Assembly (NCBI GenBank): GCA_964424265.1
Contig: CAYRHX010000004.1
Coordinates: 4,081 to 68,080, forward strand
Length of the DNA: 64,000 bases
Origin: an uncultured Candidatus Saccharibacteria bacterium
GTDB taxonomy: Bacteria; Patescibacteriota; Minisyncoccia; Phycocordibacterales; UBA2100
Reading direction: 5' to 3'
In this document: positions 1 through 64,000 of the stretch, piece by piece
Numbering within the stretch: position 1 is the first letter of the stretch
Layout of the letters: the number at the start of each line of letters is the position of its first letter
The notes under the pieces: model-generated
The model's database searches: none
What the model was told of the DNA's origin: nothing
The model's input: the letters and a program-made list of their open reading frames with translations, nothing else
Made by a program: the position numbers and the translations under genes

Positions 1-550
1 TGGTTGCGGTGGGCGCTTGTGTGATATCAGTCATCACCACTTCCTGACGGAAGGGATTGATGAATTTAGGGTACACCACAAATATTCTCGCATATCCGCT
101 GGCACGCGAGAATACTTTTTGTAATTCCTCTGCATGCGACGCGTCGTCATCGAACTCGATACACTCAATAATTTTTGACACCATACTCTCTCGCACGTAT
201 TGGGATCCCGTCAGGCCGATCATGAGAAAATCACTTTTCTTATTTGTTCCTGCGATAGTAACAAGCGCTCGTGCAACATCCCTGTTCAAAGTACCGTAAA
301 ATCGCTTGTTCGATGTAAGGCCGATGTAAATATCGCGTGCCTGTGCCGGCTGCTCTGACAAACGACTACCCTTCTCTTTATCTGCGAACGCATGCGCCTT
401 TACAATCCCATACACTTCGTTGATTCCCGAAAAGAAGCGGGCATTTTGTTCGAATCGCAAACGAAGTTCTTGCATTTTTCCGGAACTAATATTTTGCAGG
501 GTACCGGTAATAAGCGACGCGATTCGGTAATCCTCTACGAAATCCTGCAT
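1..550 (-). CDS. atpG: F0F1 ATP synthase gamma subunit, 5' portion (gene runs off window start)
   Basis: Minus-strand ATG at 548-550, 5 nt downstream of the atpA stop. Own translation MQDFVEDYRIASLITGTLQNISSGKMQELRLRF...IYIGLTSNKRFYGTLNRDVARAL fits the gamma N-terminal helix and the following segment. Operon position after atpA. Confidence 0.7.
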   Translation of the reverse strand, partial: MQDFVEDYRIASLITGTLQNISSGKMQELRLRFEQNARFFSGINEVYGIVKAHAFADKEKGSRLSEQPAQARDIYIGLTSNKRFYGTLNRDVARALVTIAGTNKKSDFLMIGLTGSQYVRESMVSKIIECIEFDDDASHAEELQKVFSRASGYARIFVVYPKFINPFRQEVVMTDITQAPTAT

Positions 551-555
551 TTCAG

Positions 556-2016
556 TTATGCGCGACATACGTCTTCAAATATCTCCTTTTTATCCTCAAG
601 GAGAGCCAAATATGTCTCGAGTGGCATGCCAGAGAGCGCACCGGCTCGCAAGTCCTGCAAATCAGACCTATTCTCGAGTGCGTTGAGTATTTTACGTCGT
701 TGCGCAACGAAGAAATCATTATCGCGTCCGTGCAAAAACGAAGTAAGTACGAGCGCAACGAACGGCACTTGGACGTCGACTGACACGGTCTCAGAAGGGT
801 CTTGCTGGAGAGCCTGTTCAAGGAGCTCACCAAAATGTAGGGCCGCACGTACTTCATCTTTGAGCTGCACACTGAAGTCGGCGTAATTTCGCTGCTGTCG
901 GTATCGACCCAGCAATTGTCGGACTCTCATCGAAAGTTGTTTTTGTGTCAGATTTTGGGTCTGACGTCCCATTCGCGTTACCGACCTCTCGATACTCACC
1001 GCTGGATATACACCTTCTCCCTGAAGCTCCGGCAAAAAAAGTAGGTGCCCATCGGTACACGACATGAGATTTGTAGGGATGATGCTCGAAAAGCTCTCTA
1101 TGTCGACGGCGACCACGGGAAACGTTGTAATGGAACCACCACCGGCACTCTCGACAAACGTCCCCGACCGCTCCATGAGATGCGCTTGCTGATAAAACAA
1201 ATCGCCTGGATACGATTCCCGACCTGGCAGGCGCTTCTCCAAGAGCGCAATCTCACGAAGATATTTCGCGTGTGCGTCGAGGTCGTCAAGTACCACGAGG
1301 ACGTCTTTTCCTTGCCGCTGAAAATATTCGGCAATCGTAAACGCGACTGAGGGGGCAATAGAAATACGCGGGGGCAACTCGCCCGAGAGAGCCGCAACTA
1401 TAATCGATCGAGTATGCCCTCCTGCCGAATCAAAAATTGCGCTGGAAACGCGGTTAAGCTCGCTTACCGATTTTCCGATAAGCACGTAGATGCTTATATG
1501 CCCCTCATCGCGCTGATGACGTACCACATTCGTGAGAAATGATGTCTTGCCCGCATGATCACCCCCGAAAATCAGCTGTCTCTGGCCTCTTGCAATCGGG
1601 AGCAGCGTGTCGACAAGCGTATATCCAGTATACAATTGGTACTTTGCCGATGTACGCATATCAATCCCTGGCGCATCAGTACCGAGCAGGAATGGCACAT
1701 TCCCGGGTGGAAATATCTTTGTCCTATCTACCGATTCCCCAAGGGCGTTTATCACGCAACCAAATAAATGCTCTCCAACAGAAAGCTGATACTTTTGCGC
1801 CAACATCGTATATCGTGCGCCCGTTCGTACGTCCACTGGGTCGAGCGCAAGTGCCACTAGATGGCTATCGGAAAGCGACTGAACTAGTGCGCGGTTCCCC
1901 TCTTCGTCCAGGATGACGTCGTTGATCCGCGCAGACGGAAGTCCTTCAACAAAGAAGACATAGCTTTTTGCTTGCGTAACAAATCCTATCTCGCGAATTG
2001 GCTCTTTTTCATTCAT
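556..2016 (-). CDS. atpA: F0F1 ATP synthase alpha subunit
   Basis: 486 aa. P-loop region GGDHAGKTS. Alpha-specific block IYVLIGKSVSELNRV...PGRESYPGDLFYQQAHLMERSG closely parallels canonical alpha ([21 protein letters not shown]). Confidence 0.9.
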   Translation of the reverse strand: MNEKEPIREIGFVTQAKSYVFFVEGLPSARINDVILDEEGNRALVQSLSDSHLVALALDPVDVRTGARYTMLAQKYQLSVGEHLFGCVINALGESVDRTKIFPPGNVPFLLGTDAPGIDMRTSAKYQLYTGYTLVDTLLPIARGQRQLIFGGDHAGKTSFLTNVVRHQRDEGHISIYVLIGKSVSELNRVSSAIFDSAGGHTRSIIVAALSGELPPRISIAPSVAFTIAEYFQRQGKDVLVVLDDLDAHAKYLREIALLEKRLPGRESYPGDLFYQQAHLMERSGTFVESAGGGSITTFPVVAVDIESFSSIIPTNLMSCTDGHLLFLPELQGEGVYPAVSIERSVTRMGRQTQNLTQKQLSMRVRQLLGRYRQQRNYADFSVQLKDEVRAALHFGELLEQALQQDPSETVSVDVQVPFVALVLTSFLHGRDNDFFVAQRRKILNALENRSDLQDLRAGALSGMPLETYLALLEDKKEIFEDVCRA

Positions 2017-2530
2017 ATGCGCGTACCAGTTTTAAGATTTCAGCTCTTTGTTTCTTCAAAAAATATGTCAACGAAACATCGTGATACACGTTATCGTATG
2101 CGAAGGCGCATCCACCAACCACCCGAGGATCAATGTGCAGATCTAATATCAAGGTTGGTTTGATGTTTGTGCGACACCAGGTACTAATACGCTCAATCTG
2201 TATCCGAGAAAGATGCGCGGGAACATACAAAATTAGTGTGGGACATGCGCGAATTGTCTGCTTGAACTCTGAGACGCGCTCGTAGAGATTGCTGGCAGTA
2301 TATGTATCAAGCACATCTGTGCCCCATGCGGCAACGGCGTTTGCATGCGTCAGTGTCTCGGGATCACCGTCCCGATAATATGTGCGCAGCAACTGCGCGC
2401 GATCACCTTCAAGAGAAGTCGCTTCGAAAAAGAAGTGCTCGAAAAATCTCTGCATAATATCGACACGTCGAAAGAAATCCCCTAAAGAGAAAGTGTTTTT
2501 GAGGACTGCCGCCGGTATTGTGTCAGCCAT
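2009..2530 (-). CDS. atpH: F0F1 ATP synthase delta (OSCP) subunit
   Basis: 173 aa, between atpF and atpA. 8-nt overlap with atpA start. Size and helical composition typical of delta/OSCP. Confidence 0.7.
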   Translation of the reverse strand: MADTIPAAVLKNTFSLGDFFRRVDIMQRFFEHFFFEATSLEGDRAQLLRTYYRDGDPETLTHANAVAAWGTDVLDTYTASNLYERVSEFKQTIRACPTLILYVPAHLSRIQIERISTWCRTNIKPTLILDLHIDPRVVGGCAFAYDNVYHDVSLTYFLKKQRAEILKLVRAYE

Positions 2531-2537
2531 ACAAGAT

Positions 2538-3320
2538 TTAAAGCATACCCGCAGAGCGTGCCTCTTTGAGTGCGTCTTCTACGAGCTCCGTGTGATCATC
2601 CGACGTCAACGCTTTGCGTAAGACCACCTTCGATGTCTCGGCAATCAGATCTACCATATGTTCGTCGACGAGCCGCTTTCTGCTATTTCGATATGCTTCT
2701 ATGTCGCTCTCTAGTATCTTAAGAAGCATCTCCACACGCTCATCGATGCGACGCTTAGATTCACTGGAAACACCTTCGAGAGTACGGCTGAAACCTTCCG
2801 CAGCGCCGTGATGAGCCTCTTCGATCGTCTTGCTTATCGTATTTGTTTGCGCCTCGATGCTTTTCGAGAGATTCTTCAGATCCTCTTGAATCTGTTCCAG
2901 ACTTGCTTTAATAGTCGCGCTTTGTCCCGATATGGCAGACGAGAATTGCCCGGCAACCTCCATTTGTCCGGTGCGAACTTTCTCAGATCCCTCTTCGATT
3001 GACAGACGAGCGTTCACTACAAGCGTGTCAAGTGCCTCCCGGTATGCATTGGTATGCGCGTCGATATCGACCCGCTGCTTGTCGAGAAGCGTCGATGCCG
3101 CCATCTCGGCGTCAGCAATCATCTTCCGCGCCATTTCTCGCGCCTGACTGATTATGTGATCGGCATCGGATTGAGATTTTGATTGCGCGTATTCGTAAAT
3201 CGGATACGTGAGACGTTGTACTCGCAAACCCGTAAGAACCTGCAGTACCAAGAGCACGACAAGTCCAATAACGAGACCGATGGTTATGAGCGCAAACATT
3301 TCTGAAGATACGGTGAGCAT
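2538..3320 (-). CDS. atpF: F0F1 ATP synthase subunit b (long form)
   Basis: 260 aa. Single N-terminal TM helix (FALITIGLVIGLVVLLVLQVL) followed by a long charged coiled-coil region. Operon position upstream of atpH. Confidence 0.7.
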   Translation of the reverse strand: MLTVSSEMFALITIGLVIGLVVLLVLQVLTGLRVQRLTYPIYEYAQSKSQSDADHIISQAREMARKMIADAEMAASTLLDKQRVDIDAHTNAYREALDTLVVNARLSIEEGSEKVRTGQMEVAGQFSSAISGQSATIKASLEQIQEDLKNLSKSIEAQTNTISKTIEEAHHGAAEGFSRTLEGVSSESKRRIDERVEMLLKILESDIEAYRNSRKRLVDEHMVDLIAETSKVVLRKALTSDDHTELVEDALKEARSAGML

Positions 3321-3373
3321 ATTTTAGATTCTTATTTTATTAAATGAATTAGTAACATGCGTCGCGATCTCAC

Positions 3374-4888
3374 TTATGCAAAGAGAATATACAAGGCTGC
3401 CAGCAATCCCAAGCTTGCGACCGCAACAGCCAGTATCGCATTAAAGAGCACTAGAGAGCGTATAGAACTTCTCGCACTCGGATTCCTTCCTATGGAAATC
3501 ACTCCATAGTTCGCGTCAGACATAAAACTCTTAAAGGCGAACGTGAGAGAGAGGATCGCTATAATTCCAGCAAGTAGATACCTGGAAATTCCAAAGACGA
3601 CCTCTGGATTGATTATACCCAACAAACGGCATGACAACGAAATACATTTAGGAGCGGATGCATTCACGTTCTCACCGACCGCAGCAATATTAACCAGGAT
3701 TGTTCCCGAGGGAATCTGTTTGCCATCGGGCCCTGCAAGTAATACGTTATTTTCTCCATTGAAATCTTCGGTAGCCACTGCAAATACGTTTTCGCCAGGA
3801 TTCGCGCGACGAGCCTTACCGGGGATTGAAGAAGACGTTAACGAATCGCCTTGGAAAACAGGCCCATTTTCCATAGTCACGTTCACCAACATTGAACCCG
3901 ATCGGGCTACGGGGACGTGCACCCCAGCCTCATCCGACGCAAATAAGATAGAAGGATCCTTGACGACCACGCCATATACACCAGGGTCGTTAGAGGTTTG
4001 TGTCTGCACAAATGAACTCGTTATCGGATCGAATGCAACAATATCACCGTAGGCAACGCGCGAACCACTGAATGGAACCTCTGTAGCGGTCAACCCAGGC
4101 AGTTGGATCAGAGCAGCTTGATTCGACGGACTTTCCGCCGCTAACACTCCTGCGGCAGCAGCCTGACTTGTTCGGATATTCTTTTGTGCGGCAACAGATG
4201 TATCTGACGTCGACGGGACGAAGTCCGAGTCGTGGCTCACCGCTGCCATATCTCCTCCGACATATGTGGCAAAAGATGTTGATGCGTATCGTTGTAAATA
4301 ATTCCACGAAAGCCGTACAGTATCCGTATAAGAAACTAAAAACCCTGAAAAAACCATGAAAACGACGACGACTGTCAACGATCGGCCCCAAAAATAAGCG
4401 CGTCGTACTCCCGCCGTAGTGCCTAAAAAACGCGCGCGATGCGTGCTCCTCCTGGATTCATTGACCGCGTAGGAGACTTGACCTTTATCCACGGCAGTTC
4501 GATCTGCGGCTGCGTCCACCATGAGCTCACGAACTTTTTCGAAACCTTCAGTCGGATTGTAGTAGCTAATACTCTGCGCAGGTAGAATCGAGCCCGGCAT
4601 AACAGAAGCTTCAGCAGCCTGATCAGCGGAAGGTACTTTTTTCAGGATGTACTCACGCCGCCTTATCTCCGCCAAGGATTTGTACCGTAGGCGCTCATAC
4701 TCGCGTTGTTGGGACAAGTAATTGCGAAGCTCCTCAGGCTCAACATACCAATTCTTGCCCACTCGACGACCGTGAACTTTATTTTCGCGACAAAGACGAG
4801 CGGCATAATCCTGTGTGATACCCTCTTTCAAAGAAGCTTCACTCGTTGTGATGTAGATCACCCCATCCAAAATTATGTCATCGCTCAT
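3374..4888 (-). CDS. Membrane protein with N-terminal HTH_17 (excisionase/MerR-like) domain, TM helix, extracytoplasmic domain and C-terminal two-helix hairpin
   Basis: 504 aa. N-term MSDDIILDGVIYITTSEASLKEGITQDYAARLCRENKVHGRRVGKNWYV is a paralog of the repeats in the 5377-6309 protein. TM at RSLTVVVVFMVFSGFLVSY. C-terminal hairpin ...GVISIGRNPSARSSIRSLVLFNAILAVAVASLGLLAALYILFA. Confidence 0.6.
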   Translation of the reverse strand: MSDDIILDGVIYITTSEASLKEGITQDYAARLCRENKVHGRRVGKNWYVEPEELRNYLSQQREYERLRYKSLAEIRRREYILKKVPSADQAAEASVMPGSILPAQSISYYNPTEGFEKVRELMVDAAADRTAVDKGQVSYAVNESRRSTHRARFLGTTAGVRRAYFWGRSLTVVVVFMVFSGFLVSYTDTVRLSWNYLQRYASTSFATYVGGDMAAVSHDSDFVPSTSDTSVAAQKNIRTSQAAAAGVLAAESPSNQAALIQLPGLTATEVPFSGSRVAYGDIVAFDPITSSFVQTQTSNDPGVYGVVVKDPSILFASDEAGVHVPVARSGSMLVNVTMENGPVFQGDSLTSSSIPGKARRANPGENVFAVATEDFNGENNVLLAGPDGKQIPSGTILVNIAAVGENVNASAPKCISLSCRLLGIINPEVVFGISRYLLAGIIAILSLTFAFKSFMSDANYGVISIGRNPSARSSIRSLVLFNAILAVAVASLGLLAALYILFA

Positions 4889-5376
4889 GTAAGTAAAGAT
4901 CCGATTTAACTATCATTTTACTAGATATTCCGGATATTTTCTGCAAAAGGAAAACAAGCAGTTGTGGATAAGAAGACACCTATCTCTGCACGATCTAATT
5001 AGCCCCTCAATGTGTTCCCCGCCTCATGAATGCGGCCTTAATTTAGCTCAAACATGGCCCGTACGTAATCAGTGAAGAGGTGTTCGATAAGAACATGTCA
5101 CTAATTCATCACGTACAGCACGCGCATAGCGTGTAATGTAGGACGAACAGCCTGGTTCATTCTTCCTTTATTGGCCTCCCTCCCCGCATCTTCGATCAAT
5201 TTTGTATTACTGAACACGCGGAGCATCCCGATAATACGGCCAGGTTTGACCCGAATTGTGTACTACGTATGTTGATCTCGATTATACGAGATACGCATCA
5301 TGGGCATATCTCGGCTGGTTTATTCCTGTCGTTCGTCTCCTTAACCACGCAACATCGGCATTAAGCGTTGCCCTAG

Positions 5377-6309
5377 CTATGGGCGTATATAGTGGAGCGT
5401 CGGCACAATTATGTCCTCCACGACATCGCCTACCGATGAAAGCACTGCACCAATGCTTTGTGCAAAATCCAGGCCGATAGAGCCATCTTGTGTACCGCTA
5501 CGCAATACTGCCCAAGTACCAATTAGTGAAACGGCCAGTACAGCGCCGAGTATGGTTACGAATTTAGATGTGATCCATCGAGGAAATGCTGGGCTACTGT
5601 GCGGGTGTCTGGGACTTTCCCACGCTGCATTCCTTAAATCGCCGCGTATAGCAACATTTCGCACTCGTATAGGAATTGGTTGATCTGCACTCTCTTCTAC
5701 ATTCTGTCTTTTTTGCGTACTCGAATCTTCCAGGGCCCGGACGGGTATTTCAGGGTGCAGCATTCCTTCCTCGTTTGTATAGGTAAAGTAGCTTGTGGGA
5801 CTTTCGTCTGCTTCAATCAACTGCTTGGCACTTGTCCCGCGATCTATGCCCACCGATGAAGCCTGCACGGCACCTAAGAGGCGATCTTTTTCTGCCTTGT
5901 GAGTCATGATTGATTCGCGCCCTACATACCAACGACTCCCTACCTGACGTGCGGATACGGCTCCAGATCGAGCAAGCTGCCCAACATAATCCTGATGATA
6001 GCCAGTCAGATTTGCCGCACGCGAGGCAGGCACGTAATCAACTCCATCGAACGAGACTAGAGACTCCGCTTCAGCAGGTTGAATTCGTTGATGAAGTTGT
6101 ACAGATTGCTGGCTTTTTGAGATCTCAGCCGCCTTTTCGTGTTCCTGAATTGAGGCTAGAGATACGTGCCAAAGGCCCCCGATTCGACGCGCGTCGATGT
6201 ATCCTCCTCGCGCAAGCTGACCAATGTAATCCTGAGCATAACCACTCAATTCCGAAGCTCGCTTGGACGAGATGTACGTCTTCCCATCTATATGTATCTC
6301 GTCTGACAT
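5377..6309 (-). CDS. Tandem HTH_17-domain protein with C-terminal TM anchor
   Basis: 310 aa. Two internal repeats: IHIDGKTYISSKRASELSGYAQDYIGQLARGGYIDARRIGGLWHVSLASI and VSFDGVDYVPASRAANLTGYHQDYVGQLARSGAVSARQVGSRWYVGRESI. TM FVTILGAVLAVSLIGTWAVL near C-terminus. Same MSD(D/E)I start as the adjacent 504-aa gene. Confidence 0.6.
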   Translation of the reverse strand: MSDEIHIDGKTYISSKRASELSGYAQDYIGQLARGGYIDARRIGGLWHVSLASIQEHEKAAEISKSQQSVQLHQRIQPAEAESLVSFDGVDYVPASRAANLTGYHQDYVGQLARSGAVSARQVGSRWYVGRESIMTHKAEKDRLLGAVQASSVGIDRGTSAKQLIEADESPTSYFTYTNEEGMLHPEIPVRALEDSSTQKRQNVEESADQPIPIRVRNVAIRGDLRNAAWESPRHPHSSPAFPRWITSKFVTILGAVLAVSLIGTWAVLRSGTQDGSIGLDFAQSIGAVLSSVGDVVEDIIVPTLHYIRP

Positions 6310-6375
6310 GAAGTAATTATATCCGTGCCTTCGGCAATGTACCAGCGACCATCTCGGGACTCAGGGGACAAGAAT

Positions 6376-7812
6376 CTACACCAAGTCGATCATTTGCAGT
6401 AAAAGCGCTTTGACCGATGAGGGGTCGGCAGTCCCCTTACTCGTCTTCATGGCTTTTCCTATAAGAAACTGGAGAGCCGGCGCCTTGCCCGATCTGTAAT
6501 CCGATACAACGGAGGCATTTTCTAAAAGGATGACCTCTATTAAGGTCTTTAGATCGTCTGGTGAACCCGATTGTAAGAGATTTTTATCATTGGCCAACAT
6601 CTCAGGGTCCTTCTTTGTTTTGAAACACTGGATGAGTAATTGCTTAGCAACGCTTGAAGACACTTTTCTGGTAGCAAGCATATCTATGATGGTATTGAAA
6701 TTGCGTGCCGAGATGGCTATCTCGGCATTACTTTCTGTATCTGGTTTCTCGGTATCTCGGATCAGCGCAACTAGATCGTTTGCTACGTAGTTACTTGCCA
6801 AAATAACCCAATCCCGATCCTCTACATGGTTAGCTATGACTGTTTCGAAAAAGTCACCGAGATCTTTGCTACGAACGAAACTCTCGGCGTCCTGGTATTT
6901 GATACCAATGTCCAAATAACGCCGCCTCCGCTCAAAGGGTAACTCTGGCATGTCCTTGGCCAAACTGCTCGGTAGGTACTCTTTGATTTCCGAGAGCCTG
7001 AGACTTGGCAAATCGGGATCTGGGAAGTAGCGATAATCGGCACTCCCCTCCTTTGCGCGTTGTGAAAATGTCGATTGCTTCCCCTCATCCCACCCACGAG
7101 TTTCTTGCACGACTACCTCGCCCCTTTCGAGGATCGACGCCTGACGCTTGATTTCGAATTCAATAGCGCGTTCCATCGCGCGAAAAGAATTTAGATTTTT
7201 TACCTCGACCTTCGTGCCACGCACGTTATTTTTACTTATTGAGATATTTGCTTCTACACGCATCTCTCCTTTCTCCATATTTGCATCACTTGCGCATAGA
7301 TATTTCAAAAGCAACTGAAGCTCACGGGCAAAATCTCCCGCTTGTTTTGAGCTCGTGATAATAGGCTCTGTCACTAATTCCATGAGAGGGACCCCGGAGC
7401 GATTGTAATCGATAACCGTCCCGACCCCCTCTTCATGTGATGAGCTTGCGGTATCCTCTTCAAGGTGCACACGCGTCACCGCCACTCCGTGCAATTCTCC
7501 ACCTGAAACGAGTGGGTACTCATATTGACTCAACTGATACCCTTTCGGCTGGTCGGGGTAAAAGTAATTTTTTCGATCAAATTCTGTGTAGTCTGCAAGC
7601 GTACCCCGCAAAGCGAGACCGACACGCAAGACATGCCTTACAGCCTCCCTATTGATAACGGGGAGTGTTCCTGGGTGCGCAAGACAAACCGGACAAACAT
7701 TGGTATTTGCTTCCGCGCTATATGCATCATTTCTTGAGTGGCAAAACATCTTTGTAGTCGTTCTTAACTCAGCATGAATCTCAAGGCCAATGGTTGGCAC
7801 GTACTCACTCAT
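6376..7812 (-). CDS. gatB: Asp-tRNA(Asn)/Glu-tRNA(Gln) amidotransferase subunit B
   Basis: 478 aa. N-term MSEYVPTIGLEIHAEL...KMFC...NTNVCPVCLAHPGTLPV is the GatB signature. Confidence 0.85.
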   Translation of the reverse strand: MSEYVPTIGLEIHAELRTTTKMFCHSRNDAYSAEANTNVCPVCLAHPGTLPVINREAVRHVLRVGLALRGTLADYTEFDRKNYFYPDQPKGYQLSQYEYPLVSGGELHGVAVTRVHLEEDTASSSHEEGVGTVIDYNRSGVPLMELVTEPIITSSKQAGDFARELQLLLKYLCASDANMEKGEMRVEANISISKNNVRGTKVEVKNLNSFRAMERAIEFEIKRQASILERGEVVVQETRGWDEGKQSTFSQRAKEGSADYRYFPDPDLPSLRLSEIKEYLPSSLAKDMPELPFERRRRYLDIGIKYQDAESFVRSKDLGDFFETVIANHVEDRDWVILASNYVANDLVALIRDTEKPDTESNAEIAISARNFNTIIDMLATRKVSSSVAKQLLIQCFKTKKDPEMLANDKNLLQSGSPDDLKTLIEVILLENASVVSDYRSGKAPALQFLIGKAMKTSKGTADPSSVKALLLQMIDLV

Positions 7813-7858
7813 ATACTAACTAATGTAGCATCTACACATCACTTCCCCCAAATACAAC

Positions 7859-10381
7859 CTACTCAACTACCTTCCAAACGCCGCCAGCCAACAGCGGTTC
7901 AGCTTTTTTAAATTTCATCTCTTTAGTGTCCGTTCCGTTTGTAATGGTGACCCTATCATTTCTTCCGTATTCCTTCTTTGGGGAGCCTCCCGAAACTGCC
8001 GATATTGCCGAGACTGCCCGTTGGACAGCTATTTGGGCTCCGCTCGCCGAAGCGCCATCGCCGAGAAGCCGCGGGAGCACGTTTGCTACCTGTGTCGCAA
8101 AAGAATCCTCCATCGTTTGGAAGAGTCTCAACCCCTCTTTCTTGTATTCGACAAGTGGGTCCCGCTGACCGTACGCGCGCAAATTTACGGAATTGCGCAA
8201 GTATTCCATAGCCTCCAAGTGTTCAACCCAAAGAAAGTCGATGGTCTGCAAGAGAAATCGACGAGATGCGGTATAGAAAGATCTACCCAGCTCTTTCTTC
8301 TTATTCTCAATAATGTCAACTAGTGCACTATTGCGTTCGGAGACACGTGCGAGCTCTTCATCTATGGCCACACTTTCCCCCGTGAGAAGTCCGCGCCGTC
8401 TTCCGTACACACTTTGCCGCTGAATATTCAGAATATCGTCGTATGCGAGGACGTGCTTGCGCGCATCAAAATTCAACTCCTCGATTCGAGTTTGAGCCTT
8501 TTCTAGAGCCCGCGTAATCATCGAGTTGTGGATCGGCTCGTCTTCCGGAATCTTGAAAGTCCCCATGACTCGCTTGATGATGTCGGAGGCAAAAACACGC
8601 ATAAGTGAATCTTCGAGAGAGACAAAAAACTGCGTCTCGCCGGGATCCCCCTGTCTTCCAGAGCGTCCACGCAGCTGATTATCGATCCGTCGCGCCTCGT
8701 GTCGTTCTGTCCCCAAGACAAAGAGACCTCCGACCTTTTTGATCTCCTCATATAATTCTGGACTACCTGGATTGCCCCCTAGTTTTATATCTACCCCGCG
8801 ACCGGCCATGTTCGTCGCGATCACGACGGCACCCCGTTTCCCTGCTTGCGCTATGATCTCTCCTTCGCGTTCGTGATTCTTGGCGTTCAAGATCTCATGT
8901 GGAATTCCCTCTTGTTTGAAATAGACTGAGAGCAATTCATTTTTCTCTACTGATACAGTACCCACAAGCACGGGCTGGCCTTTTTCATGAAGTCCAGCAA
9001 CATGACGAGCAATAGCCTTCATCTTTCCAGCTTCTGTCTGAAAGATGAGGTCGTCGTGATCTTTCCGCTGCGCTTGCTTGTTGGTCGGTACAACAACCGT
9101 ATTCAGTCCGTATACCTTATAGAACTCTTCAGACGAGGTAGCCGCCGTTCCTGTCATGCCAGCAAGCTTGCCGTACAGGCGAAAATAATTCTGGAAAGTG
9201 ATCGAAGCAAATGTGCGTGACTCTTGCTGGATCTCTACACCCTCCTTCGCTTCTATCGCCTGGTGGAGACCTTCACTCCAGCGCCGCCCTGGCTGCAAAC
9301 GGCCCGTCGATTCATCGACGATAACAATCTGCCCATCCTTCACAACGTACTCCTTGTCTCGGCCAAAAAGCGCCCGAGCACGAACGGCAGTCTCCAGATG
9401 ATGAACGTATTTAATACCCGCGTCGGTATAGATATTTTCAACACCGAGGATTCTTTCTGCCTTCTCGATGCCACTATCAGTGAGTACGATCTGCTTATGC
9501 TTATGCTCCACGGTATAGTCTTCATCTTCGACAAATCCAGCGGCTATCGACGCGAAACGACCGTAGAGCGACTCCGCGTCCGAAACGGGAGCAGAGATGA
9601 TAAGGGGCGTACGCGCCTCGTCTATAAGAATGGAGTCGATCTCGTCTACAATGGCAAAATTGTATCCTCCATTTTGAGGAAGCCGCTGACGGAGCAATGA
9701 CACATCGTACTCAAGGTTGTCGCGCAAATAGTCGAAACCAAATTCGTTGTTGGTGCCATAGGTAATATCGGCGGCATACGCTTCACGACGGGTGCAAGGA
9801 CGCAAAAAATCGTACATAACCTTAAAGCTACCGAGATTGTCACGGTCCTCATCCTCCTTCGCCAAAGCTTCGGACGACAGGTGTGAAGGATCGTAGAGAT
9901 ACGACGACTCATGATTGATAACGCCGACAGAAAGGCCGAGCGCGTGATAAATCTGCCCCATCCATACCGCATCGCGGCGAGATAGGTAGTCGTTGACAGT
10001 TACGATGTGAACACCCTTTCCACTCAACCCATTAAGATACGCGGGCAGTGTCGCTACCAGGGTCTTTCCCTCCCCCGTGCGCATCTCGGCAATATCGCCA
10101 CGATGCAAAATCATACCTCCCAACAGCTGGACATCGAAATGACGCTGGCGGAGCGTGCGTCGGCTTGCTTCGCGGACTACCGCGAAGGCTTCTGGGGCGA
10201 TATCCTCAAGGGAATCTCCTGAGAGAAGCCGGCGTTTGAATTCTTCAGTCTTTGATTTGAGCGCTTCATCTGAGAGCGCTTGTATTGCACTTTCATGTGC
10301 GTTCGTCGCCGTGATAATAGGCTCTGCAGCACGCAGCGCCGAGAGATTCTCATCCCCTAAGAGTCGCTTCCAGAAAGCCAT
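7859..10381 (-). CDS. secA: Preprotein translocase ATPase SecA
   Basis: 840 aa. GEGKTLVATLPAYLNGLSGKGVHIVTVNDYLSRRDAVWMGQIY DEAD-like motor region and full-length SecA architecture. Confidence 0.95.
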   Translation of the reverse strand: MAFWKRLLGDENLSALRAAEPIITATNAHESAIQALSDEALKSKTEEFKRRLLSGDSLEDIAPEAFAVVREASRRTLRQRHFDVQLLGGMILHRGDIAEMRTGEGKTLVATLPAYLNGLSGKGVHIVTVNDYLSRRDAVWMGQIYHALGLSVGVINHESSYLYDPSHLSSEALAKEDEDRDNLGSFKVMYDFLRPCTRREAYAADITYGTNNEFGFDYLRDNLEYDVSLLRQRLPQNGGYNFAIVDEIDSILIDEARTPLIISAPVSDAESLYGRFASIAAGFVEDEDYTVEHKHKQIVLTDSGIEKAERILGVENIYTDAGIKYVHHLETAVRARALFGRDKEYVVKDGQIVIVDESTGRLQPGRRWSEGLHQAIEAKEGVEIQQESRTFASITFQNYFRLYGKLAGMTGTAATSSEEFYKVYGLNTVVVPTNKQAQRKDHDDLIFQTEAGKMKAIARHVAGLHEKGQPVLVGTVSVEKNELLSVYFKQEGIPHEILNAKNHEREGEIIAQAGKRGAVVIATNMAGRGVDIKLGGNPGSPELYEEIKKVGGLFVLGTERHEARRIDNQLRGRSGRQGDPGETQFFVSLEDSLMRVFASDIIKRVMGTFKIPEDEPIHNSMITRALEKAQTRIEELNFDARKHVLAYDDILNIQRQSVYGRRRGLLTGESVAIDEELARVSERNSALVDIIENKKKELGRSFYTASRRFLLQTIDFLWVEHLEAMEYLRNSVNLRAYGQRDPLVEYKKEGLRLFQTMEDSFATQVANVLPRLLGDGASASGAQIAVQRAVSAISAVSGGSPKKEYGRNDRVTITNGTDTKEMKFKKAEPLLAGGVWKVVE

Positions 10382-10468
10382 TGAGGCATCGTACCTTAAA
10401 ATGAAATATTTCGCGATGCGTTGCGGTGTCGTACCTCGACGTACTGATGACCTCGGAAACCAAAAAAC

Positions 10469-10490
10469 AATCCCCCAGGAGGGGGATTGT
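10469..10490. terminator. Bidirectional intrinsic terminator hairpin (stem 9 bp, loop AGGA)
   Basis: caatccccc-agga-gggggattg perfect inverted repeat. A6 tract upstream (10463-10468) gives TTTTTTGG after the hairpin on the minus strand. T-rich tttcttctct follows on the plus strand. Confidence 0.7.
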
Positions 10491-10516
10491 TTCTTCTCTA
10501 GCTAGAGAAACACCAA

Positions 10517-10564
10517 CTATCGGCGCTTCTTTGCCTTTGCCTTTGCCTTCTTTTTCTTTGCCAT
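10517..10564 (-). CDS. Tiny lysine-rich ORF (MAKKKKAKAKAKKRR, 15 aa) overlapping a ctttgc x3 hexanucleotide repeat
   Basis: ATG at 10564, TAG at 10517-10519. About 25 nt upstream of the terminator hairpin on the minus strand. No obvious SD. May be a non-coding repeat. Confidence 0.2.
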   Translation of the reverse strand: MAKKKKAKAKAKKRR

Positions 10565-11022
10565 ATAAATATTTTTATTGAGTGCTAAGTTCGACCCGCA
10601 TGTGCGCAATAATGCGAAGATGCGACTACTGATTCATTATCACACCGAGGTGCTCGCAAAACTCAACACACACTCGTGAATGTGGATAACTTTTACACGA
10701 ATCGCGAGAAAACATTTCAAGAAATTTTTCTATCTTAAAATATATTTCTCCAATACTTCTTATGTCAGATACAATGTGGAGGACGGGTGCGAGCTCCAAA
10801 GTGAAAGTCTTATGTGAGTGCCGCCGCCCTCCACGCTATATCCCACCTGCATAAAGCGTATCACCCAGTCAAAACCATGCAAGGTATTCATAAACACAAA
10901 TCCCACCTTGCGGCGGGATCTGTGCGACTTTCAATCGAAACCACACTTCACACGAATGTGTGGCACTCACAGCGGCATTTTAACAAACCATATCATTCGC
11001 GCAATAGCCCTGCGGACTTCCC

Positions 11023-13410
11023 TTACAACTTCACGGTACCCGCTTTCACTTGCTGAATGAGGTCTGAGGCTTGCACAGCAGCTTCGGGAGAAATTTTGGA
11101 AGCAGCCTCAAGCGTCGAGATAGATTTAGCAATATTTCCCATTCCATAATACGCCGCCGCTAAAGTGAAATACCCCTGTGGATCGTTTGGTTGCGCTTTC
11201 ACGCGCCCCTCCCAGACGAGCGCAATCTTCGCATACTGCTTACCCGCCAGGTATGCTGATGTGATTCGTGGATCGGCAGCTTCGCCCGTCGCGATGATTG
11301 GCGCGAGGATGTCGTCGGCCAGCGCTCCGTTACCTGTCTGAATGAGGAGAGCTGCATACAAAATTCGTGCCTGAACATTCGAGGGCTCAAGCTCGTACGC
11401 AGTCTTCAGCGCATTCAATGCCTCGTTTACATCACCGCGAGCCTGTGCATTGAGAGCGATCTCAAAAAGGATCGTCTGTTTTTTTGGTGAATTGGCATGT
11501 GCGGCTTGCAATGCCTCCGCCCCCGCGGCGTAGTTTCCAAATGAATTGTAGACGATTCCCAGAAAGAGAGGGAAGCGTGCATCGAGGGGCGACTCGGTCT
11601 GCTGCAGCTTCATCTCTGAAACAGCGGTGTCGTAGAATGCCTGTTTTTGCGCCCGATCTATTTCTGCCATGCTCGCGATACGTGATGCTATTTGCGACAA
11701 CTGTTCACGCGCTTCTTGAGTGCCGAAAGCACCGACCGCAATTGCCGCTTTTATCATTTCCAAATTTTTGGCAACACCCCCTTGCTGTGGAATGATCGCC
11801 TGTATGAGTAATTTGTTTTGTGCAATCGCTCCCACGTTTACCCAATATAAAGCCCCACACACAACGGCCGTTGCTATACACACCACAATCCAGCCAGCCT
11901 TTCTGTTGAGATCTTTTTTCCAGAGTGGGGGCTCACCTGCTGCGGCGGCGCTGCGCCATGCAATGTACCCAAGGATGGTGCCAAACAAAATGTAGCTGGT
12001 AACATTGTCAAAAACAAAGAAATTATGTACGAAGTATCCTGCCAATAAGCCCGTCAAAATACTCGCCTCAACCCTTGAGAATGCCTTGCTCCACAGTGCC
12101 CAAAGCGCAGCCATAAAAATTGCGAGATAACTCAAAAGCCCTACAAAGCCGCCTGCAATAAGCCAATCGAAAATAATGTTGTGCACGCGGTCAAACCACG
12201 GCTCTTGCGCGTACATGCGTGGATCGTAATATTTATCAAACACCAAGGCGAAATTCTCCTGCCCCCATCCCAATACAGGGCGCTCTTTCACGCCTTCCCA
12301 TGCGATAGACCAATTTATGAGACGTGATTTTGAGGTACTCTCTGAAAGCGAGATCGTCGCGAGCCTGCTCAGAAACCCTATACTATTCAACCCTTGTGTA
12401 TTTCGTAACGCCAAGAAACCCCCGAAGGCGATGACAACGAAAGCGAGGTACCCTGCCGCAACGCGCCACGTTGTCGAAGATGCCCGCACGCCCCCAGTCG
12501 GGCGTTCAAAAAACGTGATGAGAAGCGCGGCAAGGACCGATCCACCAAATAGGCCGAGAATCGTTCCACGTGTACTTGTCTGCAATAACGCGACGGCATC
12601 AAGCATCAAAATCAGGGTAAGAACATGCGCTTGTCTCAGGAACATCAACGACATCACGATGACGTCAAGCGTCATGAGGCCCACGTACAGTGGCCACCCT
12701 GCCCCTGCCTCCTTGAAAATGCTCGCAAAAATACCTGAGACGACGATCAGAAATAAGGCTACCGCGATACGCTCTACCGAATTCCATTCTTTCTTATTTG
12801 ATTGATAAATAAGGAGCACCGCTATGAAAACATGAAAAAGCATGAAGGCAGCGAGGTAAATTGGATTGCCGAATGTACTATCGATGCGAGCCGAAAGACC
12901 TGCAGCAACGTTGTTGCCAGTCGCGACAATTCCAATCGTCTGTAACAACCCGTATATTGATATGCAGGAGGATAATGCTAAGAGGACTTGTAAGAATCGT
13001 CGCCAAAGTACCTCGCTTGTGATCATAGATGACACTACAAAGAGATACGCGAGGACGTGAGCGAGAGTCACCCACCCATCCATGCGTTCGTAGTTACTCC
13101 AAAGACTCTTAAAAGGATACGCCCCGAGTGTATCGGCAAGTCCAATGATGAGGACGAAAACGGTGAAAGCAGTGAGTACCCACGATCGACGGGGTCGGTA
13201 TGCGGAATTTAGTAAGGCGAGTGCAATCCAAGCACCCGCCATCATTTCCACAATAATTCGAAACGCGAAATTCTTACCCGTGATATACGGGAAGAAGAGA
13301 GTCCCATCGACAATGAACGGAACGAGCGCAAGGGAAAATATTGTCCCGAGGACGAAAAAACGAAGCGTCTTTTCTAGTATCATGCGCGGCATTCTACCAT
13401 ACAGCCCCAC
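11023..13410 (-). CDS. O-antigen ligase/polymerase-like (Wzy_C family) polytopic membrane protein with C-terminal TPR repeats
   Basis: 795 aa. About 12 TM helices. Wzy_C-like motif RIDSTFGNPIYLAAFM. C-terminal about 250 aa alanine-rich TPR-like repeats. Confidence 0.7.
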   Translation of the reverse strand: MGLYGRMPRMILEKTLRFFVLGTIFSLALVPFIVDGTLFFPYITGKNFAFRIIVEMMAGAWIALALLNSAYRPRRSWVLTAFTVFVLIIGLADTLGAYPFKSLWSNYERMDGWVTLAHVLAYLFVVSSMITSEVLWRRFLQVLLALSSCISIYGLLQTIGIVATGNNVAAGLSARIDSTFGNPIYLAAFMLFHVFIAVLLIYQSNKKEWNSVERIAVALFLIVVSGIFASIFKEAGAGWPLYVGLMTLDVIVMSLMFLRQAHVLTLILMLDAVALLQTSTRGTILGLFGGSVLAALLITFFERPTGGVRASSTTWRVAAGYLAFVVIAFGGFLALRNTQGLNSIGFLSRLATISLSESTSKSRLINWSIAWEGVKERPVLGWGQENFALVFDKYYDPRMYAQEPWFDRVHNIIFDWLIAGGFVGLLSYLAIFMAALWALWSKAFSRVEASILTGLLAGYFVHNFFVFDNVTSYILFGTILGYIAWRSAAAAGEPPLWKKDLNRKAGWIVVCIATAVVCGALYWVNVGAIAQNKLLIQAIIPQQGGVAKNLEMIKAAIAVGAFGTQEAREQLSQIASRIASMAEIDRAQKQAFYDTAVSEMKLQQTESPLDARFPLFLGIVYNSFGNYAAGAEALQAAHANSPKKQTILFEIALNAQARGDVNEALNALKTAYELEPSNVQARILYAALLIQTGNGALADDILAPIIATGEAADPRITSAYLAGKQYAKIALVWEGRVKAQPNDPQGYFTLAAAYYGMGNIAKSISTLEAASKISPEAAVQASDLIQQVKAGTVKL

Positions 13411-14222
13411 TATTTTGTCTTCGCCTTTTCGATCCGGCCGTGATCATCTTCGAGCCGAACAATGTCGCTTTCATCAAATTTCCCATACGCAACTTCTACC
13501 ACAACACCGCCTTTTCTCGATGAAAGTCTGTGGACCTGTTGTTTCCCAACCCGAAATACTTCCCCTTTTTTAAGAGGAATCTCTTTCACGACCTTACCTT
13601 CGTGAACAGTTGCCAATGCGTCACCTTCGACAAGCAGCCACCATTCTTCGCGATTATTATGATATTGAAGGCTCAATCGCTTTTTTGGTTTAATGTAAAT
13701 CGTTTTCAGGTTCCACCCGCCGCCTTGATCCCATCCGAAATACTCACCCCATGGACGAACCGATTTCGATGCCGGACGCCGCGCTGCGTTAACCATCCAT
13801 GAAGACGACTGGACCTTCCCTCCTACCCCAACATTAAAAACCATTTTGATTCCGAGTTCTCTGCATACAGAAACCTCCGGGACATTCTTCGAAACTCTGT
13901 CGCCGCCATTCGCAAAAACGGTCGGTCGTATATTCGCAAGCGTTCGAGAAACGCTCCGATCCTCATCGTCTTTTTTGTGATCTGTAAAAACAACCTTATC
14001 GACAAATGGTAAGTGCCTGATGATCTCAGCGCGCTCTTTTTGAGGCATGAACACAAAACCCTTTTTCATGCGTAGCCAATGGTCGTTGTTCATGATGACG
14101 AGGAGTCTATCGCCGAGTTTTCGCGCCTCGCGAAACATTCGCACGTGCCCAATGTGCAGAGGATCAAACCCCCCAGACACGGCAACCCATCTCACCCCCC
14201 CTGCATCCCTCTTTCCCTTCAT
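13410..14222 (-). CDS. Cytidylyltransferase-like nucleotidyltransferase (HxGH) fused to type II mannose-6-phosphate isomerase-like cupin
   Basis: Start taken at MKGKRDAGGVRWVAVSGGFDPLHIGHVRM (TagD/RfaE-domain-II-like FDxxHxGH). C-terminal WGEYFGWDQGGGWNLKTIYIKPKKRLSLQYHNNREEWWLLVEGDA matches the ManC C-terminal cupin. ORF extends to 14345 but that N-extension looks non-coding. Confidence 0.65.
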   Translation of the reverse strand: MKGKRDAGGVRWVAVSGGFDPLHIGHVRMFREARKLGDRLLVIMNNDHWLRMKKGFVFMPQKERAEIIRHLPFVDKVVFTDHKKDDEDRSVSRTLANIRPTVFANGGDRVSKNVPEVSVCRELGIKMVFNVGVGGKVQSSSWMVNAARRPASKSVRPWGEYFGWDQGGGWNLKTIYIKPKKRLSLQYHNNREEWWLLVEGDALATVHEGKVVKEIPLKKGEVFRVGKQQVHRLSSRKGGVVVEVAYGKFDESDIVRLEDDHGRIEKAKTK

Positions 14223-14316
14223 GCGCAGAAGTATGCACGTCCGGCACTCACTATGCAAATTTCTATTTCCTTGCGAATAACATCGACCGAGGCTACCATG
14301 CACGAAACACGACACC

Positions 14317-15366
14317 ATGAAAAAAGCACTCATTACGGGCATCACCGGGCAAGATGGTTCTTACCTCGCGGAACTTCTGATTGAAAAGGGATACGAAGTT
14401 CATGGCATTATCAGACGCTCAAGCTCGTTTAATACGGGACGAATCGATCATATCCTCAAAGATCCTCATGCAAAAAACAGGCGCCTCATTCTCCATTATG
14501 GAGATCTCTCAGATACGAGCAGCCTCAACCGTATTCTCGAAAGGGTGAAGCCAGCGGAGATCTACCACCTCGGCGCGCAAAGCCACGTGCGCGTCAGCTT
14601 CGACATACCTGAATATACGGCGGATGTCGATGCGATCGGCACTCTCCGTATGCTCGACGCAATTCGCGAGACCGGCATTAAAACGCGCTTCTACCAGGCT
14701 TCCTCGTCTGAAATGTTTGGCAAAGTCGCAGAAATTCCCCAACGAGAGACTACGCCGTTTCATCCCCGATCCCCCTATGGCTGTGCGAAAGTGTTCGGAT
14801 ACTGGATCGCGAAAAATTATCGCGAGAGCTACGGCCTCTTTGCGTGCAACGGAATTCTTTTCAACCACGAATCTCCCAGACGAGGCGAGACGTTTGTAAC
14901 GCGTAAGGTGACTGCTGGTCTCTCACGTATCAAACGAGGTCTGCAGGAAAAAATCTATTTGGGAAATCTCGATGCGAAGCGTGACTGGGGATATGCTAAA
15001 GACTACGTCGAGGGCATGTGGCTTATGCTGCAACAAGACCAGCCCGACGACTACGTACTCGCCACGGGCGAAACTCATTCTGTACGAGAACTTGTGGAGG
15101 TCGCGGGCGAGATCCTTGGCTTCGACATTGGCTGGCGAGGGAAGGGGCGTGCCGAAAAAGGATTCGATAAAAAAACAGGAAAGGTACTCATCGCGATTGA
15201 CCCTCACTACTACCGACCCGCAGAAGTTGACATTCTCCTGGGGGACGCACGTAAGGCTCGCAAGAAACTGGGCTGGAAACCGAAAGTAACGTTCAAAGAC
15301 CTCATCCGGATTATGGTAGAGTCAGACCTAGAGCTCATCGACAAAAATATAGGCATGGAGCATTGA
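14317..15366 (+). CDS. gmd: GDP-mannose 4,6-dehydratase
   Basis: 349 aa. [46 protein letters not shown] is the canonical Gmd N-terminus. Confidence 0.9.
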
Positions 15367-15412
15367 CGCGCGAAGAGATGTATACTTTCGACATACCTCT
15401 CAAAAACGCATC

Positions 15413-16348
15413 ATGAATAAGGACGCAAAAATATACATCGCTGGCCATCGGGGCCTCGTCGGATCCGCGATTATTCGGGCCCTCAAAGACGCCGGATATT
15501 CTAACATCCTCATAAAAACACACACTGAACTTGATCTGACCCAGCAACAAGCTGTGCGTGCCTTTTTTGAATCCGAACGACCGGAGTATGTTTTCCTCGC
15601 GGCGGCAAAAGTCGGCGGTATCCTTGCAAATCGTGACTATCCCGCAGATTTCATTCGCGAGAATCTCCAGATCGAGACCAACGTGATAGAGAGCGCGCAT
15701 GCCGCTTGTATCGAAAAACTCCTCTTCCTTGGCACTTCTTGCATCTATCCAAAACTGGCCCCGCAACCTATTCGAGAGGAATACCTCATGACTGGGCCGC
15801 TGGAGGAGACAAATCGCGCCTACGCAATCGCCAAAATCGCCGGAATCGAGATGTGCCAGGCGTATCACCGTCAATACGGCTCACGATTCATCAGCGCCAT
15901 GCCCACCAATCTCTATGGCCCCAACGACAACTTCCACCCCCAAAATTCGCACGTCCTCCCCGCCCTCATTCGGCGCTTCCACGACGCCAAAGTGGCAGGA
16001 GACAAGGAGGTGGTGGTATGGGGCACAGGAGCACCGTTGCGTGAATTCCTACATGTCGATGACCTCGGACGAGCATGTGCATTTCTCATGGAAAAGTACG
16101 AAGATTCTAGTATCATCAACATCGGGACGGGAGAAGAGATATCGATTGATGGTCTTGCTGGGCTCGTGAAAAAGACGGTGGGCTATAGTGGAGCTATTAC
16201 GTGGGATTCATCGAGGCCGGACGGAACCCAACGCAAACTTCTTGATATCTCCAAAATACATCGTCTTGGGTGGAAACATGAAATCACGCTTTCCGACGGG
16301 CTGGCACAAACGTATAAATGGTTTATCAACAATGCAAAGACTACATGA
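15413..16348 (+). CDS. fcl: GDP-L-fucose synthase (GDP-4-keto-6-deoxymannose 3,5-epimerase/4-reductase)
   Basis: 311 aa. [19 protein letters not shown]...[14 protein letters not shown]...[14 protein letters not shown] is the Fcl/WcaG signature. Immediately downstream of gmd. Confidence 0.9.
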
Positions 16349-16404
16349 AAACGGGACGTGCAATATGTGGGGCCGGTAGAGAGCGCACTCCACAGTAAAA
16401 AACT

Positions 16405-17052
16405 ATGAATTTACTTCAAGCAGCACATAACAGAAAGAGCGGCACACTCTCGAAGTACGCCAATTATTTTGCCGAATACGACTCACACTTTAAAGAATAC
16501 CTTGATAAACCGATACGACTTATAGAAATTGGCGTACAGGGTGGTGGTTCACTTTCCATGTGGAAAGAATACTTTCCAAAAGCAAAGATTGTCGGTGTGG
16601 ATATAGATGATTGCTCTCGCTTCGCGACTGAAGATATCCAAATCTTCCGAGGAGATCAGGCTGATCCCAAGTTTCTCACTTCAATCCCTGGCACCTTCGA
16701 CATCATTATAGATGACGGCGGCCACACGATGAAGCAGCAGCAAGTGTCGTTCAAGCACCTCTTCCCGCGCCTCAACGAAGGTGGAATGTATGTGATAGAA
16801 GACCTGCACACTTCTTACTGGCCCGAGTTTGGCGGAGGGTATACTACAATGCATTTTTTGAAGGATGTCATTGACGACATGCACGATTGGGCTCGAAAGA
16901 GCCACCGCGCAAGTATATTCCGCGGGCGCCTACGACATTTTCATCGAGAAAAACCCTCGTTAAACAACGAAATCCGCAGTATCACATTTGCGGATAGCAT
17001 ATGCTTCATTAAAAAAGAGTCGGTGGGGAAGGGGCAGAAGATTAAACTGTAG
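16405..17052 (+). CDS. SAM-dependent sugar O-methyltransferase, CmcI/Methyltransf_24-like
   Basis: 215 aa. IEIGVQGGGSLSMWKEYFP...DIIIDDGGH is CmcI-family-like. Confidence 0.6.
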   Translation: MNLLQAAHNRKSGTLSKYANYFAEYDSHFKEYLDKPIRLIEIGVQGGGSLSMWKEYFPKAKIVGVDIDDCSRFATEDIQIFRGDQADPKFLTSIPGTFDIIIDDGGHTMKQQQVSFKHLFPRLNEGGMYVIEDLHTSYWPEFGGGYTTMHFLKDVIDDMHDWARKSHRASIFRGRLRHFHREKPSLNNEIRSITFADSICFIKKESVGKGQKIKL

Positions 17053-17074
17053 ACGACGCCCCAGTGATAGAAGC

Positions 17075-17680
17075 CTATTTAATCGCAAGTACGTAATATC
17101 CTGCGGTCGTGTTACGTTTGTCGGTTTGAAATGACAAGTCGAGAATACGCGCAAGTGGATTTAGGAACCAGCGAAGTTTATGCTGCATCGGCACAAAAAA
17201 AGATAAGGCTAAGAAGTAACCGCCTCGCTTGCGGACGTCGACTTCAGAAAATCCGGCAAAGAGGATCTCATGCAGAGTGTCGTCGAAAAACCTCCAATAA
17301 TCCGGATAGTGTCCCTTGCGCGCATGATATGGATACGTTGACGGGACGTAAAGAAACATAACGCCCCCTTTGCGTAAAACACGCCGCATCTCATCCATTG
17401 CGCGAATCGGGTCACGCACATGCTCTAGAACGGACGAACAGATTATTGCATCACATGACGCATCACCCATCGGTATGGCGTGAATATCTCCGATGATGCT
17501 TGCGCCGGTTGTTGCATCAAAATCAAACGTCCGATAGTCGCACCCATTGAAGAGGTTTGAGTACTCTCCAAGCCACTTCCCAAAACGTTCCCCGCCTCCA
17601 AAATCTACAACGAGGCCGTTTGTACCACCAACCTTCTCCATTGCTGAACGTATGAACACTCTATTGTTTTCCTCGGCCAT
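17075..17680 (-). CDS. Class I SAM-dependent methyltransferase (Methyltransf_11-like)
   Basis: 201 aa. VVDFGGGERFGKWL (motif I) and AIICSSVLEHVRDP (motif post-II). Confidence 0.65.
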   Translation of the reverse strand: MAEENNRVFIRSAMEKVGGTNGLVVDFGGGERFGKWLGEYSNLFNGCDYRTFDFDATTGASIIGDIHAIPMGDASCDAIICSSVLEHVRDPIRAMDEMRRVLRKGGVMFLYVPSTYPYHARKGHYPDYWRFFDDTLHEILFAGFSEVDVRKRGGYFLALSFFVPMQHKLRWFLNPLARILDLSFQTDKRNTTAGYYVLAIK

Positions 17681-17779
17681 AACATCCTGTTTTTAAATAA
17701 ATCTTTCTCCGGAGTATACAAGTCTTACTGCTCGCGGCTCATCTTATCACTTTCATTACAAGTGTGCAGAGGCAAGGAA

Positions 17780-18832
17780 CTACGTCATTAGTTCTTGAAG
17801 CACATCTACCAAGTCTCGCCCTACAAAGACTGGCGTTAACCTTGATTTGAACAGGTCGTATCCATTACGGGCAATGTCCTCCCTCATTTTTCCGTTGTTT
17901 CTTATTTCCAGAATCGCACGCGCCAAGTCTTCCGCACTACCTGCTTCGCAAAACAGAACGTCTTTTTTATCAGTAAGCAACTCCTGAGCTCCCGGTGTTC
18001 TGCTCGTAATGATGGGTGAGCGTGCTGCCAGCGCCTCATACACTTTATTCGGTATGGCTCGCTGAGCTTGACTGGCCTTCCCAAAAAGGCCCAAACTAAT
18101 ACTGGCCCGACTAATATAGTTCATCAACTGCTCGTACGGAATGTGACCAAGCAACCTGACATTTCGAACATCGAGATCCCGAACCAACTGTCTAATGCTA
18201 TCAGAAGACTGACCATCTCCTATGATCTGGAAGATAATCTTTTCGCGTTCAAGAATTTTGGCAGCACGTACAATATAATCGACTCCTTGTAGAGGGCTGA
18301 GTGCGCCATGGAAATGAACAATAAATTCAGATGTGCCGACCTGCTTAGGACAAAAAACATCGTCGTCCGATCCAATAAAAATGCGCCGAAATTTATTTGG
18401 ATTGAGATGAAAAGATCTGGAAAAGTACTCGCGATGCGCATTCGTATCAACAATAATCCGGTGCGCCAATATTAGGGAAAACCATTCAAGGAGCCAGTAA
18501 TACACTCCTCGGATACTCAGACGCTTGAGTAGTCCCCTAGAATACACTAGCGATTCGTGAAGAGGGACGAGCGCATCGACGACGATCGGTTTGCGAGTGA
18601 GAAACTTCGCCACTATAGCCGCTTGCTGACCAGGATATCCGACGATCATTATATCGTACTGTTTCCGCATTCTGTGATGTTTTTTTATAAGATCAACGTA
18701 CTTTGCGATACCGCGAAGACGGCTGACGCACTCAATAACCTCGATACCATTTTGCCTCAAACCTTTTATAAAGATTCTGTTCCGGCTATACCCGGGATTA
18801 TAGATCCCAAAATAACAAATTGTCATTTTCAT
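17780..18832 (-). CDS. Glycosyltransferase family 4 (GT-B, group 1)
   Basis: 350 aa. C-terminal GDGQ...RLLGHIPYEQLMNYISRASISLGLFGKASQAQRAIPNKVYEALAARSPIITS is typical GT4. Confidence 0.8.
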   Translation of the reverse strand: MKMTICYFGIYNPGYSRNRIFIKGLRQNGIEVIECVSRLRGIAKYVDLIKKHHRMRKQYDIMIVGYPGQQAAIVAKFLTRKPIVVDALVPLHESLVYSRGLLKRLSIRGVYYWLLEWFSLILAHRIIVDTNAHREYFSRSFHLNPNKFRRIFIGSDDDVFCPKQVGTSEFIVHFHGALSPLQGVDYIVRAAKILEREKIIFQIIGDGQSSDSIRQLVRDLDVRNVRLLGHIPYEQLMNYISRASISLGLFGKASQAQRAIPNKVYEALAARSPIITSRTPGAQELLTDKKDVLFCEAGSAEDLARAILEIRNNGKMREDIARNGYDLFKSRLTPVFVGRDLVDVLQELMT

Positions 18833-18886
18833 TGTTGATTGGAAATTCCTTGGACGCCATCAGCCCCACACTGAAGAAGTGTCAGA

Positions 18887-19294
18887 TTATTTTATAGGTA
18901 TTTCCCATTCAGATGGATCAGTCGGTCGTCTATGCTCATCGTCAGAGTTAAATTTTTGGTCTATGTAGAATAGTAAAATCGATGGCTCCAGCGATCGATA
19001 TCCGTGCCATATGCCAGGCTTGATGATGAGAGTCTTACGGCTCTGCTCACTCAACAATACACGCTCTTCTCGTCCGTTTTCTGAAACAAGGCGGAAAAGG
19101 ACGCTGCCTTTTGCTACGGTAAAATAATCAGTCTGCCGCGTATGCATATGCATGCCGGCAATAATGCCTGCCTGCATATATGAGAAGTTCATGTCTCCCG
19201 TGAGCCCTGGAACGATATCGTATAGTCCCCGACGCCTCTCGTCTTCATGGAAACGATGCGCATGAAATTCGGTCAACTTTTCTGAATCGGTCAT
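18887..19294 (-). CDS. RmlC-like cupin, probable NDP-4-keto-6-deoxyhexose 3,4-ketoisomerase (FdtA/WxcM-like)
   Basis: 135 aa. GMHMHTRQTDYFTVAKGSVLF His-x-His cupin motif and size typical of FdtA-type isomerases. Confidence 0.55.
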   Translation of the reverse strand: MTDSEKLTEFHAHRFHEDERRRGLYDIVPGLTGDMNFSYMQAGIIAGMHMHTRQTDYFTVAKGSVLFRLVSENGREERVLLSEQSRKTLIIKPGIWHGYRSLEPSILLFYIDQKFNSDDEHRRPTDPSEWEIPIK

Positions 19295-19301
19295 GGTATT
19301 T

Positions 19302-20189
19302 CTATACTATTATATCTAAATATCGCCTTAAAGCATCCCCCCACTCAGGAAGTAGGCTAATGCCTTGATCCCGCAACGCCGTGTTCGCAAGGACGCTCAT
19401 CCGAGGCCGACGTATCTTGCTTCCAGACTCCTTCGTCGGTATCGGCACAATATGCGGCGAAAGCTTAGCTTGGCGGAAAATCTCCTGAGCAAACTTGTAC
19501 CACGATGTCTGCCCCTGATTTGTAACATGGTAGACTCCGTATGGGATACGTCGTACCAAGATCTCTATGATCTTTTCGGCCAAATCAAGAGTGAAAGTAG
19601 GGGCAGTAATCTGATCGTCTACTACTCGTATATCCTTTCCCTCTCGCGCTAATCGCAGCATGACTTGTACAAAATTCTTCTTAGATCCCTCAGCGACCCC
19701 GAACAGGGCGCTCGTTCTCACGATGTAATACGCGGGCGTGGCGATTTGCACCAGAGTTTCTCCGGCATATTTTGATGCTCCATATACATTTATGGGGTGC
19801 GGCAAATCCTTCTCATCGAAAGATGTTCTCGTGCCGTCAAATACATAATCCGTACTCACGTGTACACAAAGCGCCCCAATATCCTTGCATGCCAGAGCAA
19901 CGTAATACGGGCCAAACGCATTCACCTCATAGGCAGAGACGGGGTTGCGCTCCGATTCCTCAACAAGGTTGTACGCCGCGCAATTAATAACAACATCCGG
20001 TTTCTGTGCAACAATGATGTCGCGCACCATGTGAGGATTAGTTATGTCAAAATCCTCGTGATGATAACGCAAGACCTCCATCATCGAGGGCAGTTTGAGG
20101 GCGAGATCAGATCCGAGCTGACCATATCCGCCGATAATGAGCACCTTTTTAATAGTAGCGCCCGTGTCGTTGCTTTTCATAATGATCAC
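19302..20189 (-). CDS. rmlD: dTDP-4-dehydrorhamnose reductase
   Basis: 295 aa. VLIIGGYGQLGSDL...DVVINCAAYNLVEESERNPVSAYEVNAFGPYYVALACKDIGALCVHVSTDYVFDG. Confidence 0.85.
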   Translation of the reverse strand: MIIMKSNDTGATIKKVLIIGGYGQLGSDLALKLPSMMEVLRYHHEDFDITNPHMVRDIIVAQKPDVVINCAAYNLVEESERNPVSAYEVNAFGPYYVALACKDIGALCVHVSTDYVFDGTRTSFDEKDLPHPINVYGASKYAGETLVQIATPAYYIVRTSALFGVAEGSKKNFVQVMLRLAREGKDIRVVDDQITAPTFTLDLAEKIIEILVRRIPYGVYHVTNQGQTSWYKFAQEIFRQAKLSPHIVPIPTKESGSKIRRPRMSVLANTALRDQGISLLPEWGDALRRYLDIIV

Positions 20190-21195
20190 GAAAAATCTCC
20201 TTTGTCTTTATAACCTTCCACCAAGTTGGATTTTTAATATACCAATCCACAATCGCCGACAATGAGTCGTCCAAAGGATGCTGCGGTTTCCAATCGAGTT
20301 CCTTGGTCAACTTTGCCGAATGTGGCGCATAACGCATATCAGCGCCGGGCCTGTCGTCGACGTAGGAAATCATGTTCGTGTGATTCTTACCGAGAATACG
20401 AGCAACTATTTTGATAATTTCGATATTTTTCTTCTCAGTACCGGCAACATTGTAAATACTGCCCGGTCGCGCCTTATGCATGATAAGATCGACGGCCCTA
20501 CAAAAATCTTCTACATGAATCCATGTGCGCACATGCTCACCTGTGCCGTGCACGGGAACGGGCACCCCCTCTAAGAGATTTGTAATCGCGAGAGGAATAA
20601 GTTTTTCTGGATATTGATAGGGTCCGAAATTATTTGAACCGCGAACGATAATCGCAGGCACTGCATGACTTCGAATGTATGACTGCACTAGAAGATCCGC
20701 ACCTGCCTTGGAGGCCGCATATGGATTGGATGGCCGCATGGGAGACATTTCATCCGAGGAACCTTCGCGAATATCGCCGTAAATTTCGTCAGTCGAGATC
20801 TGAATAAATGTCTCAATGTGATGCCTGCGTACCAGATTCAACAAAACGTGCACTCCGGTGATGTTGCTGCGGACAAATTCGGCCGAATCAACAAGAGATC
20901 GGTCAACGTGGCTTTCTGCGGCAAAGTTGACAACAACATTTACACGCTCCTTCAGGAGAAGCGCATTGAGTTTCCCTGCATCACATATATCGCCATGTAC
21001 AAATACATACCTCCTTTCCTCAACTTTTTTTCCCGCTTCCAACTTCTCAATGTCTGAAAGATTGTCCGGATTCCCCGCATATGTCAAAAGATCGTAATTG
21101 ATAATCTTATAATCAGGGTAAAGTGTGTACATACGACGAATAAAATTCGATCCCATGAAGCCGGAGCCGCCCGTAACAAGAATCTTTTTACTCAT
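20149..21195 (-). CDS. rmlB: dTDP-glucose 4,6-dehydratase
   Basis: 348 aa. MSKKILVTGGSGFMGSNFIRRM...YAGNPDNL...NFAAESHVDRS. Confidence 0.9.
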   Translation of the reverse strand: MSKKILVTGGSGFMGSNFIRRMYTLYPDYKIINYDLLTYAGNPDNLSDIEKLEAGKKVEERRYVFVHGDICDAGKLNALLLKERVNVVVNFAAESHVDRSLVDSAEFVRSNITGVHVLLNLVRRHHIETFIQISTDEIYGDIREGSSDEMSPMRPSNPYAASKAGADLLVQSYIRSHAVPAIIVRGSNNFGPYQYPEKLIPLAITNLLEGVPVPVHGTGEHVRTWIHVEDFCRAVDLIMHKARPGSIYNVAGTEKKNIEIIKIVARILGKNHTNMISYVDDRPGADMRYAPHSAKLTKELDWKPQHPLDDSLSAIVDWYIKNPTWWKVIKTKEIFRDHYEKQRHGRYY

Positions 21196-22421
21196 ATAAT
21201 CTGCATGTCGCCGATGGGAATGATGAATTTACCACCCTTACTTCTATACTCCGCTTCTTTCTGCAAGATTTTATCCTTATAATTCCATGCAAGCATGAGG
21301 AAATAATCAGGGGGATCCTTGCGCGCCTCCCTCACGTCAACCACAGGAATATGCATGCCGGGACTGTACGAGCCAATCTTTGTGGGAAGTTCTTCGGTAA
21401 GGTAATCGAGTGTTCCGGTACCGATTTTGAAATAATTGAGCAAGGTATTCCCTTTGGCCGGCGCTCCATATCCCGCGATCCTCTTCCCTTGCGCTTTGAG
21501 TTCAGATAACAGTCTGAGTAGTTTTTCTTTCGACGCTGCAATACGTTCGGCAAGCCTTGTATATGCATCAATCGAATCCATGCCGAGCGATATCTCTTTT
21601 TTGACGAGATCTGCAACGGTCGGCATGACTTTGCGCGTTCCGGAGCGCGCAGCAAATACCCGAATTGACGTCCCTTGAGTTTCCTGAAGTTCTACATCAA
21701 AAATCTCTAGCCCGAATTGGCTGCACAGCCGCTGCAACGGTCGAATCGCAAGAAAACACACGTGCTCGTGATAGATGGTGTCAAACGCGAGATTCTCGAA
21801 CATATCTACCAAATACGGAGCCTCGAAAACAAATACTCCGTCCTCGGCAAGCAGCGCGGTAACACCTCGCATAAGATCATGTTTATCATCAATGTGCGCA
21901 ACTACATTATTGCCAATAATAACTTTTGCCTTCCCGTGACTCGCGAGTATCCTTCGAGCGCACTTTTCTCCAAAGAAGTCGACGATGGTCGGCACATGAC
22001 GATCTTCCGCCGCTTCTGCAATATTCCTCGCGGGATCGACACCTAGTATGCGGATTCCTTCAGGAAGGAATGCGGATAGAAGTAGTCCGTCATTGCTCCC
22101 AATTTCGACGACAAGATCCTCGTTCCGCTTCAATCGAAATCGTTTTGTCACATTCTTTGCATATTCGACAAAATGCTGCGGGGTCGGCATGTGCGATGTG
22201 AAGTATACATATTGAGAAAACAGCTCCTCTTTATCAACGACGTGACACAACTGGACGTGATTGCACTCATCACAAAAATACACCTGAAGCGGGTAGAAAG
22301 GTTCCTGAGCAACGGGAATGGCACTCACAAACGCGTTCGCAAGTGGCTGTTCCCCAAGATCAAGAAACTTGGTGAGATGCGATGACCCGCAGATACGACA
22401 TTCTTTCTTAAGAGTATACAT
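21192..22421 (-). CDS. NDP-hexose C-methyltransferase (TylCIII/NovU-like; Zn-ribbon + class I MTase + C-MeTrfase C-terminal domain)
   Basis: 409 aa. N-terminal CRICGS...CDECNHVQL. MTase core VVEIGSNDG. C-terminal ...GGKFIIPIGD. Confidence 0.75.
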   Translation of the reverse strand: MYTLKKECRICGSSHLTKFLDLGEQPLANAFVSAIPVAQEPFYPLQVYFCDECNHVQLCHVVDKEELFSQYVYFTSHMPTPQHFVEYAKNVTKRFRLKRNEDLVVEIGSNDGLLLSAFLPEGIRILGVDPARNIAEAAEDRHVPTIVDFFGEKCARRILASHGKAKVIIGNNVVAHIDDKHDLMRGVTALLAEDGVFVFEAPYLVDMFENLAFDTIYHEHVCFLAIRPLQRLCSQFGLEIFDVELQETQGTSIRVFAARSGTRKVMPTVADLVKKEISLGMDSIDAYTRLAERIAASKEKLLRLLSELKAQGKRIAGYGAPAKGNTLLNYFKIGTGTLDYLTEELPTKIGSYSPGMHIPVVDVREARKDPPDYFLMLAWNYKDKILQKEAEYRSKGGKFIIPIGDMQII

Positions 22422-22526
22422 AGTGGTGATCTCCCCGGTTCTAGCAGCACGTCATTCTATCGTCTGGCGCGTCTTTTACAAAACCGTCAAACGGGGCAAG
22501 CGAAAGCGCTTGCCGCCCCCCGCCCT

Positions 22527-23768
22527 TCATTTGGGTGGCATGATCACAAATACCGTATCATATATATCCTGGAGCGGTTTCTGATAGCGCACAATGTTCA
22601 CGACCTTACCATCCTTGTATTCGAGATACGTGGTCTTAAAAAGGCGTAATAACGGCTCCACAAAATGATTAAATACGAAGAGTCCAAGAGAGCCGCGGAA
22701 TTCGTTCTTAGGAAGCCCTCCCCCTTCATTTTCATAGGTGAAGTAATACCAGCGATTCTCTGTCATGAGAATGGAGCGAACGTCGTACCAGGAGAGGATG
22801 CAATTCTCCGCAAACTGCTCATGCGCAAAACTAATGAGTGTATCGCCGCGCTTAATGGGAAGACGCGAAAGAGAAAAGGCCGCGAGGAGCGCCTTCACAA
22901 TCCCTATCGGGCGCGCAGTTTGCCATACGAACGGGACAGTGATCATAGTATCAAAAACACTAAACAATGGATCATTTTTGACGAGATCCCAACGAGTGTG
23001 CTCGATCATGAGCAAGCCCGTTTTGAGATCGCGTGTTCGACGGAGGTTGGCGATAATGATGGCATCGCGCATTACATACGCTGGATCAGAAGCGATAAAC
23101 CAGAGTGTTTCCGGTTTCCCCACCGCCTCCATAATCTTCTCCATTGTTTTCGCTTCGTCTTCAATATACTTTCGACGTGAATCGGGAAGCGGAGCATCGA
23201 ACGAGCGGATAAAAAATGAATCCGGAAGACCCTTGAAATAGCTCCGATATCCTTCTATCGTCTCATCGGGAACAGATCCTTTCATAAGGTCGAGAAAGAT
23301 CGCTGCACGATACCCCATCGCATATGCGGAAGCTGCTGCCCAAGAACATGAGGCGAACACCCAGTCTATTTCTCCCTCACCGTGGAAGAGCAAGAAATCG
23401 GCGACGGTGCGCTTTCCCACTTCAAATCCAGAAAGGTTGAGTTTGGTGTATTCGTCGGTTTCATTCGGATGCTGCTGGTAAAGAAGACGGTGCGTGGGGA
23501 GATTTTCTTTAATATATGCGAGCATCGCATTAGTCTGCCTGATGAAAGACTCATGGTCCGAGCCAAGCGGCAGATTATAAAAATCTGTTCCAAAAAAGAC
23601 CGCGGTCTTGGCCCCCGGGTTATGTTTGAGCAAATATGGGAAAATGATCTTTTGTATACTTCCATGCTTCATCTGGAACAGCCTACCATAGCCGCGCCAT
23701 ACGTTAAAAATAGCGGGAATATAATCTCCGTGATAGATTATGCGAACCGGGAACATGAAAATGATCAA
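22527..23768 (-). CDS. Hypothetical protein, possible polysaccharide-modifying/glycosyltransferase-like
   Basis: 413-aa ORF, no confidently recognisable motifs. Longest ORF overlaps the divergent 23740 gene head-to-head by 29 nt, so the true start is likely internal (e.g. MKHGSIQ at about 23672). Confidence 0.4.
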   Translation of the reverse strand: MIIFMFPVRIIYHGDYIPAIFNVWRGYGRLFQMKHGSIQKIIFPYLLKHNPGAKTAVFFGTDFYNLPLGSDHESFIRQTNAMLAYIKENLPTHRLLYQQHPNETDEYTKLNLSGFEVGKRTVADFLLFHGEGEIDWVFASCSWAAASAYAMGYRAAIFLDLMKGSVPDETIEGYRSYFKGLPDSFFIRSFDAPLPDSRRKYIEDEAKTMEKIMEAVGKPETLWFIASDPAYVMRDAIIIANLRRTRDLKTGLLMIEHTRWDLVKNDPLFSVFDTMITVPFVWQTARPIGIVKALLAAFSLSRLPIKRGDTLISFAHEQFAENCILSWYDVRSILMTENRWYYFTYENEGGGLPKNEFRGSLGLFVFNHFVEPLLRLFKTTYLEYKDGKVVNIVRYQKPLQDIYDTVFVIMPPK

Positions 23769-24597
23769 GTTGTATCTCCGAAAGGTTGCTTACATGGTGC
23801 CAGGGGCTCAGGCACTCTGGATTAAACTAAACACCTGGCAAAAAAAGCATCCAGAATTTAGAGGGTGGGGCATGACCACCAATTCTTTTCCTCCTTGGTA
23901 TAAGGGCGGTGGTGATGATGTGTCGAAGGATTTTCTGAAGGCACACGAGGGCATCTTCGCCAACGTTTCAAAAGGACGATTTAAGCTCACTCAGTACGAG
24001 AACGTACAAGACAAGGCCGCCCGACTTCGTGAGTTGATGTGGCGGCACTACGTCGTTTTCTGGACCGTACAGTATGCCTCTTATGCGGCACGCGATAAAA
24101 CGATCAACCTCGTCGAATGCGGAGTGTGTGATGGATTAACGGTGTATTTCGCAATGAGCGCACTTCCGGAAGGAACGCAATTCAAGGCATATCTCTACGA
24201 CGCGTGGGAAAGAATGGAGGATGAAGACCTATTGGAGTCAGAAAAAAAACACGCTGGAGACTACGCCTACCTTGAGCTCGAAAATGCGAAGAGAAACCTC
24301 GTCGCGTTCGAACGAGAAACAGTCTTTATTAAGGGCTTCATTCCAGAGTCATTTAAAAACACCGAATCTCCAACAGAGGTGGTTTGGATGCACATCGATC
24401 TCAACGCATCTCTTCCCACTACGGCAGCCCTTCGACGATACTTCGACGCAATCCCACCTGGCGGCGTCATTCTCTTCGACGACTACGCATGGCGCGGATA
24501 CGAGGACACCAAAGTGGCCGTCGACAGGTTCTTCTCGGATAAAAAGGGTGTCCTTTTGCCGATGCCCACCGGCCAGGCGATCTTTTTCAAACATTAA
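23740..24597 (+). CDS. TylF/MycF-family sugar O-methyltransferase
   Basis: 285 aa. LVECGVCDGLTVYFAM and GGVILFDDYAW match the macrocin-O-methyltransferase family. Alternative starts at 23755/23761. Confidence 0.7.
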   Translation: MRTGNMKMIKLYLRKVAYMVPGAQALWIKLNTWQKKHPEFRGWGMTTNSFPPWYKGGGDDVSKDFLKAHEGIFANVSKGRFKLTQYENVQDKAARLRELMWRHYVVFWTVQYASYAARDKTINLVECGVCDGLTVYFAMSALPEGTQFKAYLYDAWERMEDEDLLESEKKHAGDYAYLELENAKRNLVAFERETVFIKGFIPESFKNTESPTEVVWMHIDLNASLPTTAALRRYFDAIPPGGVILFDDYAWRGYEDTKVAVDRFFSDKKGVLLPMPTGQAIFFKH

Positions 24598-24613
24598 TTT
24601 GCAAACTGTAGAC

Positions 24614-26542
24614 TTATAGATTCGGATTGATTTTCTTCAAATTATACATTGCTTTCATAAAGCCCTCACCGCCAAATTTGTGACCCTGCCATATCTCCGG
24701 AACCATCCAGAGATCCGTCTTTGAGATCAAATCGAGTATTGGCTTCCACGGGACAGAACCGTCGCCGATCTGAAGTCCTTCTCCGTTAATGCGGGCAGCA
24801 TCCGATATATGCAAATATCTTGCGACTGGCAGTATCTTCTTCGCATAACTTAGAATGTCTTTCTCGTACTGATTGCAATACAAAGCGGCGTGAGACGTAT
24901 CAAACACGACACCGTAACCGTGTTCATTTGAAAACTGCGCAATCTCCTCCGCGTTCATAAAATTCGTGTGATACCACTGGCCCCCGAAGCACCAAGCGCA
25001 GCCGGGCATGTTTTCCACAAGCAGCTCGAAGCCGTCAGCGTCGAGTTTGTGGAGGGAATCTGCAAAATTCCGATTCAGTCGAGGTATATCATCCATTTTC
25101 GGCAATTGCATATTCATGCCGCCCGGATGGACGACAAACATTACTTTCTCATCCTTATTGACAAACAGTCTTTTTAGCGTGCGTGCGTACGCCAGCGCTT
25201 TATTGAAAAAGGCAATCGAGTGTTTCCGAAGGTCGTCGTCCAAGCTGGAGAGGTCGAGGAGCGTATCGCCATCATACTCTGGGCCGTGTACCGTCATCAT
25301 AAGAGGATATTTCTTGGTATATTTTCGAGCACTCGATACGTCCGAGCCGGTCAAGTGAATCTCGGCGAAATCCGAACCGCAGTGCATGAGCGTGTCAATA
25401 TCGCTCATGCGCGCAACAACTCCCCATGCATGACGTACGTCCACTGCACCGAAGAGGTCGCGAGGGCGCAGATTGATGTCCGATTCGAGAACGTAGTCGT
25501 CTTTTTTAATGCTTCTCGCCGTCAATTTTTTACCGATAAAAAGATCGAGCTTCATGGGGCTCGTACCCTTGCCAGGACTCTTGAGATTCAAATGCGCTTG
25601 CGTTAGTACGGTCCCTTTCTTCAGGTCCTTCGCGGCAACGATACTCTTCGCGAGAGTCTCACGATTGATGTACTCTCCGCGTGACGGTATACGCACACCG
25701 TCGCCCAAGGACGTTTCGACAACACGGATTTGCTTCACGAGCTCTGCGAATTCGGCGGGCTCAAGACTTGCCTTATGGTCGGGCCCGACCATCTCTCGAT
25801 CTAGCGTGATGTGGCGTTCAATCACGCATGCACCGAGCGCAACCGCAGCCGCTGAGACCGAGATCCCCGCCTCGTGTCCCGAATAGCCGACGAGACAGTG
25901 GAACCGCTTCTGAAGCGTATTTATAAACCTCAGATTTACGTCGTGAAATGGTGTCGGGTAGGTGCTGTTAGTGTGGAGCAGAACGTACTGGGCTTTAATC
26001 TTGTCGAGATACCCGAAGAGCTGTTCAACTTCAGACATAAATGACATGCCAGTTGATATGAGGATTGGCTTCTTGAGTTCCGCCACCGCACCGATGAGCG
26101 GTAGATTGAACATGTCGGCGGACGCAATTTTGTACGCGGGCAAATCAAGTGTATTAAGAAATGCGAGACTCTCCTCATCCCAAGCGGTACAGAGAAACTC
26201 TACCCCCATCGTGCGCGCATACTGGCACAGCGTACGCATCTCCGCTTCGCTCAGTTCACTCTTTTGGATGTGTCGCAAGCTATAGTGTGTGGCATTCTCT
26301 TCGGATGCAGAATTCTTCAGAGCCTTGGCCGCGTAGACGCTTTTTAAATCGCGCTTTTGAAACTTGACCGCATCGACGTGAGCCGCCACAGCATGATCAA
26401 TCAGCTTCTTTGCGAGTGTAACATCGCCCTGATGATTTAGGCCGATCTCAGCAATGATATACGTCGGATGACCATCGCCAATGCGCTTCTTCCCGATACG
26501 TATTTCAGTCATAGGCACTACCGTACCACAACACACGACCAC
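24614..26542 (-). CDS. Fusion: NeuB-family nonulosonic acid (sialic/legionaminic/pseudaminic acid) synthase + xylose-isomerase-like TIM-barrel domain
   Basis: 642 aa. N-terminal IGDGHPTYIIAEIGLNHQGDVTLAKKLIDHAVAAHVDAVKFQ with SAF domain (KDLKKGTVL). C-terminal about 300 aa sugar-phosphate isomerase/epimerase-like. Probable start MTEIRIG at about 26512. Confidence 0.75.
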   Translation of the reverse strand: MVVCCGTVVPMTEIRIGKKRIGDGHPTYIIAEIGLNHQGDVTLAKKLIDHAVAAHVDAVKFQKRDLKSVYAAKALKNSASEENATHYSLRHIQKSELSEAEMRTLCQYARTMGVEFLCTAWDEESLAFLNTLDLPAYKIASADMFNLPLIGAVAELKKPILISTGMSFMSEVEQLFGYLDKIKAQYVLLHTNSTYPTPFHDVNLRFINTLQKRFHCLVGYSGHEAGISVSAAAVALGACVIERHITLDREMVGPDHKASLEPAEFAELVKQIRVVETSLGDGVRIPSRGEYINRETLAKSIVAAKDLKKGTVLTQAHLNLKSPGKGTSPMKLDLFIGKKLTARSIKKDDYVLESDINLRPRDLFGAVDVRHAWGVVARMSDIDTLMHCGSDFAEIHLTGSDVSSARKYTKKYPLMMTVHGPEYDGDTLLDLSSLDDDLRKHSIAFFNKALAYARTLKRLFVNKDEKVMFVVHPGGMNMQLPKMDDIPRLNRNFADSLHKLDADGFELLVENMPGCAWCFGGQWYHTNFMNAEEIAQFSNEHGYGVVFDTSHAALYCNQYEKDILSYAKKILPVARYLHISDAARINGEGLQIGDGSVPWKPILDLISKTDLWMVPEIWQGHKFGGEGFMKAMYNLKKINPNL

Positions 26543-26578
26543 ACATCAACGCAGACCCGCAGACCCGTGGACTTTTAT

Positions 26579-27265
26579 TTACCACGCAGTCCAACCACCA
26601 TCGACGTACACCTCAGTACCCGTGACATAGCTAGACTTCTCGCTGAGGAGAAATTCGAAAGCGGAAACCGTCTCGTCGATATGCATCATTCGCTTCATCG
26701 GGGTATGAGAGCTGTATTTCTCGACAAAAACCGGGTCTTGCGCGGGATCGGCGACACCCCCAAAAACTACCGTGTTGACCCGAATATCTGGCGCATAGTA
26801 GGCGGCTAGATACTTGGACAGTATGATCACACTCGCCTTGGAAAGCGAGTACCCGACATGCTTCACAAAATCTGTGTAGATCGCATGCTTCGGAGATACA
26901 ACACCGTACAGCGAGCTCACGTTCACTATAGTCCCCTTCGAATTATTTCGAATGAATTCTCTGCATACACTAAATGCACTCACGACATTCACTTCCAAGT
27001 ACTCGCGAATTTCTGAAAGTGGAGTATCGATGGGTTCGATCTTTACCGAACCTTTCGTTGGCACGGGATTGTATGCGTGACACACGATCAGACCGTACAA
27101 ATCTTGATTTTCACTGAACCACTTCTTCACAAACTCCTCATTTGAGAGCTCGTGCCCCAGTACACGATCTAGCTTAAGAACCTCGTACTCGTTTTCGAAG
27201 TGACGAACAAGTTTTGAACCGATAAGACCTTCACTCCCCGTGATGACGAGTTTCTTTCTTTTCAT
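26579..27265 (-). CDS. Short-chain dehydrogenase/reductase (SDR) family oxidoreductase
   Basis: 228 aa. LVITGSEGLIGSKL Rossmann motif and YSLSK catalytic motif. Confidence 0.75.
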   Translation of the reverse strand: MKRKKLVITGSEGLIGSKLVRHFENEYEVLKLDRVLGHELSNEEFVKKWFSENQDLYGLIVCHAYNPVPTKGSVKIEPIDTPLSEIREYLEVNVVSAFSVCREFIRNNSKGTIVNVSSLYGVVSPKHAIYTDFVKHVGYSLSKASVIILSKYLAAYYAPDIRVNTVVFGGVADPAQDPVFVEKYSSHTPMKRMMHIDETVSAFEFLLSEKSSYVTGTEVYVDGGWTAW

Positions 27266-28536
27266 GCGGCAGATTGCGCGTCGAAAAAGGCAATCGTCTT
27301 CTTGAGCGCATTCATCTGAAGATTCATGTCCTTCTCGATACCCTGATTCGTGGTGAATTGCATGATGCGCGGTTGCAGTTTCTCAGCCTGCGGACAATGT
27401 ACTCCTTTCAGATATCCCTTATGATACTTCGCCTGCCCGGGAAGATCAGGAAAGAATCTCCCCTTCTCGTGGATGAGTCGCATGATAGGTTCGTTATAGA
27501 CGAGGGCCCACGCAGAGTAAATGCCGTCGCCGCCAAACTCCATAAATTTACGCCGGAAGTCGTACCAGCTCACTCCGCGCTTCTCTTCTCCCTCGTAGCG
27601 AACGGCAAATGTATAGTACGAATTCACGTATCCCTTGGGAGTTTTCTGGGGTAATACCCAATCGCACCCTTTAAGGGCTGCAAAATATTTAGCCGCGATC
27701 TGCTGGCGTTTCTTCACCAGAAAGTTTATACGCTCGACCTGTGCGAGCCCGATTGCCGCAGCCACTTCAGGTAAGCGGTAATTGTATCCAAACGTGTCGT
27801 GACGCAGGTACATCGGATCCTGAAAAGTATCTTTATTTTTCCGTACCTGGCCTGAAAGCGCCTTGATATTCTTGAAGCCCATCCCCCCAAACTTTCGCAT
27901 TCTCTCTGCGAGCAATTCGCTGTCCGTTATGAGGATACCGCCATCGCCTGTCGAGATGTGCTTTGAATTCTCTGTGCTAAAACTACCCACATCGCCGACG
28001 GTACCTCCAATCCGGCCCTGATCATCGGTCCCTAGATAACACTGCGCGCAGTCCTCAACAACAAAGAGTTTGTGCTTCTTGGAAATCCGCATGATGCTCT
28101 TCATGTCACACACTTGTCCGTAGAGATGCACCGGCATTATGGCCTTGGTGCGCTTCGTGATCTTACGTTCAATATCCTTTGGATCGATCAGGAAAGTGTC
28201 AGGATCCACATCAGCAAATACGGGACGCGCACCCGCCATAATCACGGCGTAGCCGCACATGACCACCGTGAGCGCAGGCACAATCACTTCGTCCCCCGGC
28301 CCCACGCCAAAAGCCATGAGGGCCTGATGAAGCGTTGAAGTACCAGAGTTTGAAGTTACAGCATATTGCATGCCAAGACGCTCTGAAAAGGCCCGCTCAT
28401 AGCGTTGATTCATGTTACCCGAGGTAGAGCTGCCAAAACCCGAATTGAGAACCTCTCGGACGTACTTCACCTCGTTGCCCACAAAGCGCCAGCTATTACT
28501 CGTCTTTCTAATCTTTTCACCAACAGGTTTTTTCAT
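27262..28536 (-). CDS. DegT/DnrJ/EryC1/StrS-family PLP-dependent sugar aminotransferase
   Basis: 424 aa. AVTSNSGTSTLHQALMAFGVGPGDEVIVPALT...FSTENSKHISTGDGGIL. Confidence 0.8.
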   Translation of the reverse strand: MKKPVGEKIRKTSNSWRFVGNEVKYVREVLNSGFGSSTSGNMNQRYERAFSERLGMQYAVTSNSGTSTLHQALMAFGVGPGDEVIVPALTVVMCGYAVIMAGARPVFADVDPDTFLIDPKDIERKITKRTKAIMPVHLYGQVCDMKSIMRISKKHKLFVVEDCAQCYLGTDDQGRIGGTVGDVGSFSTENSKHISTGDGGILITDSELLAERMRKFGGMGFKNIKALSGQVRKNKDTFQDPMYLRHDTFGYNYRLPEVAAAIGLAQVERINFLVKKRQQIAAKYFAALKGCDWVLPQKTPKGYVNSYYTFAVRYEGEEKRGVSWYDFRRKFMEFGGDGIYSAWALVYNEPIMRLIHEKGRFFPDLPGQAKYHKGYLKGVHCPQAEKLQPRIMQFTTNQGIEKDMNLQMNALKKTIAFFDAQSAA

Positions 28537-28539
28537 AGT

Positions 28540-29349
28540 TTATATTTTGAGCTTGAGGGACGTTTTCTTCTTTTGGTTTTCGAGAAATTCCTGCTGTCGA
28601 AAGAAGTTCATCGCTGCAATTTCGGGTTTCCCGCCCAACATCTGCAAGATATCACGGAGAGGCACCGTGTTGCTAGCCATGTCCATTTCCTCAAAAACTC
28701 GCTTAAAAAACTCGTAATCCTCCGGATAGTCAAGCGTCAATCGGATTTTTTCATTCCAATAGATGGGGTCGGCAACTTTAAAATCTGAAACGTTAAAAAG
28801 TCCCGTATCAGTGAAATACACCCACATCATCTCGGTCTCCTTTGTATCTTTAATCTCGCACACTTTCTCGAGAGCCGTTGTCTTGATCCCGAACTCAGGT
28901 CCGCCGCAGACAAGTCCCTTTGGGATATTGAGAAAATCCGGCCGCTCTGTTTTTATCTGCTGTATCTCCATCTCGATAAGCTCCGAACCAAAGAACGGAT
29001 CGTCGCCGTCAAGTGTAATAATGTAATCTGCTTCAAATCTTCTGGCAGCACCAAGCCATCGATCGAGCTTATCCTCGAGACTGCCGCGGAAACACAAAAT
29101 TCCTTCTTTCGACGCGATTTCCTCTAGAACATCGTCCTGCTCCCTATCTGAGGTACAGAGCACAATGCCATCGAGTCCTCGTACCGACTTCGCGCGGTCA
29201 ATCACATGCTCAACCACCCTTCTTCCCCGAATTGGCAAAAGCGCCTTCTGCGGAAGACGCGACGAATCGGATCGCACAGTGATTAGTCCAAGAATCTTCA
29301 TATACCCTGTAGTATCCCACTGGCGCGGTGCCCGGTCTAGCGGTAGCAT
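28540..29349 (-). CDS. Acylneuraminate cytidylyltransferase-like CMP-nonulosonic acid synthetase (CTP_transf_3)
   Basis: MKILGLITVRSDSSRLPQKALLPIRGRRVVEHVIDRA. Probable start at about 29301. Confidence 0.75.
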   Translation of the reverse strand: MLPLDRAPRQWDTTGYMKILGLITVRSDSSRLPQKALLPIRGRRVVEHVIDRAKSVRGLDGIVLCTSDREQDDVLEEIASKEGILCFRGSLEDKLDRWLGAARRFEADYIITLDGDDPFFGSELIEMEIQQIKTERPDFLNIPKGLVCGGPEFGIKTTALEKVCEIKDTKETEMMWVYFTDTGLFNVSDFKVADPIYWNEKIRLTLDYPEDYEFFKRVFEEMDMASNTVPLRDILQMLGGKPEIAAMNFFRQQEFLENQKKKTSLKLKI

Positions 29350-29357
29350 GACCTCAC

Positions 29358-30614
29358 ATGCTTCAGTCTCTTAAAAACCGCACACTCGCCCTTCTGCGGT
29401 GGAGCGAGACCTACACCAAGACCGATATGTTGTATGCAGTACACGGAGGATTCTGGCTTGTCGTTGCCAAAATGGTCGCACTCGGATCATCGCTGCTCCT
29501 TGCTGTCGCGATGGCAAATTTTATTTTGCCGCAGACGTTCGGGGTCTATAAATTCGTGTTGTCAGCAACGGGTATACTCGGCGCCATTACTCTAACGGGC
29601 GCGGGGGCTGCAATCGTGCAGTCGGTTGCACGCGGATACGAAGGCGCATTTCGCTCTGGAACAATCGAGTACATCAAGTGGAGTTTGGGTTCTGTCGCAC
29701 TCGCAATCTCGATGGCCATCTACTATTTAGTCAACGAGAACTACACTCTTGCGGCATCTTTTTTTATCGTCGCGATCTGTAACCCGATACTCGTGAGCTC
29801 CTCCTTCTTCACACAATTCATCTCTGCAAAGAAGGATTTCCGAACTGGATCAATATTTGATAGCATTGCAGACATCGTTCCCGTATCTATTTTGATCGCC
29901 GCAACGCTCCTCACTCAAAATCCCGTATTCCTTATTGCGACCTACTTCTTATCGGGGACAGGCATCAATCTCGTGTTGCGACACGCCACAATCAGAAAAT
30001 ATCGTCCCAATGATCGAGTCGATCCCGAGACCATTCCATATGCCCGACACTTAAGCCTCATAGGTATGATCGGAAAGATCGCTGAAAACGTCGATAAAAT
30101 ACTTGTCTTTCATTATCTCGGGGCGGCGCAATTGGCGATTTACGCATTCGCTCAAACGCCGATTGCTCAATTGAAGCTCTTCAACGACATCCCAGCGAGA
30201 CTCGCCCTCCCGAAGTTGAGTGCAAGAAATCTCTCCGAACTAAAAGATTCACTCCCTAGAAAGATTCTCTTGCTGGTCGGAGTTATGACAGTCGTCGTGA
30301 TTATATATATTGCTCTTGCTCCGTTTCTTTTTAGACTCCTGTTTCCTCAGTATCTAGAATCTATCGTCCTTACGCAAGTACTTGCACTTTCTCTCATCTT
30401 TGCCCCAGGTTCAATGTTTGGAGAAGCTTTGACTGCGCACATGCGAAAGAAAGAACTATACATCTCACAAACGATTCTTCCAATTGCGAAAATTGGTCTT
30501 TTTATGTTGCTATTGCCAGCATGGGGAATCTGGGGCGCTGTATGCACAACGATCGTCTCACAATGTCTCATGTTTATAATCTATTCCTACCTCTTTTTGC
30601 GGACACAGCGTTAA
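29358..30614 (+). CDS. Wzx-type oligosaccharide flippase (MOP superfamily polysaccharide biosynthesis protein)
   Basis: 418 aa, about 12-14 TM helices with the Wzx arrangement. Confidence 0.75.
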   Translation: MLQSLKNRTLALLRWSETYTKTDMLYAVHGGFWLVVAKMVALGSSLLLAVAMANFILPQTFGVYKFVLSATGILGAITLTGAGAAIVQSVARGYEGAFRSGTIEYIKWSLGSVALAISMAIYYLVNENYTLAASFFIVAICNPILVSSSFFTQFISAKKDFRTGSIFDSIADIVPVSILIAATLLTQNPVFLIATYFLSGTGINLVLRHATIRKYRPNDRVDPETIPYARHLSLIGMIGKIAENVDKILVFHYLGAAQLAIYAFAQTPIAQLKLFNDIPARLALPKLSARNLSELKDSLPRKILLLVGVMTVVVIIYIALAPFLFRLLFPQYLESIVLTQVLALSLIFAPGSMFGEALTAHMRKKELYISQTILPIAKIGLFMLLLPAWGIWGAVCTTIVSQCLMFIIYSYLFLRTQR

Positions 30615-30645
30615 AAACGACTCTTCCGGTACTCGAAACAAACGC

Positions 30646-32529
30646 ATGAGAAACCTTCGAGATATCTATCTAGCGCTTTGCGCATCGTATGCAACACAGA
30701 TGCGTATCGCCAGGTTCATTATTTCCGGTGGCACTGCAACAGCTGTCAATCTTGGAGCACTATTCATACTCACACACTTATTCCACATCTGGTATCTCTT
30801 TTCTTCAGTACTTGCATTTGGCGCGTCATTCCTCGTCAGCTTCACATTGCACAAATTCTGGACATTCGGTGACACCTCTCAGGATCGCATACACGTCCAA
30901 GCATCTCTATTCTTCCTCGTCATCGTTACGGCGCTCGGAATCAACACTGGTCTGCTCTATACGTTTGTCGAGTACGCACATCTGCACTACCTCGTCGCAC
31001 AATTTATAAGCGGTATTTTCATCGCATTCATCAACTACTTCAGCTACAAGCACCTTGTGTTTCGTGTGGAAGATCCATCAACTGCGCCGACAGAAAACTC
31101 CAGACCTGTGCTTACACGCCTCTTTTTCCTTGCATGTGCCACGGTGACATTTCTCATTCTCGCGCTCTACCGCCTGCCAGAAAATCCACCGACATGGTTG
31201 GATGAAGGGGCCATAACGCAGGTGTCTATCAATCTCGCACACAGCGGAACCTATGGTCTTCAGACAGCGCCTGGACATTTCGTCTCGACCGATTTTCTCA
31301 CCACGAGCCTCCCGGTCATCTATCCTGTCGCTCTCTCGTTTTTCCTTTTTGGCACATCGATTTTGGATGCGCGGATGGTCATGGTTATTTTCATGGGACT
31401 CCTGTGCGTCTTTTCGTATTTTCTGATCCGGATGCTCGCCACCGAAAGGAAACGCGAGTTACCCATCCTCTCTCTGTACTTACTAGTCACATTTGCGCCG
31501 CTCTACGGACACGGAAAAAATGTGCTCGGCGAAGTACCCGGACTCATGTTCTTCGTCGCCTCTCTTGTCGCCTTTCATTTCGCGGAAAGACGTTCGGGTC
31601 TGTGGCTTTGGATACTTTCAGGTGCGTTTTTGGGTCTCTCGGCGACCACCAAACCAATCTACCTGTTTATTATTGCGCCATCCGCACTATTGACACTCCT
31701 GATATATCGCAAACGATTCTCTCTCAAAAACATCGGCGTCTACGCCGTGAGCGCTTCGAGCATTCTCATGTTGTGGTTTTTCGTACACGTCACGAATGTC
31801 GTCGCCCTTAAAGAGATTCTTCTTTCAGCCAACACGAACAACGTCGCGCTCTCCACTCGTCTTTTTGAAAATGGCATTCGATTCGTTTCCGAACCTCAAC
31901 CACTTTACTTCCTCGCTCTCCTTGCTCTTTGGTGGATCGCCTTGGTATACCGCAGATGGAAGAGGATTGAGATCTCAAGCGTTGAGCTCTTTGCTGGTAT
32001 TTTTGCTGTGACAAATCTCATTCTGTATCTTGCAAGTCGAGGTTTTTATCGTTACTTTTTCCCCGCGGAGATACTCGCGCTGATTTTCTTACCACTCGCT
32101 CTATACACCATGCCGCTCAAAGAACAGTACCGAGCCATATTCCTTAAAGCCTGTACCGCGTTCATCGTATTTCTTGTCCTCCTCCAAGGCTATCAAACAT
32201 TTTTCCGTTCATGGATATCTGAATACAGATCGAGTGCTCGCTCTGCCCTTCTTTCTGAACACCTGCGCGGTATCCCCGGTGAAAGAAGCGTCTTTTTCTA
32301 CAATGTTCCCGAAGCCGTCATATTTTTGCCATCTCAAAACTACTACCAGTACTTGTGGTTCGGCGACAACACCATCCGAGGAGAAGAAAATCTGCCGATA
32401 CTCTTTCGAGGTGAGCCCGATTTCGTCTTAGTAGATGGAAAATTCCCTGATACTGACAAAATATCGCCTCTATATATTGAGATTTCGCGATTCGACAAAT
32501 ATGTTCTCTACGAAAAAAAGCGCAAGTAA
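30646..32529 (+). CDS. GtrA-like domain fused to GT-C (GT39/GT83, ArnT/PMT-like) membrane glycosyltransferase
   Basis: 627 aa. N-terminal 4-TM GtrA (FIISGGTATAVNLGALFILTHL...LHKFWTF) then about 11 TM helices typical of polyprenyl-phosphate-sugar-dependent GT-C enzymes. Confidence 0.75.
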   Translation: MRNLRDIYLALCASYATQMRIARFIISGGTATAVNLGALFILTHLFHIWYLFSSVLAFGASFLVSFTLHKFWTFGDTSQDRIHVQASLFFLVIVTALGINTGLLYTFVEYAHLHYLVAQFISGIFIAFINYFSYKHLVFRVEDPSTAPTENSRPVLTRLFFLACATVTFLILALYRLPENPPTWLDEGAITQVSINLAHSGTYGLQTAPGHFVSTDFLTTSLPVIYPVALSFFLFGTSILDARMVMVIFMGLLCVFSYFLIRMLATERKRELPILSLYLLVTFAPLYGHGKNVLGEVPGLMFFVASLVAFHFAERRSGLWLWILSGAFLGLSATTKPIYLFIIAPSALLTLLIYRKRFSLKNIGVYAVSASSILMLWFFVHVTNVVALKEILLSANTNNVALSTRLFENGIRFVSEPQPLYFLALLALWWIALVYRRWKRIEISSVELFAGIFAVTNLILYLASRGFYRYFFPAEILALIFLPLALYTMPLKEQYRAIFLKACTAFIVFLVLLQGYQTFFRSWISEYRSSARSALLSEHLRGIPGERSVFFYNVPEAVIFLPSQNYYQYLWFGDNTIRGEENLPILFRGEPDFVLVDGKFPDTDKISPLYIEISRFDKYVLYEKKRK

Positions 32530-32535
32530 CCTATT

Positions 32536-32979
32536 ATGAATGCACCAAAACGACTAACGGACGAGGAATACAACTTCATATTTGACCGCGTCGCGCGCCT
32601 CAGTATTGACCTAGTTATAACTTCAAACGAAGGAATTCTCCTATCGCTTCGAGACATCGAACCGTTTAAGGGTATGTGGCACCTGCCTGGTGGAATGATC
32701 TATAAAAATGAGTCGGTGAGCGAAGCGGCTCAAAGAATTGCCCGGGCAGAAACTGGTTTGGAGGTAAAGATTGGCTCATGTATTGGCTATATTGAGTACA
32801 TCCATGCGTCTCAAGACGATCACGACCGCCACACCGTAAGTATTGTGCTCAGCGCCCTTCCCAGAGAAAATGAGCCAAAAACGGACTACCAGGCGCAAAG
32901 GATCCAATTCCACCCAAAAGCACCCAATAACATTATCGAGCAGCAAAAAAGATTCCTCGTGGAACACAACCTGATCTAA
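32536..32979 (+). CDS. NUDIX hydrolase (GDP-mannose mannosyl hydrolase-like)
   Basis: 147 aa. Nudix box GGMIYKNESVSEAAQRIARAETGLEV. Confidence 0.75.
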   Translation: MNAPKRLTDEEYNFIFDRVARLSIDLVITSNEGILLSLRDIEPFKGMWHLPGGMIYKNESVSEAAQRIARAETGLEVKIGSCIGYIEYIHASQDDHDRHTVSIVLSALPRENEPKTDYQAQRIQFHPKAPNNIIEQQKRFLVEHNLI

Positions 32980-33018
32980 CAGGGAGGATTAGCAAGCGAA
33001 GGTCTTTTCCACGGGGAC

Positions 33019-34293
33019 TCACCGCCCGATGATCCGCACATCTGGCAAAGGAACGATGAATTTCGTCCCCTCCGCCATAAGATCCGATTCTCTTTTTATA
33101 AAACCTCCTATAAAACTGTACGGTAGGGCAAGCAAATAATCTGGCTTCGCGGCGCGCATTTCAACCTCATCTTTAATGAGTATATCTGAACCGATGATAA
33201 ATTTGCCGTGTTTGAAGGGATTTGAATCAGCCGCAGCCGCGATTGTCTCACGCCCGATTCCACAATATTGGAGAATGGTGTTCCCCTTGGTAGAAGCTCC
33301 ATACACCCAAATAGTTTTTCCCTCCGCACTTATCTTTGCACATAAATCTTGGAGGTCTGTGCGCGTCTTTTCGATCCTCCGCATAAATTTCTGGTACGTT
33401 TCCAGCTCAAACACCCCATCATCGAGCTCGTTCTGGAGAAGCCCACGCAAGCGCTCCGTCAGAGGAAATCTTTTACACCCCTTCTTCTTTACAAACACCC
33501 GGAAGCTCCCCCCGTACACATCATTCTCCGTCACGTCGAACACCTCGAGACCCACCTGCTCCATGAGCCATTTCATATGGACAGTCGCGTAATATCCAGC
33601 GTGTTCATGGACGATGTTGTCATACATATTCGTCCGGATCATTGCGGGAAGGTAGGCCATTTGGATCACCCATACCCCCTCATCGTCGAGGCATGTCGCG
33701 GCATCCCGCGCGAGCTTGAGAGGATCGTCGAGATGATAGAACATCGCGATGCTAAAGATGAGTTTCGCTTTCTTCTTCGAGTTCTTTCGAAACGCTGCCG
33801 CATTAAAAAAATCATGCACTGCCGTATAATTCGGAGAATCGAGAAGCGACCTTACATTCTTCGCCGGATCAATATTGATGAGCTCGAAAGGATCGTCGCG
33901 AAAAAAGGAGAGGAGTGTGCCATCGTTACCTCCGATGTCGAGAATGACATCACCCGACTCGAGATTCTTGAGCGCACGCCTGCTCTGTGCCACATCCTCG
34001 AGAATACGCGCCATGGATGAGTTTGTGCTGCTCGTATATGGATACGCATCATACATGGCCGAAAGATCGAGCCTGTGGCCAAGCTGGACGAGGCCGCACG
34101 TTTTGTCCGTTTTACGGCACATCACGAGATCGAGTGGATATTTAATAGCATCTTTCCGATATTCGAGATTCTCGGGAAATACCGACGAAAGATATTGCTC
34201 GCCAATATCAATGCAAGGCACGAGGTCGGAGTTTCCGCATACTCGGCATCGCTCAATCCTCGGGACCACCTGTGCGATTGATCTTTTTTGCAT
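33019..34293 (-). CDS. NDP-hexose C-methyltransferase paralog (TylCIII-like)
   Basis: 424 aa. CRVCGNS...C Zn-ribbon, VILDIGGNDGTL MTase core, C-terminal KFIVPLPD. Same architecture as the 21192-22421 gene. Confidence 0.75.
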   Translation of the reverse strand: MQKRSIAQVVPRIERCRVCGNSDLVPCIDIGEQYLSSVFPENLEYRKDAIKYPLDLVMCRKTDKTCGLVQLGHRLDLSAMYDAYPYTSSTNSSMARILEDVAQSRRALKNLESGDVILDIGGNDGTLLSFFRDDPFELINIDPAKNVRSLLDSPNYTAVHDFFNAAAFRKNSKKKAKLIFSIAMFYHLDDPLKLARDAATCLDDEGVWVIQMAYLPAMIRTNMYDNIVHEHAGYYATVHMKWLMEQVGLEVFDVTENDVYGGSFRVFVKKKGCKRFPLTERLRGLLQNELDDGVFELETYQKFMRRIEKTRTDLQDLCAKISAEGKTIWVYGASTKGNTILQYCGIGRETIAAAADSNPFKHGKFIIGSDILIKDEVEMRAAKPDYLLALPYSFIGGFIKRESDLMAEGTKFIVPLPDVRIIGR

Positions 34294-34308
34294 GGAGTTC
34301 CGACAATC

Positions 34309-35004
34309 TTACGGTGTAGGCTCCCAATTATCAAGAAAGGTGAGTACGTCGCGGGCATCCGGAAAGTCCGGTTTAGGATTCACTATTTCCTGGACGTCCA
34401 CCGGCCCATCAAATTCCACTTTCACGCCTAGGTGATCTGCGATTTCCCGCAATGAGATGGTGTTGCGTGCTCCCACTTCGATAATGCCGCTTTTACCCAA
34501 ATTTCCCGAAATCCACTCCCCGACGAATTCTAGCGGAGTAAAACAGTAGCGGCTCTCCGCGCCTACATACACTTTCTTCCCTCGTTTGATATCCAAGAGC
34601 GCACCTTTCGTGATATTGGGGCTGTACATGGCACTCAGGCGCACGATTAGATTGTCTCCGAAGTCACAGATTTTCTCGGCGGCTGCTTTGTGTCGGCCGT
34701 AGACCGTATTAAGCTGACACCGTGCGGAAATCGTGCTTATCTGGATGAACTTCTTGTATTTCCATCTGTAGACGAGGTCGGCCGTCTTCTGCACCGTTTC
34801 TATAAAATCCTCTGCCGGATGATTCTTGGCAAAAAAACGTGCTCCTGGCATCGCCGCATTTATGACCACGCTGTACTCATGCGTCTGCATCTCGCCATAA
34901 TTCTCGCGCGTGACCCACACGACAGAATTCGGGGTTTGCGCGAGTGCGGTACACAAGGCACTCCCTACATATCCTTTTGCGCCGACAACGGCAACAGATG
35001 CCAT
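34309..35004 (-). CDS. NAD(P)-dependent sugar reductase/epimerase (atypical short SDR)
   Basis: 231 aa. MASVAVVGAKGYVGSAL Rossmann motif. Confidence 0.6.
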   Translation of the reverse strand: MASVAVVGAKGYVGSALCTALAQTPNSVVWVTRENYGEMQTHEYSVVINAAMPGARFFAKNHPAEDFIETVQKTADLVYRWKYKKFIQISTISARCQLNTVYGRHKAAAEKICDFGDNLIVRLSAMYSPNITKGALLDIKRGKKVYVGAESRYCFTPLEFVGEWISGNLGKSGIIEVGARNTISLREIADHLGVKVEFDGPVDVQEIVNPKPDFPDARDVLTFLDNWEPTP

Positions 35005-35007
35005 GAG

Positions 35008-35445
35008 CTATTTCTTCACCTTGGAGCCCTGGAGGTCTTCCACTCGAACGATCGGAGGATTACAATCGTCCCACCTTTTAGAGAGCATCGCAACGGCCGT
35101 GACAGCGGTTATGGCATAGAACGCGTGAGAAGTGCCCATTGGCGTACGCACGCATGATCCGCGACTCATATGGATCTGCTCCTCCGGAGCGTCAGGAGAA
35201 TCTTTTGTCACCATCACGCCCGATCCGTCGACGACCAGAAAATATTCATTAAATTCCGGATGGTAGTGGTGGCCTCTCGTTTTCCCCGGCTGGAAATAGA
35301 GCATATTGAACTCGACGAGCGGATCCTTTGGCAGCCATGTGAAAATCCCCCCTCGACCATCCCGAACGGTCTCCAGATTGCACGACGGGCTTAATATCTC
35401 GATTTTCATAAGTTCCAGTGTACGTAGTGCTTCGGTAAGCGTCAA
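35008..35445 (-). CDS. FdtA/WxcM-like cupin, NDP-4-keto-6-deoxyhexose 3,4-ketoisomerase
   Basis: 145 aa. TRGHHYHPEFNEYFLVVDGS His-cluster cupin motif. Confidence 0.65.
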   Translation of the reverse strand: MTLTEALRTLELMKIEILSPSCNLETVRDGRGGIFTWLPKDPLVEFNMLYFQPGKTRGHHYHPEFNEYFLVVDGSGVMVTKDSPDAPEEQIHMSRGSCVRTPMGTSHAFYAITAVTAVAMLSKRWDDCNPPIVRVEDLQGSKVKK

Positions 35446-36176
35446 GAAGACTTCTCGAAGAACACGACACGAATGAGATCCACAAAATATTTGGGAGCTT
35501 GCTGGAGAAAATTCAGTTTTGAATCTCCGAATTTGCGAGGGCGAAACATCACCGGTATTTCCGCTATTTTCGCTCCCTTCTGGTGCACCCGGAAAATGGT
35601 CTCGAACAGAAAGAAGTTACGGTCTTCGGTCGTGTGAACTTTTTTCCAGATTGATGAGCGCACTATCCGAAAATTCGTATTATATTCCCGGAGATTCCCT
35701 GTGCGGCTTATCACGCGAACGATCAAATTGCACACCCACCCGATGGGAAGCATCATCTCCTGCGTTATCACTCTCTTGCGCTTTTCCTCCGTCGTTTTGT
35801 CTACGACTTTGTAGCCCAAGACTAGGTCGTACCCGTTGCAGATCTTTTCATATAATGATTGCATGTCGGGAGTCACGAAAGATAGATCGGCATCCGACGA
35901 TAATATATATTCTCCCCTCGCCTTATTATAACCATCGCGAAGTGCGCTTCCGATTCCCAAAAGACCGGGACGTTCGAGAAGAACTATGTTGTGATATTTT
36001 GAATTTAGCCCGTGAACAAGCTCGCGCGTACCATCGTTTGAATTATCATCGACCACAACGATCTCCAGTGCCACACTCTCAAATTCTGCCTCGATCTGCG
36101 GAATAAGGAGTGCGAGATTCTCTTTTTCTTTGTACGTTGGCAAAACAACCGAAAGCTCTGGTATGACCTCTAGCAT
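35442..36176 (-). CDS. GT2 polyprenyl-phosphate sugar synthase (Dpm1/GtrB/ArnC-like)
   Basis: 244 aa. LSVVLPTYKEKENL...VVVDDNSNDGT...SSDADLS. Confidence 0.8.
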   Translation of the reverse strand: MLEVIPELSVVLPTYKEKENLALLIPQIEAEFESVALEIVVVDDNSNDGTRELVHGLNSKYHNIVLLERPGLLGIGSALRDGYNKARGEYILSSDADLSFVTPDMQSLYEKICNGYDLVLGYKVVDKTTEEKRKRVITQEMMLPIGWVCNLIVRVISRTGNLREYNTNFRIVRSSIWKKVHTTEDRNFFLFETIFRVHQKGAKIAEIPVMFRPRKFGDSKLNFLQQAPKYFVDLIRVVFFEKSS

Positions 36177-36182
36177 AATCTT

Positions 36183-37615
36183 TTAAATGAATTTGACCTT
36201 ACGCATCGCAAATGCGGTCATCTTAAGCAGGAGCCATCCGTGGCTCCAACGCTGAATGTTGGTGGTACCGTAGGTGCGCTCTCCGTAGTGCACGGGCATG
36301 TCGATGATCTTTCGGTTGAGCTTCGCTGCACCAAAGAGGAGGTCGAAATCACCAAAGGGATCGAAGTCGCCAAAAAAGGATCGGCCTGCCTGAATCTCCG
36401 CATAGTCTTCGCGCCAGAGCATCTTCGTGCCGCAGAGCGTGTCTTTCAGTCTCGAATCCAAAAGCCAGCTAAATGCCAGACCGAAAAATTTGTTGGCGAG
36501 CAAGTTCAAGAATCTCATAGATTCCTTCTCAAGCGGATACACGAGACGCGAGCCGTTGATAAAATCCCCCCTCCCCTCGACGAGCGCGCGATAAAATTTC
36601 TCCATATCGGATGCCGGAACAGTCATGTCCGCATCGTAAATAGTAAGGATATCGCCGGTCGCCATGTCAAATCCCTTTCGCACCGCGTCGCCCTTCCCCT
36701 TTCCGTCCTGTTGTGCAATCAATATTTTTCTCGCTCCTCGAGACGAGTCCGACCCGTATTTTTTGGCCACACGTTGTATCTCGTCCCACGTATTGTCCTT
36801 TGAGTGCCCCTCTATCAAGATGAGTTCGGTATATGATCCGAGCGTCGGGAGCTCCATCACAATACGTTCAATCATTCCTGCTTCATTGCGCGCGGGGACG
36901 ACGATTGAAAGAGAGGGGTTCGGCAGAGGTGAGCGCGAATCAATCTTGCGCAAGACAGCGTAGTGGTAGAGTCCGAGCCGCGTGAATGGAAAGATATTTG
37001 CGAGGTAGGTATTAAAAAAAGTGCTGATGATTGGGATGTATTTGGGGACGAGCATTCGTGTGCCGCCTCGCGCGACCTCAAGACCCGCAAGATGTGCGAA
37101 GTTCTCAAGGTCGTTGCGAGAAATCCAATTTTGCGTGCGCGATGGCATACGCAGCCCCACTGATGATGCCAGCTGCAAAAACGGCTCCCAAAGCGTACTG
37201 TGCTGCGTTACGACGATACGCCCGCGCCACGAGATGCGTTCGGAAGAATCGCGCAAGAGCGTCTCCACGTCATCAACGTACCCGAGCAGATCGGAAATAA
37301 CGGCGTACTCAAACGTTTCCTTCACGTTAGCAAGTTGCTCTTGCTTGAATGTCACATTCTCTGGCAGTTTTTGCTTTTGAATCTCAGAGATTATGCGCGC
37401 GCTCGCATGGATCCCAAGTCCGCGCTTCGGTGTAAGCAACGCGAGCAGGTCCGGAGAATCGGCACCGATGTGCAGTACCGTCGCTCCACGGGGAACGAGA
37501 AACCCGACGAAGGATTCGAGCGAGCGATGGTAGTACCTGTTTCGTTTGCGCCATCGCATCCTATCCTCAGCGTGACTGTCGAAATATTTGAGTGCCGCGT
37601 TACTGAGATGCATAG
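36183..37615 (-). CDS. Fusion: class I SAM methyltransferase-like domain + GT2 glycosyltransferase
   Basis: ORF extends to 37868, but the first 85 codons overlap the upstream gene and look non-coding. Start chosen at MHLSNAALKYFD. MTase motif ATVLHIGADSPDLLALL. GT2 motifs SIVVPARNEAGMIERIV, DADMTVP. Confidence 0.65.
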
Positions 37616-39306
37616 TTTGGGATCGAATACGGATCGCTCGCAGGGCAATAGTATACATGAGCCTCGATAGCACCCGAAGACGTGTCGAACACGCTCTCAC
37701 AGGTAGCAAAAAATCTGCTGTAAAACCCTGACATGTTGAGTTGAGGAAAATCGACGACGAGGTAGTGACCTTTGTGTTGCGCAAATCGCTCGCGATGCAC
37801 GCTCTCATTGCCAAGTACGGCATAAAATCTGCCTGCGTACTTCCCGAGGCTGTTGAGCTCGTATGCACCAGTATCGGCGTGAGTTATCACGCTTTTTATC
37901 TCGCTCGACGCGATATAAGCAACGCTCTCAGCAAGAACTTTCGGCGCGCTCCCATTAATCCTCCCCCACAAAAGCTCCTCAATAAACACTGCGCTGCCCG
38001 TGAGCCCGACCACCATTACAGCCACTAGGAGAGCAGGACGAATTTTTGGAAAGATTAGCGCACCAAGAGCCATACATCCTGCAGTAGCAAAGCTCACCGC
38101 GATAAAAAGAAACGACACGTAAAATCCGAGTGGCCCACTCCCTCCCGTAAACGGCATGAGAATATTCCAATTTCCATGCGCGACAGCTGAGATCCATTCC
38201 GTCTTTGGGTACAGAGGCACGACCTGCGGGGAGAGGAAATTGATCGATACAAGTATTGCCGCAAGAATGCCCCCAAGACTAAGCCCCTGCATCACACGGA
38301 CTCTCGGAATGTCCGCGAGCACTCGCGTGAGAATGTCGCCCACGATAGCGGCGAGGGGCACAATACTGAACATCAGATATTTATCGAGCGCTCCTTGTGA
38401 AAAATCAAACAGCACAAAGTAGAAGAACGCGCCCAGCCCCAGATATATGACAAAGATACGGTACCTTTTGAAAGTTTCTCTCGAGATGAACACAAGCGGC
38501 ACAATCAGCAAGGGCGACAAATAGAACAGCGCCTTAACCGCCTGTATAAGAATCTGCAGATACCCACGACCCTCAAAACGTACGTAGTAAAGAACGTGAG
38601 CGACCATTTTGCTCACGTCAAAGGATGGGAGAAAAAAGTGCGCACTTACGATCGCGGTAATTGCAATTGCTCCGCAGCCGAGAATGCCGATTAATGCACG
38701 AACGAAAACCCTACGCGTAAGCCTGTGGCGTACTTCTATAAGATAATCAGCGGCCAATGCACCCAAAATGAGGACAGCGCTGAGCTTGGTCAACAACCCG
38801 AGAGTGATCACAAGCGCAGCAACACATACCCACGCATACGATTCGCGAGTGGTCGCGGCACGGCGACAACGATCATACACGTACACTGCCAAGAGAAAGA
38901 GTGACGGAAGAATTGCACCATCAGTGTCCACCATGAGAGACGCCCACACGCCGTACATACAGACCGAGTAAAGCGAGAGCGCAGCAATGGCTGCATACAT
39001 TCCGGAGCGCCTACGCACCACAAGATACAGAAGTGCTGCCGAGAGTACTCCGAACGTAAGCGGAATGACGCGCAAATTATCGGCACCGATGACGTCTCCG
39101 CCCCATCGGTAAATACGCTCCGTGAGTGGAGGATGTGCGGCGAGCCCGCCAACGATATGCGAACGAACGATCTCGGCCGTTTTCCATTCATCTTGGTGAT
39201 ATGGGAGCGAGAGCCCTGGTAACCGTATAACTACGAACGCAAGAAGTAACCCAATAACTATGAACAACTCACGTTTGTGGCTCTGGATCCAACTTAAATT
39301 AATCAT
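37600..39306 (-). CDS. GT-C fold membrane glycosyltransferase (ArnT/PMT-like) with C-terminal soluble domain
   Basis: 568 aa, about 12 TM helices. N-term LPGLSLPYHQDEWK. Conserved C-terminus HKGHYLVVDFPQ...AIEAHVYYCP, shared with the 42312-43784 paralog. Confidence 0.7.
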   Translation of the reverse strand: MINLSWIQSHKRELFIVIGLLLAFVVIRLPGLSLPYHQDEWKTAEIVRSHIVGGLAAHPPLTERIYRWGGDVIGADNLRVIPLTFGVLSAALLYLVVRRRSGMYAAIAALSLYSVCMYGVWASLMVDTDGAILPSLFLLAVYVYDRCRRAATTRESYAWVCVAALVITLGLLTKLSAVLILGALAADYLIEVRHRLTRRVFVRALIGILGCGAIAITAIVSAHFFLPSFDVSKMVAHVLYYVRFEGRGYLQILIQAVKALFYLSPLLIVPLVFISRETFKRYRIFVIYLGLGAFFYFVLFDFSQGALDKYLMFSIVPLAAIVGDILTRVLADIPRVRVMQGLSLGGILAAILVSINFLSPQVVPLYPKTEWISAVAHGNWNILMPFTGGSGPLGFYVSFLFIAVSFATAGCMALGALIFPKIRPALLVAVMVVGLTGSAVFIEELLWGRINGSAPKVLAESVAYIASSEIKSVITHADTGAYELNSLGKYAGRFYAVLGNESVHRERFAQHKGHYLVVDFPQLNMSGFYSRFFATCESVFDTSSGAIEAHVYYCPASDPYSIPNYASQ

Positions 39307-39309
39307 ATT

Positions 39310-40341
39310 TTAGGCCAATTCCTCTGTCAACCGCACCCCAAGAGTTTTGAGACTATGGTTCTTGAGAACGGTTCCCCGGGGTTCTGAGGCTAAATATTTT
39401 CGTTCATCTTCTGACATCGTAAGAAGCTCTCGCAACTTATCTGCCACCGATTTCGGGTCTCCGGATACGAGATACTTGTCGCCCGCAATTGCGGCGAAAT
39501 CCTTGCTCGCAGCGATAACGAGGCAGCCACTCGCCGCAGCCTCGAACATGGTCTTATCATACGTGCCACTTGCCGCAAGGTTTACAAATACCTCATGCTC
39601 AGAGAATACCCCTGGCGCTTCGCTGTGGGGCACTCCACGATAAAATTTTACCGTTTCGGCAAGACCGAGCTCACGTGCGCGCGCAATTATTGCATCGCGA
39701 TACGCTGCATCCCGCGGCAATGCATTTCCGTAAAACGACGCTGAAAACTGAACCCCTTCTTTTGAAAGTACTCCGAGCGCCTCGAGCAACACATCGGGTT
39801 TCTTAGCCGGCGCGAATCGACTGAAGAAGAGAATGGTGCGCGGAATTCGACTATGTATACTCGGTGCAAATAACTTCTCATCAACACCGACGGGCATGAT
39901 CACCGTCTTTGAGTATTTCGCCGTGTAGGAAAATCGCGACGTGCAAAATACTTTCTCCGCGAACATTGCTGCCACGTCGGTAAGAAAACCACCGGCATAG
40001 TGATTCCGCCACATATATACTGGTTTTCGCAACATCTTCCACAACAGCCCCGCAAGCAAAATGTACTCCTGATTCATGTGCACAAACACGGAATCGTACG
40101 AGGAGCGTAGTTTCCACGCCAAAATCAGAAATCGCACTGCGTAGGCGATTTTGGAGCGGGCGCCACGCTCTTTGCCGAGCGAGGATACCTGCACATGTGC
40201 GGGAAATTCGTGTTTACCTTCGTATAGACAGATAATCTCAATATGCTCGAAATGTTTCGCGAGCTCGATGATCCATCCGTGAAAAAATCCGAGAAATGGA
40301 TCCGAGCGATCGACAACTTGTGTCGTTATGAGGAGTCTCAT
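39310..40341 (-). CDS. Glycosyltransferase family 4
   Basis: GT4 C-terminal EX7E-type region KPDVLLEALGVLSKEGVQF...EAAASGCLVIASK. Start chosen at MRLLITTQ (ORF extends to 40365). Confidence 0.75.
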   Translation of the reverse strand: MRLLITTQVVDRSDPFLGFFHGWIIELAKHFEHIEIICLYEGKHEFPAHVQVSSLGKERGARSKIAYAVRFLILAWKLRSSYDSVFVHMNQEYILLAGLLWKMLRKPVYMWRNHYAGGFLTDVAAMFAEKVFCTSRFSYTAKYSKTVIMPVGVDEKLFAPSIHSRIPRTILFFSRFAPAKKPDVLLEALGVLSKEGVQFSASFYGNALPRDAAYRDAIIARARELGLAETVKFYRGVPHSEAPGVFSEHEVFVNLAASGTYDKTMFEAAASGCLVIAASKDFAAIAGDKYLVSGDPKSVADKLRELLTMSEDERKYLASEPRGTVLKNHSLKTLGVRLTEELA

Positions 40342-40348
40342 GAAAGTT

Positions 40349-42292
40349 TCATTTTCCGTACACACCCTCTAAAAGATCGAGATCTTTGTGCGTATCGCGG
40401 AGAAGTTTTACATTCTTGTGCTCCATCGCCTTCAATACTTCAATGCCGGGCGCATCGTCGGGAAATAGCTCTTCGTACTTCGCACGAAACGCGGCAAAGT
40501 CCTTGATGAAACAATGTCCCCCTGCCCCGCGCCCCGGCGGCCCACCGTGCCCGCTTTGATGAATAGGATCGAGATGCGAGCGTCCCATACGCGGATCAGC
40601 TGCAAACGCGTCGCGCACGGCTTCATAATTCCCCCCGAGTTTTCGCACAAAATCGTAGAGAATGTTGATATACACAACCTTGATATAGAGCCAATTATTG
40701 CCGGCATATTTGATAAATTCCGCTTCTACGGCTGAGCAAATAAGCTCGAACGGCGCGGGAGGAAGAATCGAGATGACCCTTTGCGCGAGTGCCCGAACTT
40801 CTGAAGTATCTGTGCAGATGCCGACGATGTTGCGATCGGGATGTGCGGCGTCGTACGCAGCTGTGGCCTCGCGCAAAAATTCTGGCGAATGCATTACCAC
40901 TTTTGTCGGATACTGCTTCTGAATGCTCTCAGTCATGCCCGGCAACATAGTGGATTTGATTACGGCAACCTTGCCCTCTCCAACCAGTGATACTGCTTCG
41001 CGAACGATTGCATCGCTAAATCCGCTGGGAGTAGTCGGTGTCGGCACCGCGATAAACACAATGTCGCAATCTTTTATTTTGTCCTTATTATTTCGGTACT
41101 GCTCTTCGAGAGAGTATCGAATTGGAGTAAATCCACGCGCCTCCAGTTCGTCGGCATAATTTTTGCCAATAAACCCCTGGCCTACATATCCAACGGTCGG
41201 TCGGTCCGTATCTTTTTGCTTTTTCTCGCCCGCACGCGCCTCCACACCCGAAGCAGAAAGCGATATGTCTGCGTACCACAGATCTCGATATTCAGCCTCA
41301 TTCGGAAAATTCAGAGTCAACGTGCCACGTTTTCCCTCCGAAAGCACCGCGATAGCAACGCGCGCCATGCCCTCGGGTGATGCAACAATCGCCCCCGCCT
41401 CCTTCGCAAGCCCTACGTCATAAGAAACGACGGGGCACCCAGCGGCAAGCGCTTCCATAATCACCATACCGAAACCTTCATACGACGAGGTGAGAAGAAA
41501 GATATCTGCGACTTTGTAATATGGAAATGAATCCTGAGCGCCTTCAAAGGCCACCCTATCGGCGAGTCCCAATTCATGCACTAGTGCCTCGAGTGGCGCA
41601 CGCTCAGAGCCGCTTCCCACAATAACAAGGCCCGCGGTGGGGTCCGCTTTCGCGATCTCTGCAAACGCGCGAATCGAAGCGGCGACGTTTTTTTCTTTTT
41701 CCAACCGCGCCACGATGAGAACGATCTTTTTGAAATTCGGAAATCGCGTGCGTCTGTCCAATGGCTCTGCTTTCATGAGATTCTCGAGATCAACAAAAAC
41801 AGGGAGCACGGTGACAGGGGCTTTGATCCCACGTGCCGTCAGTGAATCCTGAATGCGCTTTGAGACGACGCGTACGGCATCCGCCCGCGACAAGAGAAAC
41901 TGCGCGAGAAGGACCCTCAAGCGGTTTCCAAGCGAATGACCTCGAAAATTCGGATCGAAGAGATCGGTGTGGACCTGAAGATGCAATTTACTTCCACGCA
42001 AGCGAGCAATCGTCCAGGCGACTAACCCCGTCAAAAATGGATCTTGCGAAGTCACTACGTCCGGTCGTTGGATCCTCCAACCTGCTGCAATAGTGCGCAG
42101 AGAGCCCAAAACGCGCCCGAGACCAAACCCCCGCACCGCAGCGTTCCCTGATATCTGGACGAGCTGCAGAGGCCCATGAGGCACCAAAACATCCATTCGC
42201 TCGACAGTTCGCGCCTGCATCCGCAGGCGCCGGGCAACAGAGCTCGTCTCATTAAAAGCGTTCCAATCCGTGGAGAGTACCAATACCCGCAT
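40349..42292 (-). CDS. Fusion: GT4 glycosyltransferase + UDP-glucose/GDP-mannose dehydrogenase-family NAD-binding and catalytic-Cys domains
   Basis: 647 aa. N-term about 370 aa GT4 (GFGMVIMEALAAGCPVVSYD). C-term VGYVGQGFIGKNYA (Rossmann) and GGHCFIKD (UDPGDH catalytic GGSCFPKD equivalent). About 280 aa, apparently lacking the C-terminal UDP-binding domain. Confidence 0.65.
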   Translation of the reverse strand: MRVLVLSTDWNAFNETSSVARRLRMQARTVERMDVLVPHGPLQLVQISGNAAVRGFGLGRVLGSLRTIAAGWRIQRPDVVTSQDPFLTGLVAWTIARLRGSKLHLQVHTDLFDPNFRGHSLGNRLRVLLAQFLLSRADAVRVVSKRIQDSLTARGIKAPVTVLPVFVDLENLMKAEPLDRRTRFPNFKKIVLIVARLEKEKNVAASIRAFAEIAKADPTAGLVIVGSGSERAPLEALVHELGLADRVAFEGAQDSFPYYKVADIFLLTSSYEGFGMVIMEALAAGCPVVSYDVGLAKEAGAIVASPEGMARVAIAVLSEGKRGTLTLNFPNEAEYRDLWYADISLSASGVEARAGEKKQKDTDRPTVGYVGQGFIGKNYADELEARGFTPIRYSLEEQYRNNKDKIKDCDIVFIAVPTPTTPSGFSDAIVREAVSLVGEGKVAVIKSTMLPGMTESIQKQYPTKVVMHSPEFLREATAAYDAAHPDRNIVGICTDTSEVRALAQRVISILPPAPFELICSAVEAEFIKYAGNNWLYIKVVYINILYDFVRKLGGNYEAVRDAFAADPRMGRSHLDPIHQSGHGGPPGRGAGGHCFIKDFAAFRAKYEELFPDDAPGIEVLKAMEHKNVKLLRDTHKDLDLLEGVYGK

Positions 42293-42311
42293 CTGCGCAT
42301 TCTAGCGGTTT

Positions 42312-43784
42312 TTAGGGCTTTTTCAAAACGACAGGACACTCGTAGACATGCCCCCTTATGACGCCGGAAGCAGAAGTGAATGTACTTGCACAGTGAGAAA
42401 AGAAGTCTTCGTAAAAACTGTGCTGGTCCCATCGGGGGATATCGACAACAAGATAGTGGCCCCTGAACGTGGAAAAAAGCTCTTTGTACCGCTCTTCATA
42501 TTGTGGAACCGCATAAAAGCGCTCCGCAAATTTGCCCATCTGCCAGAGCTCAAACGCGCCTGTCGCGCCATGAGTAATGACCGATGTCACCTTGTCCGAC
42601 TGCCGTATATATTCGATGGAGTCATTGAGTACATCTCGAGTACTTCCGTTGATCTTCCCGAAATATAATTCTTCTGTAAAAATGCCGGCATACAGGATGC
42701 TAAGAAACAACAGCGCGGTAACAAGTTGGCGTCGCCATTGTGGCCTGATAAGCGCAAACAGGGTGATCCCACCTGCGACAAGAAACGAGGCGGCGATAAA
42801 AAGGAATGACACATAAAACCCTGCCGGGCCCGAGCCGCCCACGAAAGGAATCAATATGTTCCAGTGAAGTCCGAGAATTTCTTTCACCCATGCCGACTTC
42901 GGATACAGAGACAACGCTTCCTGTGGCAAGAAGTTGAGCGCAAGAAGCCCGATGCCACCGAGAAGTAGGGCTGCACAATACGCGGGTCGGAGATCAGAGA
43001 TCCTCGAAATCTGCGTCGCAAGTGTCACCCCGATAATCGCACACAGGGGTGCCACAATGAGCAAAAGACACTTGTCGAGACCGCCCGTTGAAAAATCGAA
43101 GAGCACAAAATAGAAAAGAAATGCGAACGTAAGATATGCGAAGAAAACGCGCGTTCGATCAAAGACATCGCCAGTCACAAATGCAAGCGCGTATAAAAGT
43201 GGCCCGACATAAAGCAGCACTCTCCCCGTCTGCACGGCGATCTGCCCCCAATCTCGCGAGACATCAAAAACGAGCGCCGATGTGCGCGGCACTACCAACG
43301 AAAACAAAGCGCCAATCGAGAGAATCAGAAGTAGCGCAAATGGAATACGCGAGCGCCCTCCCCGCGCCATTCGATCATATGCAAAGACTGCGAGGAGAAA
43401 AAAGAACGGCAGTATCGCTCCGTCGAGATCAAACATTGTTGCACCAAGCGCTCCATACGCAACAGTGCCGAAGAGGAACAACGAAAGTAGCGCGGCGCGC
43501 GCCCCAGCGCGCGCCGCTACGATCACGTACAAGAGTACATACGAAAGCACAGTTAAGAAAAGCGGCAGCAAACGAAAATAATCTGGCTGTAGCGTTGCCC
43601 CAGCTGCGCTAAACAAGAATTCGGCAAGCGGTGACCCGTGGAAATACGGCTCCACTACCGTTGCCCCCTCCACCGCAAACCGCGCCGCCTTCCATTCACC
43701 TTGATGAAATGGCAAATCGAGACCAGGCAATTTAAGTACGAGGAGAAATAGCACGAGGCAACCAACCATCACAATCCTTCGCAT
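42312..43784 (-). CDS. GT-C fold membrane glycosyltransferase paralog
   Basis: 490 aa. LPGLDLPFHQGEWK and FRGHYLVVDIPRWDQHSFYEDFFSHCASTFTSASGVIRGHVYECP parallel the 37600-39306 protein. Confidence 0.7.
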   Translation of the reverse strand: MRRIVMVGCLVLFLLVLKLPGLDLPFHQGEWKAARFAVEGATVVEPYFHGSPLAEFLFSAAGATLQPDYFRLLPLFLTVLSYVLLYVIVAARAGARAALLSLFLFGTVAYGALGATMFDLDGAILPFFFLLAVFAYDRMARGGRSRIPFALLLILSIGALFSLVVPRTSALVFDVSRDWGQIAVQTGRVLLYVGPLLYALAFVTGDVFDRTRVFFAYLTFAFLFYFVLFDFSTGGLDKCLLLIVAPLCAIIGVTLATQISRISDLRPAYCAALLLGGIGLLALNFLPQEALSLYPKSAWVKEILGLHWNILIPFVGGSGPAGFYVSFLFIAASFLVAGGITLFALIRPQWRRQLVTALLFLSILYAGIFTEELYFGKINGSTRDVLNDSIEYIRQSDKVTSVITHGATGAFELWQMGKFAERFYAVPQYEERYKELFSTFRGHYLVVDIPRWDQHSFYEDFFSHCASTFTSASGVIRGHVYECPVVLKKP

Positions 43785-43902
43785 GAGCGCATTCTAGGGG
43801 TTTTTGAAGTTTTCTCAAAATTAACACTCGTTATACCCCATTTGCTTGAGAATTTATTAGACAACATCTTCTGCACTTCTGTGGGGTCTGACCCCATCAC
43901 CT

Positions 43903-44730
43903 TTATGAGCCACTAACTAAATCATCGTCCCACCCGGTGTCCCCAGAAACAATAGTAAAATGAGCTGCTTGAGTTGGTGGCGATGTTTCAGCGTTCCTAA
44001 GCGCACGGAATCCCCAAGAGTAGGCATCGCCCGCATATCGGGTGAACACTTCGTCGAGAGTAGCCGTTTGGTACGGACGTTGCGCATCCTCTTTTTCCCA
44101 CACGATTATGTCTCCATGAGAATTGTGACCGAGCACAAGGCACGTATGATCAACTGCCTGGTCATGTATATATTTTGCGAATAGCACGGATGGAAAGCCG
44201 AAATTCTCTAAAAAAATCCGAAGATCCGCCGCTGATGTATATTGCCTATATTCCGCGTCAAAAAATTCCGCGGGAGGTCGCTCTGGAGTGGCTGCGTAGA
44301 GGCCCTGTTCTCGTTCGAGATTTTGAATGGCCACATGACAGTACCAGTCTCTAATGTGCAAGACACTTGGCTGATAGTGGGCGTTGCTAGAAACGCGATC
44401 GAAAGCGCGGACACCTTCTTCGATAACACGCATTTCCTCGGGCGTACGTTCAATATACGGCTTACGCGTGAGAAGACTCCATGATTTATCAGAAAGATCT
44501 TTAGCCCGTTCTTTTTCTTTGATCTGTTCCGGGCTTATTCGTGACGCCCTGCTTTGTATGTAGAAGGACTGCCGAATGATCTTTTGTTGCCGGGGAGTCA
44601 GCCTGGCAAAACCCTCTGTGCCCCGAACCATCTCCATAGTTTTCCGGCTTGCTTCCGCAGCACCTTCTTTCTGCGCTTTCAGTGATTTCTCTGCCTCCAT
44701 TAAGAACCATTGTAACAGGCGCCTCCCCAA
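43903..44730 (-). CDS. Hypothetical protein
   Basis: 275 aa, no recognisable family. Possible Cys/His pair (DWYCHV...GHNSHGD). Confidence 0.4.
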   Translation of the reverse strand: MGRRLLQWFLMEAEKSLKAQKEGAAEASRKTMEMVRGTEGFARLTPRQQKIIRQSFYIQSRASRISPEQIKEKERAKDLSDKSWSLLTRKPYIERTPEEMRVIEEGVRAFDRVSSNAHYQPSVLHIRDWYCHVAIQNLEREQGLYAATPERPPAEFFDAEYRQYTSAADLRIFLENFGFPSVLFAKYIHDQAVDHTCLVLGHNSHGDIIVWEKEDAQRPYQTATLDEVFTRYAGDAYSWGFRALRNAETSPPTQAAHFTIVSGDTGWDDDLVSGS

Positions 44731-44761
44731 GGAAACTGGGGCGGGTTGGGGAAGGGCGATG

Positions 44762-45550
44762 TCAAGGAGAACGCATTGTATCTTTGCATAGGAACAGTAT
44801 GGCTCGATGGTCGCTAAGCGGGTGGTCTTCGCAGGTGTAGCCGGGAAAGAGTCGCAGGAAGTCTTCCTTGGATTTTGCCATCAAATCATAGTGCACCTCT
44901 CCAATGCATATCGCAGGAAGCATTGAGGCGTCTGCGGACGCAAACATGCTGTACTCCCCTCCCTCAATATCAAACTTCATCAAGTCTGTCTTCCCATCCC
45001 GCAACACATCATGAATCGACACGGAACGTACTGATATTTTCTCCTCATTCCTACTGCGTCTCATGAGAGACGATGAGATCGAGCTTTCAGCATTCCTAAA
45101 AAAAGAAACTTCGCCGGAGATTGATGACACGGCAGCCTGAACGCACGTAATGTTTTGGAATTGCTGCATATTTTTCACCAACAAGTCGAAATTTTCGGGG
45201 TCAGGTTCGTAGGCAGTAACGATTGCGTGTGGGTACGTGCACGCAAAAAAAGCCACCGAGGCTCCTATATGACTTCCAATATCGACTAATTTCTTAGGCT
45301 CAATACTAGACGGTATCCGATATTCACCGCCCACAAACACCTCCTTCAGTACAGCGATATCAGCGCCGTCACGCACATTGAAAACAAATTCCCTGCCTTG
45401 GTACGTCAGTCGTAAAGGAACTGGTTTTCGGCCAAAAACCCTTTTGCGCAGCGGGACCCCAAAGAGCGCAGCGGGACCCCAAAGAGCGCAGCGGTAAGAC
45501 GTATACGATCTGCTGTGCCTCTTCCGCCAAGCGTTGATCCTATACCCCAA
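44762..45550 (-). pseudogene. FkbM-family methyltransferase, N-terminus frameshifted by a 20-bp tandem duplication (original start likely 45594)
   Basis: FkbM motifs DIGSHIGASVAFF...TAYEPDPENF...KFDIEGGEY. ORF 45406-45594 (MIGNMMFLIRKIQEYWG...AALFGVPLR) is in the frame reached by deleting one 20-nt repeat unit (45446-45485). Its ATG overlaps the stop of the upstream GT4 by 4 nt. Confidence 0.65.
45446..45494. repeat. 20-nt direct tandem repeat gcgcagcgggaccccaaaga x2.45
   Basis: Copies at 45446-45465 and 45466-45485, partial third at 45486-45494. Read directly from the sequence. Confidence 0.9.
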
Positions 45551-45590
45551 TACTCTTGTATTTTTCGGATGAGAAACATCATATTACCGA

Positions 45591-46703
45591 TCACCCTCGA
45601 AGCGCATTAATCGTGCCCTGTACCATACGGTCGACCGTGAAGCTCGCAGACTTTCTTTGCGCTGCGGCGACTATGCGCTCCGTACGTGCGTTGTCCTGGA
45701 GCAGTGCTCGTATAGCAACCTCAAGCTCTTGCTCGTTGTTATACGATACCAGGATACCTTCCGTGTCTTGTTCCAAGAGCTCCGGGTTGCCACCAACGTT
45801 TGTAGTAATGATCGGAGTACCTATAGACATGACTTCAAGCAGTTGGTGCGAGAACCCCTCATATCCTGTATTCAAAACGAAAAGATCGGCTGCCTTGATA
45901 CGTTGGTAAAGATGTTCATGTGAAAGACGTCCGAGAAATTGCACGTGTTCAACAACGCCTTCTGCCACTGCACACTCCCTCAAGCGATCGCGCTCTGGCC
46001 CCTCACCAGCAATGAATAAGCTGACCGTAGGGAAATCTTTGATCAAACGCGAAAGAATACCGATCAGCGTGTGCATACCTTTCCAAGAAACAAGGCGTCC
46101 CGCTGTGAGAAGAGATGGGTGAGACATGTTGAATCTGAGTGCAAGCTCTGTCTTAGATTCCCGCACCTCCACGGGATCAAATGCGTTGTACACAATAGTT
46201 ATTTTCATCGGAGTGACCCCCCACTTTTCGACAATGCTTTTAAGGTATTGGCTTGGAACAATTATTCTATCGGCTCGACGCGCCACGAAAGATTGGAGAA
46301 AGATCAGAAAACGTACGGCAATTGGATGCTTGCCCTGATACCGTACAAATTCATCCAGGCTTTCCCGAATTCCAAAACGTTGTGTTCCTTGCTCCCACGC
46401 ATAATCACCTCCAACACGTAAAATGTATCGAGTGCGCAATACTCTCGCTGCTATAAATGCGGGCAAACCAGTACTCACGGGATCAAGCGCAAGAACACAA
46501 TCCGCTCGACGCCCCCGCAAAACAACGAGAAAGAAATAGATCACGTGACGAAGGACCTTTGGATAACGACTTACCAATTTAAAATGGACGACCTCAACCT
46601 CTATACCTCTCCGAGGAAGTTCTTCAACAAGGATCTTCGCATATGTGGCGGGCCCGCCAATGTCCGGAGGAAACGGTCCGGCGGCAAGAAGGATACGCTT
46701 CAT
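45591..46703 (-). CDS. Glycosyltransferase family 4
   Basis: 370 aa. MKRILLAAGPFPPDIGGPATYAKIL. C-terminal GEGPERDRL...FVLNTGYEGFSHQLLEVMSIGTPIITTNVGG. Confidence 0.8.
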   Translation of the reverse strand: MKRILLAAGPFPPDIGGPATYAKILVEELPRRGIEVEVVHFKLVSRYPKVLRHVIYFFLVVLRGRRADCVLALDPVSTGLPAFIAARVLRTRYILRVGGDYAWEQGTQRFGIRESLDEFVRYQGKHPIAVRFLIFLQSFVARRADRIIVPSQYLKSIVEKWGVTPMKITIVYNAFDPVEVRESKTELALRFNMSHPSLLTAGRLVSWKGMHTLIGILSRLIKDFPTVSLFIAGEGPERDRLRECAVAEGVVEHVQFLGRLSHEHLYQRIKAADLFVLNTGYEGFSHQLLEVMSIGTPIITTNVGGNPELLEQDTEGILVSYNNEQELEVAIRALLQDNARTERIVAAAQRKSASFTVDRMVQGTINALRG

Positions 46704-46739
46704 GGCGTTACTATAACAAAAGTGGAGGAAAGAAGGAGA

Positions 46740-47786
46740 TCAACTAATCACGCCCGCAATGACATCCTTGTTGTCCGCAATCCACTCGTGCATACGCCCG
46801 ATACCGGCCTTGATCCCAACTTCTGGTTTCCATTTTAGATCACGCGCGAGTGCGCGAATGTCCGCGACGAAAATCGGCTGATCGCCGGCGCGAATGTCCG
46901 CGTGGGAAACATCGGGATTATACCCAAATTCTTTTTTCAAATGTTCGAGCAATTCAAGAAGTGAAATGGTGTTACTCGGTCCACCGCCGACATTGTATGC
47001 TCGATGCGGAAGCACATCGATGTTCTCAAAACCAAGTTCGTACAAACGCGCTAAGTCATCCACAAAAAGCCCGTCGCGCACCTGAAATCCTGAGCCGTAG
47101 ATCGTAAGCGGTTTTCCTCGCATCGCGGCGATAGTAAACCACGCAATCCATCCCTGATCCTCAACGCCGAATTGGTGTAATCCGTAAATGCACGACTGAC
47201 GAAACACCAATGTTTTCAGACCGTAAATACGGCCGTAATCAATCACATATTGATCGGCGGCACCCTTAGAACAGCCGTAGGGCGAATGGAAATCGAGCGT
47301 CTGCGACTCTGGTACACCGTATGCGCGATATGTGTCATCGACAAACTCATACCTCGTCAAAGCTTCTCGAACGGGATACCCTTCAAGCGCTCCGTATACT
47401 TTATTGGTCGAAGAGTAGATGATTGGTGGTTTGTTGTCGCTCGTTCGCACCGCCTCGAGCACGTTAAACGTCCCTACGATATTTTGCACCATGTCGTTGC
47501 GCGGGTCGGCGATGGACGTGGTAACGGCCACTTGCGCAGCGAGATGAAGAACGGCATCATTTGCCGCGACCGCACCATTCAGCGCATCCTGATCAGTACA
47601 AACATCTGCCCGTACCACACGTACATTGGGAAACTCCTTGAGAAGATTCTTTTCATTTATATCAGTACCCTTCCTCGAAAAGTTGTCGAGAAGAGTAACG
47701 CTCCATCCTTTCTTGAGAAAATGCCGCGCTGCATTGACTCCTATGAATCCTGCGCCGCCCGTGATGAGTAGTCTCCTTTTTTCCAT
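46740..47786 (-). CDS. NAD-dependent nucleotide-sugar epimerase/dehydratase (CDP-paratose 2-epimerase-like)
   Basis: 348 aa. LLITGGAGFIGVNAARHF...YSSTNKVYG...YGCSK. Confidence 0.7.
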   Translation of the reverse strand: MEKRRLLITGGAGFIGVNAARHFLKKGWSVTLLDNFSRKGTDINEKNLLKEFPNVRVVRADVCTDQDALNGAVAANDAVLHLAAQVAVTTSIADPRNDMVQNIVGTFNVLEAVRTSDNKPPIIYSSTNKVYGALEGYPVREALTRYEFVDDTYRAYGVPESQTLDFHSPYGCSKGAADQYVIDYGRIYGLKTLVFRQSCIYGLHQFGVEDQGWIAWFTIAAMRGKPLTIYGSGFQVRDGLFVDDLARLYELGFENIDVLPHRAYNVGGGPSNTISLLELLEHLKKEFGYNPDVSHADIRAGDQPIFVADIRALARDLKWKPEVGIKAGIGRMHEWIADNKDVIAGVIS

Positions 47787-47853
47787 ACGCGCTGTTCATA
47801 CTACCAAACCCACGCGAAATGAAAATGGCAACATATGCTATGCTTTCGTCACT

Positions 47854-48954
47854 ATGGAACGCGGTAAGAACCTCACGAAAAAGGTCGTTTATGTGTCACC
47901 CTACTACGATCCCGCAGTCCCCTCCGGCGCAAACCGCCGATTCGATGAAATAACCCGACGATTCTCACGCGACTTGGGCCAAGATTTCACACTCATCGTC
48001 GCGAAAGAGAAAGCGCCCACGTGGTGGAATACGAGAAGTGGCAATCTCGTTGAGGTCAATTATCATTTCAATCACGTGAGCAAATTCGCAGCAGCGCGGG
48101 AAATCAGCGCGGCGCTCGACAGACTCCCTCCGTCTATCGTCATCATCGAATCCATCCCCATCCCCTACCGCGCACTCAAACGCCACGCGCATTTTCAGGT
48201 CGCATATGACTTTCGATACTTCGCAAGCGAGAGTAAGGGATTTTTCTATCGGCTCATATTCTCAGCGTACCTCAAAAGCCAGTGGCGACGCGCGCAGTAT
48301 TTCGTGACCTGCAGCGACTTTTCCATCGCCGAGTTGCAGAAGCACGTCGGTTTCGATCCCGCACGCGTCGTCAAGAGCTACTTCGGTATTGACGAACGAC
48401 TTCTTGCTGAAGAGCCGATCCTCGAACAGAAAAACATCGATGTGATCTACGTAGGACATTTCGAAGCGCGAAAGAACCACGCGCCGCTCTTACGGGCGGT
48501 CGCGGAAGTAAATAAAGATCTACGAGTGTGCCTCGTTGGTGTCGACAATGGTCTCAAAAAGTCGTTGCAAGATCTCTCACAAACACTTGGCCTCACGAAT
48601 GTATCATTTGAGACGATCAACGACGACGTCGCCCTCTGGAAACTCTACCGACAAAGTAGAGTGTTCGCCTATCCCTCGCTCTACGAAGGATTTGGTATTC
48701 CCCTCATCGAGGCGCTTGCTCTCCATGTCCCCGTCATCGCCTCAGACATACCAATCTTTCACGAGGTAGGAGGCGAATTTGCTTCATATTTCAATCCACG
48801 CGATCCACACGATATTGCGCGCTCACTTCGCACCGCCCTCGACGCCCCACCCCAACTCGATCACGCTCGTGTCCGAGAACACCTCGAAAAATTCGTCTGG
48901 GAAAACATCTACACCAAATTCTCCTCCGACCTCCATCGTCTGAGCAACAGCTGA
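47854..48954 (+). CDS. Glycosyltransferase family 4
   Basis: Start at ATG 47854 (MERGKNLTKKVVYVSPYY). GT4 C-terminal VGHFEARKNHAPLL...YPSLYEGFGIPLIEALALHVPVIASD. Divergent from the 46740 gene. Confidence 0.75.
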   Translation: MERGKNLTKKVVYVSPYYDPAVPSGANRRFDEITRRFSRDLGQDFTLIVAKEKAPTWWNTRSGNLVEVNYHFNHVSKFAAAREISAALDRLPPSIVIIESIPIPYRALKRHAHFQVAYDFRYFASESKGFFYRLIFSAYLKSQWRRAQYFVTCSDFSIAELQKHVGFDPARVVKSYFGIDERLLAEEPILEQKNIDVIYVGHFEARKNHAPLLRAVAEVNKDLRVCLVGVDNGLKKSLQDLSQTLGLTNVSFETINDDVALWKLYRQSRVFAYPSLYEGFGIPLIEALALHVPVIASDIPIFHEVGGEFASYFNPRDPHDIARSLRTALDAPPQLDHARVREHLEKFVWENIYTKFSSDLHRLSNS

Positions 48955-49032
48955 CATCGGTACCTGATACCGCTCACGCTCTGAAAAAGAAAAAACATGG
49001 GCAACTGCACCCACGTCCGCAGTACGTGATAC

Positions 49033-49245
49033 GTGCGCGGCGATGTCCACATCAACAGCGTGGAATCATTCTGGGCGCACGTAAAGCGTTCAGTGAAAGA
49101 AACGCACAAAGTTATCTCGAGGAAGCATTTGCAGGCGTACTTGGACGGCGGCACTACAATGCTCGCACTTACAGCGACTCTGAGCGTTTTTCGCCCTACT
49201 TGGTGCCTTATTACAGCCTACAAAATAGACTTCAGTGCCGTTGAC
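49033..49245 (+). mobile_element. IS1595-family (ISXO2-like) transposase C-terminal relic, frameshifted
   Basis: GTG-initiated fragment VRGDVHINSVESFWAHVKRSVKETHKVISRKHLQAYL matches the conserved DDE_Tnp_IS1595 C-terminal block (N.IESFWs.lKRg..GthH.vs.khLq.Yl). Continuation YLEEAFAGVLGRRHYNAR is in another frame. No N-terminal part. Lies in 1.1 kb of noncoding DNA. Confidence 0.55.
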
Positions 49246-50086
49246 ATTTGTCGGGATTGTACCATGGAGCTGTGCAAAACTTGTGTTGACAGAAAAACCG
49301 ATGGTATCATTCAGGTACCACAAAAGGCTGTGGGGGCTAAATAGAAAAGGGCCCGGAGCAAACCGAACCCTTTTCCTCTCGATACAGGCTACGACTCGGT
49401 CGTGGCCTTTGTCGTTTTTTGCTCATCTAGCTTGCGCCAGATGGGAAAACATCTAAAGCCAAACTTGCGAGCATGCAACCGCCTCCCATTTTTGAGCCGA
49501 CGATACGGCACACACGCAACCAAGACGTACCCACGAGCTTTGCGCTCTTGTGAATCCATACATGTATTGGATTAACTCCAAACTGTCCCTATTTCTGCCC
49601 AGCCAATGATCGACCACTGAACGTCAACAGGAATTAATCGAGCCTGACCTGCCCGGAACTCGCGGCAGGTGGAGCCCGACCTATGAAATCAAAGAGCCTT
49701 ACACGCAGGTACTTGAGGTCGGCAACGATGACTCGTTAGCAACCCTGCTCTCGCAAGGTCTTTCAACCCTGCAAGTACCAGCGTCTAAGGCTTTTGAGTG
49801 AACAAAACTTATTCCTGGTAATTGCACACGTACCTGCGTCCTCTTTCGAGGCTCTTATATCATCGCAAGTCTAGCGAAGAAGTACAGTGTTTCGCGCTCC
49901 AAAGTGTGAATAACTTTTTCCCTAGTGATTAGGCTGTGAGGGAGTAGGTAAGGACATCGAAACAATCTTGCCTCAAATGCCCTATATAACTCCTGCGTAC
50001 AAGGAGCTTGCGGAACGATTATAGCGGCTCGAACATCGCACCAAACACCCAGCCACTTTGAAATAGATTCGGACTCTGAGAAGGTG

Positions 50087-50953
50087 TTACAAAGTTGTCC
50101 CTATATATTCTTCGAGCGTGATCTTCGGCTCCCATCCCAAAGCCCGTGATTTCGAGGTATCGATACCTGATCCGAGCCGATTGCCCGCTCTCTCCGGCAG
50201 CATCGTAATTTCACCTCCGATCATCTTTGCCACCTCAAGAATCGAATACTCGCGCCCCACGCCGAGTCCGTAGTCATCCCCCTCGCCCTTTTCTCCGACG
50301 AGAATGAGGCCACTCACGATATCATCTACGTGCGTGAAATTGCGCTTTTGGGTCCCCGGTGATACGACGGTGAGCGGCTCGCCTCGTGCGTGCTGTTGGC
50401 GAAAAATCTCGATGACGGTCCCATACTCTCCTGCTCTTTCACCCGGCCCGTAGACATTGTAAAAATACGTAATTGCATATGGGAGCTTGTACCAACGTGC
50501 ATAGTTGCACACGAGCTCGGTATTTGTGGCCTTGGTCCACGCATAGGGGCTCTGATCGCGCCCTACGCCGCCATCGCCGAATTTGGTGGAAGAGCCCGCG
50601 TAGACGAGTTTGCATTCCTGACCGGACAGGTTTCGTTTGCGCCAATATTCTGCAACGCCAAATGTCCCCGTCACATTGAGATCCCACACGACGGCTGGTT
50701 CCTCTACACTTTTCTCAACGCGCGAATACTCACCAAGGTGATATATGAGATCGGGTGTTTCCGGCACGTGTTTTTCTATATCTTTTGTGTGTCCCTCTCG
50801 GTACTCGACGCCCGACACGTGATTATCACGCGAACCCGTAAAATAATTGTCGAGCGAAATTACAGAGTGTCCCTCATTCACCAAACGCTTGCATAAATGC
50901 GAGCCGATAAACCCCGCGCCACCAGTCACCAAAATTATCTGTTTGACGCTCAT
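50087..50953 (-). CDS. NAD-dependent epimerase/dehydratase family nucleotide-sugar enzyme
   Basis: Start chosen at MSVKQIILVTGGAGFIGSHLCKRL (ORF extends to 51004). YxxxK region ...SPYAWTK. Confidence 0.75.
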   Translation of the reverse strand: MSVKQIILVTGGAGFIGSHLCKRLVNEGHSVISLDNYFTGSRDNHVSGVEYREGHTKDIEKHVPETPDLIYHLGEYSRVEKSVEEPAVVWDLNVTGTFGVAEYWRKRNLSGQECKLVYAGSSTKFGDGGVGRDQSPYAWTKATNTELVCNYARWYKLPYAITYFYNVYGPGERAGEYGTVIEIFRQQHARGEPLTVVSPGTQKRNFTHVDDIVSGLILVGEKGEGDDYGLGVGREYSILEVAKMIGGEITMLPERAGNRLGSGIDTSKSRALGWEPKITLEEYIGTTL

Positions 50954-50963
50954 TCTCCACAGA

Positions 50964-51791
50964 CTATCCTGTTTCGTCGGTTTCTTCAATGATGTTCCAC
51001 TCATGTTTACTCAAACGCTTCGCATAAAATATTGCGGCGGCCGCAAAGAGGGCAACGGCGCATACGCCCAACAACCACAGAAAAGGACTGCTCGAAGCAG
51101 TATTCGCAGCAGCTACATTTTCTGGCGTTGTGCTGGTCGCAATGTCACCTTTCTCACCACTTTCTAATGCAAGAGGCTCTGCCGTATCGACAGACGATTC
51201 TGCAACAACTTTTGCCACCACTTTTGGTTTTGATGCAGCCTTGGTGGGCTCTTTGGGCGAAAGCACAAGAGCGTTCGGTAACATGGCCGCGCCTGGACTA
51301 GGCGAACGAGGGACAAACGAGGATTCTGCGCTTGCGCGATTCAAAGAATTTCCATCTCCCGCAGCTCCCATCGAACTTTGGTAGATGATCGTATCGACAT
51401 CGGTGCTACTCGCGTTGCGCAGAGAGATCGTCTCACCGCTATTGCTCAAACTAAACGCACTGTCAAAAAGCGGACCGCGGTAATCTGGCCAATCAATTTT
51501 ATAACTCGTCGCATTATCGGCGATGATGGCGTACGCACCTGGCAGAAGCATGGCGCCATGAGAGACTGCCGTAATCTTGTGCGCGGTCCCATTCTCGAAC
51601 AATCTATACGTACTCAAGGACACTTCTATGGTTCCTGCGTTATATACCTCTACCCATTCTCTTCCACCATCAGCTCCTGATTGAAGATCGTACATCAGCT
51701 CGGTAACGACAACCTGCGCATTCACAATACCTGGAAATACACAGAATAATCCCAAAATGAGAATGGTTGGTTTACCGATCAAGATTGTCAT
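50964..51791 (-). CDS. Lamin-tail-domain (LTD) protein with signal peptide and C-terminal TM anchor
   Basis: Start at MTILIGKPTILILGLFCVFPGIVNA (signal peptide). LTD block VVVTELMYDLQSGADGGREWVEVYNAGT...ETISLRNASSTDVDTIIY. C-terminal FLWLLGVCAVALFAAAAIFYAKRL. Confidence 0.7.
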   Translation of the reverse strand: MTILIGKPTILILGLFCVFPGIVNAQVVVTELMYDLQSGADGGREWVEVYNAGTIEVSLSTYRLFENGTAHKITAVSHGAMLLPGAYAIIADNATSYKIDWPDYRGPLFDSAFSLSNSGETISLRNASSTDVDTIIYQSSMGAAGDGNSLNRASAESSFVPRSPSPGAAMLPNALVLSPKEPTKAASKPKVVAKVVAESSVDTAEPLALESGEKGDIATSTTPENVAAANTASSSPFLWLLGVCAVALFAAAAIFYAKRLSKHEWNIIEETDETG

Positions 51792-53595
51792 CCTCTCGAA
51801 GGAGGCGCTGGAGAACTTCTGGAGAAACTTCGCTACTTCGTTCATCCCGTACAGTATCTCGCGAATTCTGGTGACGCGGAGGAAGCGCAGAACGAGACTG
51901 TGGATGCGGTCGAGGGGCATGCTCATGCACTTGCGCGCGGTCATGACGTTGACTCATTTTGTTGGCATTTTTCTCGCGCAAAATGTCCGCTGGCGAACGA
52001 ATCGGCCCGGCACTCGAAACATCCTGAAGTGGCGTCGCTCGAACATGCCTGAGTGCCGCGCGGAGCGCATCGCGTGGATCAGAAGCAGATTGAGTCACCC
52101 TGTTCGGAGTACCATGCGCATGCGGTGGAGGATGTACCGCAAATCCTTTCGTCTGCAGTGCGCTCTGTTGGATGTGCGAAGATACCCCAGGTGGTGACTG
52201 TGTGGGACGTGCCGCAGGGCTCTCAGGACGCGGCCGCGTTCCGTATGCGCTTCCAGAATTCGACTCCTTTGGTTTTTTGGGCGGCGGCTGAAATTCGAGT
52301 TGGCGCCTATTGACCCCCGCCTCGACCTCAGCGCGCGACCGACCGTAGAGTGCACGCGAATTCCGCACGCAATCGTCACGATATGAGATCGGGGGTGTAT
52401 CGATGGGAGGAATTGTCTCTGCCGAAAACGGTTTGGTGCCGACGCCGTCTACCATAAGCGTAAGATATATCTGGCCGATACCGAGCCCCACGAGATCCGC
52501 CGGCAAAAAGATCGGATCAAACACGGGTTCGAGCACCGCGGCGTCGAAGGGGCCGACACGAAATACGATCAGTGTGCCGACGTTGCCAAACACCGCATCG
52601 CGCACCTCCTCTTCCATCTGCTCGATATATTGGTTGGCGAGCGTCAGCGCCAATTTGTATTTGCGCGATTCCGAAAGAATGTCGGCAAACGCTTCGTTCA
52701 TCATCGATTGAAACTCGTCGACGTAAAAATAGTGGCGCGGCAATTTCGCCATACGCACGGCAGGCTCATCGGCGCGCGACATCGCGGCAAGATAAATCTT
52801 CACGACGAGCATACTGCCAAGCAAAGATGCGTTGGTCTCGCCCATGCGCCCCTTCGAGAGGTTGACGATAAAGATCTTCTTTTCATCCATGATCTTCCGG
52901 AGGTCGAAAGAGGATTTCCCTTGCCCCACGATGTTTCGTATCAGCGGATTAGCGGTAAATTGACCGATCTTGTTTTGGATCGCGGGTGTTGCTTCTCGCG
53001 TATAGGTATCGGTAAACGCCGCAAACTCTTCCACCCAAAACCCGCGTACGATAGGATCGGTTATTTTTTCCACAACGGACGCGCGAAACGCCTTATTGGT
53101 GAGCATGCGATTCACATCGAGCAGTGTCGAATCCGGGTACTCTAGAAGTGCCAAGAGCGTATTCTGCAAAATATATTCCATTCTCGCGCTCCACGTATCC
53201 ACCCATATGCGCTTGAGCGCACCCATGAGTCCGGAGACCACCAGGTGACGCTTGTCGTAGCCGACGTCCTCCATCACATTGAATCCAATCGGGTGATCGG
53301 TATCAAACGGAGCAAAATACACAACGTCTTTAATGCGGTCATGAGGCACAAAATCAAGCAATTTTTCTGCCGTCGCACCGTGGGGATCGATAAACGATAT
53401 GCCCTCGCCGTTTTGTATATCCTGTATCGCCATGTTTTCGAGCATGGTCGATTTTCCCATGCCCGTCTTTCCGATCACGTATATGTGTTTGCCGCGATCG
53501 GCGGCGCGTATACCAAATATCTCGCGCTTGCCGCGCGTATGCGTCGCCGCAAAATACGTTATACGGCGATCATCGCTTTGATGATCGGGATGCAT
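51772..53595 (-). CDS. TraD/TraG/VirD4-like type IV secretion coupling ATPase homolog (TrwB_AAD_bind-type), cytoplasmic form with disordered Pro/Arg-rich tail
   Basis: 607 aa. Walker A IYVIGKTGMGKST, Walker B YFYVDEFQ. C-terminal about 170 aa low-complexity. Confidence 0.6.
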   Translation of the reverse strand: MHPDHQSDDRRITYFAATHTRGKREIFGIRAADRGKHIYVIGKTGMGKSTMLENMAIQDIQNGEGISFIDPHGATAEKLLDFVPHDRIKDVVYFAPFDTDHPIGFNVMEDVGYDKRHLVVSGLMGALKRIWVDTWSARMEYILQNTLLALLEYPDSTLLDVNRMLTNKAFRASVVEKITDPIVRGFWVEEFAAFTDTYTREATPAIQNKIGQFTANPLIRNIVGQGKSSFDLRKIMDEKKIFIVNLSKGRMGETNASLLGSMLVVKIYLAAMSRADEPAVRMAKLPRHYFYVDEFQSMMNEAFADILSESRKYKLALTLANQYIEQMEEEVRDAVFGNVGTLIVFRVGPFDAAVLEPVFDPIFLPADLVGLGIGQIYLTLMVDGVGTKPFSAETIPPIDTPPISYRDDCVRNSRALYGRSRAEVEAGVNRRQLEFQPPPKKPKESNSGSAYGTRPRPESPAARPTQSPPGVSSHIQQSALQTKGFAVHPPPHAHGTPNRVTQSASDPRDALRAALRHVRATPLQDVSSAGPIRSPADILREKNANKMSQRHDRAQVHEHAPRPHPQSRSALPPRHQNSRDTVRDERSSEVSPEVLQRLLREDDNLDR

Positions 53596-53630
53596 GCTTG
53601 CAGTATATCGTATTTTGCTTAGCCGCAGAG

Positions 53631-55193
53631 TTATCGCCCTACGCCCTGTGACTCACCGGGTGCATACAAACTATGTACGAAGTTCAATAGCTTTCGCACA
53701 TCACTTTCTGAATCTTGGGAACCAAGAACGATAACAGCAATCTCGCGCTCCTCGTCCCCGATTTTGACATTGAATATGCCGGCGTAGGTCTCGAACGCTT
53801 CTCTCGTTTGGCCCACCTTCCCTCCTAGCAATGTCGCGGGGGCGTTTTTGATAAGATTGAAATTGCGAACGTTTTTAAACTCCGGTGTTCCATATACACT
53901 GTCTTTTATATCGCCCGAGGTAATGCCAAAAACAAAACGCCTGTTATCGCGAATATATCGCAGAAGCATGAAAAGATCTTGCGGCGTAGAATAATCGCCT
54001 TTTGCACCCGAAGGATCTGAAAAAATCGTGTGCGTGAGGCCGATCGCTTTCGCCTTCTCATTCATGTATTTCACAAATTGATCCCGACCTGTAATTGCGG
54101 CCAATGTTTCCGCGGCCTCATTGGAAGATTCCTGTAGAAGGAGAAACAAGAGGTCGTATACGCGCGCATCAGTGCCAACGCGCAACCGCGGAACTGATGT
54201 GTACACGATGGCATCCTCCGGGACTGCGATGGTTTTGTCGAGATTTATATACTCAGTGGCCACGAGCGCGCTCACGAGTTTGGAAATCGAAGCAATGGGT
54301 GCCGCTATCGAGGCTCCTTTCTCCGATAGGACCGTCCCGTTTTTCGCATCAGCCACGAGATACGAAGTCGCCGACACTGCTGGCGCTTTGAGCTGGTAGC
54401 CGAAAGAATCTTCCACGGGCGGAGCATTGTAGACGACCACTGACATCTCGGCAGATGCCAAGTCATATACTCGCTTCGCATCTTCGGTAGAAAGTCTGAT
54501 GCAACCACCAGAATAGGATGAGGCAACGGGAGTACCGTCTTCATAGTACGGCCACCCATGTATGAAGAAATTGCCCTGGAACGCGATGCTCCATGGTTGA
54601 TACACTTTTCCAAATGTTGAGAAGTGATTTTTCTCTTTTGTCTGGACGCGATAAATGCCCGCTGGCGTTTCCCACCACGAACCAGCTTTTCCTTTCGCGA
54701 GTATTGGCACTTCGAGCGCCACGACGCCATCGACGTTTACGCGCAGAAGCATGAGCGAGAGGTCGGCATCGATAAAAGAAACCTTGCTTGCCGTGAGTGA
54801 GGCCTTCACATCTTCGTAGTATCCTCGATCGGAGAGGGTCGCGAGCGCTCCGTAGACAAGAGGAAGGGTGGTTGATGCTGTCGAGGAGGGAATAGAAATG
54901 GAGTATACGGTTGGGGGTTTGTAGAGCACGTATCCGGAAAAACCGAGTGCCGCAAATGAAAGTACCGCGAGTATTGTGGTCGAGGCAGGTAGTGGCCAAC
55001 TCAACCCTCGATGAAGCTCTGCACGCGGCGGCGCGACGTCCTTTTGTGCAGTTGAGTGTCCCGACGCGAGCGAGGTCAAAAGTGCCTCACTCGTCCAGCC
55101 CTCAATCATGAGGCGACTCAATATTGCACCGTCCGACATTCCTTGCCTTCGAAGAAATTCGATACGTACCGTCGGATCGTCGATTCGTGTCAT
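53631..55193 (-). CDS. Bifunctional L,D-transpeptidase (YkuD) + serine D-Ala-D-Ala carboxypeptidase (S11/PBP5-like)
   Basis: Start chosen at MTRIDDPT (ORF extends to 55454). YkuD catalytic HGWPYYEDGTPVASSYSGGCIRLS. SxxK motif SISKLVSAL and S11-like C-terminal half. TM near N-terminus. Confidence 0.7.
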   Translation of the reverse strand: MTRIDDPTVRIEFLRRQGMSDGAILSRLMIEGWTSEALLTSLASGHSTAQKDVAPPRAELHRGLSWPLPASTTILAVLSFAALGFSGYVLYKPPTVYSISIPSSTASTTLPLVYGALATLSDRGYYEDVKASLTASKVSFIDADLSLMLLRVNVDGVVALEVPILAKGKAGSWWETPAGIYRVQTKEKNHFSTFGKVYQPWSIAFQGNFFIHGWPYYEDGTPVASSYSGGCIRLSTEDAKRVYDLASAEMSVVVYNAPPVEDSFGYQLKAPAVSATSYLVADAKNGTVLSEKGASIAAPIASISKLVSALVATEYINLDKTIAVPEDAIVYTSVPRLRVGTDARVYDLLFLLLQESSNEAAETLAAITGRDQFVKYMNEKAKAIGLTHTIFSDPSGAKGDYSTPQDLFMLLRYIRDNRRFVFGITSGDIKDSVYGTPEFKNVRNFNLIKNAPATLLGGKVGQTREAFETYAGIFNVKIGDEEREIAVIVLGSQDSESDVRKLLNFVHSLYAPGESQGVGR

Positions 55194-55197
55194 AGCT

Positions 55198-56430
55198 TTA
55201 TTCTTTACCGAGGACCACCCTAAGGCTTCGATATTTGTTTGCCGGGTCCCAAAAGAGATATGAATCGAGCCCAGCGTCTTCGTTTGCCTTAATCTGCTCT
55301 TGCACCATCGCTGGCGTGTAGGTAACGGGATAATCAAAGCTTTGGAGCCAGGGGCGTATTTTAGACGCAGGATACGCGGGCTTCGAGTACACCGCGGGAG
55401 TTGAGGTCCCAATACGTTCGTAGGCGAATGATGCGATCGGCGTTGTCGTTGCAAGGGTTCGTCTTACCGCCTCGACCATGGAAAGATGTACTATGTCGTA
55501 CGAATGGGAGTTCACATCCTTATACCCATTGAATCCGCTTGGATAGTGCGAGGGATACACCATTGGATCAATGAAGTCGAAGTACGGCAGTGCGCGCTCC
55601 AGTACTTGACCAATATTCAGATCATCTTGATTTGTGGCCGTCATCCCAAAGAGATCCGCCGATGTAACGACCCCTATAGGCTCGAGTTGCTCAGACAGAT
55701 ACTTGAAAAAACTCTCGAGTACTTCCGGCTTTGTGCGGCCATCGGCCCACGAATACACCGCCTCTTTCATCGGACCGTCTGAGGGAAAGCGGATGTAGTC
55801 AAAGTTGAGTTCATCAAAACCAATCGCGTACGATTCTTTGGCCAATTCCACGACGTTGTCCCAGTATGGTTTTGCCCCCACGTCTACAAACGCGAGACCT
55901 TTGTGATCCTTCCACACGCCTCCACCACTCTTTTGCACTGCTTCGTCAGGATGGACTTTTGTGTACGCGGGATTTTGAAACGTGGTGATGCGGCCGATGA
56001 CATAAATATCTTTTTCGTGCAGCTCTTTGATAAACGCCTTCATATCACGTGCCCCACAGGCATCCGACACATAGTCTTTGAGTGAAGGATTGTCTGTAGG
56101 AAACGCTATCTTTCCTGTGTAATCTCGAATATCGATAAGGAGGGCATTGATCTCCGTAGTGTCAACAAGCTCAATCAAATCTTTGCGAAACGAAGGCGTG
56201 CCAGCCGCGCATTGCGACATATACACCGCCTTCACTGTGGGCGGCGTAGCAAGATGCTGCACCTCTGGCTCTGTAGGTGTGATCACGCCATTTGAACCTA
56301 CGACTTGAGCAACATTGCCGCCACGAATATACGAAACTTTCGGCATAGCAGAAGCCACTGCGGCTACAACACCAACAGAAAGGAGAAACAGTACTCCGAG
56401 TATCAATATCCTACTGCGCCAATTCTTCAT
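55198..56430 (-). CDS. Secreted glycoside-hydrolase-like TIM-barrel protein (DUF4015/GHL-type)
   Basis: 410 aa. Signal/TM ILILGVLFLLSVGVVAAVASA. GFDELNFDYIRFP motif typical of this hypothetical GH-like family. Confidence 0.55.
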   Translation of the reverse strand: MKNWRSRILILGVLFLLSVGVVAAVASAMPKVSYIRGGNVAQVVGSNGVITPTEPEVQHLATPPTVKAVYMSQCAAGTPSFRKDLIELVDTTEINALLIDIRDYTGKIAFPTDNPSLKDYVSDACGARDMKAFIKELHEKDIYVIGRITTFQNPAYTKVHPDEAVQKSGGGVWKDHKGLAFVDVGAKPYWDNVVELAKESYAIGFDELNFDYIRFPSDGPMKEAVYSWADGRTKPEVLESFFKYLSEQLEPIGVVTSADLFGMTATNQDDLNIGQVLERALPYFDFIDPMVYPSHYPSGFNGYKDVNSHSYDIVHLSMVEAVRRTLATTTPIASFAYERIGTSTPAVYSKPAYPASKIRPWLQSFDYPVTYTPAMVQEQIKANEDAGLDSYLFWDPANKYRSLRVVLGKE

Positions 56431-56635
56431 GTCGGTGAGCGCTTTCGGCGTATGTCTCTCCAGTTCTTGAGGCAGCTGACTGTCCGCTGCCTCGTCTGCG
56501 CACCACGATCCCCAACGCCACTACCAAAATCCCTGCAATCAAGAAAAGCACGGTATCCCAGCTCTGTGGAAATCCCAAAAACGGCAACGTAGCCACAAAC
56601 GCCCCCAACGTCATAAGAAGTGTGTCGACTGTCAT
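56411..56635 (-). CDS. Small two-TM membrane protein
   Basis: 74 aa. LLMTLGAFVATLPFLGF and VLFLIAGILVVALGIVV. Start overlaps RT stop region. Confidence 0.4.
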   Translation of the reverse strand: MTVDTLLMTLGAFVATLPFLGFPQSWDTVLFLIAGILVVALGIVVRRRGSGQSAASRTGETYAESAHRHEELAQ

Positions 56636-57666
56636 GCGGAAATTATACCATTACTTTTTCCCACCTGTCTTTTGCTCAATAATGACAACAAATTCTCCGT
56701 CAGCATCCACGCATTCCCATGCTCCAACATACCCGCATAAGATTGTATCGTCGGGCTTTCTTTCTCAAGTCTTGAGACACGTTTCTGCATCCTCCTCTTC
56801 GTACTCGTGCGAAGAACGCGATGATCGGGAAAGTGCACCCACCCGAGGAAATCAATGCCGGATGCGAAGGTCTGAATGGATACCTTATCGGGATGCAACG
56901 CAAGGCTGAGCTTCGCATCAAGAAACGTCTGGATGCGCGGCAGCAGTACTTCGAGGTCCGAACGTGAGGCAGAGAGAATCACAAAATCATCCGCATACCG
57001 AACGTAATGGTTTATTCGAAGCCGATGCTTCACGAATTGGTCAAATTCATTCATGTATACGTTCACGAGCAGCTGCGAGGTGAGGTTGCCGAGAGGCAGC
57101 CCTTTCCCTTCTTTGGTCGAATGAAAGCTACCGATGACTTCGGCGACAAGGGCGCAGATCCTCTCGTCAGGAATATAACGACCTACGATGTCGTTAATGA
57201 TGCGGTGGTCAATCGAGGCGAAGAACTTCTTGATGTCGCACTTGAGTACCCAGCACGTGCGGGTGTGGTTGCGGGAGACTTTCGCGGCAAGCTGCATGAA
57301 GCGTCCCATCGCTCGATGTGTTCCCTTTCCCTTCCTACATGAATATGAATCTGCGATCCATGTGCGGTCGAAGAATGGGTACAGTTTCCTGTACAGAGCG
57401 TGATGCAATAGTCGATCACGAACTGTCGCCTTGTGGATGTCTCGGGGCTTCGGATCGCTGATCTTGAATGCCTCGTACAGCCCGTGACGATACTTCCCAC
57501 CCGTAAGGTCACAATGGAGTGCGAAGACGTTGCCCATCAACTTGTATTGAAACTCTTGCACGTCTTGCTTCTTGCGTTTGCCTCTCACAAACTCCTTCCA
57601 TGCTGCGAGGAGATTCTCTACGCAAATGATATCCTCGTAGGTATGAGTGAGTTGGATGCGAGCCAT
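56632..57666 (-). CDS. Diversity-generating retroelement reverse transcriptase
   Basis: 344 aa. DGR-diagnostic LPLGNLTSQLLVNVYM ((I/L)GxxxSQ replacing QGxxxSP). Catalytic YVRYADDFVIL. TR located 418 bp upstream on the same strand. Confidence 0.9.
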   Translation of the reverse strand: MARIQLTHTYEDIICVENLLAAWKEFVRGKRKKQDVQEFQYKLMGNVFALHCDLTGGKYRHGLYEAFKISDPKPRDIHKATVRDRLLHHALYRKLYPFFDRTWIADSYSCRKGKGTHRAMGRFMQLAAKVSRNHTRTCWVLKCDIKKFFASIDHRIINDIVGRYIPDERICALVAEVIGSFHSTKEGKGLPLGNLTSQLLVNVYMNEFDQFVKHRLRINHYVRYADDFVILSASRSDLEVLLPRIQTFLDAKLSLALHPDKVSIQTFASGIDFLGWVHFPDHRVLRTSTKRRMQKRVSRLEKESPTIQSYAGMLEHGNAWMLTENLLSLLSKRQVGKSNGIISA

Positions 57667-57722
57667 CCCAGAAACCGTACCCCCCCCCCGCCCGATTCCG
57701 CAACAACAATTCGTGCCCGTCG

Positions 57723-58069
57723 TATCTAAACTTAAAGACGCATATCTAATCTGGCAAAGCTTTCTTCCCCATGTCGCGAAAGCTCATCGGCAAACGATTG
57801 CACACAGGATCGATACAGAGCTTTTAGAAACGCTGTCGTCGAGTTTTAGAGCTGCTTATCTAAAAGATGAGCGGAAGATTGCCGCTATAGAAGCCGCTCT
57901 TGCACGACTTGATCTTGCAAAATTCTTTTTGATTATTGGTTGGGAAATGAAAATGTTGACGGATTCACAATACGCACAGATCTCAGAGTATCTCGTGGAG
58001 GCAAGCAAAATGCTGGTGGGATGGAAAAACTATCTTGAAAAGAAAACTCCCGCGCAACGAGAACGTTGA
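57723..58069 (+). CDS. avd: Avd-like accessory variability determinant (four-helix-bundle / 23S rRNA IVS-protein family)
   Basis: About 115 aa from GTG 57723 (alternative ATG at 57656 would overlap the RT start head-to-head). C-terminal ISEYLVEASKMLVGWKNYLEKK matches the Avd hallmark (E.G+mLGGW.k). Sits between RT and TR but on the opposite strand. Confidence 0.65.
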
Positions 58070-58083
58070 TGGGAGAAAGACGT

Positions 58084-58197
58084 GAGTTTCTGACAACAAG
58101 GCGATTCTCGCGATTCCAGACGTTGTCGTTGTCGAGCGAGTTCACGTTGCGGTTCCACTGCCTGCCATTGCGATTCGCGTAGGCCACGGAGACTTTT
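58084..58197 (-). repeat. DGR template repeat (TR)
   Basis: 114-bp alignment with 58461-58574. All 21 mismatches (18 in the 58084-58193 core, plus 58194-58196) are at T on the plus strand, i.e. A on the minus/TR-sense strand. No non-A substitutions. Encodes Asn-rich ...VSVAYANRNGRQWNRNVNSLDNDNVWNRENRLVVRNS. Confidence 0.9.
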
Positions 58198-58415
58198 GTA
58201 CTCTGCGCCATCTGTACCACCGCCCATTGAGTTCTCTCCAGGCTGTATCTGATGCGGGGTCGTGAGCCCTCGAGCGTAGAGCACCAACTCATTTCTTTTT
58301 TGCGGGAATTGCACCCGAAACCTCGCCATTCCAAGCCAAAATAATAATTTGGGCCGAAAATGCCAGCGTGTTCTAAATAATTGTACCCCACCCGCGCGAT
58401 TGCGGATGGGGTACG

Positions 58416-58460
58416 GGACGCTCGAAGAAAGTGACCAAGGGTCACAGGTTCGAAGCGTCC
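58416..58460. promoter_or_regulatory. Nested GC hairpin immediately 3' of VR (DGR hairpin/cruciform-like). Second hairpin at 58383-58414.
   Basis: gtgacc-aag-ggtcac (58431-58445) nested within ggacgctcgaag...cttcgaagcgtcc arms. Adjacent gtacccca...tggggtac hairpin (58383-58414). Target gene stop codon lies inside the hairpin. Confidence 0.6.
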
Positions 58461-59083
58461 GAGTTGCTGACAACAAGGCGATGCCCGCGATCCCAGACGC
58501 GGCCGTGGCCGAGCGAGTACACGTCGCGGAGCCACTGCCTGCCACCGCGACCCGCGTAGGCCACGGAGACCGATCCGTCTGCGTTTTCGACGGGAAAGAA
58601 GTTGGCGAATCCGTCGGTTCGGAAGCCGAAGTCCTCACCGCCCTCCTGCTTCTTGACGAACTTCTCCTGCTTCTCGATCATCAGATCGATTTTCTGGGAG
58701 GCCAGTGTATGGCCTCCCTGCTTGAGGCGATTGGCGATCTCCTCGATCGTCGCGGTTTCGGGCAGCTTGAGGAGCGCGCGGAACATTTGCGCGAACATCA
58801 TGTTTTGACGGAGTCCGAATGTGGTCACCGACGTCGACCCGAGCGTCGTCTGCTTGACCGCGACGAACAGCGAGGGCTTTGGTTCGGAAGCCGCTGCCGG
58901 ATCCTTCGGGGCAAGAAGCTGGTCGAAGGCAACGGCAAGCAGCTCTTGAAGCTCGGCCCCCCTGGTATTGCAAGTCTTGATAACCTGGGCCGGATCACGA
59001 CCCTCGACCACTTGGGCGAGCGCTTTCGCGACTGGCCCGATGACTTCCGCGAATTGCGGGTTAGTGAAGGCTGTTCCACCCAT
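58442..59083 (-). CDS. DGR target protein (variable C-terminal about 38 aa)
   Basis: 213 aa. VR occupies the last about 38 codons. GAGGG RBS-like motif 8 nt upstream of ATG. No obvious signal peptide. Confidence 0.8.
   Translation of the reverse strand: MGGTAFTNPQFAEVIGPVAKALAQVVEGRDPAQVIKTCNTRGAELQELLAVAFDQLLAPKDPAAASEPKPSLFVAVKQTTLGSTSVTTFGLRQNMMFAQMFRALLKLPETATIEEIANRLKQGGHTLASQKIDLMIEKQEKFVKKQEGGEDFGFRTDGFANFFPVENADGSVSVAYAGRGGRQWLRDVYSLGHGRVWDRGHRLVVSNSDASNL
58461..58574 (-). repeat. DGR variable repeat (VR) within 3' end of target gene
   Basis: Counterpart of the TR. Encodes ...VSVAYAGRGGRQWLRDVYSLGHGRVWDRGHRLVVSNS. AAC/AAT codons of the TR appear as GGT/CTC/GAC/TAC/CAC/CGC/GAT/CAT. 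Confidence 0.9.
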
Positions 59084-59254
59084 GGTGGCTGTTCCCTCTG
59101 ATGCTGCCGCATGATTGCGTTTAAGGCATTGTCGATTGACTTTGCCACAGCGGAAAAAGGCCTATTTTAAGCCGCTTTCCGCCATGGCAAAATCCACCTT
59201 TTCTCAAAGAACGAGGGTAAATTTATACCACGAGATTTAGGTATCTCCAAATTT

Positions 59255-59974
59255 TCATTTTGTTTTTGAGCGAGAGCGGATTTCAATGATGACAACAAAC
59301 TCACCCCGGACACCTTTCTTTTTCTCCAACCGATCTGCTAGTTCGAGCGGCGTACCGACGAGCACTTCTTCGTGCATTTTAGTGATCTCACGCGCAATGG
59401 TCACACGAGCGTTCGGAATGAATTTTTCGATTTCAGAAAGTAGCTTGATGACTCGGTGCGGTGACTCGTAGAGCACGACTGTATATTCTGAAGTTGCGAT
59501 CTTTTTGAGTGCGGTCTGCCTTCCCTTCTTATGCGGAAGAAATCCCAGAAACGTAAAAGCGTCTCCTGTCATTCCCGCAATCGAGAGCGCGGCGGTAAGT
59601 GCGGACGGTCCTGGGATCGCATCGATCTTTGCTTCTGGAAGATTCTCGCGGATATACGCGACCAATCGCGCACCCGGATCAGAGACCCCAGGCGTTCCAG
59701 CATCGGAAACGTACACTACGTGTTCTCCCTTCTCAAGCCGATCAGCAATTTCTTTTGCCTTCGTGACTTCGGTCGATGCGTCGAGTCGAAATACCGACGT
59801 GCGAAGTCCGTAATGCGCGAGAAGCTTCGCAATCACGCGCGTGTCTTCAGCATAAATCGCATGTGCCTCTTTCAGATTCCATAATCCTCGAAAGGTAATA
59901 TCTCCCATGTTGCCAATGGGCGTCGCAACTATCGAAAGAGTGCCGGTGGTCGAAGAATCGTGCTCGTTCATCAA
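59255..59974 (-). CDS. rsmI: 16S rRNA (cytidine1402-2'-O)-methyltransferase
   Basis: 239 aa. LSIVATPIGNMGDITFRGLWNLKEAHAIYAEDTR is the RsmI/tetrapyrrole-methylase-fold signature. Confidence 0.85.
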   Translation of the reverse strand: MMNEHDSSTTGTLSIVATPIGNMGDITFRGLWNLKEAHAIYAEDTRVIAKLLAHYGLRTSVFRLDASTEVTKAKEIADRLEKGEHVVYVSDAGTPGVSDPGARLVAYIRENLPEAKIDAIPGPSALTAALSIAGMTGDAFTFLGFLPHKKGRQTALKKIATSEYTVVLYESPHRVIKLLSEIEKFIPNARVTIAREITKMHEEVLVGTPLELADRLEKKKGVRGEFVVIIEIRSRSKTK

Positions 59975-59980
59975 TCCACA

Positions 59981-61264
59981 CTACTCCCCTACAATCTGTT
60001 CTGCAACCTTGTAGATGTCACCCGCACCCATCGTAATAACGAGAGCATCTGTTTCCTCGAGTAAGCGACCTCGAATCTCATCGAATGAATCGATAGCCTC
60101 TACATCTCCCCCTAGCTTCTGCGCCGCCTCTGCGAGAATGCGATGCGAGACAGTGGGATCGAGCGTCTCGCGTGCCGCATAAATAGGAGCAACAAACGCC
60201 ACGTCCGCTGTCGCAAGTGCACCGGCAAACTCGTGGAGCAGCGATTTGGTACGGCTATAGAGGTGCGGATGGAAGGCGACGACGATCTTTTTACCGGTGA
60301 ACCTTTCGCGTGCCGCTTCAATGGTCTTCGCAATCGCGGTGGGATGGTGCGCGTAGTCATCGTACACGAGAGCACCATTCGGCGTCTCCCCCTTATATTC
60401 AAATCGTCGCCACGAACCCTTAAAACCCTCAAGGGCGAGATCCGCGACATCGCCGGGAATATCTGGAAACGCCACTAATGCGGCAGTCTTCGCAGCCCGC
60501 GCGTTCATGCGATTAAACTCACCAATCTGAGAAAGCGCCGGCACGTCGATTCGAGTATGGTCGATGACTTTCGCACGAATATTTTTGAGAACGGGAGCAA
60601 TGTTCTCATCGTTTGGATCGGCGATAATACATCCGTGCGCGGGTATTTTCTCCGCGGCTGCTCTAAACGTCTCTTGCAATGCTGCGAGATCGGGGAAGTA
60701 ATCGGTATGGTCAAGCTCGATGTTGGTAATGACAAGAATTTCCGGTGAGAGCTTGAGGATGTGATCACGATACTCGCACGCCTCAACAACAAAAAGGTCG
60801 GACTGGCCCGGGAGAAAATTTGATCCAAAATCGCGCACGATGGAACCGACGATCGCGGTGGGTTCTTTCTTTGCCTGCGCCAAAATGAGGGCGAGCATGC
60901 CGGTCGTCGTTGTCTTCCCGTGCGTCCCGGCGACTGCAATCGTCCGCGCACCATCTGAAACCGCACCAAGCGCTTCAAAATAGGACATCTCAGGAATTCC
61001 CATCTCGCGCGCTCGCGTGCGCTCGACATTGCTCTCTGGTATCGCGTCGCTATATACAAGAAGCTCAGCGTCGGCGGGAATATTGCATTGATCGTGCCCT
61101 ATCACCACGTCAATCCCAACTTCCGCGAGCATGACAGTAACGGGCGATTCGTCTCGATCCGACCCACTGACCTTGCGCCCAGTGTGTTTCAAAAATTGCG
61201 CGAGCGCCGACATTCCAATGCCCCCGATGCCGACCATGTATATCGAATCAGGTACCTGCATCAT
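59981..61264 (-). CDS. murC: UDP-N-acetylmuramate--L-alanine ligase
   Basis: 427 aa. IYMVGIGGIGMSALAQFLKHTGRKVSGSD...AVAGTHGKTTTTGMLA. Confidence 0.9.
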   Translation of the reverse strand: MMQVPDSIYMVGIGGIGMSALAQFLKHTGRKVSGSDRDESPVTVMLAEVGIDVVIGHDQCNIPADAELLVYSDAIPESNVERTRAREMGIPEMSYFEALGAVSDGARTIAVAGTHGKTTTTGMLALILAQAKKEPTAIVGSIVRDFGSNFLPGQSDLFVVEACEYRDHILKLSPEILVITNIELDHTDYFPDLAALQETFRAAAEKIPAHGCIIADPNDENIAPVLKNIRAKVIDHTRIDVPALSQIGEFNRMNARAAKTAALVAFPDIPGDVADLALEGFKGSWRRFEYKGETPNGALVYDDYAHHPTAIAKTIEAARERFTGKKIVVAFHPHLYSRTKSLLHEFAGALATADVAFVAPIYAARETLDPTVSHRILAEAAQKLGGDVEAIDSFDEIRGRLLEETDALVITMGAGDIYKVAEQIVGE

Positions 61265-61306
61265 TTCAGACTATCATGTCCCGACGAAACGATATACAAT
61301 CGGACT

Positions 61307-61570
61307 ATGAGCAAAGGCGAGAAGAAACCAAAATTCAATTTCGAAGAATTGAAAGCAGCCGCCACGAGCGCGGACGCAAAAATCCGGAAAAGAGTTTTTG
61401 AAGAATACTTTGAACAATTCGAAGAATTCCCGTCCTACCTCTTCGACAACACCAACGGCATCGATAGTCGACTCCAGGAGACAATAGAGGATCTGAAAAA
61501 AGATCCGGATACGTCGAAAAGCCTGCAGAAAGGAATCCTCGCCCTCATGCAGCGTCTTCCATCGTCCTAA
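61307..61570 (+). CDS. Small hypothetical protein (87 aa, acidic/helical)
   Basis: ATG at 61307. MSKGEKKPKFNFEELKAAATSADAKIRKRVFEEYFEQFEEF... Convergent with murD. Confidence 0.4.
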   Translation: MSKGEKKPKFNFEELKAAATSADAKIRKRVFEEYFEQFEEFPSYLFDNTNGIDSRLQETIEDLKKDPDTSKSLQKGILALMQRLPSS

Positions 61571-62900
61571 CTATCCCCAAAAACTGGTCGTTGCGCTCGT
61601 ATTCGTTTTTGAACATTCCAAACGACGCAAAAGCCGGACTGAAGAGAATGACCTCGCTTCTTTTGGTAACGGCAACATCCATTGCCTGCTGCAAGCTCCC
61701 CACTTCCTCATACGCAATCCCCGCCTCTTGCAAAACACCGACCAGTCGTGCGGAACCTTTGTAATTCGAGTGCATGAGTACAATAACGTGCGAAACATTT
61801 TTTTTGATTTCTGAAACAAGCTCCCCGAGCGGCAAATCCTTCTCCGAACCGCCTACAATAAGCGTACAGCTTCCTCCCACCGCACGCAGTGCCGCAATGG
61901 TGGCCTCGGGCGTCGTTGCGTTGTTGTCGTTGTAAATCTTTCCCCCCCCAACCTCGCGGACGAGTTGCAGGCGGCCTTCAACGCCTTCAAACGATTCGAC
62001 TCCTGCGCGTATTTCGTCCTCTGACAAACCAAGTGCAGAAAGCGCGGCGGCTGCAAGCGATGCATTCTCGCGGTTATGTGTACCGATGATTTTCAAACTC
62101 CAATCTGCGGGTATCGGATCGGGGACGAGCGGCGCGACCTCCGGTCGCGCCGCCTCCACGCGCTCCCGGACAGACGACCCAACAAACAAAGAATCTCCGC
62201 TTTTCTGAAACCGAAAAATATTCGCCTTGTCTGCAAAATACGCGTCCATGCTCGGATAATAATTTTGATGGTCCGGCATGAGATTGGTAAACACGGCAAT
62301 ATCGGGACTAATTTTCAAATCACCAAACCCCTGCAACTGCCACGAATCAAGCTCAAGCACGCAGATGTCACCAGCTCGAACATCGGGAAGCATAGCGAGT
62401 GTGGACTTACCGCGAATGTTGCCACCGAGAAAGATTTTTCTTTCTCGCCCCGAGCCCGGTCGAGGGGCTGCGCTTTTCAGCGCATAAAAAATCGCGTGCG
62501 TAACTGTTGATTTCCCTCGGGTACCGGTAACGCCGACAATCTGCGCTCCTGCCTCTCTGGCATATTTTGCAAAAAGCGCTGTCGACATATACACGGGCAC
62601 CTCCGCATCGCGCGCGGCAGCAATTTCTGGAGAGTCGAGCGGTATTCCCGCCGCTTTCACCACCATTTCGGTGTCGATAAAATCTTCCTTCCGATGACCG
62701 CCAAGATGGAATGTGACGTTCGGATACTTTTTTAACTTCTCAACCGATTCCATCAGTTCGGCCTCGCTTTTTTTATCAGTGACCGTCAGCTCAGCACCGC
62801 ACTGCGCCAAAAACTCAGCGTCCCCCACCCCACGCCCTAGCAGCCCAAGCCCAAGTAAAGTGATGCGCTTGCCTTTAAAAGACTCAGTATACTCTTCCAT
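61545..62900 (-). CDS. murD: UDP-N-acetylmuramoylalanine--D-glutamate ligase
   Basis: 451 aa. KRITLLGLGLLGRGVGDAEFLAQCGAELTVTD...VGVTGTRGKSTVTHAI. Confidence 0.9.
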   Translation of the reverse strand: MEEYTESFKGKRITLLGLGLLGRGVGDAEFLAQCGAELTVTDKKSEAELMESVEKLKKYPNVTFHLGGHRKEDFIDTEMVVKAAGIPLDSPEIAAARDAEVPVYMSTALFAKYAREAGAQIVGVTGTRGKSTVTHAIFYALKSAAPRPGSGRERKIFLGGNIRGKSTLAMLPDVRAGDICVLELDSWQLQGFGDLKISPDIAVFTNLMPDHQNYYPSMDAYFADKANIFRFQKSGDSLFVGSSVRERVEAARPEVAPLVPDPIPADWSLKIIGTHNRENASLAAAALSALGLSEDEIRAGVESFEGVEGRLQLVREVGGGKIYNDNNATTPEATIAALRAVGGSCTLIVGGSEKDLPLGELVSEIKKNVSHVIVLMHSNYKGSARLVGVLQEAGIAYEEVGSLQQAMDVAVTKRSEVILFSPAFASFGMFKNEYERNDQFLGIVRTMEDAA

Positions 62901-62944
62901 AAAGCCACTATAACATTCGCTGCCTTACGATTATCTCCGAAAGT

Positions 62945-63092
62945 TTCCACGCATTCCCATGTTCCAACATCCCCAGATACGAAGCCACCACATTTCAATT
63001 TCCGGATGCGATGGCATGAATAGATACCTTTTAGCTTACGAATCCACTCATCCGAAATATAACGACCTACGATGTCGTTAATGACACAAAAC
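62945..63092 (-). pseudogene. Heavily deleted remnant of a second DGR-type reverse transcriptase (3' end fragments)
   Basis: Three collinear segments match the RT gene 3' region: 62945-62979 vs 56705-56739, 62996-63032 vs 56851-56887, 63053-63083 vs 57169-57199. About 500 bp of RT collapsed to about 150 bp. Confidence 0.6.
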
Positions 63093-63096
63093 GAAA

Positions 63097-63138
63097 ACCC
63101 TCGGGCCCAAAGTACAGAAGTACAGAGGGTCCGAGGGT
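63097..63138 (-). terminator. GC-rich hairpin (12-bp stem, 18-nt loop) immediately 3' of gene 63161-63931. Terminator and/or DGR-type VR-flanking hairpin.
   Basis: accctcgggccc...gggtccgagggt (one mismatch). On the minus strand it is followed by TTTCGTTTTGTG. Confidence 0.5.
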
Positions 63139-63160
63139 CAGACGCACGAAGGGCAGAAGT

Positions 63161-63931
63161 TCAGATTGCGAGGAGCGGGGAGACATTGGCGCGATAGCGA
63201 CCAAGGACGAGCCAGCCGCAGCCCCAGCACCACGAGCCGCCGCCGCGGCGGCGGTAGAGGCACAGGAAGTACCGGCGGCCGCCCGAGCTGCGCAGCGCGG
63301 TTGCGAATTCCATCCACGAAATTCCGTGCGTATCGTAGAGGAACCGCAATGTTACTTGACCCTTCTCGTCGAGGAGGGCTTGTCCCACCCCCGCGTCGAG
63401 GCGGATTCGCGGGTCGGCCTTCATCCGATCGAGCTTCTCCTCCCCTGTGATGCGAGTCTCTCCCTCCTTGAGAAAGTGCCCGAACCCGACTTTCGAGAAG
63501 TCGATTTCGGTCAAGCCGAGCGAGCGAGGATCTTGATCCTCGTCGCCCTCCAGACCGCCCCCATCGATCGGACCCCGCCAGATGCGCGATCCTTGACCAA
63601 GAAATCTGACGGGGTCGAAAGGTTTCGAGCGATCAATAACAAGGACGCTCGTGCCTTTTATCGTGAGGCGGCAGCCATTGTTGAGGAAGACAGTAAAGCG
63701 CCGCCCCAATTCTTCCCGCGATAACGCGATGACGTTTTGTTGGAGAGGATCGTGCTCAATCGACCCCCACTTGGTGTCGGTCGAGAAGCGCGCGATGAGT
63801 TCGCGGCTCTGGTCGCCTGATGCAACTTTCATCATTACCTCCATTTGCGCTGGACCATCCTCGCACGGGACTGTGCAAGGTAGGCTGGACGCACGCTGCG
63901 GCAACTTTTCACCGCAGGACAGAAAGGCCAC
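63161..63931 (-). CDS. Hypothetical protein with VR-like Gly/Arg/Trp-rich C-terminus (candidate second DGR target)
   Basis: 256 aa. C-terminus GGRRYFLCLYRRRGGGSWCWGCGWLVLGRYRANVSP resembles diversified C-type-lectin-fold VR tails (RGGSW....R.A.R...P). No cognate TR found in the window. Confidence 0.45.
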   Translation of the reverse strand: MAFLSCGEKLPQRASSLPCTVPCEDGPAQMEVMMKVASGDQSRELIARFSTDTKWGSIEHDPLQQNVIALSREELGRRFTVFLNNGCRLTIKGTSVLVIDRSKPFDPVRFLGQGSRIWRGPIDGGGLEGDEDQDPRSLGLTEIDFSKVGFGHFLKEGETRITGEEKLDRMKADPRIRLDAGVGQALLDEKGQVTLRFLYDTHGISWMEFATALRSSGGRRYFLCLYRRRGGGSWCWGCGWLVLGRYRANVSPLLAI

Positions 63932-64000
63932 AAAGCCCCTCTATTCTGCGGTGAATGCACGCTGGACTTTCAAAGAACAGTCCGAGATTATGCTATGAAA

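What the first reader, a model, noticed from the sequence alone, without database searches (positions are those of the whole stretch)
24614..29349. Nonulosonic-acid biosynthesis cassette containing a NeuB-synthase/TIM-barrel isomerase fusion
Four co-directional genes encode a NeuB-family synthase, an SDR, a DegT-family aminotransferase and a CMP-sugar synthetase. This is the core of a sialic/legionaminic/pseudaminic-type pathway. The synthase is unusual. It is a 642-aa protein in which the NeuB+SAF module is fused to a about 300-aa xylose-isomerase-like (sugar phosphate isomerase/epimerase) TIM barrel. This suggests a coupled epimerisation/isomerisation-condensation step. No separate UDP-GlcNAc 2-epimerase or hydrolysing epimerase (NeuC/LegG/PseG) gene is present in the cassette. 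The fused barrel might substitute for it.
Basis: partly seen in the sequence, partly recalled or inferred. Interest (0 to 1): 0.55.

Follow-up and report, generated by a model that had tools for sequence, protein, structure and literature searches.

The report
Sialic-acid-type synthase fused to TIM barrel
The window really does encode a sialic-acid-type sugar synthase fused to a metal-binding TIM barrel; this uncharacterised fusion is widespread in uncultured bacteria and some archaea, and the barrel more likely removes a phosphate from the new sugar acid than isomerises the starting sugar.

Summary
Observation confirmed. On the minus strand, 24614-29349 holds four co-directional genes: CTP_transf_3, DegT aminotransferase, a short SDR, and a 632-aa NeuB+SAF+xylose-isomerase-like TIM barrel. 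There is no frameshift; over 100 homologues share the length and architecture.

The fusion is a large, unstudied family (199 clusters at E<1e-30). It occurs mostly in Patescibacteria, also in Methanoregula and in Gram-negative capsule loci. Split (NeuB-SAF then TIM), CBS-extended and cytidylyltransferase-fused forms exist.

The cytidylyltransferase is the most frequent partner (31 of 50 well-flanked loci). SDR and aminotransferase are accessory. The cassette is therefore a CMP-ulosonic-acid module, not a canonical Neu5Ac/Leg/Pse pathway.

Residues around the NeuB active site resemble synthases that use phosphorylated sugars (vertebrate NANS, Kdn-9-P synthases), and Arg314 is lost. Related barrel-less synthases have an adjacent or fused HAD phosphatase in 7 of 7 loci, against 4 of 50 fusion loci. 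Two syntenic operon pairs differ only by HAD versus SAF+TIM. The barrel keeps endonuclease-IV-like ligands for two metals.

Best hypothesis (about 0.45): a bifunctional ulosonate-9-phosphate synthase/phosphatase. This is untested. A neighbouring unannotated gene is a sialyltransferase-like glycosyltransferase.

The parts
24614..26512 (-). 632-aa NeuB-SAF-TIM barrel fusion protein (the ORF extends to a GTG at 26542; the ATG at 26512 is the likely start)
   Evidence: Pfam NeuB E 2e-82, SAF E 5e-9, AP_endonuc_2 E 5e-23. The same 632-aa product is called on 6 contigs. 114 full-length homologues.
25694..26404 (-). NeuB catalytic (PEP-aldose condensing) domain
   Evidence: Aligns over its whole length to N. 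meningitidis NeuB (E 1e-48). Catalytic and metal residues E22, K50, Q52, K128, S131, S153, H213, E232, H234, D245 are invariant in 114 homologues. The motifs KFQKR, GYSGHE and E-R-H match synthases that use phosphorylated sugars.
25475..25648 (-). SAF (antifreeze-like) domain. The position of NeuB Arg314 is Ser312.
   Evidence: Pfam SAF. Ser in 105 of 114 and Gly in 7 of 114 family members where N. meningitidis NeuB has Arg314.
24617..25468 (-). Xylose-isomerase-like TIM barrel domain with a predicted two-metal site
26579..27265 (-). Short (228 aa) SDR oxidoreductase; accessory partner
   Evidence: Pfam adh_short_C2. TGSEGLIG and YSLSK motifs are present. Weakly PtmA/PRK09186-like, below cut-offs. 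An SDR lies within 4 genes of the fusion in 27 of 77 loci.
27262..28536 (-). DegT-family PLP aminotransferase; accessory, specific to the Patescibacteria subgroup
   Evidence: Pfam DegT E 1e-85. LegC/PseC-like but below cut-offs. Replaced by a class-III aminotransferase at the same operon position in L016 and L037.
28540..29349 (-). CTP_transf_3 cytidylyltransferase (CMP-ulosonate synthetase); the most frequent partner of the fusion
   Evidence: Pfam CTP_transf_3 E 6e-22. A homologue is adjacent to the fusion in Methanoregula, Patescibacteria and Gram-negative loci, is fused to it in P0053, and lies within 6 kb in 31 of 50 well-flanked loci.
22527..23768 (-). Unannotated protein of about 380-410 aa; candidate CMP-ulosonate-dependent (sialyltransferase-like) glycosyltransferase. 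Start codon uncertain.
23740..24597 (+). TylF/Methyltransf_24-like methyltransferase between the fusion and the candidate transferase
   Evidence: Pfam. A homologue of the candidate transferase is fused to a Methyltransf_24 domain (P0406).
29358..30614 (+). Polysacc_synt (MOP/Wzx-type) flippase, divergent from the cassette
   Evidence: Pfam Polysacc_synt E 4e-14. Flippases also flank the fusion in L015, L016, L020.

Best explanation
The cassette is a CMP-ulosonic-acid (sialic-acid-like sugar) pathway built around a bifunctional enzyme. Proposed steps follow; all chemistry is inferred, none has been assayed. (1) The NeuB domain condenses PEP with a phosphorylated aldose, most simply mannose-6-P or ManNAc-6-P, to give an ulosonate 9-phosphate, as vertebrate NANS and Kdn-9-P synthases do. 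(2) The fused TIM barrel uses an endonuclease-IV-like two-metal centre to hydrolyse that phosphate. It thereby takes the place of the HAD phosphatase found in related pathways. (3) In this Patescibacteria subgroup, the SDR oxidises a hydroxyl of the free acid and the aminotransferase converts the carbonyl to an amine. (4) The CTP_transf_3 enzyme makes the CMP-sugar. (5) The neighbouring sialyltransferase-like protein transfers the sugar to a surface glycan, which the adjacent methyltransferase may methylate and the Wzx-type flippase exports.
For: Shown: the fusion is real and conserved. A split form exists in which a NeuB-SAF gene overlaps the start of a TIM gene. The cytidylyltransferase is the most frequent partner and is sometimes fused. 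All NeuB catalytic residues are invariant. Every strand end of the barrel carries invariant His/Asp/Glu residues. For a phosphorylated substrate: of 10 alignment columns that separate phospho-sugar synthases from free-sugar NeuBs, the fusions match the phospho class in 6 and the free-sugar class in 1. The phospho class comprised vertebrate NANS, the assayed P. parvum Kdn-9-P synthetase (PMC6200933) and HAD-linked bacterial synthases. The six matching columns flank catalytic residues (53, 54, 109, 212, 214, 233). Arg314, conserved in bacterial SAF-containing NeuBs and replaced by Val in eukaryotic NANS (PMC8208679), is Ser here. For the phosphatase role: a KdsC-like HAD is fused to the cytidylyltransferase or directly adjacent in 7 of 7 barrel-less class-A synthase loci. 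It lies within 6 kb in only 4 of 50 fusion loci (Fisher p 1e-6). Two syntenic operon pairs differ only by HAD versus SAF+TIM: SDR-CTP3.HAD-NeuB-Caps543 (L008/L011) versus SDR-CTP3-fusion-Caps543 (L091 and others), and Aminotran_3-SDR-HAD-NeuB (L010) versus Aminotran_3-SDR-fusion (L037/L016). The barrel keeps the residues aligned to the His, His, Glu, Asp/His and His metal ligands shared by MJ1311 and endonuclease IV, and lacks the Asp-x-His pair (invariant G-E-G instead). With a phosphatase, the two-gene minimum (L004, L018, L020) is a complete route from central metabolites. The downstream transferase is supported.
Against: No enzyme with this fold is known to me as a sugar-phosphate phosphatase; characterised PF01261 members are mostly isomerases, epimerases and dehydratases. 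The closest structure (MJ1311) has no known function. In a neighbour-joining tree the fusion's NeuB domain forms its own clade outside the phospho-sugar clade, which has bootstrap 83. Overall identities to both classes are similar, 41-48%. Lys53 is not conserved across the wider fusion family; only Arg54 is. Asp at the E134 position also occurs in some classical NeuBs. Four or five fusion loci do carry a HAD nearby (L030, L038, L053, L086, and a different HAD type in L016). The complementarity could partly reflect lineage. The identity of the aldose and the position that is aminated are unknown.
Confidence: 0.45

Rival explanations
1. The barrel is an isomerase or epimerase that makes the aldose (or aldose phosphate) consumed by the NeuB domain. 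Examples would be ketose to aldose, or a C2 epimerisation of a GlcNAc-type sugar to a ManNAc-type sugar. It would replace NeuC/NanE-type enzymes and channel the product into the synthase.
For: The Pfam family and most characterised structural neighbours are sugar isomerases or epimerases. The canonical Glu-Asp-His-Glu ligands used by ketose 3-epimerases are present. Epimerase_2 (NeuC/LegG) directly follows classical NeuB genes in L006, L007 and L009 but occurs in only 2 of 84 fusion loci, so the barrel could equally stand in for that step. CBS domains fused to the protein or to the lone barrel recall the CBS pair of arabinose-5-P isomerase KdsD, the first enzyme of the Kdo pathway (own knowledge).
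Against: It does not explain why the HAD phosphatase disappears exactly where the barrel appears in otherwise syntenic operons. It does not explain why the residues around the synthase active site look like the phospho-sugar class; if the substrate is phosphorylated, a phosphatase is then missing. The two extra invariant His residues (H409, H462) occupy positions that in ketose 3-epimerases are small hydrophobic residues (own knowledge). This suggests a two-metal site unlike those enzymes.
Confidence: 0.25
2. The barrel tailors the product after condensation. It would epimerise or dehydrate an ulosonate, or a keto-ulosonate made by the SDR or a Gfo/Idh/MocA oxidoreductase. This would resemble the 3-keto-sugar epimerases, lyases and hydratases of the same fold.
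Against: The barrel is always present, whereas oxidoreductases are absent from many loci (L004, L018, L020). This reading also leaves the HAD complementarity unexplained.
Confidence: 0.15
3. The barrel is a phosphodiesterase that releases a free aldose from a nucleotide sugar such as GDP-mannose or UDP-HexNAc. It would thus supply the hydrolysing half of a NeuC-like step.
For: Endonuclease-IV-like metal ligands. No NeuC in the loci. It would also make the two-gene module self-sufficient.
Against: The synthase active-site residues resemble the phospho-sugar class rather than the free-sugar class. The third metal site, which in endonuclease IV stabilises the leaving group, is lost (role of the site from own knowledge). 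There is no precedent.
Confidence: 0.07

Closest known systems
Phospho-sugar sialic acid/Kdn pathway: NANS or Kdn-9-P synthase, then a HAD phosphatase (NANP; B. thetaiotaomicron Kdn-9-P phosphatase), then CMP-Kdn/Neu5Ac synthetase (vertebrates, Bacteroides, Prymnesium; PMC6200933)
   Same: Same order of reactions as proposed here. Shared residues next to the catalytic residues (KFQK[RS], G[YF]SGH[EH], E-R-H; no Arg314). The same cytidylyltransferase family is adjacent.
   Different: The phosphatase would be a xylose-isomerase-like TIM barrel fused to the synthase, not a HAD enzyme. The synthase domain forms its own clade. An extra SDR and aminotransferase are present. Substrate and product have not been determined.
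Bacterial NeuB/LegI/PseI synthases using free sugars (N. meningitidis NeuB, PDB 1XUZ)
   Same: Same NeuB+SAF two-domain layout. All PEP-, metal- and catalysis-related residues are conserved. 33-38% identity.
   Different: Arg314 is replaced by Ser. KxQT[HF] and SDHT are replaced by KFQKR and SGHE. No NeuC/LegG/PseG next door. Scores fall below the NCBIfam equivalog cut-offs.
MJ1311 of Methanocaldococcus jannaschii (PDB 3WQO, 'D-tagatose 3-epimerase-like protein', function unknown) and endonuclease IV
   Different: MJ1311 is described as keeping all nine endonuclease IV zinc ligands (own recollection of the 3WQO paper). The fusion family has an invariant Gly-Glu-Gly where the Asp-x-His of the third site would be. 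Only 19-22% identity.
Kdo8N pathway of Shewanella (KdnB oxidoreductase plus KdnA aminotransferase acting on Kdo before CMP activation; own knowledge, not retrievable here)
   Same: Logic of oxidising a hydroxyl of a finished ulosonic acid and transaminating it. This would explain the SDR plus aminotransferase pair and why two unrelated aminotransferase families occupy the same operon slot.
   Different: Different enzyme families (SDR rather than Fe-ADH), nine-carbon-type synthase, no experimental link.

Membership tests
NeuB family (PF03102) PEP-aldose condensing synthases | Significant match to the family profile over the whole catalytic domain | tested here: met
   PF03102 E 2e-82, profile positions 1-240 of 241. 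Full-length alignment to PDB NeuB, E 1e-48.
NeuB family (PF03102) PEP-aldose condensing synthases | Catalytic Glu residues, metal-binding His pair and PEP-binding Lys/Ser residues (N. meningitidis E25, K53, Q55, K129, S132, S154, S213, H215, E234, H236, D247) | tested here: met
   The equivalents E22, K50, Q52, K128, S131, S153, S211, H213, E232, H234, D245 are invariant or nearly so in 114 homologues.
N-acetylneuraminate synthase NeuB/NnaB equivalog (TIGR03569) and pseudaminic acid synthase PseI (TIGR03586) | Score above the curated equivalog cut-off | tested here: not met
   351 bits against a cut-off of 400 for NeuB_NnaB; 229 against 340 for PseI.
Bacterial free-ManNAc NeuB | Arg314 of the SAF domain contacting the substrate (essential in N. 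meningitidis; conserved in bacterial SAF-containing NeuBs, PMC8208679) | tested here: not met
   Ser312 in the window. Ser in 105 and Gly in 7 of 114 homologues. [KR]-S-PG in most of 76 wider representatives.
Phospho-sugar synthases (NANS / Kdn-9-P synthase class) | Residues that separate assayed or HAD-linked phospho-sugar synthases from free-sugar NeuBs | tested here: inconclusive
   6 of 10 discriminating columns match the phospho class and 1 the free-sugar class. However, the domain lies outside the phospho-sugar clade in an NJ tree, and Lys53 is variable in the wider family.
Phospho-sugar synthases (NANS / Kdn-9-P synthase class) | Use of Man-6-P or ManNAc-6-P as substrate | not testable with these tools
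   Needs an enzyme assay.
Canonical Neu5Ac / legionaminic / pseudaminic acid gene cluster | Presence of a hydrolysing 2-epimerase (NeuC/LegG) or PseG and, for Leg/Pse, a 4,6-dehydratase plus N-acetyltransferase with the synthase | tested here: not met
   None in the cassette or in the window ORFs scanned. Epimerase_2 in 2 of 84 related fusion loci, versus directly after classical NeuB in L006, L007, L009.
Xylose isomerase-like TIM barrel (PF01261, AP_endonuc_2) | Profile match and (beta/alpha)8 fold of this superfamily | tested here: met
Xylose isomerase-like TIM barrel (PF01261, AP_endonuc_2) | Glu-Asp-His-Glu metal ligands at the ends of strands | tested here: met
   E500, D538, H568, E606 are invariant or at least 85% conserved and lie at the strand C-termini of the model.
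Endonuclease IV | Nine ligands of a trinuclear zinc centre | tested here: not met
   The Asp-x-His pair of the third site is absent. It appears as an insertion in endonuclease IV relative to the family profile, and aligns to an invariant Gly-Glu-Gly against MJ1311. The other positions are conserved.
Ketose 3-epimerase (D-tagatose / D-psicose 3-epimerase) | Close sequence relationship and a mononuclear Mn site with a hydrophobic sugar pocket | tested here: inconclusive
HAD-type ulosonate-phosphate phosphatase (KdsC / Kdn-9-P phosphatase) | HAD-fold protein encoded with the synthase | tested here: not met
   No HAD in the cassette. HAD within 6 kb in 4 of 50 fusion loci, against 7 of 7 barrel-less class-A synthase loci.
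Bacterial sialyltransferase / Kdo-transferase-like GT-B enzymes (for the 22527-23768 neighbour) | GT-B Rossmann domain similar to CMP-sugar transferases, and the His-Pro motif | tested here: met

The most novel reading that the evidence does not exclude
The xylose-isomerase-like barrel is a new kind of sugar-acid phosphate phosphatase: an endonuclease-IV-derived two-metal site recruited to small-molecule chemistry. Fused to a NANS-like synthase, it forms a self-contained synthase/phosphatase. In Patescibacteria its product would be further oxidised and transaminated to a previously undescribed amino-ulosonic acid displayed on the cell surface.
Probability: 0.35. Interest if true: 0.72.

Novelty: new variant of a known kind. 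Interest (0 to 1): 0.58.

Why it matters
Sialic-acid-like sugars shape how microbes are seen by hosts, phages and partner cells. Their pathways are normally predicted from a fixed gene set: NeuB/C/A, Leg or Pse genes. This fusion family is large (199 clusters at 50% identity with E<1e-30, and 549 confirmed stretches in one metagenome scan). Databases label it only as 'N-acetylneuraminate synthase family protein', so current rules would mis-call its product as Neu5Ac or legionaminic acid.

If the barrel is the phosphatase, three things follow. The animal-type phosphorylated route would be widespread in uncultured bacteria and archaea. The xylose-isomerase-like fold would gain a new reaction type. 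And a two-gene, three-activity module would be available for making CMP-activated ulosonic acids.

For the episymbiotic Patescibacteria, it points to a dedicated, modified acidic sugar on the cell surface, with a candidate transferase next door.

Tried and rejected
**Literature.** Searches for the fusion found nothing. The terms were NeuB with xylose isomerase or TIM barrel, nonulosonic with xylose isomerase, and Patescibacteria with nonulosonic. The MJ1311 search gave one irrelevant paper. The Kdo8N/KdnA search was swamped by kDNA papers. The Cotton et al. 2014 paper on phosphate-binding determinants of human NANS is not held.

**Searches that reached little.**
- The single-sequence PDB search with the barrel gave only an insignificant MbnB hit (E 0.55). 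I considered and rejected an MbnB-like iron oxidase role: the match is insignificant and the family occurs in the methanogen Methanoregula, a strict anaerobe (own knowledge).
- The genome-contig scan with a single protein reached only 11 loci, one of them a full-length fusion.
- afdb50 was unavailable.

**Attempts that failed or were uninformative.**
I redid it with database homologues.
- Script one search was a faulty script with no result.
- Contexts of the lone barrels P0125 and P0160 were too short or cut off.
- Organism names for the exact proteins are not on record.

**Evidence weighed and downgraded.**
- Overall identity and the NJ tree of the NeuB domain do not place the fusion inside either functional class, so I did not use them as support.
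- The E134-to-Asp change highlighted in PMC8208679 is not a clean discriminator in my set.
- A frameshift or two-gene artefact is rejected.


Full report
**1. The observation**

ORF listing shows four co-directional minus-strand genes at 28540-29349, 27262-28536, 26579-27265 and 24614-26542.

Pfam assigns them as follows:
- CTP_transf_3 (E 6e-22);
- DegT_DnrJ_EryC1 (E 1e-85);
- adh_short_C2/adh_short (E 2e-26);
- for the last gene, NeuB (E 2e-82), SAF (E 5e-9) and AP_endonuc_2, the xylose-isomerase-like TIM barrel (E 5e-23).

The product called on six independent contigs, and the alignment with homologues, start at the ATG at 26512, giving 632 aa.

The fusion is not a frameshift artefact:
- 114 database homologues of 600-660 aa align along the whole length.
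- The C-terminal 284 residues fold with pLDDT 95.4 into an eight-stranded barrel.

**2. How widespread the fusion is, and its forms**

The best 120 homologues nearly all have the same three Pfam domains and about 632 aa. Where a source names them, they come from Patescibacteria/CPR metagenome-assembled genomes (Paceibacterota, Yanofsky-, Roizman-, Kaiser- and Spechtbacteria). They are labelled only 'N-acetylneuraminate synthase family protein' or 'sialic acid synthase SpsE/sugar phosphate isomerase/epimerase'.

A profile of the barrel alone, searched against 1.84 billion representatives, finds 199 clusters at E<1e-30. One metagenome scan confirmed 549 stretches.

Architectures seen:
- NeuB-SAF-TIM, about 630 aa;
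- CBS-NeuB-SAF-TIM, about 750 aa;
- TIM alone, about 275 aa;
- TIM-CBS;
- CTP_transf_3-NeuB-SAF-TIM, 902 aa (P0053).

In L019 a separate NeuB-SAF gene overlaps the start of a separate TIM gene, and it carries the same motifs as the fusion. This is a classic split/fused pair and argues for a functional link.

The fusion also occurs in the archaeon Methanoregula sp. UBA154 (44% identity). It also occurs in a Gram-negative-type capsule locus with Wza, Wzi, Wzz and Wzy.

Four literature searches for the fusion found nothing. A large phylogenetic study of nonulosonic acid synthases contained none of the terms 'xylose', 'AP_endonuc' or 'fused' (PMC8208679).

**3. Conserved gene context**

I called and clustered ORFs in 101 loci and annotated the recurrent clusters.

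- The cytidylyltransferase is the most frequent partner. It lies within 6 kb in 31 of 50 loci with adequate flanks, and is often the -1 gene.
- An SDR lies within four genes in 27 of 77 loci.
- DegT occurs essentially only in the Patescibacteria subgroup closest to the window. There the order CTP3-DegT-SDR-fusion recurs (L024, L027, L030).
- In L016 and L037 a class-III aminotransferase sits in the DegT slot.
- Minimal loci have just the cytidylyltransferase plus the fusion (L004, L018, L020).
- A second operon type reads PAPS synthase, SDR, CTP3, fusion, a 543-aa weakly Capsule_synth-like protein, methyltransferase, sulfotransferase.

No NeuC-type Epimerase_2 gene is present in the window ORFs I scanned.

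The cassette is therefore a CMP-ulosonic-acid module with optional tailoring. It is not a canonical Neu5Ac, legionaminic or pseudaminic pathway. Consistent with this, the synthase scores below the NCBIfam cut-offs for NeuB and PseI.

**4. The synthase domain**

All catalytic, metal-binding and PEP-binding residues of N. meningitidis NeuB are conserved. Arg314 of the SAF domain is Ser in 105 of 114 homologues.

PMC8208679 reports that Arg314 is the conserved catalytic residue of bacterial SAF-containing NeuBs and is replaced by Val in eukaryotic enzymes. It also reports that the E134 position, near where a ManNAc-6-P phosphate would lie, is Asp in archaea and eukaryotes. The fusion has Asp133, although in my set this position is not a clean discriminator.

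I obtained three kinds of verified comparators:
- vertebrate N-acetylneuraminate-9-phosphate synthases;
- the assayed Prymnesium parvum Kdn-9-P synthetase, from the supplement of PMC6200933;
- classical and SAF-less bacterial synthases from the fetched loci.

| Group | Motif after catalytic Lys/Gln | Motif at metal His | Arg314 |
|---|---|---|---|
| Fusions | KFQKR | GYSGHE | absent |
| NANS | KFQKS | GYSGHE | absent |
| Kdn-9-P synthetase | KFQKR | GFSGHH | absent |
| HAD-linked bacterial synthases | KFQKR | G[YF]SGH[EH] | absent |
| N. meningitidis NeuB and NeuC-linked NeuBs | KxQ[TAN]x | SDHT | present (K-R-PG) |

An unbiased count found 10 columns that separate the two classes. The fusions match the phospho-sugar class in 6 (positions 53, 54, 109, 212, 214, 233, all next to catalytic residues). 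They match the free-sugar class in 1 and neither in 3.

Caveats:
- In a neighbour-joining tree the fusions form their own clade, outside the phospho-sugar clade.
- Overall identities to both classes are similar.
- In the wider family only Arg54 is invariant, not Lys53.

**5. The barrel**

By sequence the only solved relative is MJ1311 (E 5e-14). By structure the best matches are:
- xylose isomerases.

The domain is thus roughly equidistant from all of these and represents a separate subfamily. NCBIfam has no model for it.

Invariant His/Asp/Glu/Arg residues sit at the C-terminal end of every strand. The residues aligned to metal ligands shared by MJ1311 and endonuclease IV are kept: His409, His462, Glu500, Asp538/His541 and His568. 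Glu606 lies at the end of strand 8. The Asp-x-His pair of the third zinc site is replaced by an invariant Gly-Glu-Gly.

This predicts a two-metal centre. Ketose 3-epimerases use a single metal and have small residues at the two extra His positions (own knowledge). In endonuclease IV the corresponding metals hydrolyse phosphoesters, including 3'-phosphates (own knowledge).

**6. What the barrel replaces**

Three patterns emerge.
- Classical Arg314-type NeuB genes are followed directly by Epimerase_2 (L006, L007, L009).
- Barrel-less, SAF-less class-A synthases have a KdsC-like HAD phosphatase fused to the cytidylyltransferase (406-417 aa) or as the adjacent gene. This holds in 7 of 7 loci: L008, L010, L011, L012, L014, L067, L081.
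- Fusion loci have a HAD within 6 kb in 4 of 50 cases, and Epimerase_2 in 2 of 84. For HAD, Fisher p is 1.2e-6.

Most telling are two syntenic operon pairs that differ only in this respect:
- SDR, CTP3-HAD, NeuB, Caps543 (L008/L011) versus SDR, CTP3, NeuB-SAF-TIM, Caps543 (L091, L080, L101 and others);
- Aminotran_3, SDR, HAD, NeuB (L010) versus Aminotran_3, SDR, NeuB-SAF-TIM (L037, L016).

With the phospho-sugar-like residues around the active site, the most economical reading has four steps. The synthase makes an ulosonate 9-phosphate. The barrel removes the phosphate. The free acid is, in this subgroup, oxidised by the SDR and transaminated. The cytidylyltransferase then activates it.

That makes the two-gene minimal module a complete route from an aldose 6-phosphate, PEP and CTP.

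I put this at about 0.45. There is no precedent for such a phosphatase in this fold, a few loci have both HAD and barrel, and the tree does not support the substrate class.

**7. The surroundings**

The unannotated gene at 22527-23768 is the +1/+2 neighbour of the fusion in 12 related loci. It has no Pfam or NCBIfam match and only 'hypothetical' homologues. It carries an invariant Y-x-P-H-P-x-E motif.

Its model (pLDDT 87) matches these structures best:
- KpsC and KrKA Kdo transferases.

All of these use CMP-activated ulosonic acids. It is a good candidate for the transferase that consumes the cassette's product.

One homologue is fused to a Methyltransf_24 domain (P0406), the family of the gene that lies between it and the fusion in the window. 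The whole region from about 11 to 51 kb is a glycan island.

**8. Verdict**

The fusion family is present in databases but functionally unstudied as far as I could find. I classify it as a new variant of a known kind of pathway, with a specific and testable mechanistic hypothesis.

Noticed in passing
window 22527-23768 (-): Unannotated conserved protein with an invariant His-Pro motif whose model resembles polysialyltransferase, GT80 sialyltransferases and KpsC Kdo transferases. It looks like a new sialyltransferase-like family specific to these Patescibacteria loci. One homologue (P0406, 654 aa) is fused to a Methyltransf_24 domain.
   Followed up: yes
L049, L052, L075, L077, L078, L080, L091, L094, L101 (around the fusion at about 10 kb in each): A second conserved operon type around the fusion: bifunctional ATP-sulfurylase/APS kinase, SDR, cytidylyltransferase, fusion, a 543-aa weakly Capsule_synth-like protein, methyltransferase, sulfotransferase. 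This suggests methylated and sulfated ulosonic-acid glycans.
   Followed up: partly
P0155, P0162, P0192, P0258; L020/L021 8001-10256: About 750-aa variants with an N-terminal CBS domain in front of NeuB-SAF-TIM, in a Gram-negative-type capsule locus (Wza, Wzi, Wzz, Wzy). There is also a lone TIM-CBS protein (P0160) followed by GFO_IDH_MocA and SDR genes.
   Followed up: partly
L067 8009-10825, L072 984-3844, L074: A SAF-less class-A NeuB gene sits in tandem directly upstream of the fusion. That makes two synthases in a row, possibly sharing the one barrel.
   Followed up: no
window 21192-22421 (-) and 33019-34293 (-), with 18887-21195 (-): Two TylC3-like sugar C-methyltransferases (Methyltransf_13/14) sit next to dTDP-glucose 4,6-dehydratase, RmlD-like and RmlC/FdtA-like genes. 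This looks like a branched-chain (C-methyl) deoxysugar pathway in the same island.
   Followed up: no
window 13410-14345 (-): A 311-aa protein combining a cytidylyltransferase-like domain (PF01467) with the C-terminal cupin of type-II mannose-6-phosphate isomerase. This is an unusual pairing and could be relevant to mannose-phosphate supply.
   Followed up: no
window 40349-42292 (-): A 647-aa ORF joining a GT4 glycosyltransferase to partial UDP-glucose/GDP-mannose dehydrogenase domains. L016 shows fragmented UDPG_MGDP_dh genes next to its fusion. This could be a real fusion or decay.
   Followed up: no
window 30646-32529 (+), 37600-39306 (-), 11023-13410 (-): A GtrA-PMT_2 fusion (627 aa), a second PMT_2-like protein and a Wzy_C/O-antigen-ligase-TPR protein (795 aa). 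Together they suggest lipid-linked glycan transfer to surface proteins or polymers.
   Followed up: no
window 51772-55454 (-): Two adjacent 607-aa ORFs. The one that was scanned (51772-53595) matches type IV secretion coupling-protein domains (TrwB_AAD_bind). A lamin-tail-domain protein lies next to it (50964-51944).
   Followed up: no
L038 15498-19940: A separate sub-operon of HAD phosphatase, SDR, transketolase-like TPP enzyme (638 aa) and cytidylyltransferase in the same locus as a fusion. This is possibly a further, different activated-sugar pathway.
   Followed up: no

What the first reader, a model, noticed from the sequence alone, without database searches (positions are those of the whole stretch)
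40349..42292. GT4 glycosyltransferase fused to a truncated nucleotide-sugar dehydrogenase (UDPGDH-like)
The N-terminal about 370 aa are a standard GT4. The C-terminal about 280 aa carry a Rossmann motif VGYVGQGFIGK and the catalytic-cysteine motif GGHCFIKD of UDP-glucose/GDP-mannose 6-dehydrogenases. The region is too short to include the C-terminal UDP-binding domain. A single polypeptide could oxidise a nucleotide sugar and transfer it, or the dehydrogenase half could be a degenerate binding module. Either would be unusual.
Basis: partly seen in the sequence, partly recalled or inferred. Interest (0 to 1): 0.5.

Follow-up and report, generated by a model that had tools for sequence, protein, structure and literature searches.

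The report
Glycosyltransferase fused to minimal sugar dehydrogenase
This is a real, conserved gene of tiny uncultured (Patescibacteria) bacteria in which a sugar-transferring enzyme has fused with its operon neighbour, a stripped-down relative of UDP-glucose dehydrogenase that keeps every catalytic residue but lacks the domain that normally holds the nucleotide; neither the fusion nor the widespread short dehydrogenase family turned up as studied in my searches.

Summary
Window 40349-42292(-) is one uninterrupted 647-aa ORF: a complete GT4 glycosyltransferase (1-347), a disordered linker (348-365), then a 282-aa module with the NAD-binding and central domains of UDP-glucose/GDP-mannose dehydrogenases. 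It has no UDP-binding C-terminal domain. It is not an assembly error: about 115 protein clusters (100-44% identity) and 20 of 80 sampled genomes carry the same fusion. The truncation is not special to the fusion. The 280-320-aa 'short DH' is a family found in at least 570 species-level genomes, with all named taxa Patescibacteria. T, E, E, K, N, C and D of the UGDH active site and the GxGxxG motif are at least 97% conserved. In sister lineages the same GT4 and short DH are adjacent genes, sometimes in frame and separated by one stop codon, so the fusion arose by stop loss. The short DH is also found fused to the downstream glycosyltransferase, to TviC-like NDP-sugar SDRs, to an ATP-grasp ligase and to itself. 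Best reading: an active, domain-minimal nucleotide-sugar 6-dehydrogenase makes a uronic acid that the tethered GT4 transfers into a cell-surface glycan. How it binds substrate without the UDP domain is unknown. Novelty: new variant of a known kind; moderate interest.

The parts
40349..42292 (-). Whole fusion ORF (647 aa; stop TGA at 40349-40351)
   Evidence: full-length orthologs
41252..42292 (-). GT4 (GT-B fold, retaining) glycosyltransferase module, residues 1-347
   Evidence: Pfam. AF2 pLDDT about 90. Foldseek hits to BshA/MshA. H108, R196, K201, E272 and E280 invariant or nearly so in 87 fusions.
41453..41479 (-). GT4 E-x7-E motif (E272...E280, EGFGMVIME)
   Evidence: E280 invariant, E272 at least 90% conserved
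41198..41251 (-). Flexible linker, residues 348-365 (SASGVEARAGEKKQKDTD), derived from the former stop codon and intergenic spacer
   Evidence: pLDDT below 50 for 350-360, pTM 0.58. Split-gene junctions.
40352..41197 (-). Short nucleotide-sugar-dehydrogenase-like module, residues 366-647: NAD-binding domain plus central helical domain, no UDP-binding domain
41165..41182 (-). Rossmann dinucleotide motif G371-Q-G373-F-I-G376
   Evidence: invariant
40697..40711 (-). Catalytic Lys/Asn helix K528...N532 (equivalent to S. pyogenes K204/N208)
40499..40522 (-). Catalytic cysteine motif G591-G-H-C594-F-I-K597-D598 (equivalent to C260/D264), preceded by family-specific R588
40352..40453 (-). Family-specific conserved helical tail, residues 614-647 (K626 N627 ... 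K636 D637 ... Y645 G646), which ends the protein where canonical enzymes continue into the UDP-binding domain
39310..40365 (-). Downstream partner glycosyltransferase with only the Glycos_transf_1 lobe recognised. Likely true start is ATG 40341, 8 nt after the fusion's stop. Its ortholog lies directly downstream in nearly all related loci and is itself fused to the short DH in P0253 and P0261.
45591..46703 (-). GT4 'b' of the conserved cluster. It lies directly upstream of the GT4c/DH pair in most related loci. Here it is separated from the pair by three inserted genes.

Best explanation
The ORF encodes a bifunctional enzyme of a Patescibacteria (Kaiserbacteria-like) cell-surface glycan pathway. 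Its C-terminal module is an autonomous, catalytically competent, domain-minimal member of the nucleotide-sugar 6-dehydrogenase lineage. Using NAD+ and the Cys594 thiohemiacetal/thioester mechanism, with K528, N532, D598, E471, E475 and T448, it oxidises the C6 hydroxymethyl of a hexose to a carboxylate. The hexose is most likely carried on a nucleotide (UDP-Glc or UDP-HexNAc). The N-terminal retaining GT4 then transfers that uronic acid to the growing glycan. A flexible linker of about 18 residues keeps producer and consumer together at 1:1 stoichiometry. The fusion arose by loss of the stop codon between two adjacent, co-oriented operon genes. SHOWN: a single conserved ORF; two independently folding modules; conservation of all catalytic residues in both; absence of the UDP-binding domain; adjacency of the two genes in sister lineages. 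INFERRED: enzymatic activity, the identity of the substrate, and that the GT4 uses the DH product.
Against: In every characterised family member the missing C-terminal domain supplies conserved Lys/Arg contacts to the UDP diphosphate (established knowledge of UGDH structures). How a nucleotide sugar would bind here is unexplained. The protein scores 113.9 bits against TIGR03026, whose cutoff is 189.8. The SDR partners match TviC and GalE only below equivalog cutoffs. AF2 gives no confident inter-module interface (pTM 0.58), so direct channelling is not supported beyond tethering. No biochemical data exist for any member; five literature searches found none.
Confidence: 0.55

Rival explanations
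1. Post-transfer oxidation. Lacking a nucleotide-binding domain, the short DH does not act on an NDP-sugar. Instead it oxidises C6 of a hexose after the GT4 (or the downstream GT) has attached it to a lipid- or glycan-bound acceptor. The fusion hands the GT product directly to the dehydrogenase.
For: The UDP-binding domain is cleanly absent across the whole family. The DH is fused to glycosyltransferases on either side in different lineages. The loop before the catalytic Cys carries a family-specific insertion with conserved H573, H578, S580 and R588 that could form a different binding site. In C. jejuni, modification of GlcA C6 occurs after transfer.
Against: No member of this enzyme family is known to act on non-nucleotide substrates (established knowledge). 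At least 13 of 80 loci pair or fuse the DH with an NDP-sugar SDR and have no orthologous GT4 in view, which fits a soluble NDP-sugar pathway better. The loop that wraps the uridine in UGDH is retained.
Confidence: 0.2
2. The partner supplies the nucleotide pocket. The short DH is inactive alone and borrows the NDP-binding Rossmann lobe of its fused or adjacent partner (GT4, downstream GT or SDR) to hold the nucleotide while it oxidises C6.
For: In most loci where neighbours are in view, an NDP-sugar-binding protein is fused or immediately adjacent. The GT-B C-lobe and the UGDH C-domain are both UDP-binding Rossmann-like folds (established knowledge).
Against: The linker is disordered and AF2 predicts no fixed interface. 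The partners belong to three unrelated folds or families, so a common docking mode is unlikely. The DH-only model is compact and confident. Tandem DH-DH and DH-ATP-grasp fusions exist.
Confidence: 0.1
3. Non-catalytic or degenerate module. The DH half is a relic used only for NAD(H) or sugar binding, regulation or oligomerisation of the GT4.
For: A whole domain has been lost. The score is below the NCBIfam family cutoff.
Against: Every catalytic residue and the GxGxxG motif are at least 97% conserved over 84 modules, and family members share about 53-88% identity with the window module across many candidate phyla. Most members are standalone proteins.
Confidence: 0.05
4. The single ORF is an artefact: two genes merged by a sequencing or assembly error at the junction.
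For: In sister lineages the two genes are separate, sometimes by only one in-frame stop codon.
Against: The identical architecture occurs in about 115 protein clusters from NCBI, ENA, JGI and Logan assemblies, and in 20 independent genomes that form one clade. The one apparent close 'standalone' relative (P0002, L001) is a chimeric contig that still carries the fusion's linker.
Confidence: 0.01

Closest known systems
UDP-glucose / GDP-mannose 6-dehydrogenase family (e.g. S. pyogenes HasB 1DLI/1DLJ, C. jejuni Cj1441 7KWS, P. aeruginosa AlgD 1MFZ, human UGDH 2Q3E)
   Same: NAD-binding Rossmann domain. Long central helix and helical domain. Identical catalytic set (Thr, 2 Glu, Lys, Asn, Cys, Asp). 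Best sequence and fold matches.
   Different: Lacks the entire C-terminal UDP/GDP-binding alpha/beta domain (about 90-130 residues). The first beta-alpha-beta region is about 24 residues shorter. It has an insertion of 10 or more residues with conserved His/Arg in the loop before the Cys, and a family-specific conserved tail. It scores below the TIGR03026 cutoff.
Two-domain beta-hydroxyacid dehydrogenases / imine reductases (HIBADH, 6PGDH-like; e.g. 3QHA, 1WP4)
   Different: Only 10-17% identity. These enzymes lack the GG-x-C-x-x-KD catalytic cysteine motif and the UGDH Lys/Asn helix. NAD_binding_2 is at best marginal (E 0.05 in P0125).
C. jejuni HS:2 capsule pathway: Cj1441 (UGDH), Cj1432 N-domain (GT4 GlcA transferase), Cj1438C (ATP-dependent amidoligase) (PMC11800397)
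   Same: The same set of activities that is fused or adjacent to the short DH in Patescibacteria: a 6-dehydrogenase, a retaining GT4 and an ATP-grasp-type ligase.
   Different: In C. jejuni the dehydrogenase is a separate, full-length three-domain enzyme. Homology of the GT4s is only at family level.
B. subtilis teichuronic acid operon TuaC (GT4) / TuaD (UGDH), and TviB/TviC of the Vi antigen
   Same: Operon pairing of a GT4 or a C4-epimerase SDR with a nucleotide-sugar 6-dehydrogenase. Weak NCBIfam hits to TuaC, TuaD and TviC.
   Different: The genes are separate and the dehydrogenases full-length. All scores are far below the equivalog cutoffs.
ArnA (bifunctional formyltransferase / UDP-GlcA decarboxylase)
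   Same: A precedent for fusing two consecutive nucleotide-sugar pathway enzymes on a flexible tether (established knowledge).
   Different: Unrelated domains. No glycosyltransferase is involved.

Membership tests
UDP-glucose/GDP-mannose dehydrogenase family (nucleotide-sugar 6-dehydrogenases) | N-terminal NAD-binding Rossmann domain (PF03721) with GxGxxG | tested here: met
   PF03721 E 1.1e-14 over 403-498. G371/G373/G376 are invariant. The first about 70 profile positions are not matched because this region is shortened.
UDP-glucose/GDP-mannose dehydrogenase family (nucleotide-sugar 6-dehydrogenases) | Central helical (dimerisation) domain PF00984 carrying the catalytic Cys in GG-x-C-x-x-KD | tested here: met
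   PF00984 E 1.5e-13. C594, K597 and D598 align to C260 and D264 of 1DLI.
UDP-glucose/GDP-mannose dehydrogenase family (nucleotide-sugar 6-dehydrogenases) | Catalytic Thr, Glu, Glu, Lys, Asn (S. pyogenes T118, E141, E145, K204, N208) | tested here: met
   T448, E471, E475, K528 and N532. T448, E471, K528 and N532 are at least 97% conserved, and E475 at least 90%.
UDP-glucose/GDP-mannose dehydrogenase family (nucleotide-sugar 6-dehydrogenases) | C-terminal UDP/GDP-binding domain (PF03720) | tested here: not met
UDP-glucose/GDP-mannose dehydrogenase family (nucleotide-sugar 6-dehydrogenases) | Whole-protein score above the curated family threshold (TIGR03026 NDP-sugDHase) | tested here: not met
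   113.9 bits against a cutoff of 189.8
UDP-glucose/GDP-mannose dehydrogenase family (nucleotide-sugar 6-dehydrogenases) | NAD+-dependent two-fold oxidation of an NDP-hexose to the NDP-uronic acid | not testable with these tools
   Requires an enzyme assay.
GT4 retaining glycosyltransferases (GT-B fold) | Two Rossmann-like lobes (Glyco_transf_4 plus Glycos_transf_1) | tested here: met
   Pfam E 1e-11 to 1e-30. AF2 model and Foldseek hits to BshA, MshA and PimA.
GT4 retaining glycosyltransferases (GT-B fold) | E-x7-E motif and basic residues that bind the donor diphosphate | tested here: met
   E272-x7-E280, R196, K201 and H108 are invariant or nearly so in 87 fusions. Assignment of their roles is by analogy to PimA and MshA (established knowledge).
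GT4 retaining glycosyltransferases (GT-B fold) | Membership of a specific characterised subfamily (BshA, MshA, PglJ, TuaC ...) | tested here: not met
   The best hit is BshA at 94 bits against a cutoff of 273.7. All other hits are also far below their cutoffs.
beta-hydroxyacid dehydrogenase / 6PGDH-like two-domain family | NAD_binding_2 (PF03446) profile match | tested here: not met
   No hit for the window protein at E<=10. In P0125 the hit is E 0.05 and 14 bits, against a cutoff of 21.

The most novel reading that the evidence does not exclude
The short DH is the first member of the UGDH lineage that does not use a nucleotide handle. It would oxidise C6 of a hexose already attached to a lipid carrier or nascent glycan by the GT it is tethered to, making uronic acids in situ. 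If so, genome-reduced Patescibacteria would use a previously unknown post-glycosylation route to acidic surface glycans. A weaker variant is that it does use NDP-sugars but binds them with an entirely new two-domain mode.
Probability: 0.2. Interest if true: 0.8.

Novelty: new variant of a known kind. Interest (0 to 1): 0.45.

Why it matters
In every characterised UDP-glucose/GDP-mannose dehydrogenase, the third domain clamps the nucleotide. Here at least 570 species-level genomes, all of whose named taxa are Patescibacteria, carry a highly conserved form lacking that domain but keeping the whole catalytic apparatus. Family members share about 53-88% identity with the window module. This raises two possibilities. 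The third domain may be dispensable, which is relevant to minimal-enzyme design and to the evolution of this family from two-domain 6PGDH-like dehydrogenases. Alternatively, the substrate may not be a nucleotide sugar. The several independent fusions (GT4-DH, DH-GT, DH-SDR, DH-ATP-grasp, DH-DH) give a ready-made map of its pathway partners. They point to uronic-acid-containing surface glycans as a common feature of these episymbiotic, uncultured bacteria, whose envelopes are almost uncharacterised. The fusion in this window is a convenient single-polypeptide construct for testing both activities.

Tried and rejected
(1) Frameshift or assembly artefact: rejected. (2) P0002/L001 as a genuinely standalone close relative, which would imply a recent or unstable fusion: rejected. 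L001 is a 4x-coverage contig in which AT-rich SAICAR-synthase DNA is joined at about nt 335 to the fusion's own linker sequence. (3) A hidden UDP-binding domain: searched with Pfam at E<=10 in the protein, its tail and an ortholog whose UniRef auto-name claims that domain. Nothing was found. (4) A separate gene supplying the missing domain: none among the 51 window ORFs scanned or the annotated neighbours of L004, L006, L007 and L009. A few smaller or unscanned ORFs remain. (5) A second short-DH or canonical UGDH copy in the window: tblastn found only the one. (6) Assigning the GT4 to a characterised subfamily: all NCBIfam and PDB matches are generic. (7) Five literature searches found no paper on a truncated UGDH or on UGDH in Parcubacteria. 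The library lacks most subscription journals, so absence is not proof. (8) AF2 inter-domain packing as evidence for channelling: not informative (pTM 0.58). (9) A single origin for all fusions holds only for the main clade. The roughly 46%-identity group (L004, P0247) falls outside it in a midpoint-rooted NJ tree, which may reflect an independent fusion or a long branch.
Full report
OBSERVATION. Window 40349..42292 on the minus strand is a single 647-aa ORF with no internal stop. Pfam finds a complete GT4 glycosyltransferase: Glyco_trans_4_4/Glyco_transf_4 at 25-170 and Glycos_transf_1 at 180-298. After it come UDPG_MGDP_dh_N (403-498, E 1.1e-14) and the UDPG_MGDP_dh central domain (523-609, E 1.5e-13). 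The C-terminal UDP-binding domain PF03720 is not found, even at E<=10. NCBIfam agrees: TIGR03026 'nucleotide sugar dehydrogenase' covers model positions 71-279 of 413 and scores 113.9 bits against a cutoff of 189.8.

ANATOMY. An AlphaFold2 model built on 87 orthologs has mean pLDDT 88.4 but pTM only 0.58, and residues 350-360 fall below pLDDT 50. This indicates two well-folded modules (GT4 1-347, DH 366-647) joined by a flexible linker, with no confident mutual orientation. Modelled alone on 76 family members, the DH module gives pLDDT 92.7 and pTM 0.86.

A family profile aligned to S. pyogenes UGDH maps profile positions 43-251 onto residues 67-275 of the 402-residue enzyme. The catalytic T118, E141, E145, K204, N208, C260 and D264 correspond to T448, E471, E475, K528, N532, C594 and D598. 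About 45 residues follow in the short form, where UGDH has about 127. The module is therefore the NAD-binding domain (with a shortened first beta-alpha-beta region) plus the complete central helical domain, cleanly lacking the third domain.

Family-specific features are an insertion of 10 or more residues in the loop before the Cys (conserved H573, H578, S580, R588) and a conserved tail (K626 N627 ... K636 D637 ... Y645 G646). In the GT4 half, H108, R196, K201 and the E272-x7-E280 motif are invariant or nearly so. Its nearest structures are BshA, MshA and PimA, and no characterised subfamily is matched.

THE TRUNCATION IS A FAMILY TRAIT. Searching with the C-half returned thousands of hits. 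The best 120 were almost all standalone proteins of 280-330 aa with only the N and central Pfam domains. They share about 55-89% identity with the query, and all those carrying taxon names are Patescibacteria: Kaiser-, Taylor- and Falkowbacteria and others.

The best 80 carry names from Kaiser-, Nomura-, Adler-, Taylor-, Wolfe-, Falkow-, Buchanan- and Portnoybacteria, Paceibacterota and Parcubacteria. Some automated TPA labels ('Saccharibacteria', 'Gammaproteobacteria') could not be verified. Over 84 DH modules, the Rossmann glycines, the catalytic residues T448, E471, K528, N532, C594 and D598, and the family-specific R588, K626, N627, K636 and D637 are at least 97% conserved. This argues strongly against a degenerate module.

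THE FUSION IS REAL, CONSERVED AND DERIVED FROM ADJACENT GENES. The full-length query found the exact protein (P0121, in NCBI and ENA) and about 115 full-length clusters of 643-675 aa with both domain sets, running from 85% down to 44% identity. At 50% clustering these collapse to two representatives, P0191 and P0247.

The 80 genome loci were classified as follows:
- 20 loci are fused.
- 21 loci have the best in-locus match to the N-half (HMM 165-344 bits) directly upstream on the same strand.
- 5 loci have one gene between.
- 6 loci have such a GT4 a few kb downstream.

In annotated examples (L007, L009) the pair is GT4(373-386 aa)-85 bp-DH. Those GT4s are the best matches to the window N-half among all GT4s of their loci (121-122 bits against 70 or less).

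The split genes end with the same C-terminal helix motif (EY..AW..DI) as the fusion's 333-344. A stop and 0-45 bp follow, then Met plus a few residues and KPxIGFIGQG. In L030, L034 and L036 the two ORFs are in frame, separated by a single stop codon. The fusion is thus a stop-loss event, and the linker is the former spacer.

In an NJ tree of DH modules the 21 main fused sequences, including the window, form an exclusive clade. The roughly 46%-identity L004 type lies outside it. An apparent standalone close relative (P0002, 86%) is an artefact. Its contig L001 joins unrelated AT-rich DNA to the fusion's own linker sequence. P0003 is cut by a contig end and also carries the linker.

OTHER FUSIONS AND CONTEXT. 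Two neighbourhood types recur.
- Type A (including the window): epimerase - GT4a - GT4b - GT4c(+/fused)DH - (GtrA) - a GT with only the Glycos_transf_1 lobe recognised - GT2 / PMT_2-type GT-C. The window's downstream gene 39310-40365 is that GT. Its likely ATG lies 8 nt after the fusion's stop.
- Type B: DH followed by, or fused to, an extended SDR. The fused cases are L064, L067, L073 and P0373. Ten further loci have the SDR within about 900 bp downstream. The SDR's best NCBIfam match is TviC (UDP-GlcNAcA 4-epimerase, 174-196 bits), followed by GalE. Both are below cutoff.

Further architectures are DH-GT (P0253, P0261), DH-D-Ala-D-Ala-ligase-type ATP-grasp (P0257), DH-DH (P0230) and DH plus an unknown 385-aa extension (P0263). 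The GT half of P0253 aligns end to end with window 39310-40365 (31% identity, E 6e-64).

The rest of the window is a glycan-biosynthesis island of about 40 kb. It holds Wzy_C-TPR, GDP-mannose pathway genes, RmlD, C-methyltransferases, NeuB, and many GTs and SDRs. No canonical UGDH or PF03720-bearing ORF was found among the 51 ORFs scanned, and there is no second short DH.

MECHANISM. The most economical reading is that the short DH is an active NAD+-dependent 6-dehydrogenase that makes a uronic acid. It would use the canonical Cys-thioester chemistry, with the tethered GT4 as a consumer of the product. The partner set (retaining GT4, C4-epimerase-like SDR, ATP-dependent ligase) mirrors characterised uronic-acid pathways. 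One example is C. jejuni HS:2: Cj1441 oxidises UDP-Glc to UDP-GlcA, the GT4 domain of Cj1432 transfers GlcA with retention, and Cj1438C amidates the C6 carboxylate (PMC11800397).

The association with NDP-sugar SDRs favours a nucleotide-sugar substrate. What is not explained is how the diphosphate and uridine are held without the third domain. The expanded pre-Cys loop and the conserved tail are candidates, by inference only. I put about 0.55 on the main model. The alternatives are:
- about 0.2 on oxidation after glycosyl transfer (non-nucleotide substrate);
- about 0.1 on a partner-supplied nucleotide pocket;
- about 0.05 on a non-catalytic role;
- about 0.01 on an artefact.
The remainder is left for something not considered here.

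COMPARISON AND NOVELTY. The module works like, and descends from, the UGDH/GMD family. It fails two defining tests, the UDP-binding domain and the curated family score, so it should be filed as a distinct truncated subfamily rather than as 'a UGDH'. Public records name these proteins 'glycosyltransferase', 'hypothetical protein', 'UDPglucose 6-dehydrogenase' or, in one UniRef auto-name that I could not reproduce, 'C-terminal domain-containing protein'. Five literature searches found no description of the family or the fusion, though the library is incomplete.

Verdict: a genuine, conserved, uncharacterised new variant of a known kind. The fusion itself is an ordinary Rosetta-stone event. The more interesting object is the phylum-wide domain-minimal dehydrogenase. 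Interest 0.45.

Noticed in passing
window 56632-57666 (-): A 344-aa RVT_1 reverse transcriptase. In related locus L009 an RVT_1 gene sits next to a bAvd accessory gene, so this may be a diversity-generating retroelement. Template and variable repeats were not searched.
   Followed up: no
window 24614-26542 (-): A 642-aa fusion of NeuB (sialic/nonulosonic acid synthase) plus a SAF domain with a xylose-isomerase-like TIM barrel (AP_endonuc_2). This is an unusual architecture inside the same glycan island.
   Followed up: no
window 37600-39306 (-) and 42312-43784 (-): Two paralogous polytopic membrane proteins (38% identity, E 1e-108) flank the fusion/GT pair. The first matches PMT_2 (GT-C). The second lacks a stretch of about 70 residues and has no Pfam hit. 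The second, together with 43903-44730 (no Pfam) and an FkbM methyltransferase (44762-45550), is inserted between GT4b and the fusion relative to most related loci.
   Followed up: partly
window 36183-37868 (-): A 561-aa methyltransferase (Methyltransf_23) - GT2 fusion. Its listed ORF overlaps the next gene (37600-39306) by 269 nt, so its start is probably downstream of the listed GTG.
   Followed up: no
window 53631-55454 (-) and 11023-13410 (-): Other multi-domain fusions: a YkuD L,D-transpeptidase with a Peptidase_S11 D,D-carboxypeptidase (607 aa), and a Wzy_C O-antigen-ligase-like protein with TPR repeats (795 aa). The YkuD/S11 - TrwB-like ATPase - LTD/PKD - epimerase block is syntenic with L004, L006 and L007.
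   Followed up: partly
L001 1-420: The public contig (ENA ERZ1292617, 4x coverage) appears chimeric or rearranged. AT-rich SAICAR-synthase sequence is joined at about nt 335 to the GT4-DH linker, creating a false 'standalone' short DH (P0002).
   Followed up: yes
L003 932-1825; L021 3938-4804; P0230: Some genomes carry a second, more divergent short-DH paralog next to the fusion, and P0230 is a tandem DH-DH fusion. The L021 paralog keeps C594, K528, N532 and D598 but has T for E475, P for H593 and H for K626. This could indicate a hetero-oligomer or a second substrate specificity.
   Followed up: partly
P0257 (626 aa); P0263 (667 aa): In P0257 the short DH is fused to a D-Ala-D-Ala-ligase-type ATP-grasp enzyme. 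In P0263 it is fused to a C-terminal extension of about 385 aa with no Pfam match. The ATP-grasp fusion hints at amidation of the uronic carboxylate, as with Cj1438C.
   Followed up: partly
P0125 (UniRef100_A0A1F6DYP4): UniRef auto-names this 85%-identical ortholog 'UDP-glucose/GDP-mannose dehydrogenase C-terminal domain-containing protein', but Pfam PF03720 gives no hit even at E<=10. The name is probably a mis-annotation from a permissive signature.
   Followed up: yes
L041-L090 record titles: Many TPA_asm MAG records carrying this Patescibacteria-type locus are titled 'uncultured Gammaproteobacteria bacterium' or 'uncultured Candidatus Saccharibacteria bacterium'. One is a 772-kb contig (L043). 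The labels look unreliable, given the gene content and the CPR-like genome size.
   Followed up: no

Follow-up and report, generated by a model that had tools for sequence, protein, structure and literature searches.

Slippage between short direct repeats is a standard route to short tandem duplications. The tracts of simple-repeat (SSR) contingency loci are of another build: they repeat units of 1–7 nt many times over and are evolved, conserved features. SSR contingency loci mutate at up to 1 × 10−3 per division (PMC4235727). Among glycan genes, cap3A, cap8E and tts of the pneumococcal capsule are reported to undergo spontaneous tandem duplication (Waite 2001 Mol Microbiol 42:1223; 2003 Microbiology 149:497; cited in PMC4022640), and in phcA of Ralstonia solanacearum tandem duplications are reported to lead to reversible non-pathogenic variants (Poussier 2003; cited in bioRxiv 10.1101/2023.04.27.538605). 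The locus presented here, from an uncultured Patescibacteria-like bacterium, contains a 20-bp tandem duplication within an FkbM-family gene, which most probably arose recently and spontaneously and constitutes a loss-of-function allele segregating between near-identical strains.

The following features were identified in the window, that is, the whole 64-kb stretch of DNA that was analysed:

44762-45582, minus strand: disrupted FkbM-family methyltransferase gene, with ATG at 45582 and stop at 44762-44764; a pseudogene in the two-copy allele.
45406-45594, minus strand: ORF of the N-terminal fragment; its product has 62 aa if translation begins at GTG 45594 and 58 aa if it begins at ATG 45582.
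44762-45376, minus strand: C-terminal fragment as called by the gene finder, 204 aa with a GTG start (P0001).
44762-45550, minus strand: C-terminal ORF with a TTG start, 262 aa, from the program-made ORF list.
45591-46703, minus strand: GT4 glycosyltransferase upstream of the methyltransferase (Pfam Glycos_transf_1 and Glyco_transf_4).
45446-45465: repeat unit 1, GCGCAGCGGGACCCCAAAGA.
45466-45485: repeat unit 2, GCGCAGCGGGACCCCAAAGA, 100% identical to unit 1.
45486-45494: partial third copy, 9 nt, GCGCAGCGG.

Positions 45446-45494 form a perfect period-20 tandem tract of 2.45 copies (2.5 copies, 100% matches and a score of 98 in TRF), which on the plus strand reads GCGCAGCGGGACCCCAAAGA twice, followed by GCGCAGCGG. 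Both TRF and a direct scan recovered what a preliminary description of this DNA had noticed from the sequence alone, namely a 20-bp unit present twice in tandem at 45446-45485 plus 9 nt of a third copy. The 9-mer GCGCAGCGG occurs at 45446-45454, 45466-45474 and 45486-45494, constituting a microhomology. In the direct scan of the window, the tract showed 29 consecutive identities at lag 20, the second-longest match run being 11 for lags of 10–30 nt across the whole 64 kb. It was also the sole strong tandem repeat detected by TRF in the 64 kb, with the remaining ones scoring 52 or less. By our own estimate, the chance expectation for a 29-nt run is approximately 64,000 × 21 × 4^-29, which is negligible; chance cannot produce the tract.

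The two ORFs in offset frames that had been described, at 45406-45594 (62 aa) and 44762-45550 (262 aa), are both present on the minus strand. From ATG 45582, the N-terminal fragment consists of 39 native and 19 out-of-frame residues, ending at the stop in 45406-45408; the tract sits at codon 39/40, where codon 39 is the last one in frame and 45465 the first base to depart from the intact allele. When either 20-nt unit was deleted in silico, as the preliminary description had proposed for 45466-45485, both ORFs fused and re-translation restored one continuous FkbM protein; counted from the GTG it has 270 aa, and counted from ATG 45582 it has 266, instead of the approximately 271 aa anticipated. 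P0001 is 100% identical to this repaired protein over 76% of the query and is missing the family's 62 N-terminal residues, and N-terminal products of 58 and 57 aa occur in public records from five contigs. We also considered programmed -1 frameshifting as a way of rescuing the two-copy allele, and rejected it, because GGGTTTT, the one heptamer that resembles a slippery site, is out of register with frame A.

The ORF had been said to begin with an ATG at 45594, but the codon at 45594-45592 is a GTG, which overlaps the GT4 stop as GTGA; the other start candidates are a pair of ATG codons at 45582 and 45579. The start methionine of P0002, the closest homologue, aligns exactly with ATG 45582, and the GT4 stop lies 8 nt before this ATG, against 5 nt between the GT4 stop and the FkbM start in the orthologous locus L007. 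For these two reasons, the native start is likely to be ATG 45582 rather than the GTG overlapping the GT4 gene. The 4-nt overlap that had been interpreted as a sign of translational coupling does not hold as stated, given this likelier start, while the tight spacing of the two genes does.

To characterize the product, we compared the repaired protein with family models, homologues and structures. It scored 48 bits against PF05050 (cut-off 22.7), whose domain spans residues 98-237 numbered from the GTG, and 77.2 bits against TIGR01444 fkbM_fam (cut-off 37.7). A search of 5.8 billion proteins yielded 24 relatives, most of them of 256-275 aa and with 92-97% query coverage. Twenty homologues of 256-275 aa align with the repaired ORF at full length, straight across the junction; the relatives come largely from Patescibacteria (CPR), including MAGs of Adlerbacteria, Azambacteria, Paceibacterota and Parcubacteria, and it is from such homologues that the Patescibacteria-like affiliation of the window is deduced. 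The N-terminal comparison with orthologues suggested beforehand showed that the homologues include the segment upstream of the repeat, and none of them has a natural start near LRLTYQGREF. P0002 is 69% identical to the repaired protein, with 21 identities in the 39 residues before the junction and 28 in the 32 just after it; at the junction itself P0002 reads ...KIREYWDVAKILGGKGVMHRIHLTALLVGVPLRKRLFGRKPVPLRL..., and the repaired protein ...KIQEYWGIGSTLGGRGTADRIRLTAALFGVPLRKRVFGRKPVPLRL....

Across 22 aligned sequences, D94, G96 and G100 (VDIGSHIG; D-x-G-x-x-x-G motif) are invariant, L18 is nearly so, and the junction has PLRKK as its majority consensus. An AlphaFold2 model of the intact protein reached a pLDDT of 94.4 and a pTM of 0.91, with residues 1-63 modelled as two helices and a beta-hairpin. 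The best Foldseek matches of the model were SAM methyltransferases, with E-values down to 1e-8; for the N-terminal segment, Foldseek against the PDB and a sequence search of solved structures returned generic SAM-methyltransferase matches only and nothing specific. As predicted from family models and fold, the repaired protein is therefore an FkbM-family methyltransferase with a class I SAM-methyltransferase fold.

The gene lies within a glycan-biosynthesis region spanning approximately 20–51 kb of the window, which contains several GT4 and GT2 glycosyltransferases, PMT_2-type membrane transferases, epimerases/dehydratases and other methyltransferases, as well as a NeuB-like synthase, an aminotransferase and a Wzx-like flippase. 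Judging solely from this genomic context, the enzyme would most likely methylate a sugar of a surface glycan. L007, the closest orthologous locus, keeps the order GT4-then-FkbM, which has 9 occurrences in total among 81 related loci; we thus discarded the pair as a conserved module, the order being only loosely conserved. The genes downstream of the methyltransferase, at 43903-44700 (minus strand, 265 aa) and 42312-43784 (minus strand, 490 aa, hydrophobic), had no Pfam or NCBIfam match, and a search with Rfam gave no family at or above its gathering score across the 64 kb.

Several other features of the window are recorded here in their own right. There are three apparent fusion ORFs, all on the minus strand: one of 647 aa at 40349-42292, joining GT4 with the N-terminal and central domains of UDP-glucose/GDP-mannose dehydrogenase; one of 561 aa at 36183-37868, joining Methyltransf_23 with GT2; and one of 607 aa at 53631-55454, joining a YkuD L,D-transpeptidase with an S11 D-Ala-D-Ala carboxypeptidase. 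A diversity-generating retroelement occupies 56632-58570 (minus strand), with an RT ORF (RVT_1) spanning 56632-57666 and, immediately upstream of it, a bAvd-like ORF. Its 110-nt repeat pair, with the template at 58084-58193 and the variable copy at 58461-58570, is 85% identical, and each of the 17 mismatches is at a position where the template copy has an adenine.

Public assemblies contain both states of the methyltransferase gene. The second member of the 90% cluster of P0001 is P0025, of 266 aa, whose sequence is letter for letter that of the in silico repaired protein from ATG 45582. P0025 is encoded by contig k141_773473 of ENA assembly ERZ27247817 (L003), which carries the single-copy allele. 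Over its whole 3,945 bp, this contig has two differences from window positions 46797-42833, a 20-nt gap at the repeat and a SNP. It reads ...CTTA CCGCTGCGC TCTTTGGGGTC CCGCTGCGC AAAAGG..., where 11 bp separate the two 9-bp direct repeats. The two-copy allele, 100% identical to the window, was found in five further contigs and is the consensus in several sequencing runs. The SNP and these contigs are as follows:

44741: SNP between the window and L003, the only one between them; intergenic, 21 nt downstream of the methyltransferase stop.
L001: two-copy allele, MEGAHIT-style k141 contig of ENA ERZ27247830.
L004: two-copy allele, 31.8-kb MEGAHIT-style k141 contig of ENA ERZ27247820.
L002, L005 and L006: two-copy allele, Logan assemblies of ERR3094294, ERR3094295 and ERR3094293, respectively.

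Exact-pattern scans with both flanks and a gap of 20–50 nt matched neither allele in GTDB species genomes or JGI metagenome contigs.

The preliminary description had also entertained an assembly artefact, and a sequencing or assembly error could have produced either a spurious duplication in the window or a collapsed repeat in the single-copy contig. A small k may mis-resolve short tandem repeats, and the single-copy allele comes from one contig of one assembly (ERZ27247817). Nevertheless, the five contigs that share the two-copy allele with the window add at least three runs and two assembly pipelines. The 49-bp period-20 tract should, by reasoning from its period, contain no repeated 31-mer, so that de Bruijn assemblers would resolve it without ambiguity from k = 31 upwards. 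As for the single-copy contig, a second contig of ERZ27247817, L096, is unlike the window at 57259 and from 52609 onwards; judged by such differences, this assembly marks a slightly different genotype. A collapsed repeat in L003 is unlikely, because the contig has a private SNP at 44741 and the same assembly differs from the window in L096. An artefact of either kind is thus very unlikely, to the extent that we give it almost no weight.

Contig ends in these samples also drew our attention. Near the methyltransferase, independent assemblies from different runs have breakpoints in common, at 44758/44759, 44866, 45353, 46797, 48297 and 35179, and no repeated 25-mer lies behind the first five of these; the pattern suggests that the glycan locus is micro-diverse in these samples. 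We attempted to use contig ends shared by ENA assemblies and Logan runs to place both alleles together in ERR3094293, but this pairing is unreliable because different runs share ends (48297 in ERR3094294 and ERR3094295; 35179 in ERR3094293 and ERR3094294). L096 follows the window over approximately 9.5 kb, with the single difference at 57259, and then accumulates 22 differences in its last 73 aligned positions. This divergence, at 52537-52609, is inside ORF 51772-53595 (TrwB/VirD4-like coupling protein), where Logan contig L095 (ERR3094294) ends at 52588, and looks like a boundary between differing strains or a recombination edge.

The two alleles suggest a simple origin for the duplication. 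In the single-copy ancestor, the 9-bp direct repeats CCGCTGCGC (gene strand) would have had their starts 20 bp apart, and replication slippage between them would have duplicated exactly the 20-bp interval. What we observe is a perfect head-to-tail duplication within an ORF, bounded by the 9-bp repeats, with the parental allele present in a sister genotype. Neither the units, which match each other fully, nor the coding sequence past the frameshift, which is that of the intact allele, shows any decay, indicating a recent event. The extra 20 nt shifts the frame after codon 39, so that translation from the native start ends after 58 aa, and the methyltransferase core could be made, if at all, only as a fragment without the conserved first 62 residues. 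Of the three alternatives contemplated in the preliminary description, recent pseudogenisation of an FkbM gene frameshifted by the 20-bp duplication is the best supported, P0025 being intact on an independent contig.

Loss of function would not follow if a truncated enzyme, either the 204-aa fragment or the 262-aa ORF from TTG, were translated and active, the duplication then being neutral or only regulatory. Gene callers do call the 204-aa ORF, whose GTG at 45376 is 29 nt past the premature stop and which keeps the whole PF05050 domain; re-initiation at this codon could produce the fragment, which counts against a firm loss of function. However, we found no strong ribosome-binding site before GTG 45376, all full-length homologues in the alignment retain the N-terminal segment of approximately 60 residues, and this segment is modelled at a pLDDT above 94. 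Activity of a truncated enzyme therefore appears decidedly improbable. The product of the two-copy allele is probably non-functional, because the conserved and confidently modelled N-terminal segment would be wholly absent from any re-initiated 204-aa fragment, and glycan methylation by the predicted enzyme has most likely been lost.

A duplication of this kind might also operate as a switch, the 20-bp unit being gained and lost often, by slippage or short-homology recombination, and toggling methylation of the surface glycan in response to, for instance, phage or host pressure; we consider this unlikely. It is true that one-copy (ON) and two-copy (OFF) alleles occur in almost identical backgrounds, apparently in one study, and that surface-glycan clusters are the usual target class of phase variation. 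The unit of 20 nt is not a multiple of three, with one copy giving a 266-aa ORF and two copies a 58-aa product, and a tandem duplication with 29 nt of homology allows in principle a precise loss of one unit, which would restore the gene. Precedents are reported in pneumococcal cap3A, cap8E and tts (PMC4022640) and in Ralstonia phcA (bioRxiv 10.1101/2023.04.27.538605).

Against such recurrence, only the one- and two-copy states are on record, the predicted products of zero, three and four copies being absent from a collection of 15 billion proteins. The mutable tract is not conserved in the closest orthologous locus, L007 (69% identical), where both the repeat and the 9-bp microhomology are absent from this site. 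The window in its ancestral state contains 9 comparable sites with 9-bp direct repeats, versus approximately 3 expected by chance, and this site is thus not special; nor does the window contain a second tract of this kind. Finally, the single-copy contig has its own SNP and its assembly differs from the window elsewhere; since the single-copy allele is linked to other differences, one mutation in one lineage suffices. It is accordingly doubtful that we are looking at one state of a recurrent ON/OFF switch, with alleles coexisting within samples and held by fluctuating selection from phages or host attachment. Our literature search found no report of phase variation in Patescibacteria; if it were true, the switch would be a duplication-based, rather than simple-repeat, example in this group. 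An evolved on/off switch is unlikely, and the mutation, which could revert in principle, is of an ordinary kind, a new instance of a well-known type.

A recent slippage duplication with loss of function, the reading that we prefer, has some practical consequences. The annotation can be corrected, as two public entries, an FkbM protein of 204 aa and a hypothetical protein of 58 aa, are pieces of one 266-aa gene split by the duplication. In a natural population of Patescibacteria-like bacteria from which both alleles were recovered, the locus would represent the loss of a glycan-tailoring step at the level of strains, and the duplication provides a clean natural marker by which genotypes in those samples can be followed. 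It is also a cheap test case for asking whether surface-glycan changes in these bacteria are driven by revertible mutations.

Within the FkbM family (PF05050, TIGR01444), the repaired protein resembles other members in passing both models, in its motif and in the class I fold of its model, whereas the Patescibacteria-rich subfamily to which it belongs has its own conserved N-terminal segment, of approximately 65 residues, outside the Pfam domain. As to the mutation, the locus shares with the SSR contingency loci of Haemophilus, Neisseria and Campylobacter (PMC4235727) a change by units that are not a multiple of three and that toggles the frame of a gene for a surface structure. Unlike in those loci, the unit here is of 20 nt and present once or twice, and the orthologue is without the underlying microhomology. 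With phcA the likeness is that a tandem duplication in an ORF causes a revertible loss of function, although phcA encodes a regulator instead of a glycan enzyme and its reversion was observed experimentally in planta. For the pneumococcal genes, switching was reportedly measured in culture in both directions by Waite and colleagues, whereas here we have one event and two states in an uncultured organism, and a tailoring methyltransferase in place of a synthase. With these differences, cap3A, cap8E and tts are alike in that a short, perfect head-to-tail duplication in a glycan ORF turns the gene off, and its precise loss restores the wild type.

Follow-up and report, generated by a model that had tools for sequence, protein, structure and literature searches.

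Among described diversity-generating retroelements (DGRs), that of phage BPP-1 carries its components in the order mtd-VR, avd, TR, Sp and brt, and is represented by a bRT-Avd-RNA structure (Handa et al., bioRxiv 10.1101/2023.10.23.563531). Its functional RNA comprises the TR with 20 nt ahead of it and, behind it, a 140-nt Sp that also carries the primer, Sp A56, on the 3' side of the TR (bioRxiv 10.1101/2023.10.23.563531). Furthermore, in the DGR of Bordetella phage the IMH is followed by a GC-rich inverted repeat (Wu 2018, PMC5758913). A DGR type of the ultra-small CPR/Patescibacteria has been catalogued since 2017: architecture B3, TR-(avd)-RT, makes up '90% of the CPR set' (Wu et al. 2018, PMC5758913), and targets of DGR clade 2 are short and have neither a recognisable domain nor a signal peptide (Roux et al. 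2021, PMC8144416).

The locus studied here, situated in a 64-kb stretch of DNA that was analysed as a whole (the window), is one further example of this known type. We are highly confident that it is best explained as an intact chromosomal DGR of a Patescibacteria (CPR) lineage with the order target-VR, spacer RNA, TR, (avd) and RT; the defining DGR components, with a putative Avd among them, are present and intact. By itself, the locus mainly confirms that DGRs are recognisable from raw sequence, and its main value lies in what a comparison with ~80 related loci shows about the lineage. A preliminary description had proposed a complete DGR with RT, TR, VR and target, which is supported by the RT, an Avd-like gene, an adenine-specific TR/VR pair and the position of the VR at the 3' end of an ORF. 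These components, and the hairpins between them, are as follows.

58442-59083, minus strand: target (variable protein) gene, an ORF of 213 aa with a helical N-terminal part and a ~140-aa C-terminal domain that includes the VR
58461-58574, minus strand: VR, matching the TR without gaps
58467-58481, minus strand: A-free stretch resembling an IMH at the 3' end of the VR (58090-58104 in the TR), after which come CAA/AAA, the final bases in common
58416-58460, minus strand: first hairpin after the VR, whose outer stem begins in the last target codons (RNAfold and a scan for terminator-like hairpins)
58383-58414, minus strand: second hairpin after the VR, a 13-bp GC-rich stem GTACCCCATCCGC...GCGGGTGGGGTAC (RNAfold and the same scan)
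58084-58197, minus strand: TR, from its ungapped match to the VR and codon analysis
57713-58069, plus strand: avd-like accessory gene, 118 aa from GTG 57713, antisense to TR and RT
56632-57666, minus strand: DGR reverse transcriptase (RT), 344 aa, with matches to RVT_1 and 8ub7_A

The RT matches Pfam RVT_1 (E = 3e-25); among PDB entries it comes closest to 8ub7_A, the Bordetella phage DGR RT (E = 1.3e-46, a full-length match over residues 11-331), compared with only 2e-21 for group II intron RTs. Both motifs expected from the first reading, LGNLTSQ and YADD, were found (GLPLGNLTSQ and RYADDF), the former being aligned to IGSLTSQ of 8ub7_A. Patescibacteria genomes contain 590+ relatives with identities of up to 71%, and the best 80 genome loci selected by RT are 58-71% identical and mostly labelled as Patescibacteria-group MAGs. 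The last ~15-20 RT codons are read-through into duplicated host sequence. Avd resembles Pfam bAvd (E = 2e-6; 28.7 bits, below the curated cut-off of 40) and NCBIfam DivGenRetAVD (E = 1.9e-10; 41 bits, below the curated cut-off of 80), and a PDB sequence search with it returned nothing meaningful. Its frame is open further upstream to ATG 57656 and GTG 57647, across a C10 tract, and avd homologues lie directly upstream of the RT, in antisense, in 75/75 related loci. Two apparent variants with a 318-aa RT and a 137-aa Avd (L094, L095) were discarded, as their DNA is identical and only the gene calling differs.

Pairwise alignment reproduced the ungapped match of the 114-nt segments 58084-58197 and 58461-58574. 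The 21 differences originally counted became 20 on recount, and all 20, as had been claimed, concern bases that read A in the TR on the minus (coding) strand and G, C or T in the VR (A>G 11, A>C 6, A>T 3). They affect 20/32 TR adenines, and the chance of all 20 falling on A is P = 2.3e-14 (hypergeometric). When both strands of the window were scanned, tolerating any change at A, this VR was the only one and no further VR of the TR was found. In the target frame the TR reads ...ANRNGRQWNRNVNSLDNDNVWNRENRLVVRNS, an Asn-rich template as first described (AAC x6, AAT x4), its adenines being distributed 13/16/2 over codon positions 1/2/3, and the 213-aa ORF 58442-59083 does end in the VR, which supplies its final ~38 codons. 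The adenine-free 15-nt segment is the same in TR and VR, and positions -15 to -1 before the homology end of the TR contain almost no A in 64 loci. Behind the VR, the first hairpin has an inner stem of 6 bp (GTGACC/GGTCAC, 58431-58445), while the second, 58383-58414, is probably the terminator of the target gene. The minus-strand order of target-VR, hairpins, TR, antisense avd and RT is thus as the preliminary description had it, and the same layout with adenine-biased TR/VR pairs recurs in 66/73 related loci.

That description had also called the target short, without an obvious C-type-lectin core or signal peptide, and atypical. The former characterisation stands, but the label "atypical" has to be corrected, since an antisense avd is architecture B3 and CPR targets are usually without recognisable domains; such a target is the norm for the CPR lineage. 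No Pfam, NCBIfam or PDB sequence match was obtained for it; at 90% identity it is found in four clusters only among 5.8e9 proteins, its own having one member, and a profile widens the family to 185 representatives of 145-260 aa. A structure prediction, which had been proposed as a check for a lectin fold, gave an AF2 model with a pLDDT of 89.6 (96-98 in the C-terminal domain); its matches to C-type-lectin-like folds are weak, and the C-terminal domain may be C-type-lectin-like. The invariant scaffold residues of the family (W184, W197, R202, L191, V196) correspond to adenine-free TR codons, and the segment K.T..C...YRD.D.D.WLP, common to most members, is missing from the target. The family provides a compact, confidently modelled scaffold for massive variation, and the absence of a signal peptide bears on the question whether CPR targets act inside the cell.

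Between target and avd, the comparison of related loci delineated the elements of a template RNA.

58285-58299, minus strand: leader, the 5' strand of a long-range helix P0 (alignment A6, 51 loci)
58198-58284, minus strand: structured RNA 5' of the TR, a three-way junction of hairpins P2 and P3 closed by P1
58075-58089, minus strand: 3' strand of P0, composed of the last 6 nt of the TR and 9 nt past it
58037-58075, minus strand: terminator-like hairpin at the TR RNA end, CTCCC (58075-58071)...GGGAG (58051-58047), then TTTTCTTTTC (58046-58037)

P1 pairs 58284-58273 with 58209-58198 and ends 1 nt before the first TR base, and the whole three-way-junction RNA comprises about 87-100 nt. RNAalifold applied to the 56-sequence alignment A5 predicted 24 bp, 19 of them with compensatory changes. 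In this alignment 96.6% of the P1-P3 cells are paired, as against 75% when shuffled and 34-49% when slid, and 339 cells are compensatory as against 102 +/- 13. A covariance model of the RNA matches the window once (58187-58302, 99 bits) as well as 17 held-out loci, each time just 5' of the TR, whereas a search of 56000-60000 against Rfam (E <= 1) gave no match. For P0, 75.7% of cells are paired in 51 loci (66% in shuffles, 37-48% with slid partners), with 69 compensatory cells versus 26 +/- 3.7; the helix is clear only in a fixed register with covariation counting, an unconstrained RNAduplex of leader and tail being no better than with shuffled leaders (mean z = -0.44). Covariation thus establishes these helices at the sequence level.

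The register of P0 coincides with the mutagenesis boundary seen in the TR/VR comparisons. TR-VR homology ends directly after CAA, whose adenines are changed in 5/56 and 8/63 loci compared with 50-94% for upstream adenines, and the G before CAA is invariant. Since the final UUG of the leader (58287-58285) stands opposite CAA/AAA at the TR 3' end, the leader strand of P0 is a candidate primer strand. At the first CAA position, 12 loci including the present one have A in the TR and always C in the VR; this is a fixed difference and not random mutagenesis, so that the exact start of cDNA synthesis is uncertain. On the far side, the terminator-like hairpin overlaps the avd 3' end on the other strand, and a GC-rich hairpin with a T-run, of varying stem sequence, occupies the terminator position in 61/65 related loci. 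For the TR RNA, no promoter was found. Compared with the related locus L011, the spacer is 90-98% identical and the target genes of the same pair 70-80%, a difference in sequence identity that marks the spacer as strongly constrained. Together, the leader helix, the 5' junction and the terminator suggest a permuted DGR RNA. A further pairing, of the junction GGCGGTGG with CCAnCCGCC in the antisense avd, was rejected: both are invariant and the second lies past the terminator. Likewise, an ORF of 170-200 aa across spacer and TR (57933-58535), called as a gene in public assemblies, was judged spurious because the conserved RNA accounts for the same stretch.

Between the starts of avd and RT lies a second conserved feature.

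57680-57689, both strands: homopolymer, C10 on the plus strand and G10 on the RT strand

This tract is situated 13 nt before the RT ATG and is followed by a -10-like hexamer, TACGGT. A simple-sequence repeat occurs at the avd-RT position in 73-76 of ~80 related loci, and of 68 G/C runs of at least 8 in 719 kb of these loci, 65 are exactly there. Its type varies among relatives (poly-G, GT, TTGG, CTGG, GTTC, TTGA) while its position is kept, and this fixation in position rather than sequence suggests that the mutator itself is phase-variable. The tract is hence a candidate phase switch, which might either set the spacing of an RT promoter or encode part of an N-terminal extension of Avd. A -10-like TAnnnT follows it in 26/67 loci, with the spacing to a -35-like motif most frequent at 16-18 nt. 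A translational model, with the tract inside the avd ORF and most genomes in frame, finds neither support nor contradiction in the in-frame fraction, which equals chance: 24 (ATG) or 32 (any start) of 73 tracts versus 29 or 34 expected. Tract length is G10 in all eight assemblies of the locus, and no length variation was seen within the population. A phase-variable mutator, if true, would explain the static-looking VRs in many assemblies.

The cassette of 2.6 kb is flanked by imperfect 23-nt direct repeats (20/23 identical).

59283-59305, minus strand: left copy, at the rsmI 3' end, encoding GEFVVIIE
56676-56698, minus strand: right copy, inside the RT 3' end; read in the other frame it gives GEFVVIIEQKTGGKK*, a displaced RsmI C-terminus

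The neighbouring genes murC, murD, rsmI, DUF4015 and YkuD indicate a chromosomal, cellular context. When a neighbouring 74-aa protein was used to look for strains that lack the DGR or have its insertion site empty, only the same strain was retrieved. Among loci with the same target family, four (L007-L010) have lost TR, avd and the RT N-terminus and retain a 160-aa RT remnant; the contig of L011 ends 43 nt into the TR, a stretch with two non-adenine differences, and that of L012 ends before any TR. The window also holds a second, orphan DGR-type target gene with a VR (63161-63844), for which no TR was found in the 64 kb. Flanking repeats, decayed relatives and the orphan VR gene testify that tiny genomes both acquire and lose DGR cassettes.

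Could the RT belong to another retroelement, such as a group II intron, a retron or a defence RT, and the 114-nt segments represent an ordinary diverged duplication? We regard this as extremely improbable and effectively already refuted. Sub-threshold NCBIfam similarity to group II intron, Drt and retron RTs would be expected for any RT, but the DGR RT is the best solved relative by 25 orders of magnitude in E-value, the motif is SQ and not SP, neither intron RNA domains nor an Rfam match are present, the differences fall solely on adenines (P = 2e-14), and 66 related loci have the same anatomy. A more serious alternative, which we nevertheless consider unlikely, is that the DGR looks complete but is inactive, either a fossil or switched off, its VR having been diversified in the past and since fixed. 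Apart from one SNP in the RT, the 3-kb region shows 100% identity across eight assemblies that derive from several samples, no VR variants occur in these assemblies or in the protein cluster, close relatives of the target family carry decayed DGRs, an orphan VR-bearing gene without TR lies in the same window, and the system could be kept OFF by the repeat tract ahead of the RT. Yet assemblies are consensus sequences that would hide minor variants, every ORF is intact with the catalytic YADD and the SQ motif, and the TR keeps 32 adenines in AAY-rich codons. Moreover, the RNA helices, the terminator and the IMH-like segment match the clade consensus, and the spacer is strongly constrained. An intact DGR, which may still be active today, is the reading we retain.

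For this intact DGR we propose the following model. Transcription of the minus strand would yield a discrete ncRNA of ~260-290 nt that begins upstream of 58299 and ends at the terminator near 58040. Its leader would pair with the TR 3' end as P0, and with the P1-P3 junction (~87 nt) placed between leader and TR, the TR would be looped out between P1 and P0. RT and Avd would then copy the TR, starting from the invariant G that immediately precedes CAA/AAA, the bases opposite the leader UUG, inserting random nucleotides opposite adenines and halting at the base of P1, where TR-VR homology begins. The adenine-free IMH-like segment and the hairpins following the VR would then guide the cDNA into the place of the VR, so that up to 18 codons of the target C-terminal domain could be recoded, corresponding to about 1e17 possible proteins. 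As a generalisation, which we put forward tentatively and hold to be somewhat less than an even bet, Patescibacteria-type DGRs would combine a permuted template RNA with a mutable switch of their own: the structured part bound by RT and Avd and a cis-priming strand may lie 5' of the TR, with the RNA ending at a terminator shortly behind the TR, and the hypermutable avd-RT repeat may switch or tune the diversifier.

How does the locus relate to known systems? Repeat tracts control surface genes of Neisseria and Haemophilus as simple-sequence-repeat contingency loci of the promoter-spacer or intragenic kind. The avd-RT tract is similarly a hypermutable repeat at a fixed place, upstream of or in the 5' end of two divergent genes, but differs in being G10 in all eight assemblies, without visible length variation. 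We did not find described the folded RNA 5' of the TR, the terminator 3' of the TR or the slippery repeat before the enzyme genes; the 5' structured RNA, the helix between leader and TR 3' end and the avd-RT repeat are absent from Rfam and from the DGR literature consulted, which did not comprise Paul et al. 2017. With the CPR DGRs (B3; clade 2) the locus shares gene order and strands (75/75 relatives), an RT 58-71% identical to those of Kaiserbacteria, Paceibacterota, Adlerbacteria and other Patescibacteria MAGs, a chromosomal rather than phage context and a short domainless target without signal peptide, whereas its target stems from a small sub-family (4 clusters at 90%; 185 wider representatives).

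Likewise, BPP-1 has a homologous RT with IGxxxSQ and YADD, an Avd partner to which the avd-like gene here is a putative counterpart, and adenine-specific TR-to-VR transfer, as well as an A-free IMH-like end with a hairpin after the VR, the first hairpin here being analogous in position to the inverted repeat. The RNA of BPP-1 loops out the TR between two duplexes with flanking RNA, as the present one would; the invariant G before a short TR 3' duplex resembles TR G117 with Sp53-56:TR118-121, and the duplex at the 5' copying boundary resembles the cPRT Stop. In contrast to BPP-1, avd here is on the opposite strand and the target is no phage tail protein; the transcript appears to end ~45 nt after the TR, followed by antisense avd, and the large structured part, like the candidate primer strand, is found on the 5' side of the TR, an arrangement that looks permuted. 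The topology of the template RNA would thus depart from that of the only DGR RNA whose structure is understood, and the architecture of the template RNA offers a testable model of priming and termination for the most DGR-rich bacterial branch.

[quoted passage not shown] On the minus strand, TR (58084-58197) and VR (58461-58574) align without gaps and differ at 20 positions (11 A>G, 6 A>C, 3 A>T), all of which are TR adenines (P = 2.3e-14 by chance); hence, the reported adenine-only divergence stands, whereas the count of 21 differences does not. The VR has another base at 20 of the 32 TR adenines, and scanning both strands with any base allowed opposite TR adenines returned this VR as the only one in the window. 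It forms the final ~38 codons of the target ORF (58442-59083, 213 aa), in whose frame the TR reads K VSVAYANRNGRQWNRNVNSLDNDNVWNRENRLVVRN. The TR adenines are distributed 13/16/2 over codon positions 1/2/3, AAC (six) and AAT (four) being the dominant codons, and up to ~1e17 protein variants could be produced. Contigs from several samples break between VR and TR (contigs L005 and L006 end at window ~58291, contig L094 starts at ~58153). Since no exact stretch common to TR and VR exceeds ~18 nt, repeat collapse seems an unlikely cause, and low coverage or local heterogeneity might account for these breaks.

Features of the locus and its surroundings
63161-63844, minus: second DGR-target-type gene, 227 aa, 45 homologues
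59305-59283 and 56698-56676: direct repeats of 23 nt, 20/23 identical, flanking a ~2.6-kb cassette
58460-58416, minus: long hairpin starting in the last target codons, inner stem 58445-58431
58414-58383, minus: 13-bp GC-rich hairpin following the long hairpin
58299-58285 with 58089-58075, minus: helix P0, between the 15 nt that precede P1 and the TR 3' end plus 9 nt beyond it, from pairing and covariation
58284-58273 with 58209-58198, minus: helix P1, 12 bp, from RNAalifold
58075-58037, minus: terminator-like hairpin, CTCCC...GGGAG then TTTTCTTTTC, overlapping the avd stop codon
57680-57689: G10 on the RT strand (C10 on plus), separating the divergent starts of avd and RT; the RT ATG follows at 13 nt
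56632-57666, minus: RT, RVT_1 match

The nearest solved structure to the RT is 8ub7_A (E = 1.3e-46, residues 11-331), which the residue numbers used by Handa et al. (bioRxiv 10.1101/2023.10.23.563531) identify as the Bordetella phage DGR RT; its IGSLTSQ aligns with LGNLTSQ of our RT, and group II intron RTs follow next (E = 2e-21). The Avd-like plus-strand ORF, ending at 58069, matched Pfam bAvd (2e-6) and NCBIfam DivGenRetAVD (1.9e-10), both below threshold, and nothing in a PDB sequence search. A genome scan yielded more than 590 RT relatives, the best 80 of which (58-71% identity) come mostly from MAGs labelled as members of the Patescibacteria group (Kaiserbacteria, Paceibacterota, Adlerbacteria, and others). 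All 75 loci with enough sequence have an Avd homologue immediately upstream of the RT and antisense to it, and 66 of 73 carry an adenine-biased TR/VR pair in the same order, the VR preceding the TR by 380-500 nt. The locus thus has architecture B3, TR-(avd)-RT, the layout of 90% of CPR DGRs (Wu et al. 2018, PMC5758913), and belongs to DGR clade 2, a cellular clade confined to Patescibacteria; in CPR, the targets typically have no transmembrane or other recognisable domain (Roux et al. 2021, PMC8144416). Therefore, the features previously regarded as atypical represent the norm of this lineage. As a DGR, the locus is of an already familiar kind, from the lineage that is richest in DGRs, and its wider interest lies in the clade-wide features visible through it.

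Searches of Pfam, NCBIfam, and PDB sequences returned no match for the target. Among 5.8e9 proteins, three 90% clusters were found besides its own, and a profile built from these clusters retrieved 185 family representatives of 145-260 aa, which have the C-terminal ~130 residues in common. With the family alignment as input, the AlphaFold2 model reached an overall pLDDT of 89.6, rising to 96-98 in its C-terminal domain, and we tentatively read the target as a strongly diverged C-type-lectin-like scaffold. VR residues invariant in the family (W184, L191, V196, W197, R202) are encoded by adenine-free TR codons.

The VR-TR spacer is 90-98% identical to that of the related locus L011, compared with 70-80% for the adjoining target gene and TR. 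The ~115 nt preceding the TR were aligned for 56 loci, and RNAalifold predicted three helices: P1, which ends one base before the TR and closes a three-way junction, and the hairpins P2 and P3 within it. Compensatory changes occur in 19 of the 24 junction pairs; 96.6% of cells are paired, compared with 75% after shuffling and 34-49% when partners are slid, and 339 cells are compensatory versus 102 +/- 13. The covariance model matched once in the 64-kb window (58187-58302, 99 bits) and in 17 loci outside its training set, always just 5' of the TR; no match was obtained in decayed loci, and Rfam contains no family matching this RNA. For P0, 75.7% of cells are paired (66% shuffled, 37-48% slid), with 69 compensatory cells versus 26 +/- 3.7. 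Because a GC-rich hairpin of variable stem and a T-run directly follow P0 in 61/65 loci, the TR RNA appears to be a separate small RNA without read-through across antisense avd. An ORF at 57933-58535 (minus) crosses spacer RNA, TR, and antisense avd, and public assemblies annotate a 170-aa gene here (10639-11151 in L001, one of these assemblies), most likely an artefact of gene calling across the non-coding template RNA.

Between avd and RT, 73-76 of ~80 related loci (L013-L092) carry a simple-sequence repeat, namely a G run of 7-14 in 67 of them and (TTGA)7, (TTGG)10, (GTTC)9, (CTGG)6-10, or (GT)8-16 at the same spot in eight or nine. Within 719 kb of related loci, 65 of 68 G/C runs of at least 8 are located at this junction. 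The hexamer after the tract is TAnnnT in 26/67 loci, the RT ATG often follows at exactly 13 nt, and a -35-like xGGyAA motif lies most often 16-18 nt away, an arrangement compatible with the tract serving as a promoter spacer for a leaderless RT mRNA. On the opposite strand, all 73 loci keep the Avd frame open across the tract, where it reads PPP followed by a conserved LLPVLEK; an in-frame upstream Avd start was no more frequent than chance in these 73 loci. As the repeat is kept as such, whatever its sequence, it points to a candidate contingency switch for the DGR machinery. No length variation was seen across eight assemblies, and our literature search found no paper tying DGRs to such tracts. 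The sole other G/C run of at least 8 in the window is a C8 on the plus strand (61942-61949), inside a murD-like gene (61545-62900, minus).

Both direct repeat copies encode GEFVVIIE, the RsmI C-terminus, and each is followed by TGGTATAA(T/A); the right-hand copy runs on as QKTGGKK* in a non-RT frame overlapping the RT 3' end, which looks like the displaced original rsmI end. These flanking repeats and the displaced tail suggest that the cassette was inserted into the rsmI 3' end, leaving the repeats as a scar; a search for an empty site found none. In L007 (3526-4959) and L008-L010, loci of the same target family in another genomic context (Pterin_4a / PilM), a deletion that begins directly behind the VR hairpins and reaches to mid-RT has taken out the spacer RNA, the TR, avd, and the N-terminal part of the RT, so that target gene, hairpins, and a 160-aa RT remnant with LGNLTSQ and YADD remain. 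No VR variant turned up that would point to present-day diversification: the 3-kb region is the same in eight assemblies from several samples save one SNP in the RT, and the target's own cluster has a single member. In homologues of the second target-type gene, the last ~45 residues combine an invariant scaffold, G..R.FL.L..R...GSW.....WL...R.....VSP, with hypervariable positions that interrupt it, and this family provides the VR-bearing target beside the TR in six related loci (L017, L065, L063, L064, L061, L049). The window holds no TR matching this gene, and its VR-like stretch contains fewer adenines than the L017 TR; either it is an orphan VR or a DGR at another place in the genome targets it.

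How do these elements compare with characterised DGRs? In the latter, an inverted repeat lies downstream of the IMH, and the positions of both post-VR hairpins match it. TR-VR homology ends right after a conserved CAA (64 loci; AAA in the window TR, 58089-58087), preceded by an invariant G and by 15 nearly adenine-free, IMH-like nucleotides (64 loci). Substitutions affect the two CAA adenines in just 5/56 and 8/63 loci, as opposed to 50-94% for upstream adenines, and CAA pairs with UUG of the leader, the 5' strand of P0. In Bordetella phage, cDNA starts at TR G117, beside a 4-bp duplex of TR118-121 with the primer strand Sp53-56 of the spacer RNA, and synthesis halts before a duplex made with upstream sequence (bioRxiv 10.1101/2023.10.23.563531). 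The survey of other DGRs in the same preprint, which mentions CPR members, took in only 40 nt before and 100 nt after the TR, and was therefore blind to junction and leader. In Bordetella phage, the primer strand and the large structured RNA are both found on the 3' side of the TR, whereas their candidate equivalents in Patescibacteria lie 5' of it; judged from comparative data, the Patescibacteria template RNA looks like a permutation of the Bordetella phage logic, with primer strand and structured part moved to the 5' side of the TR.
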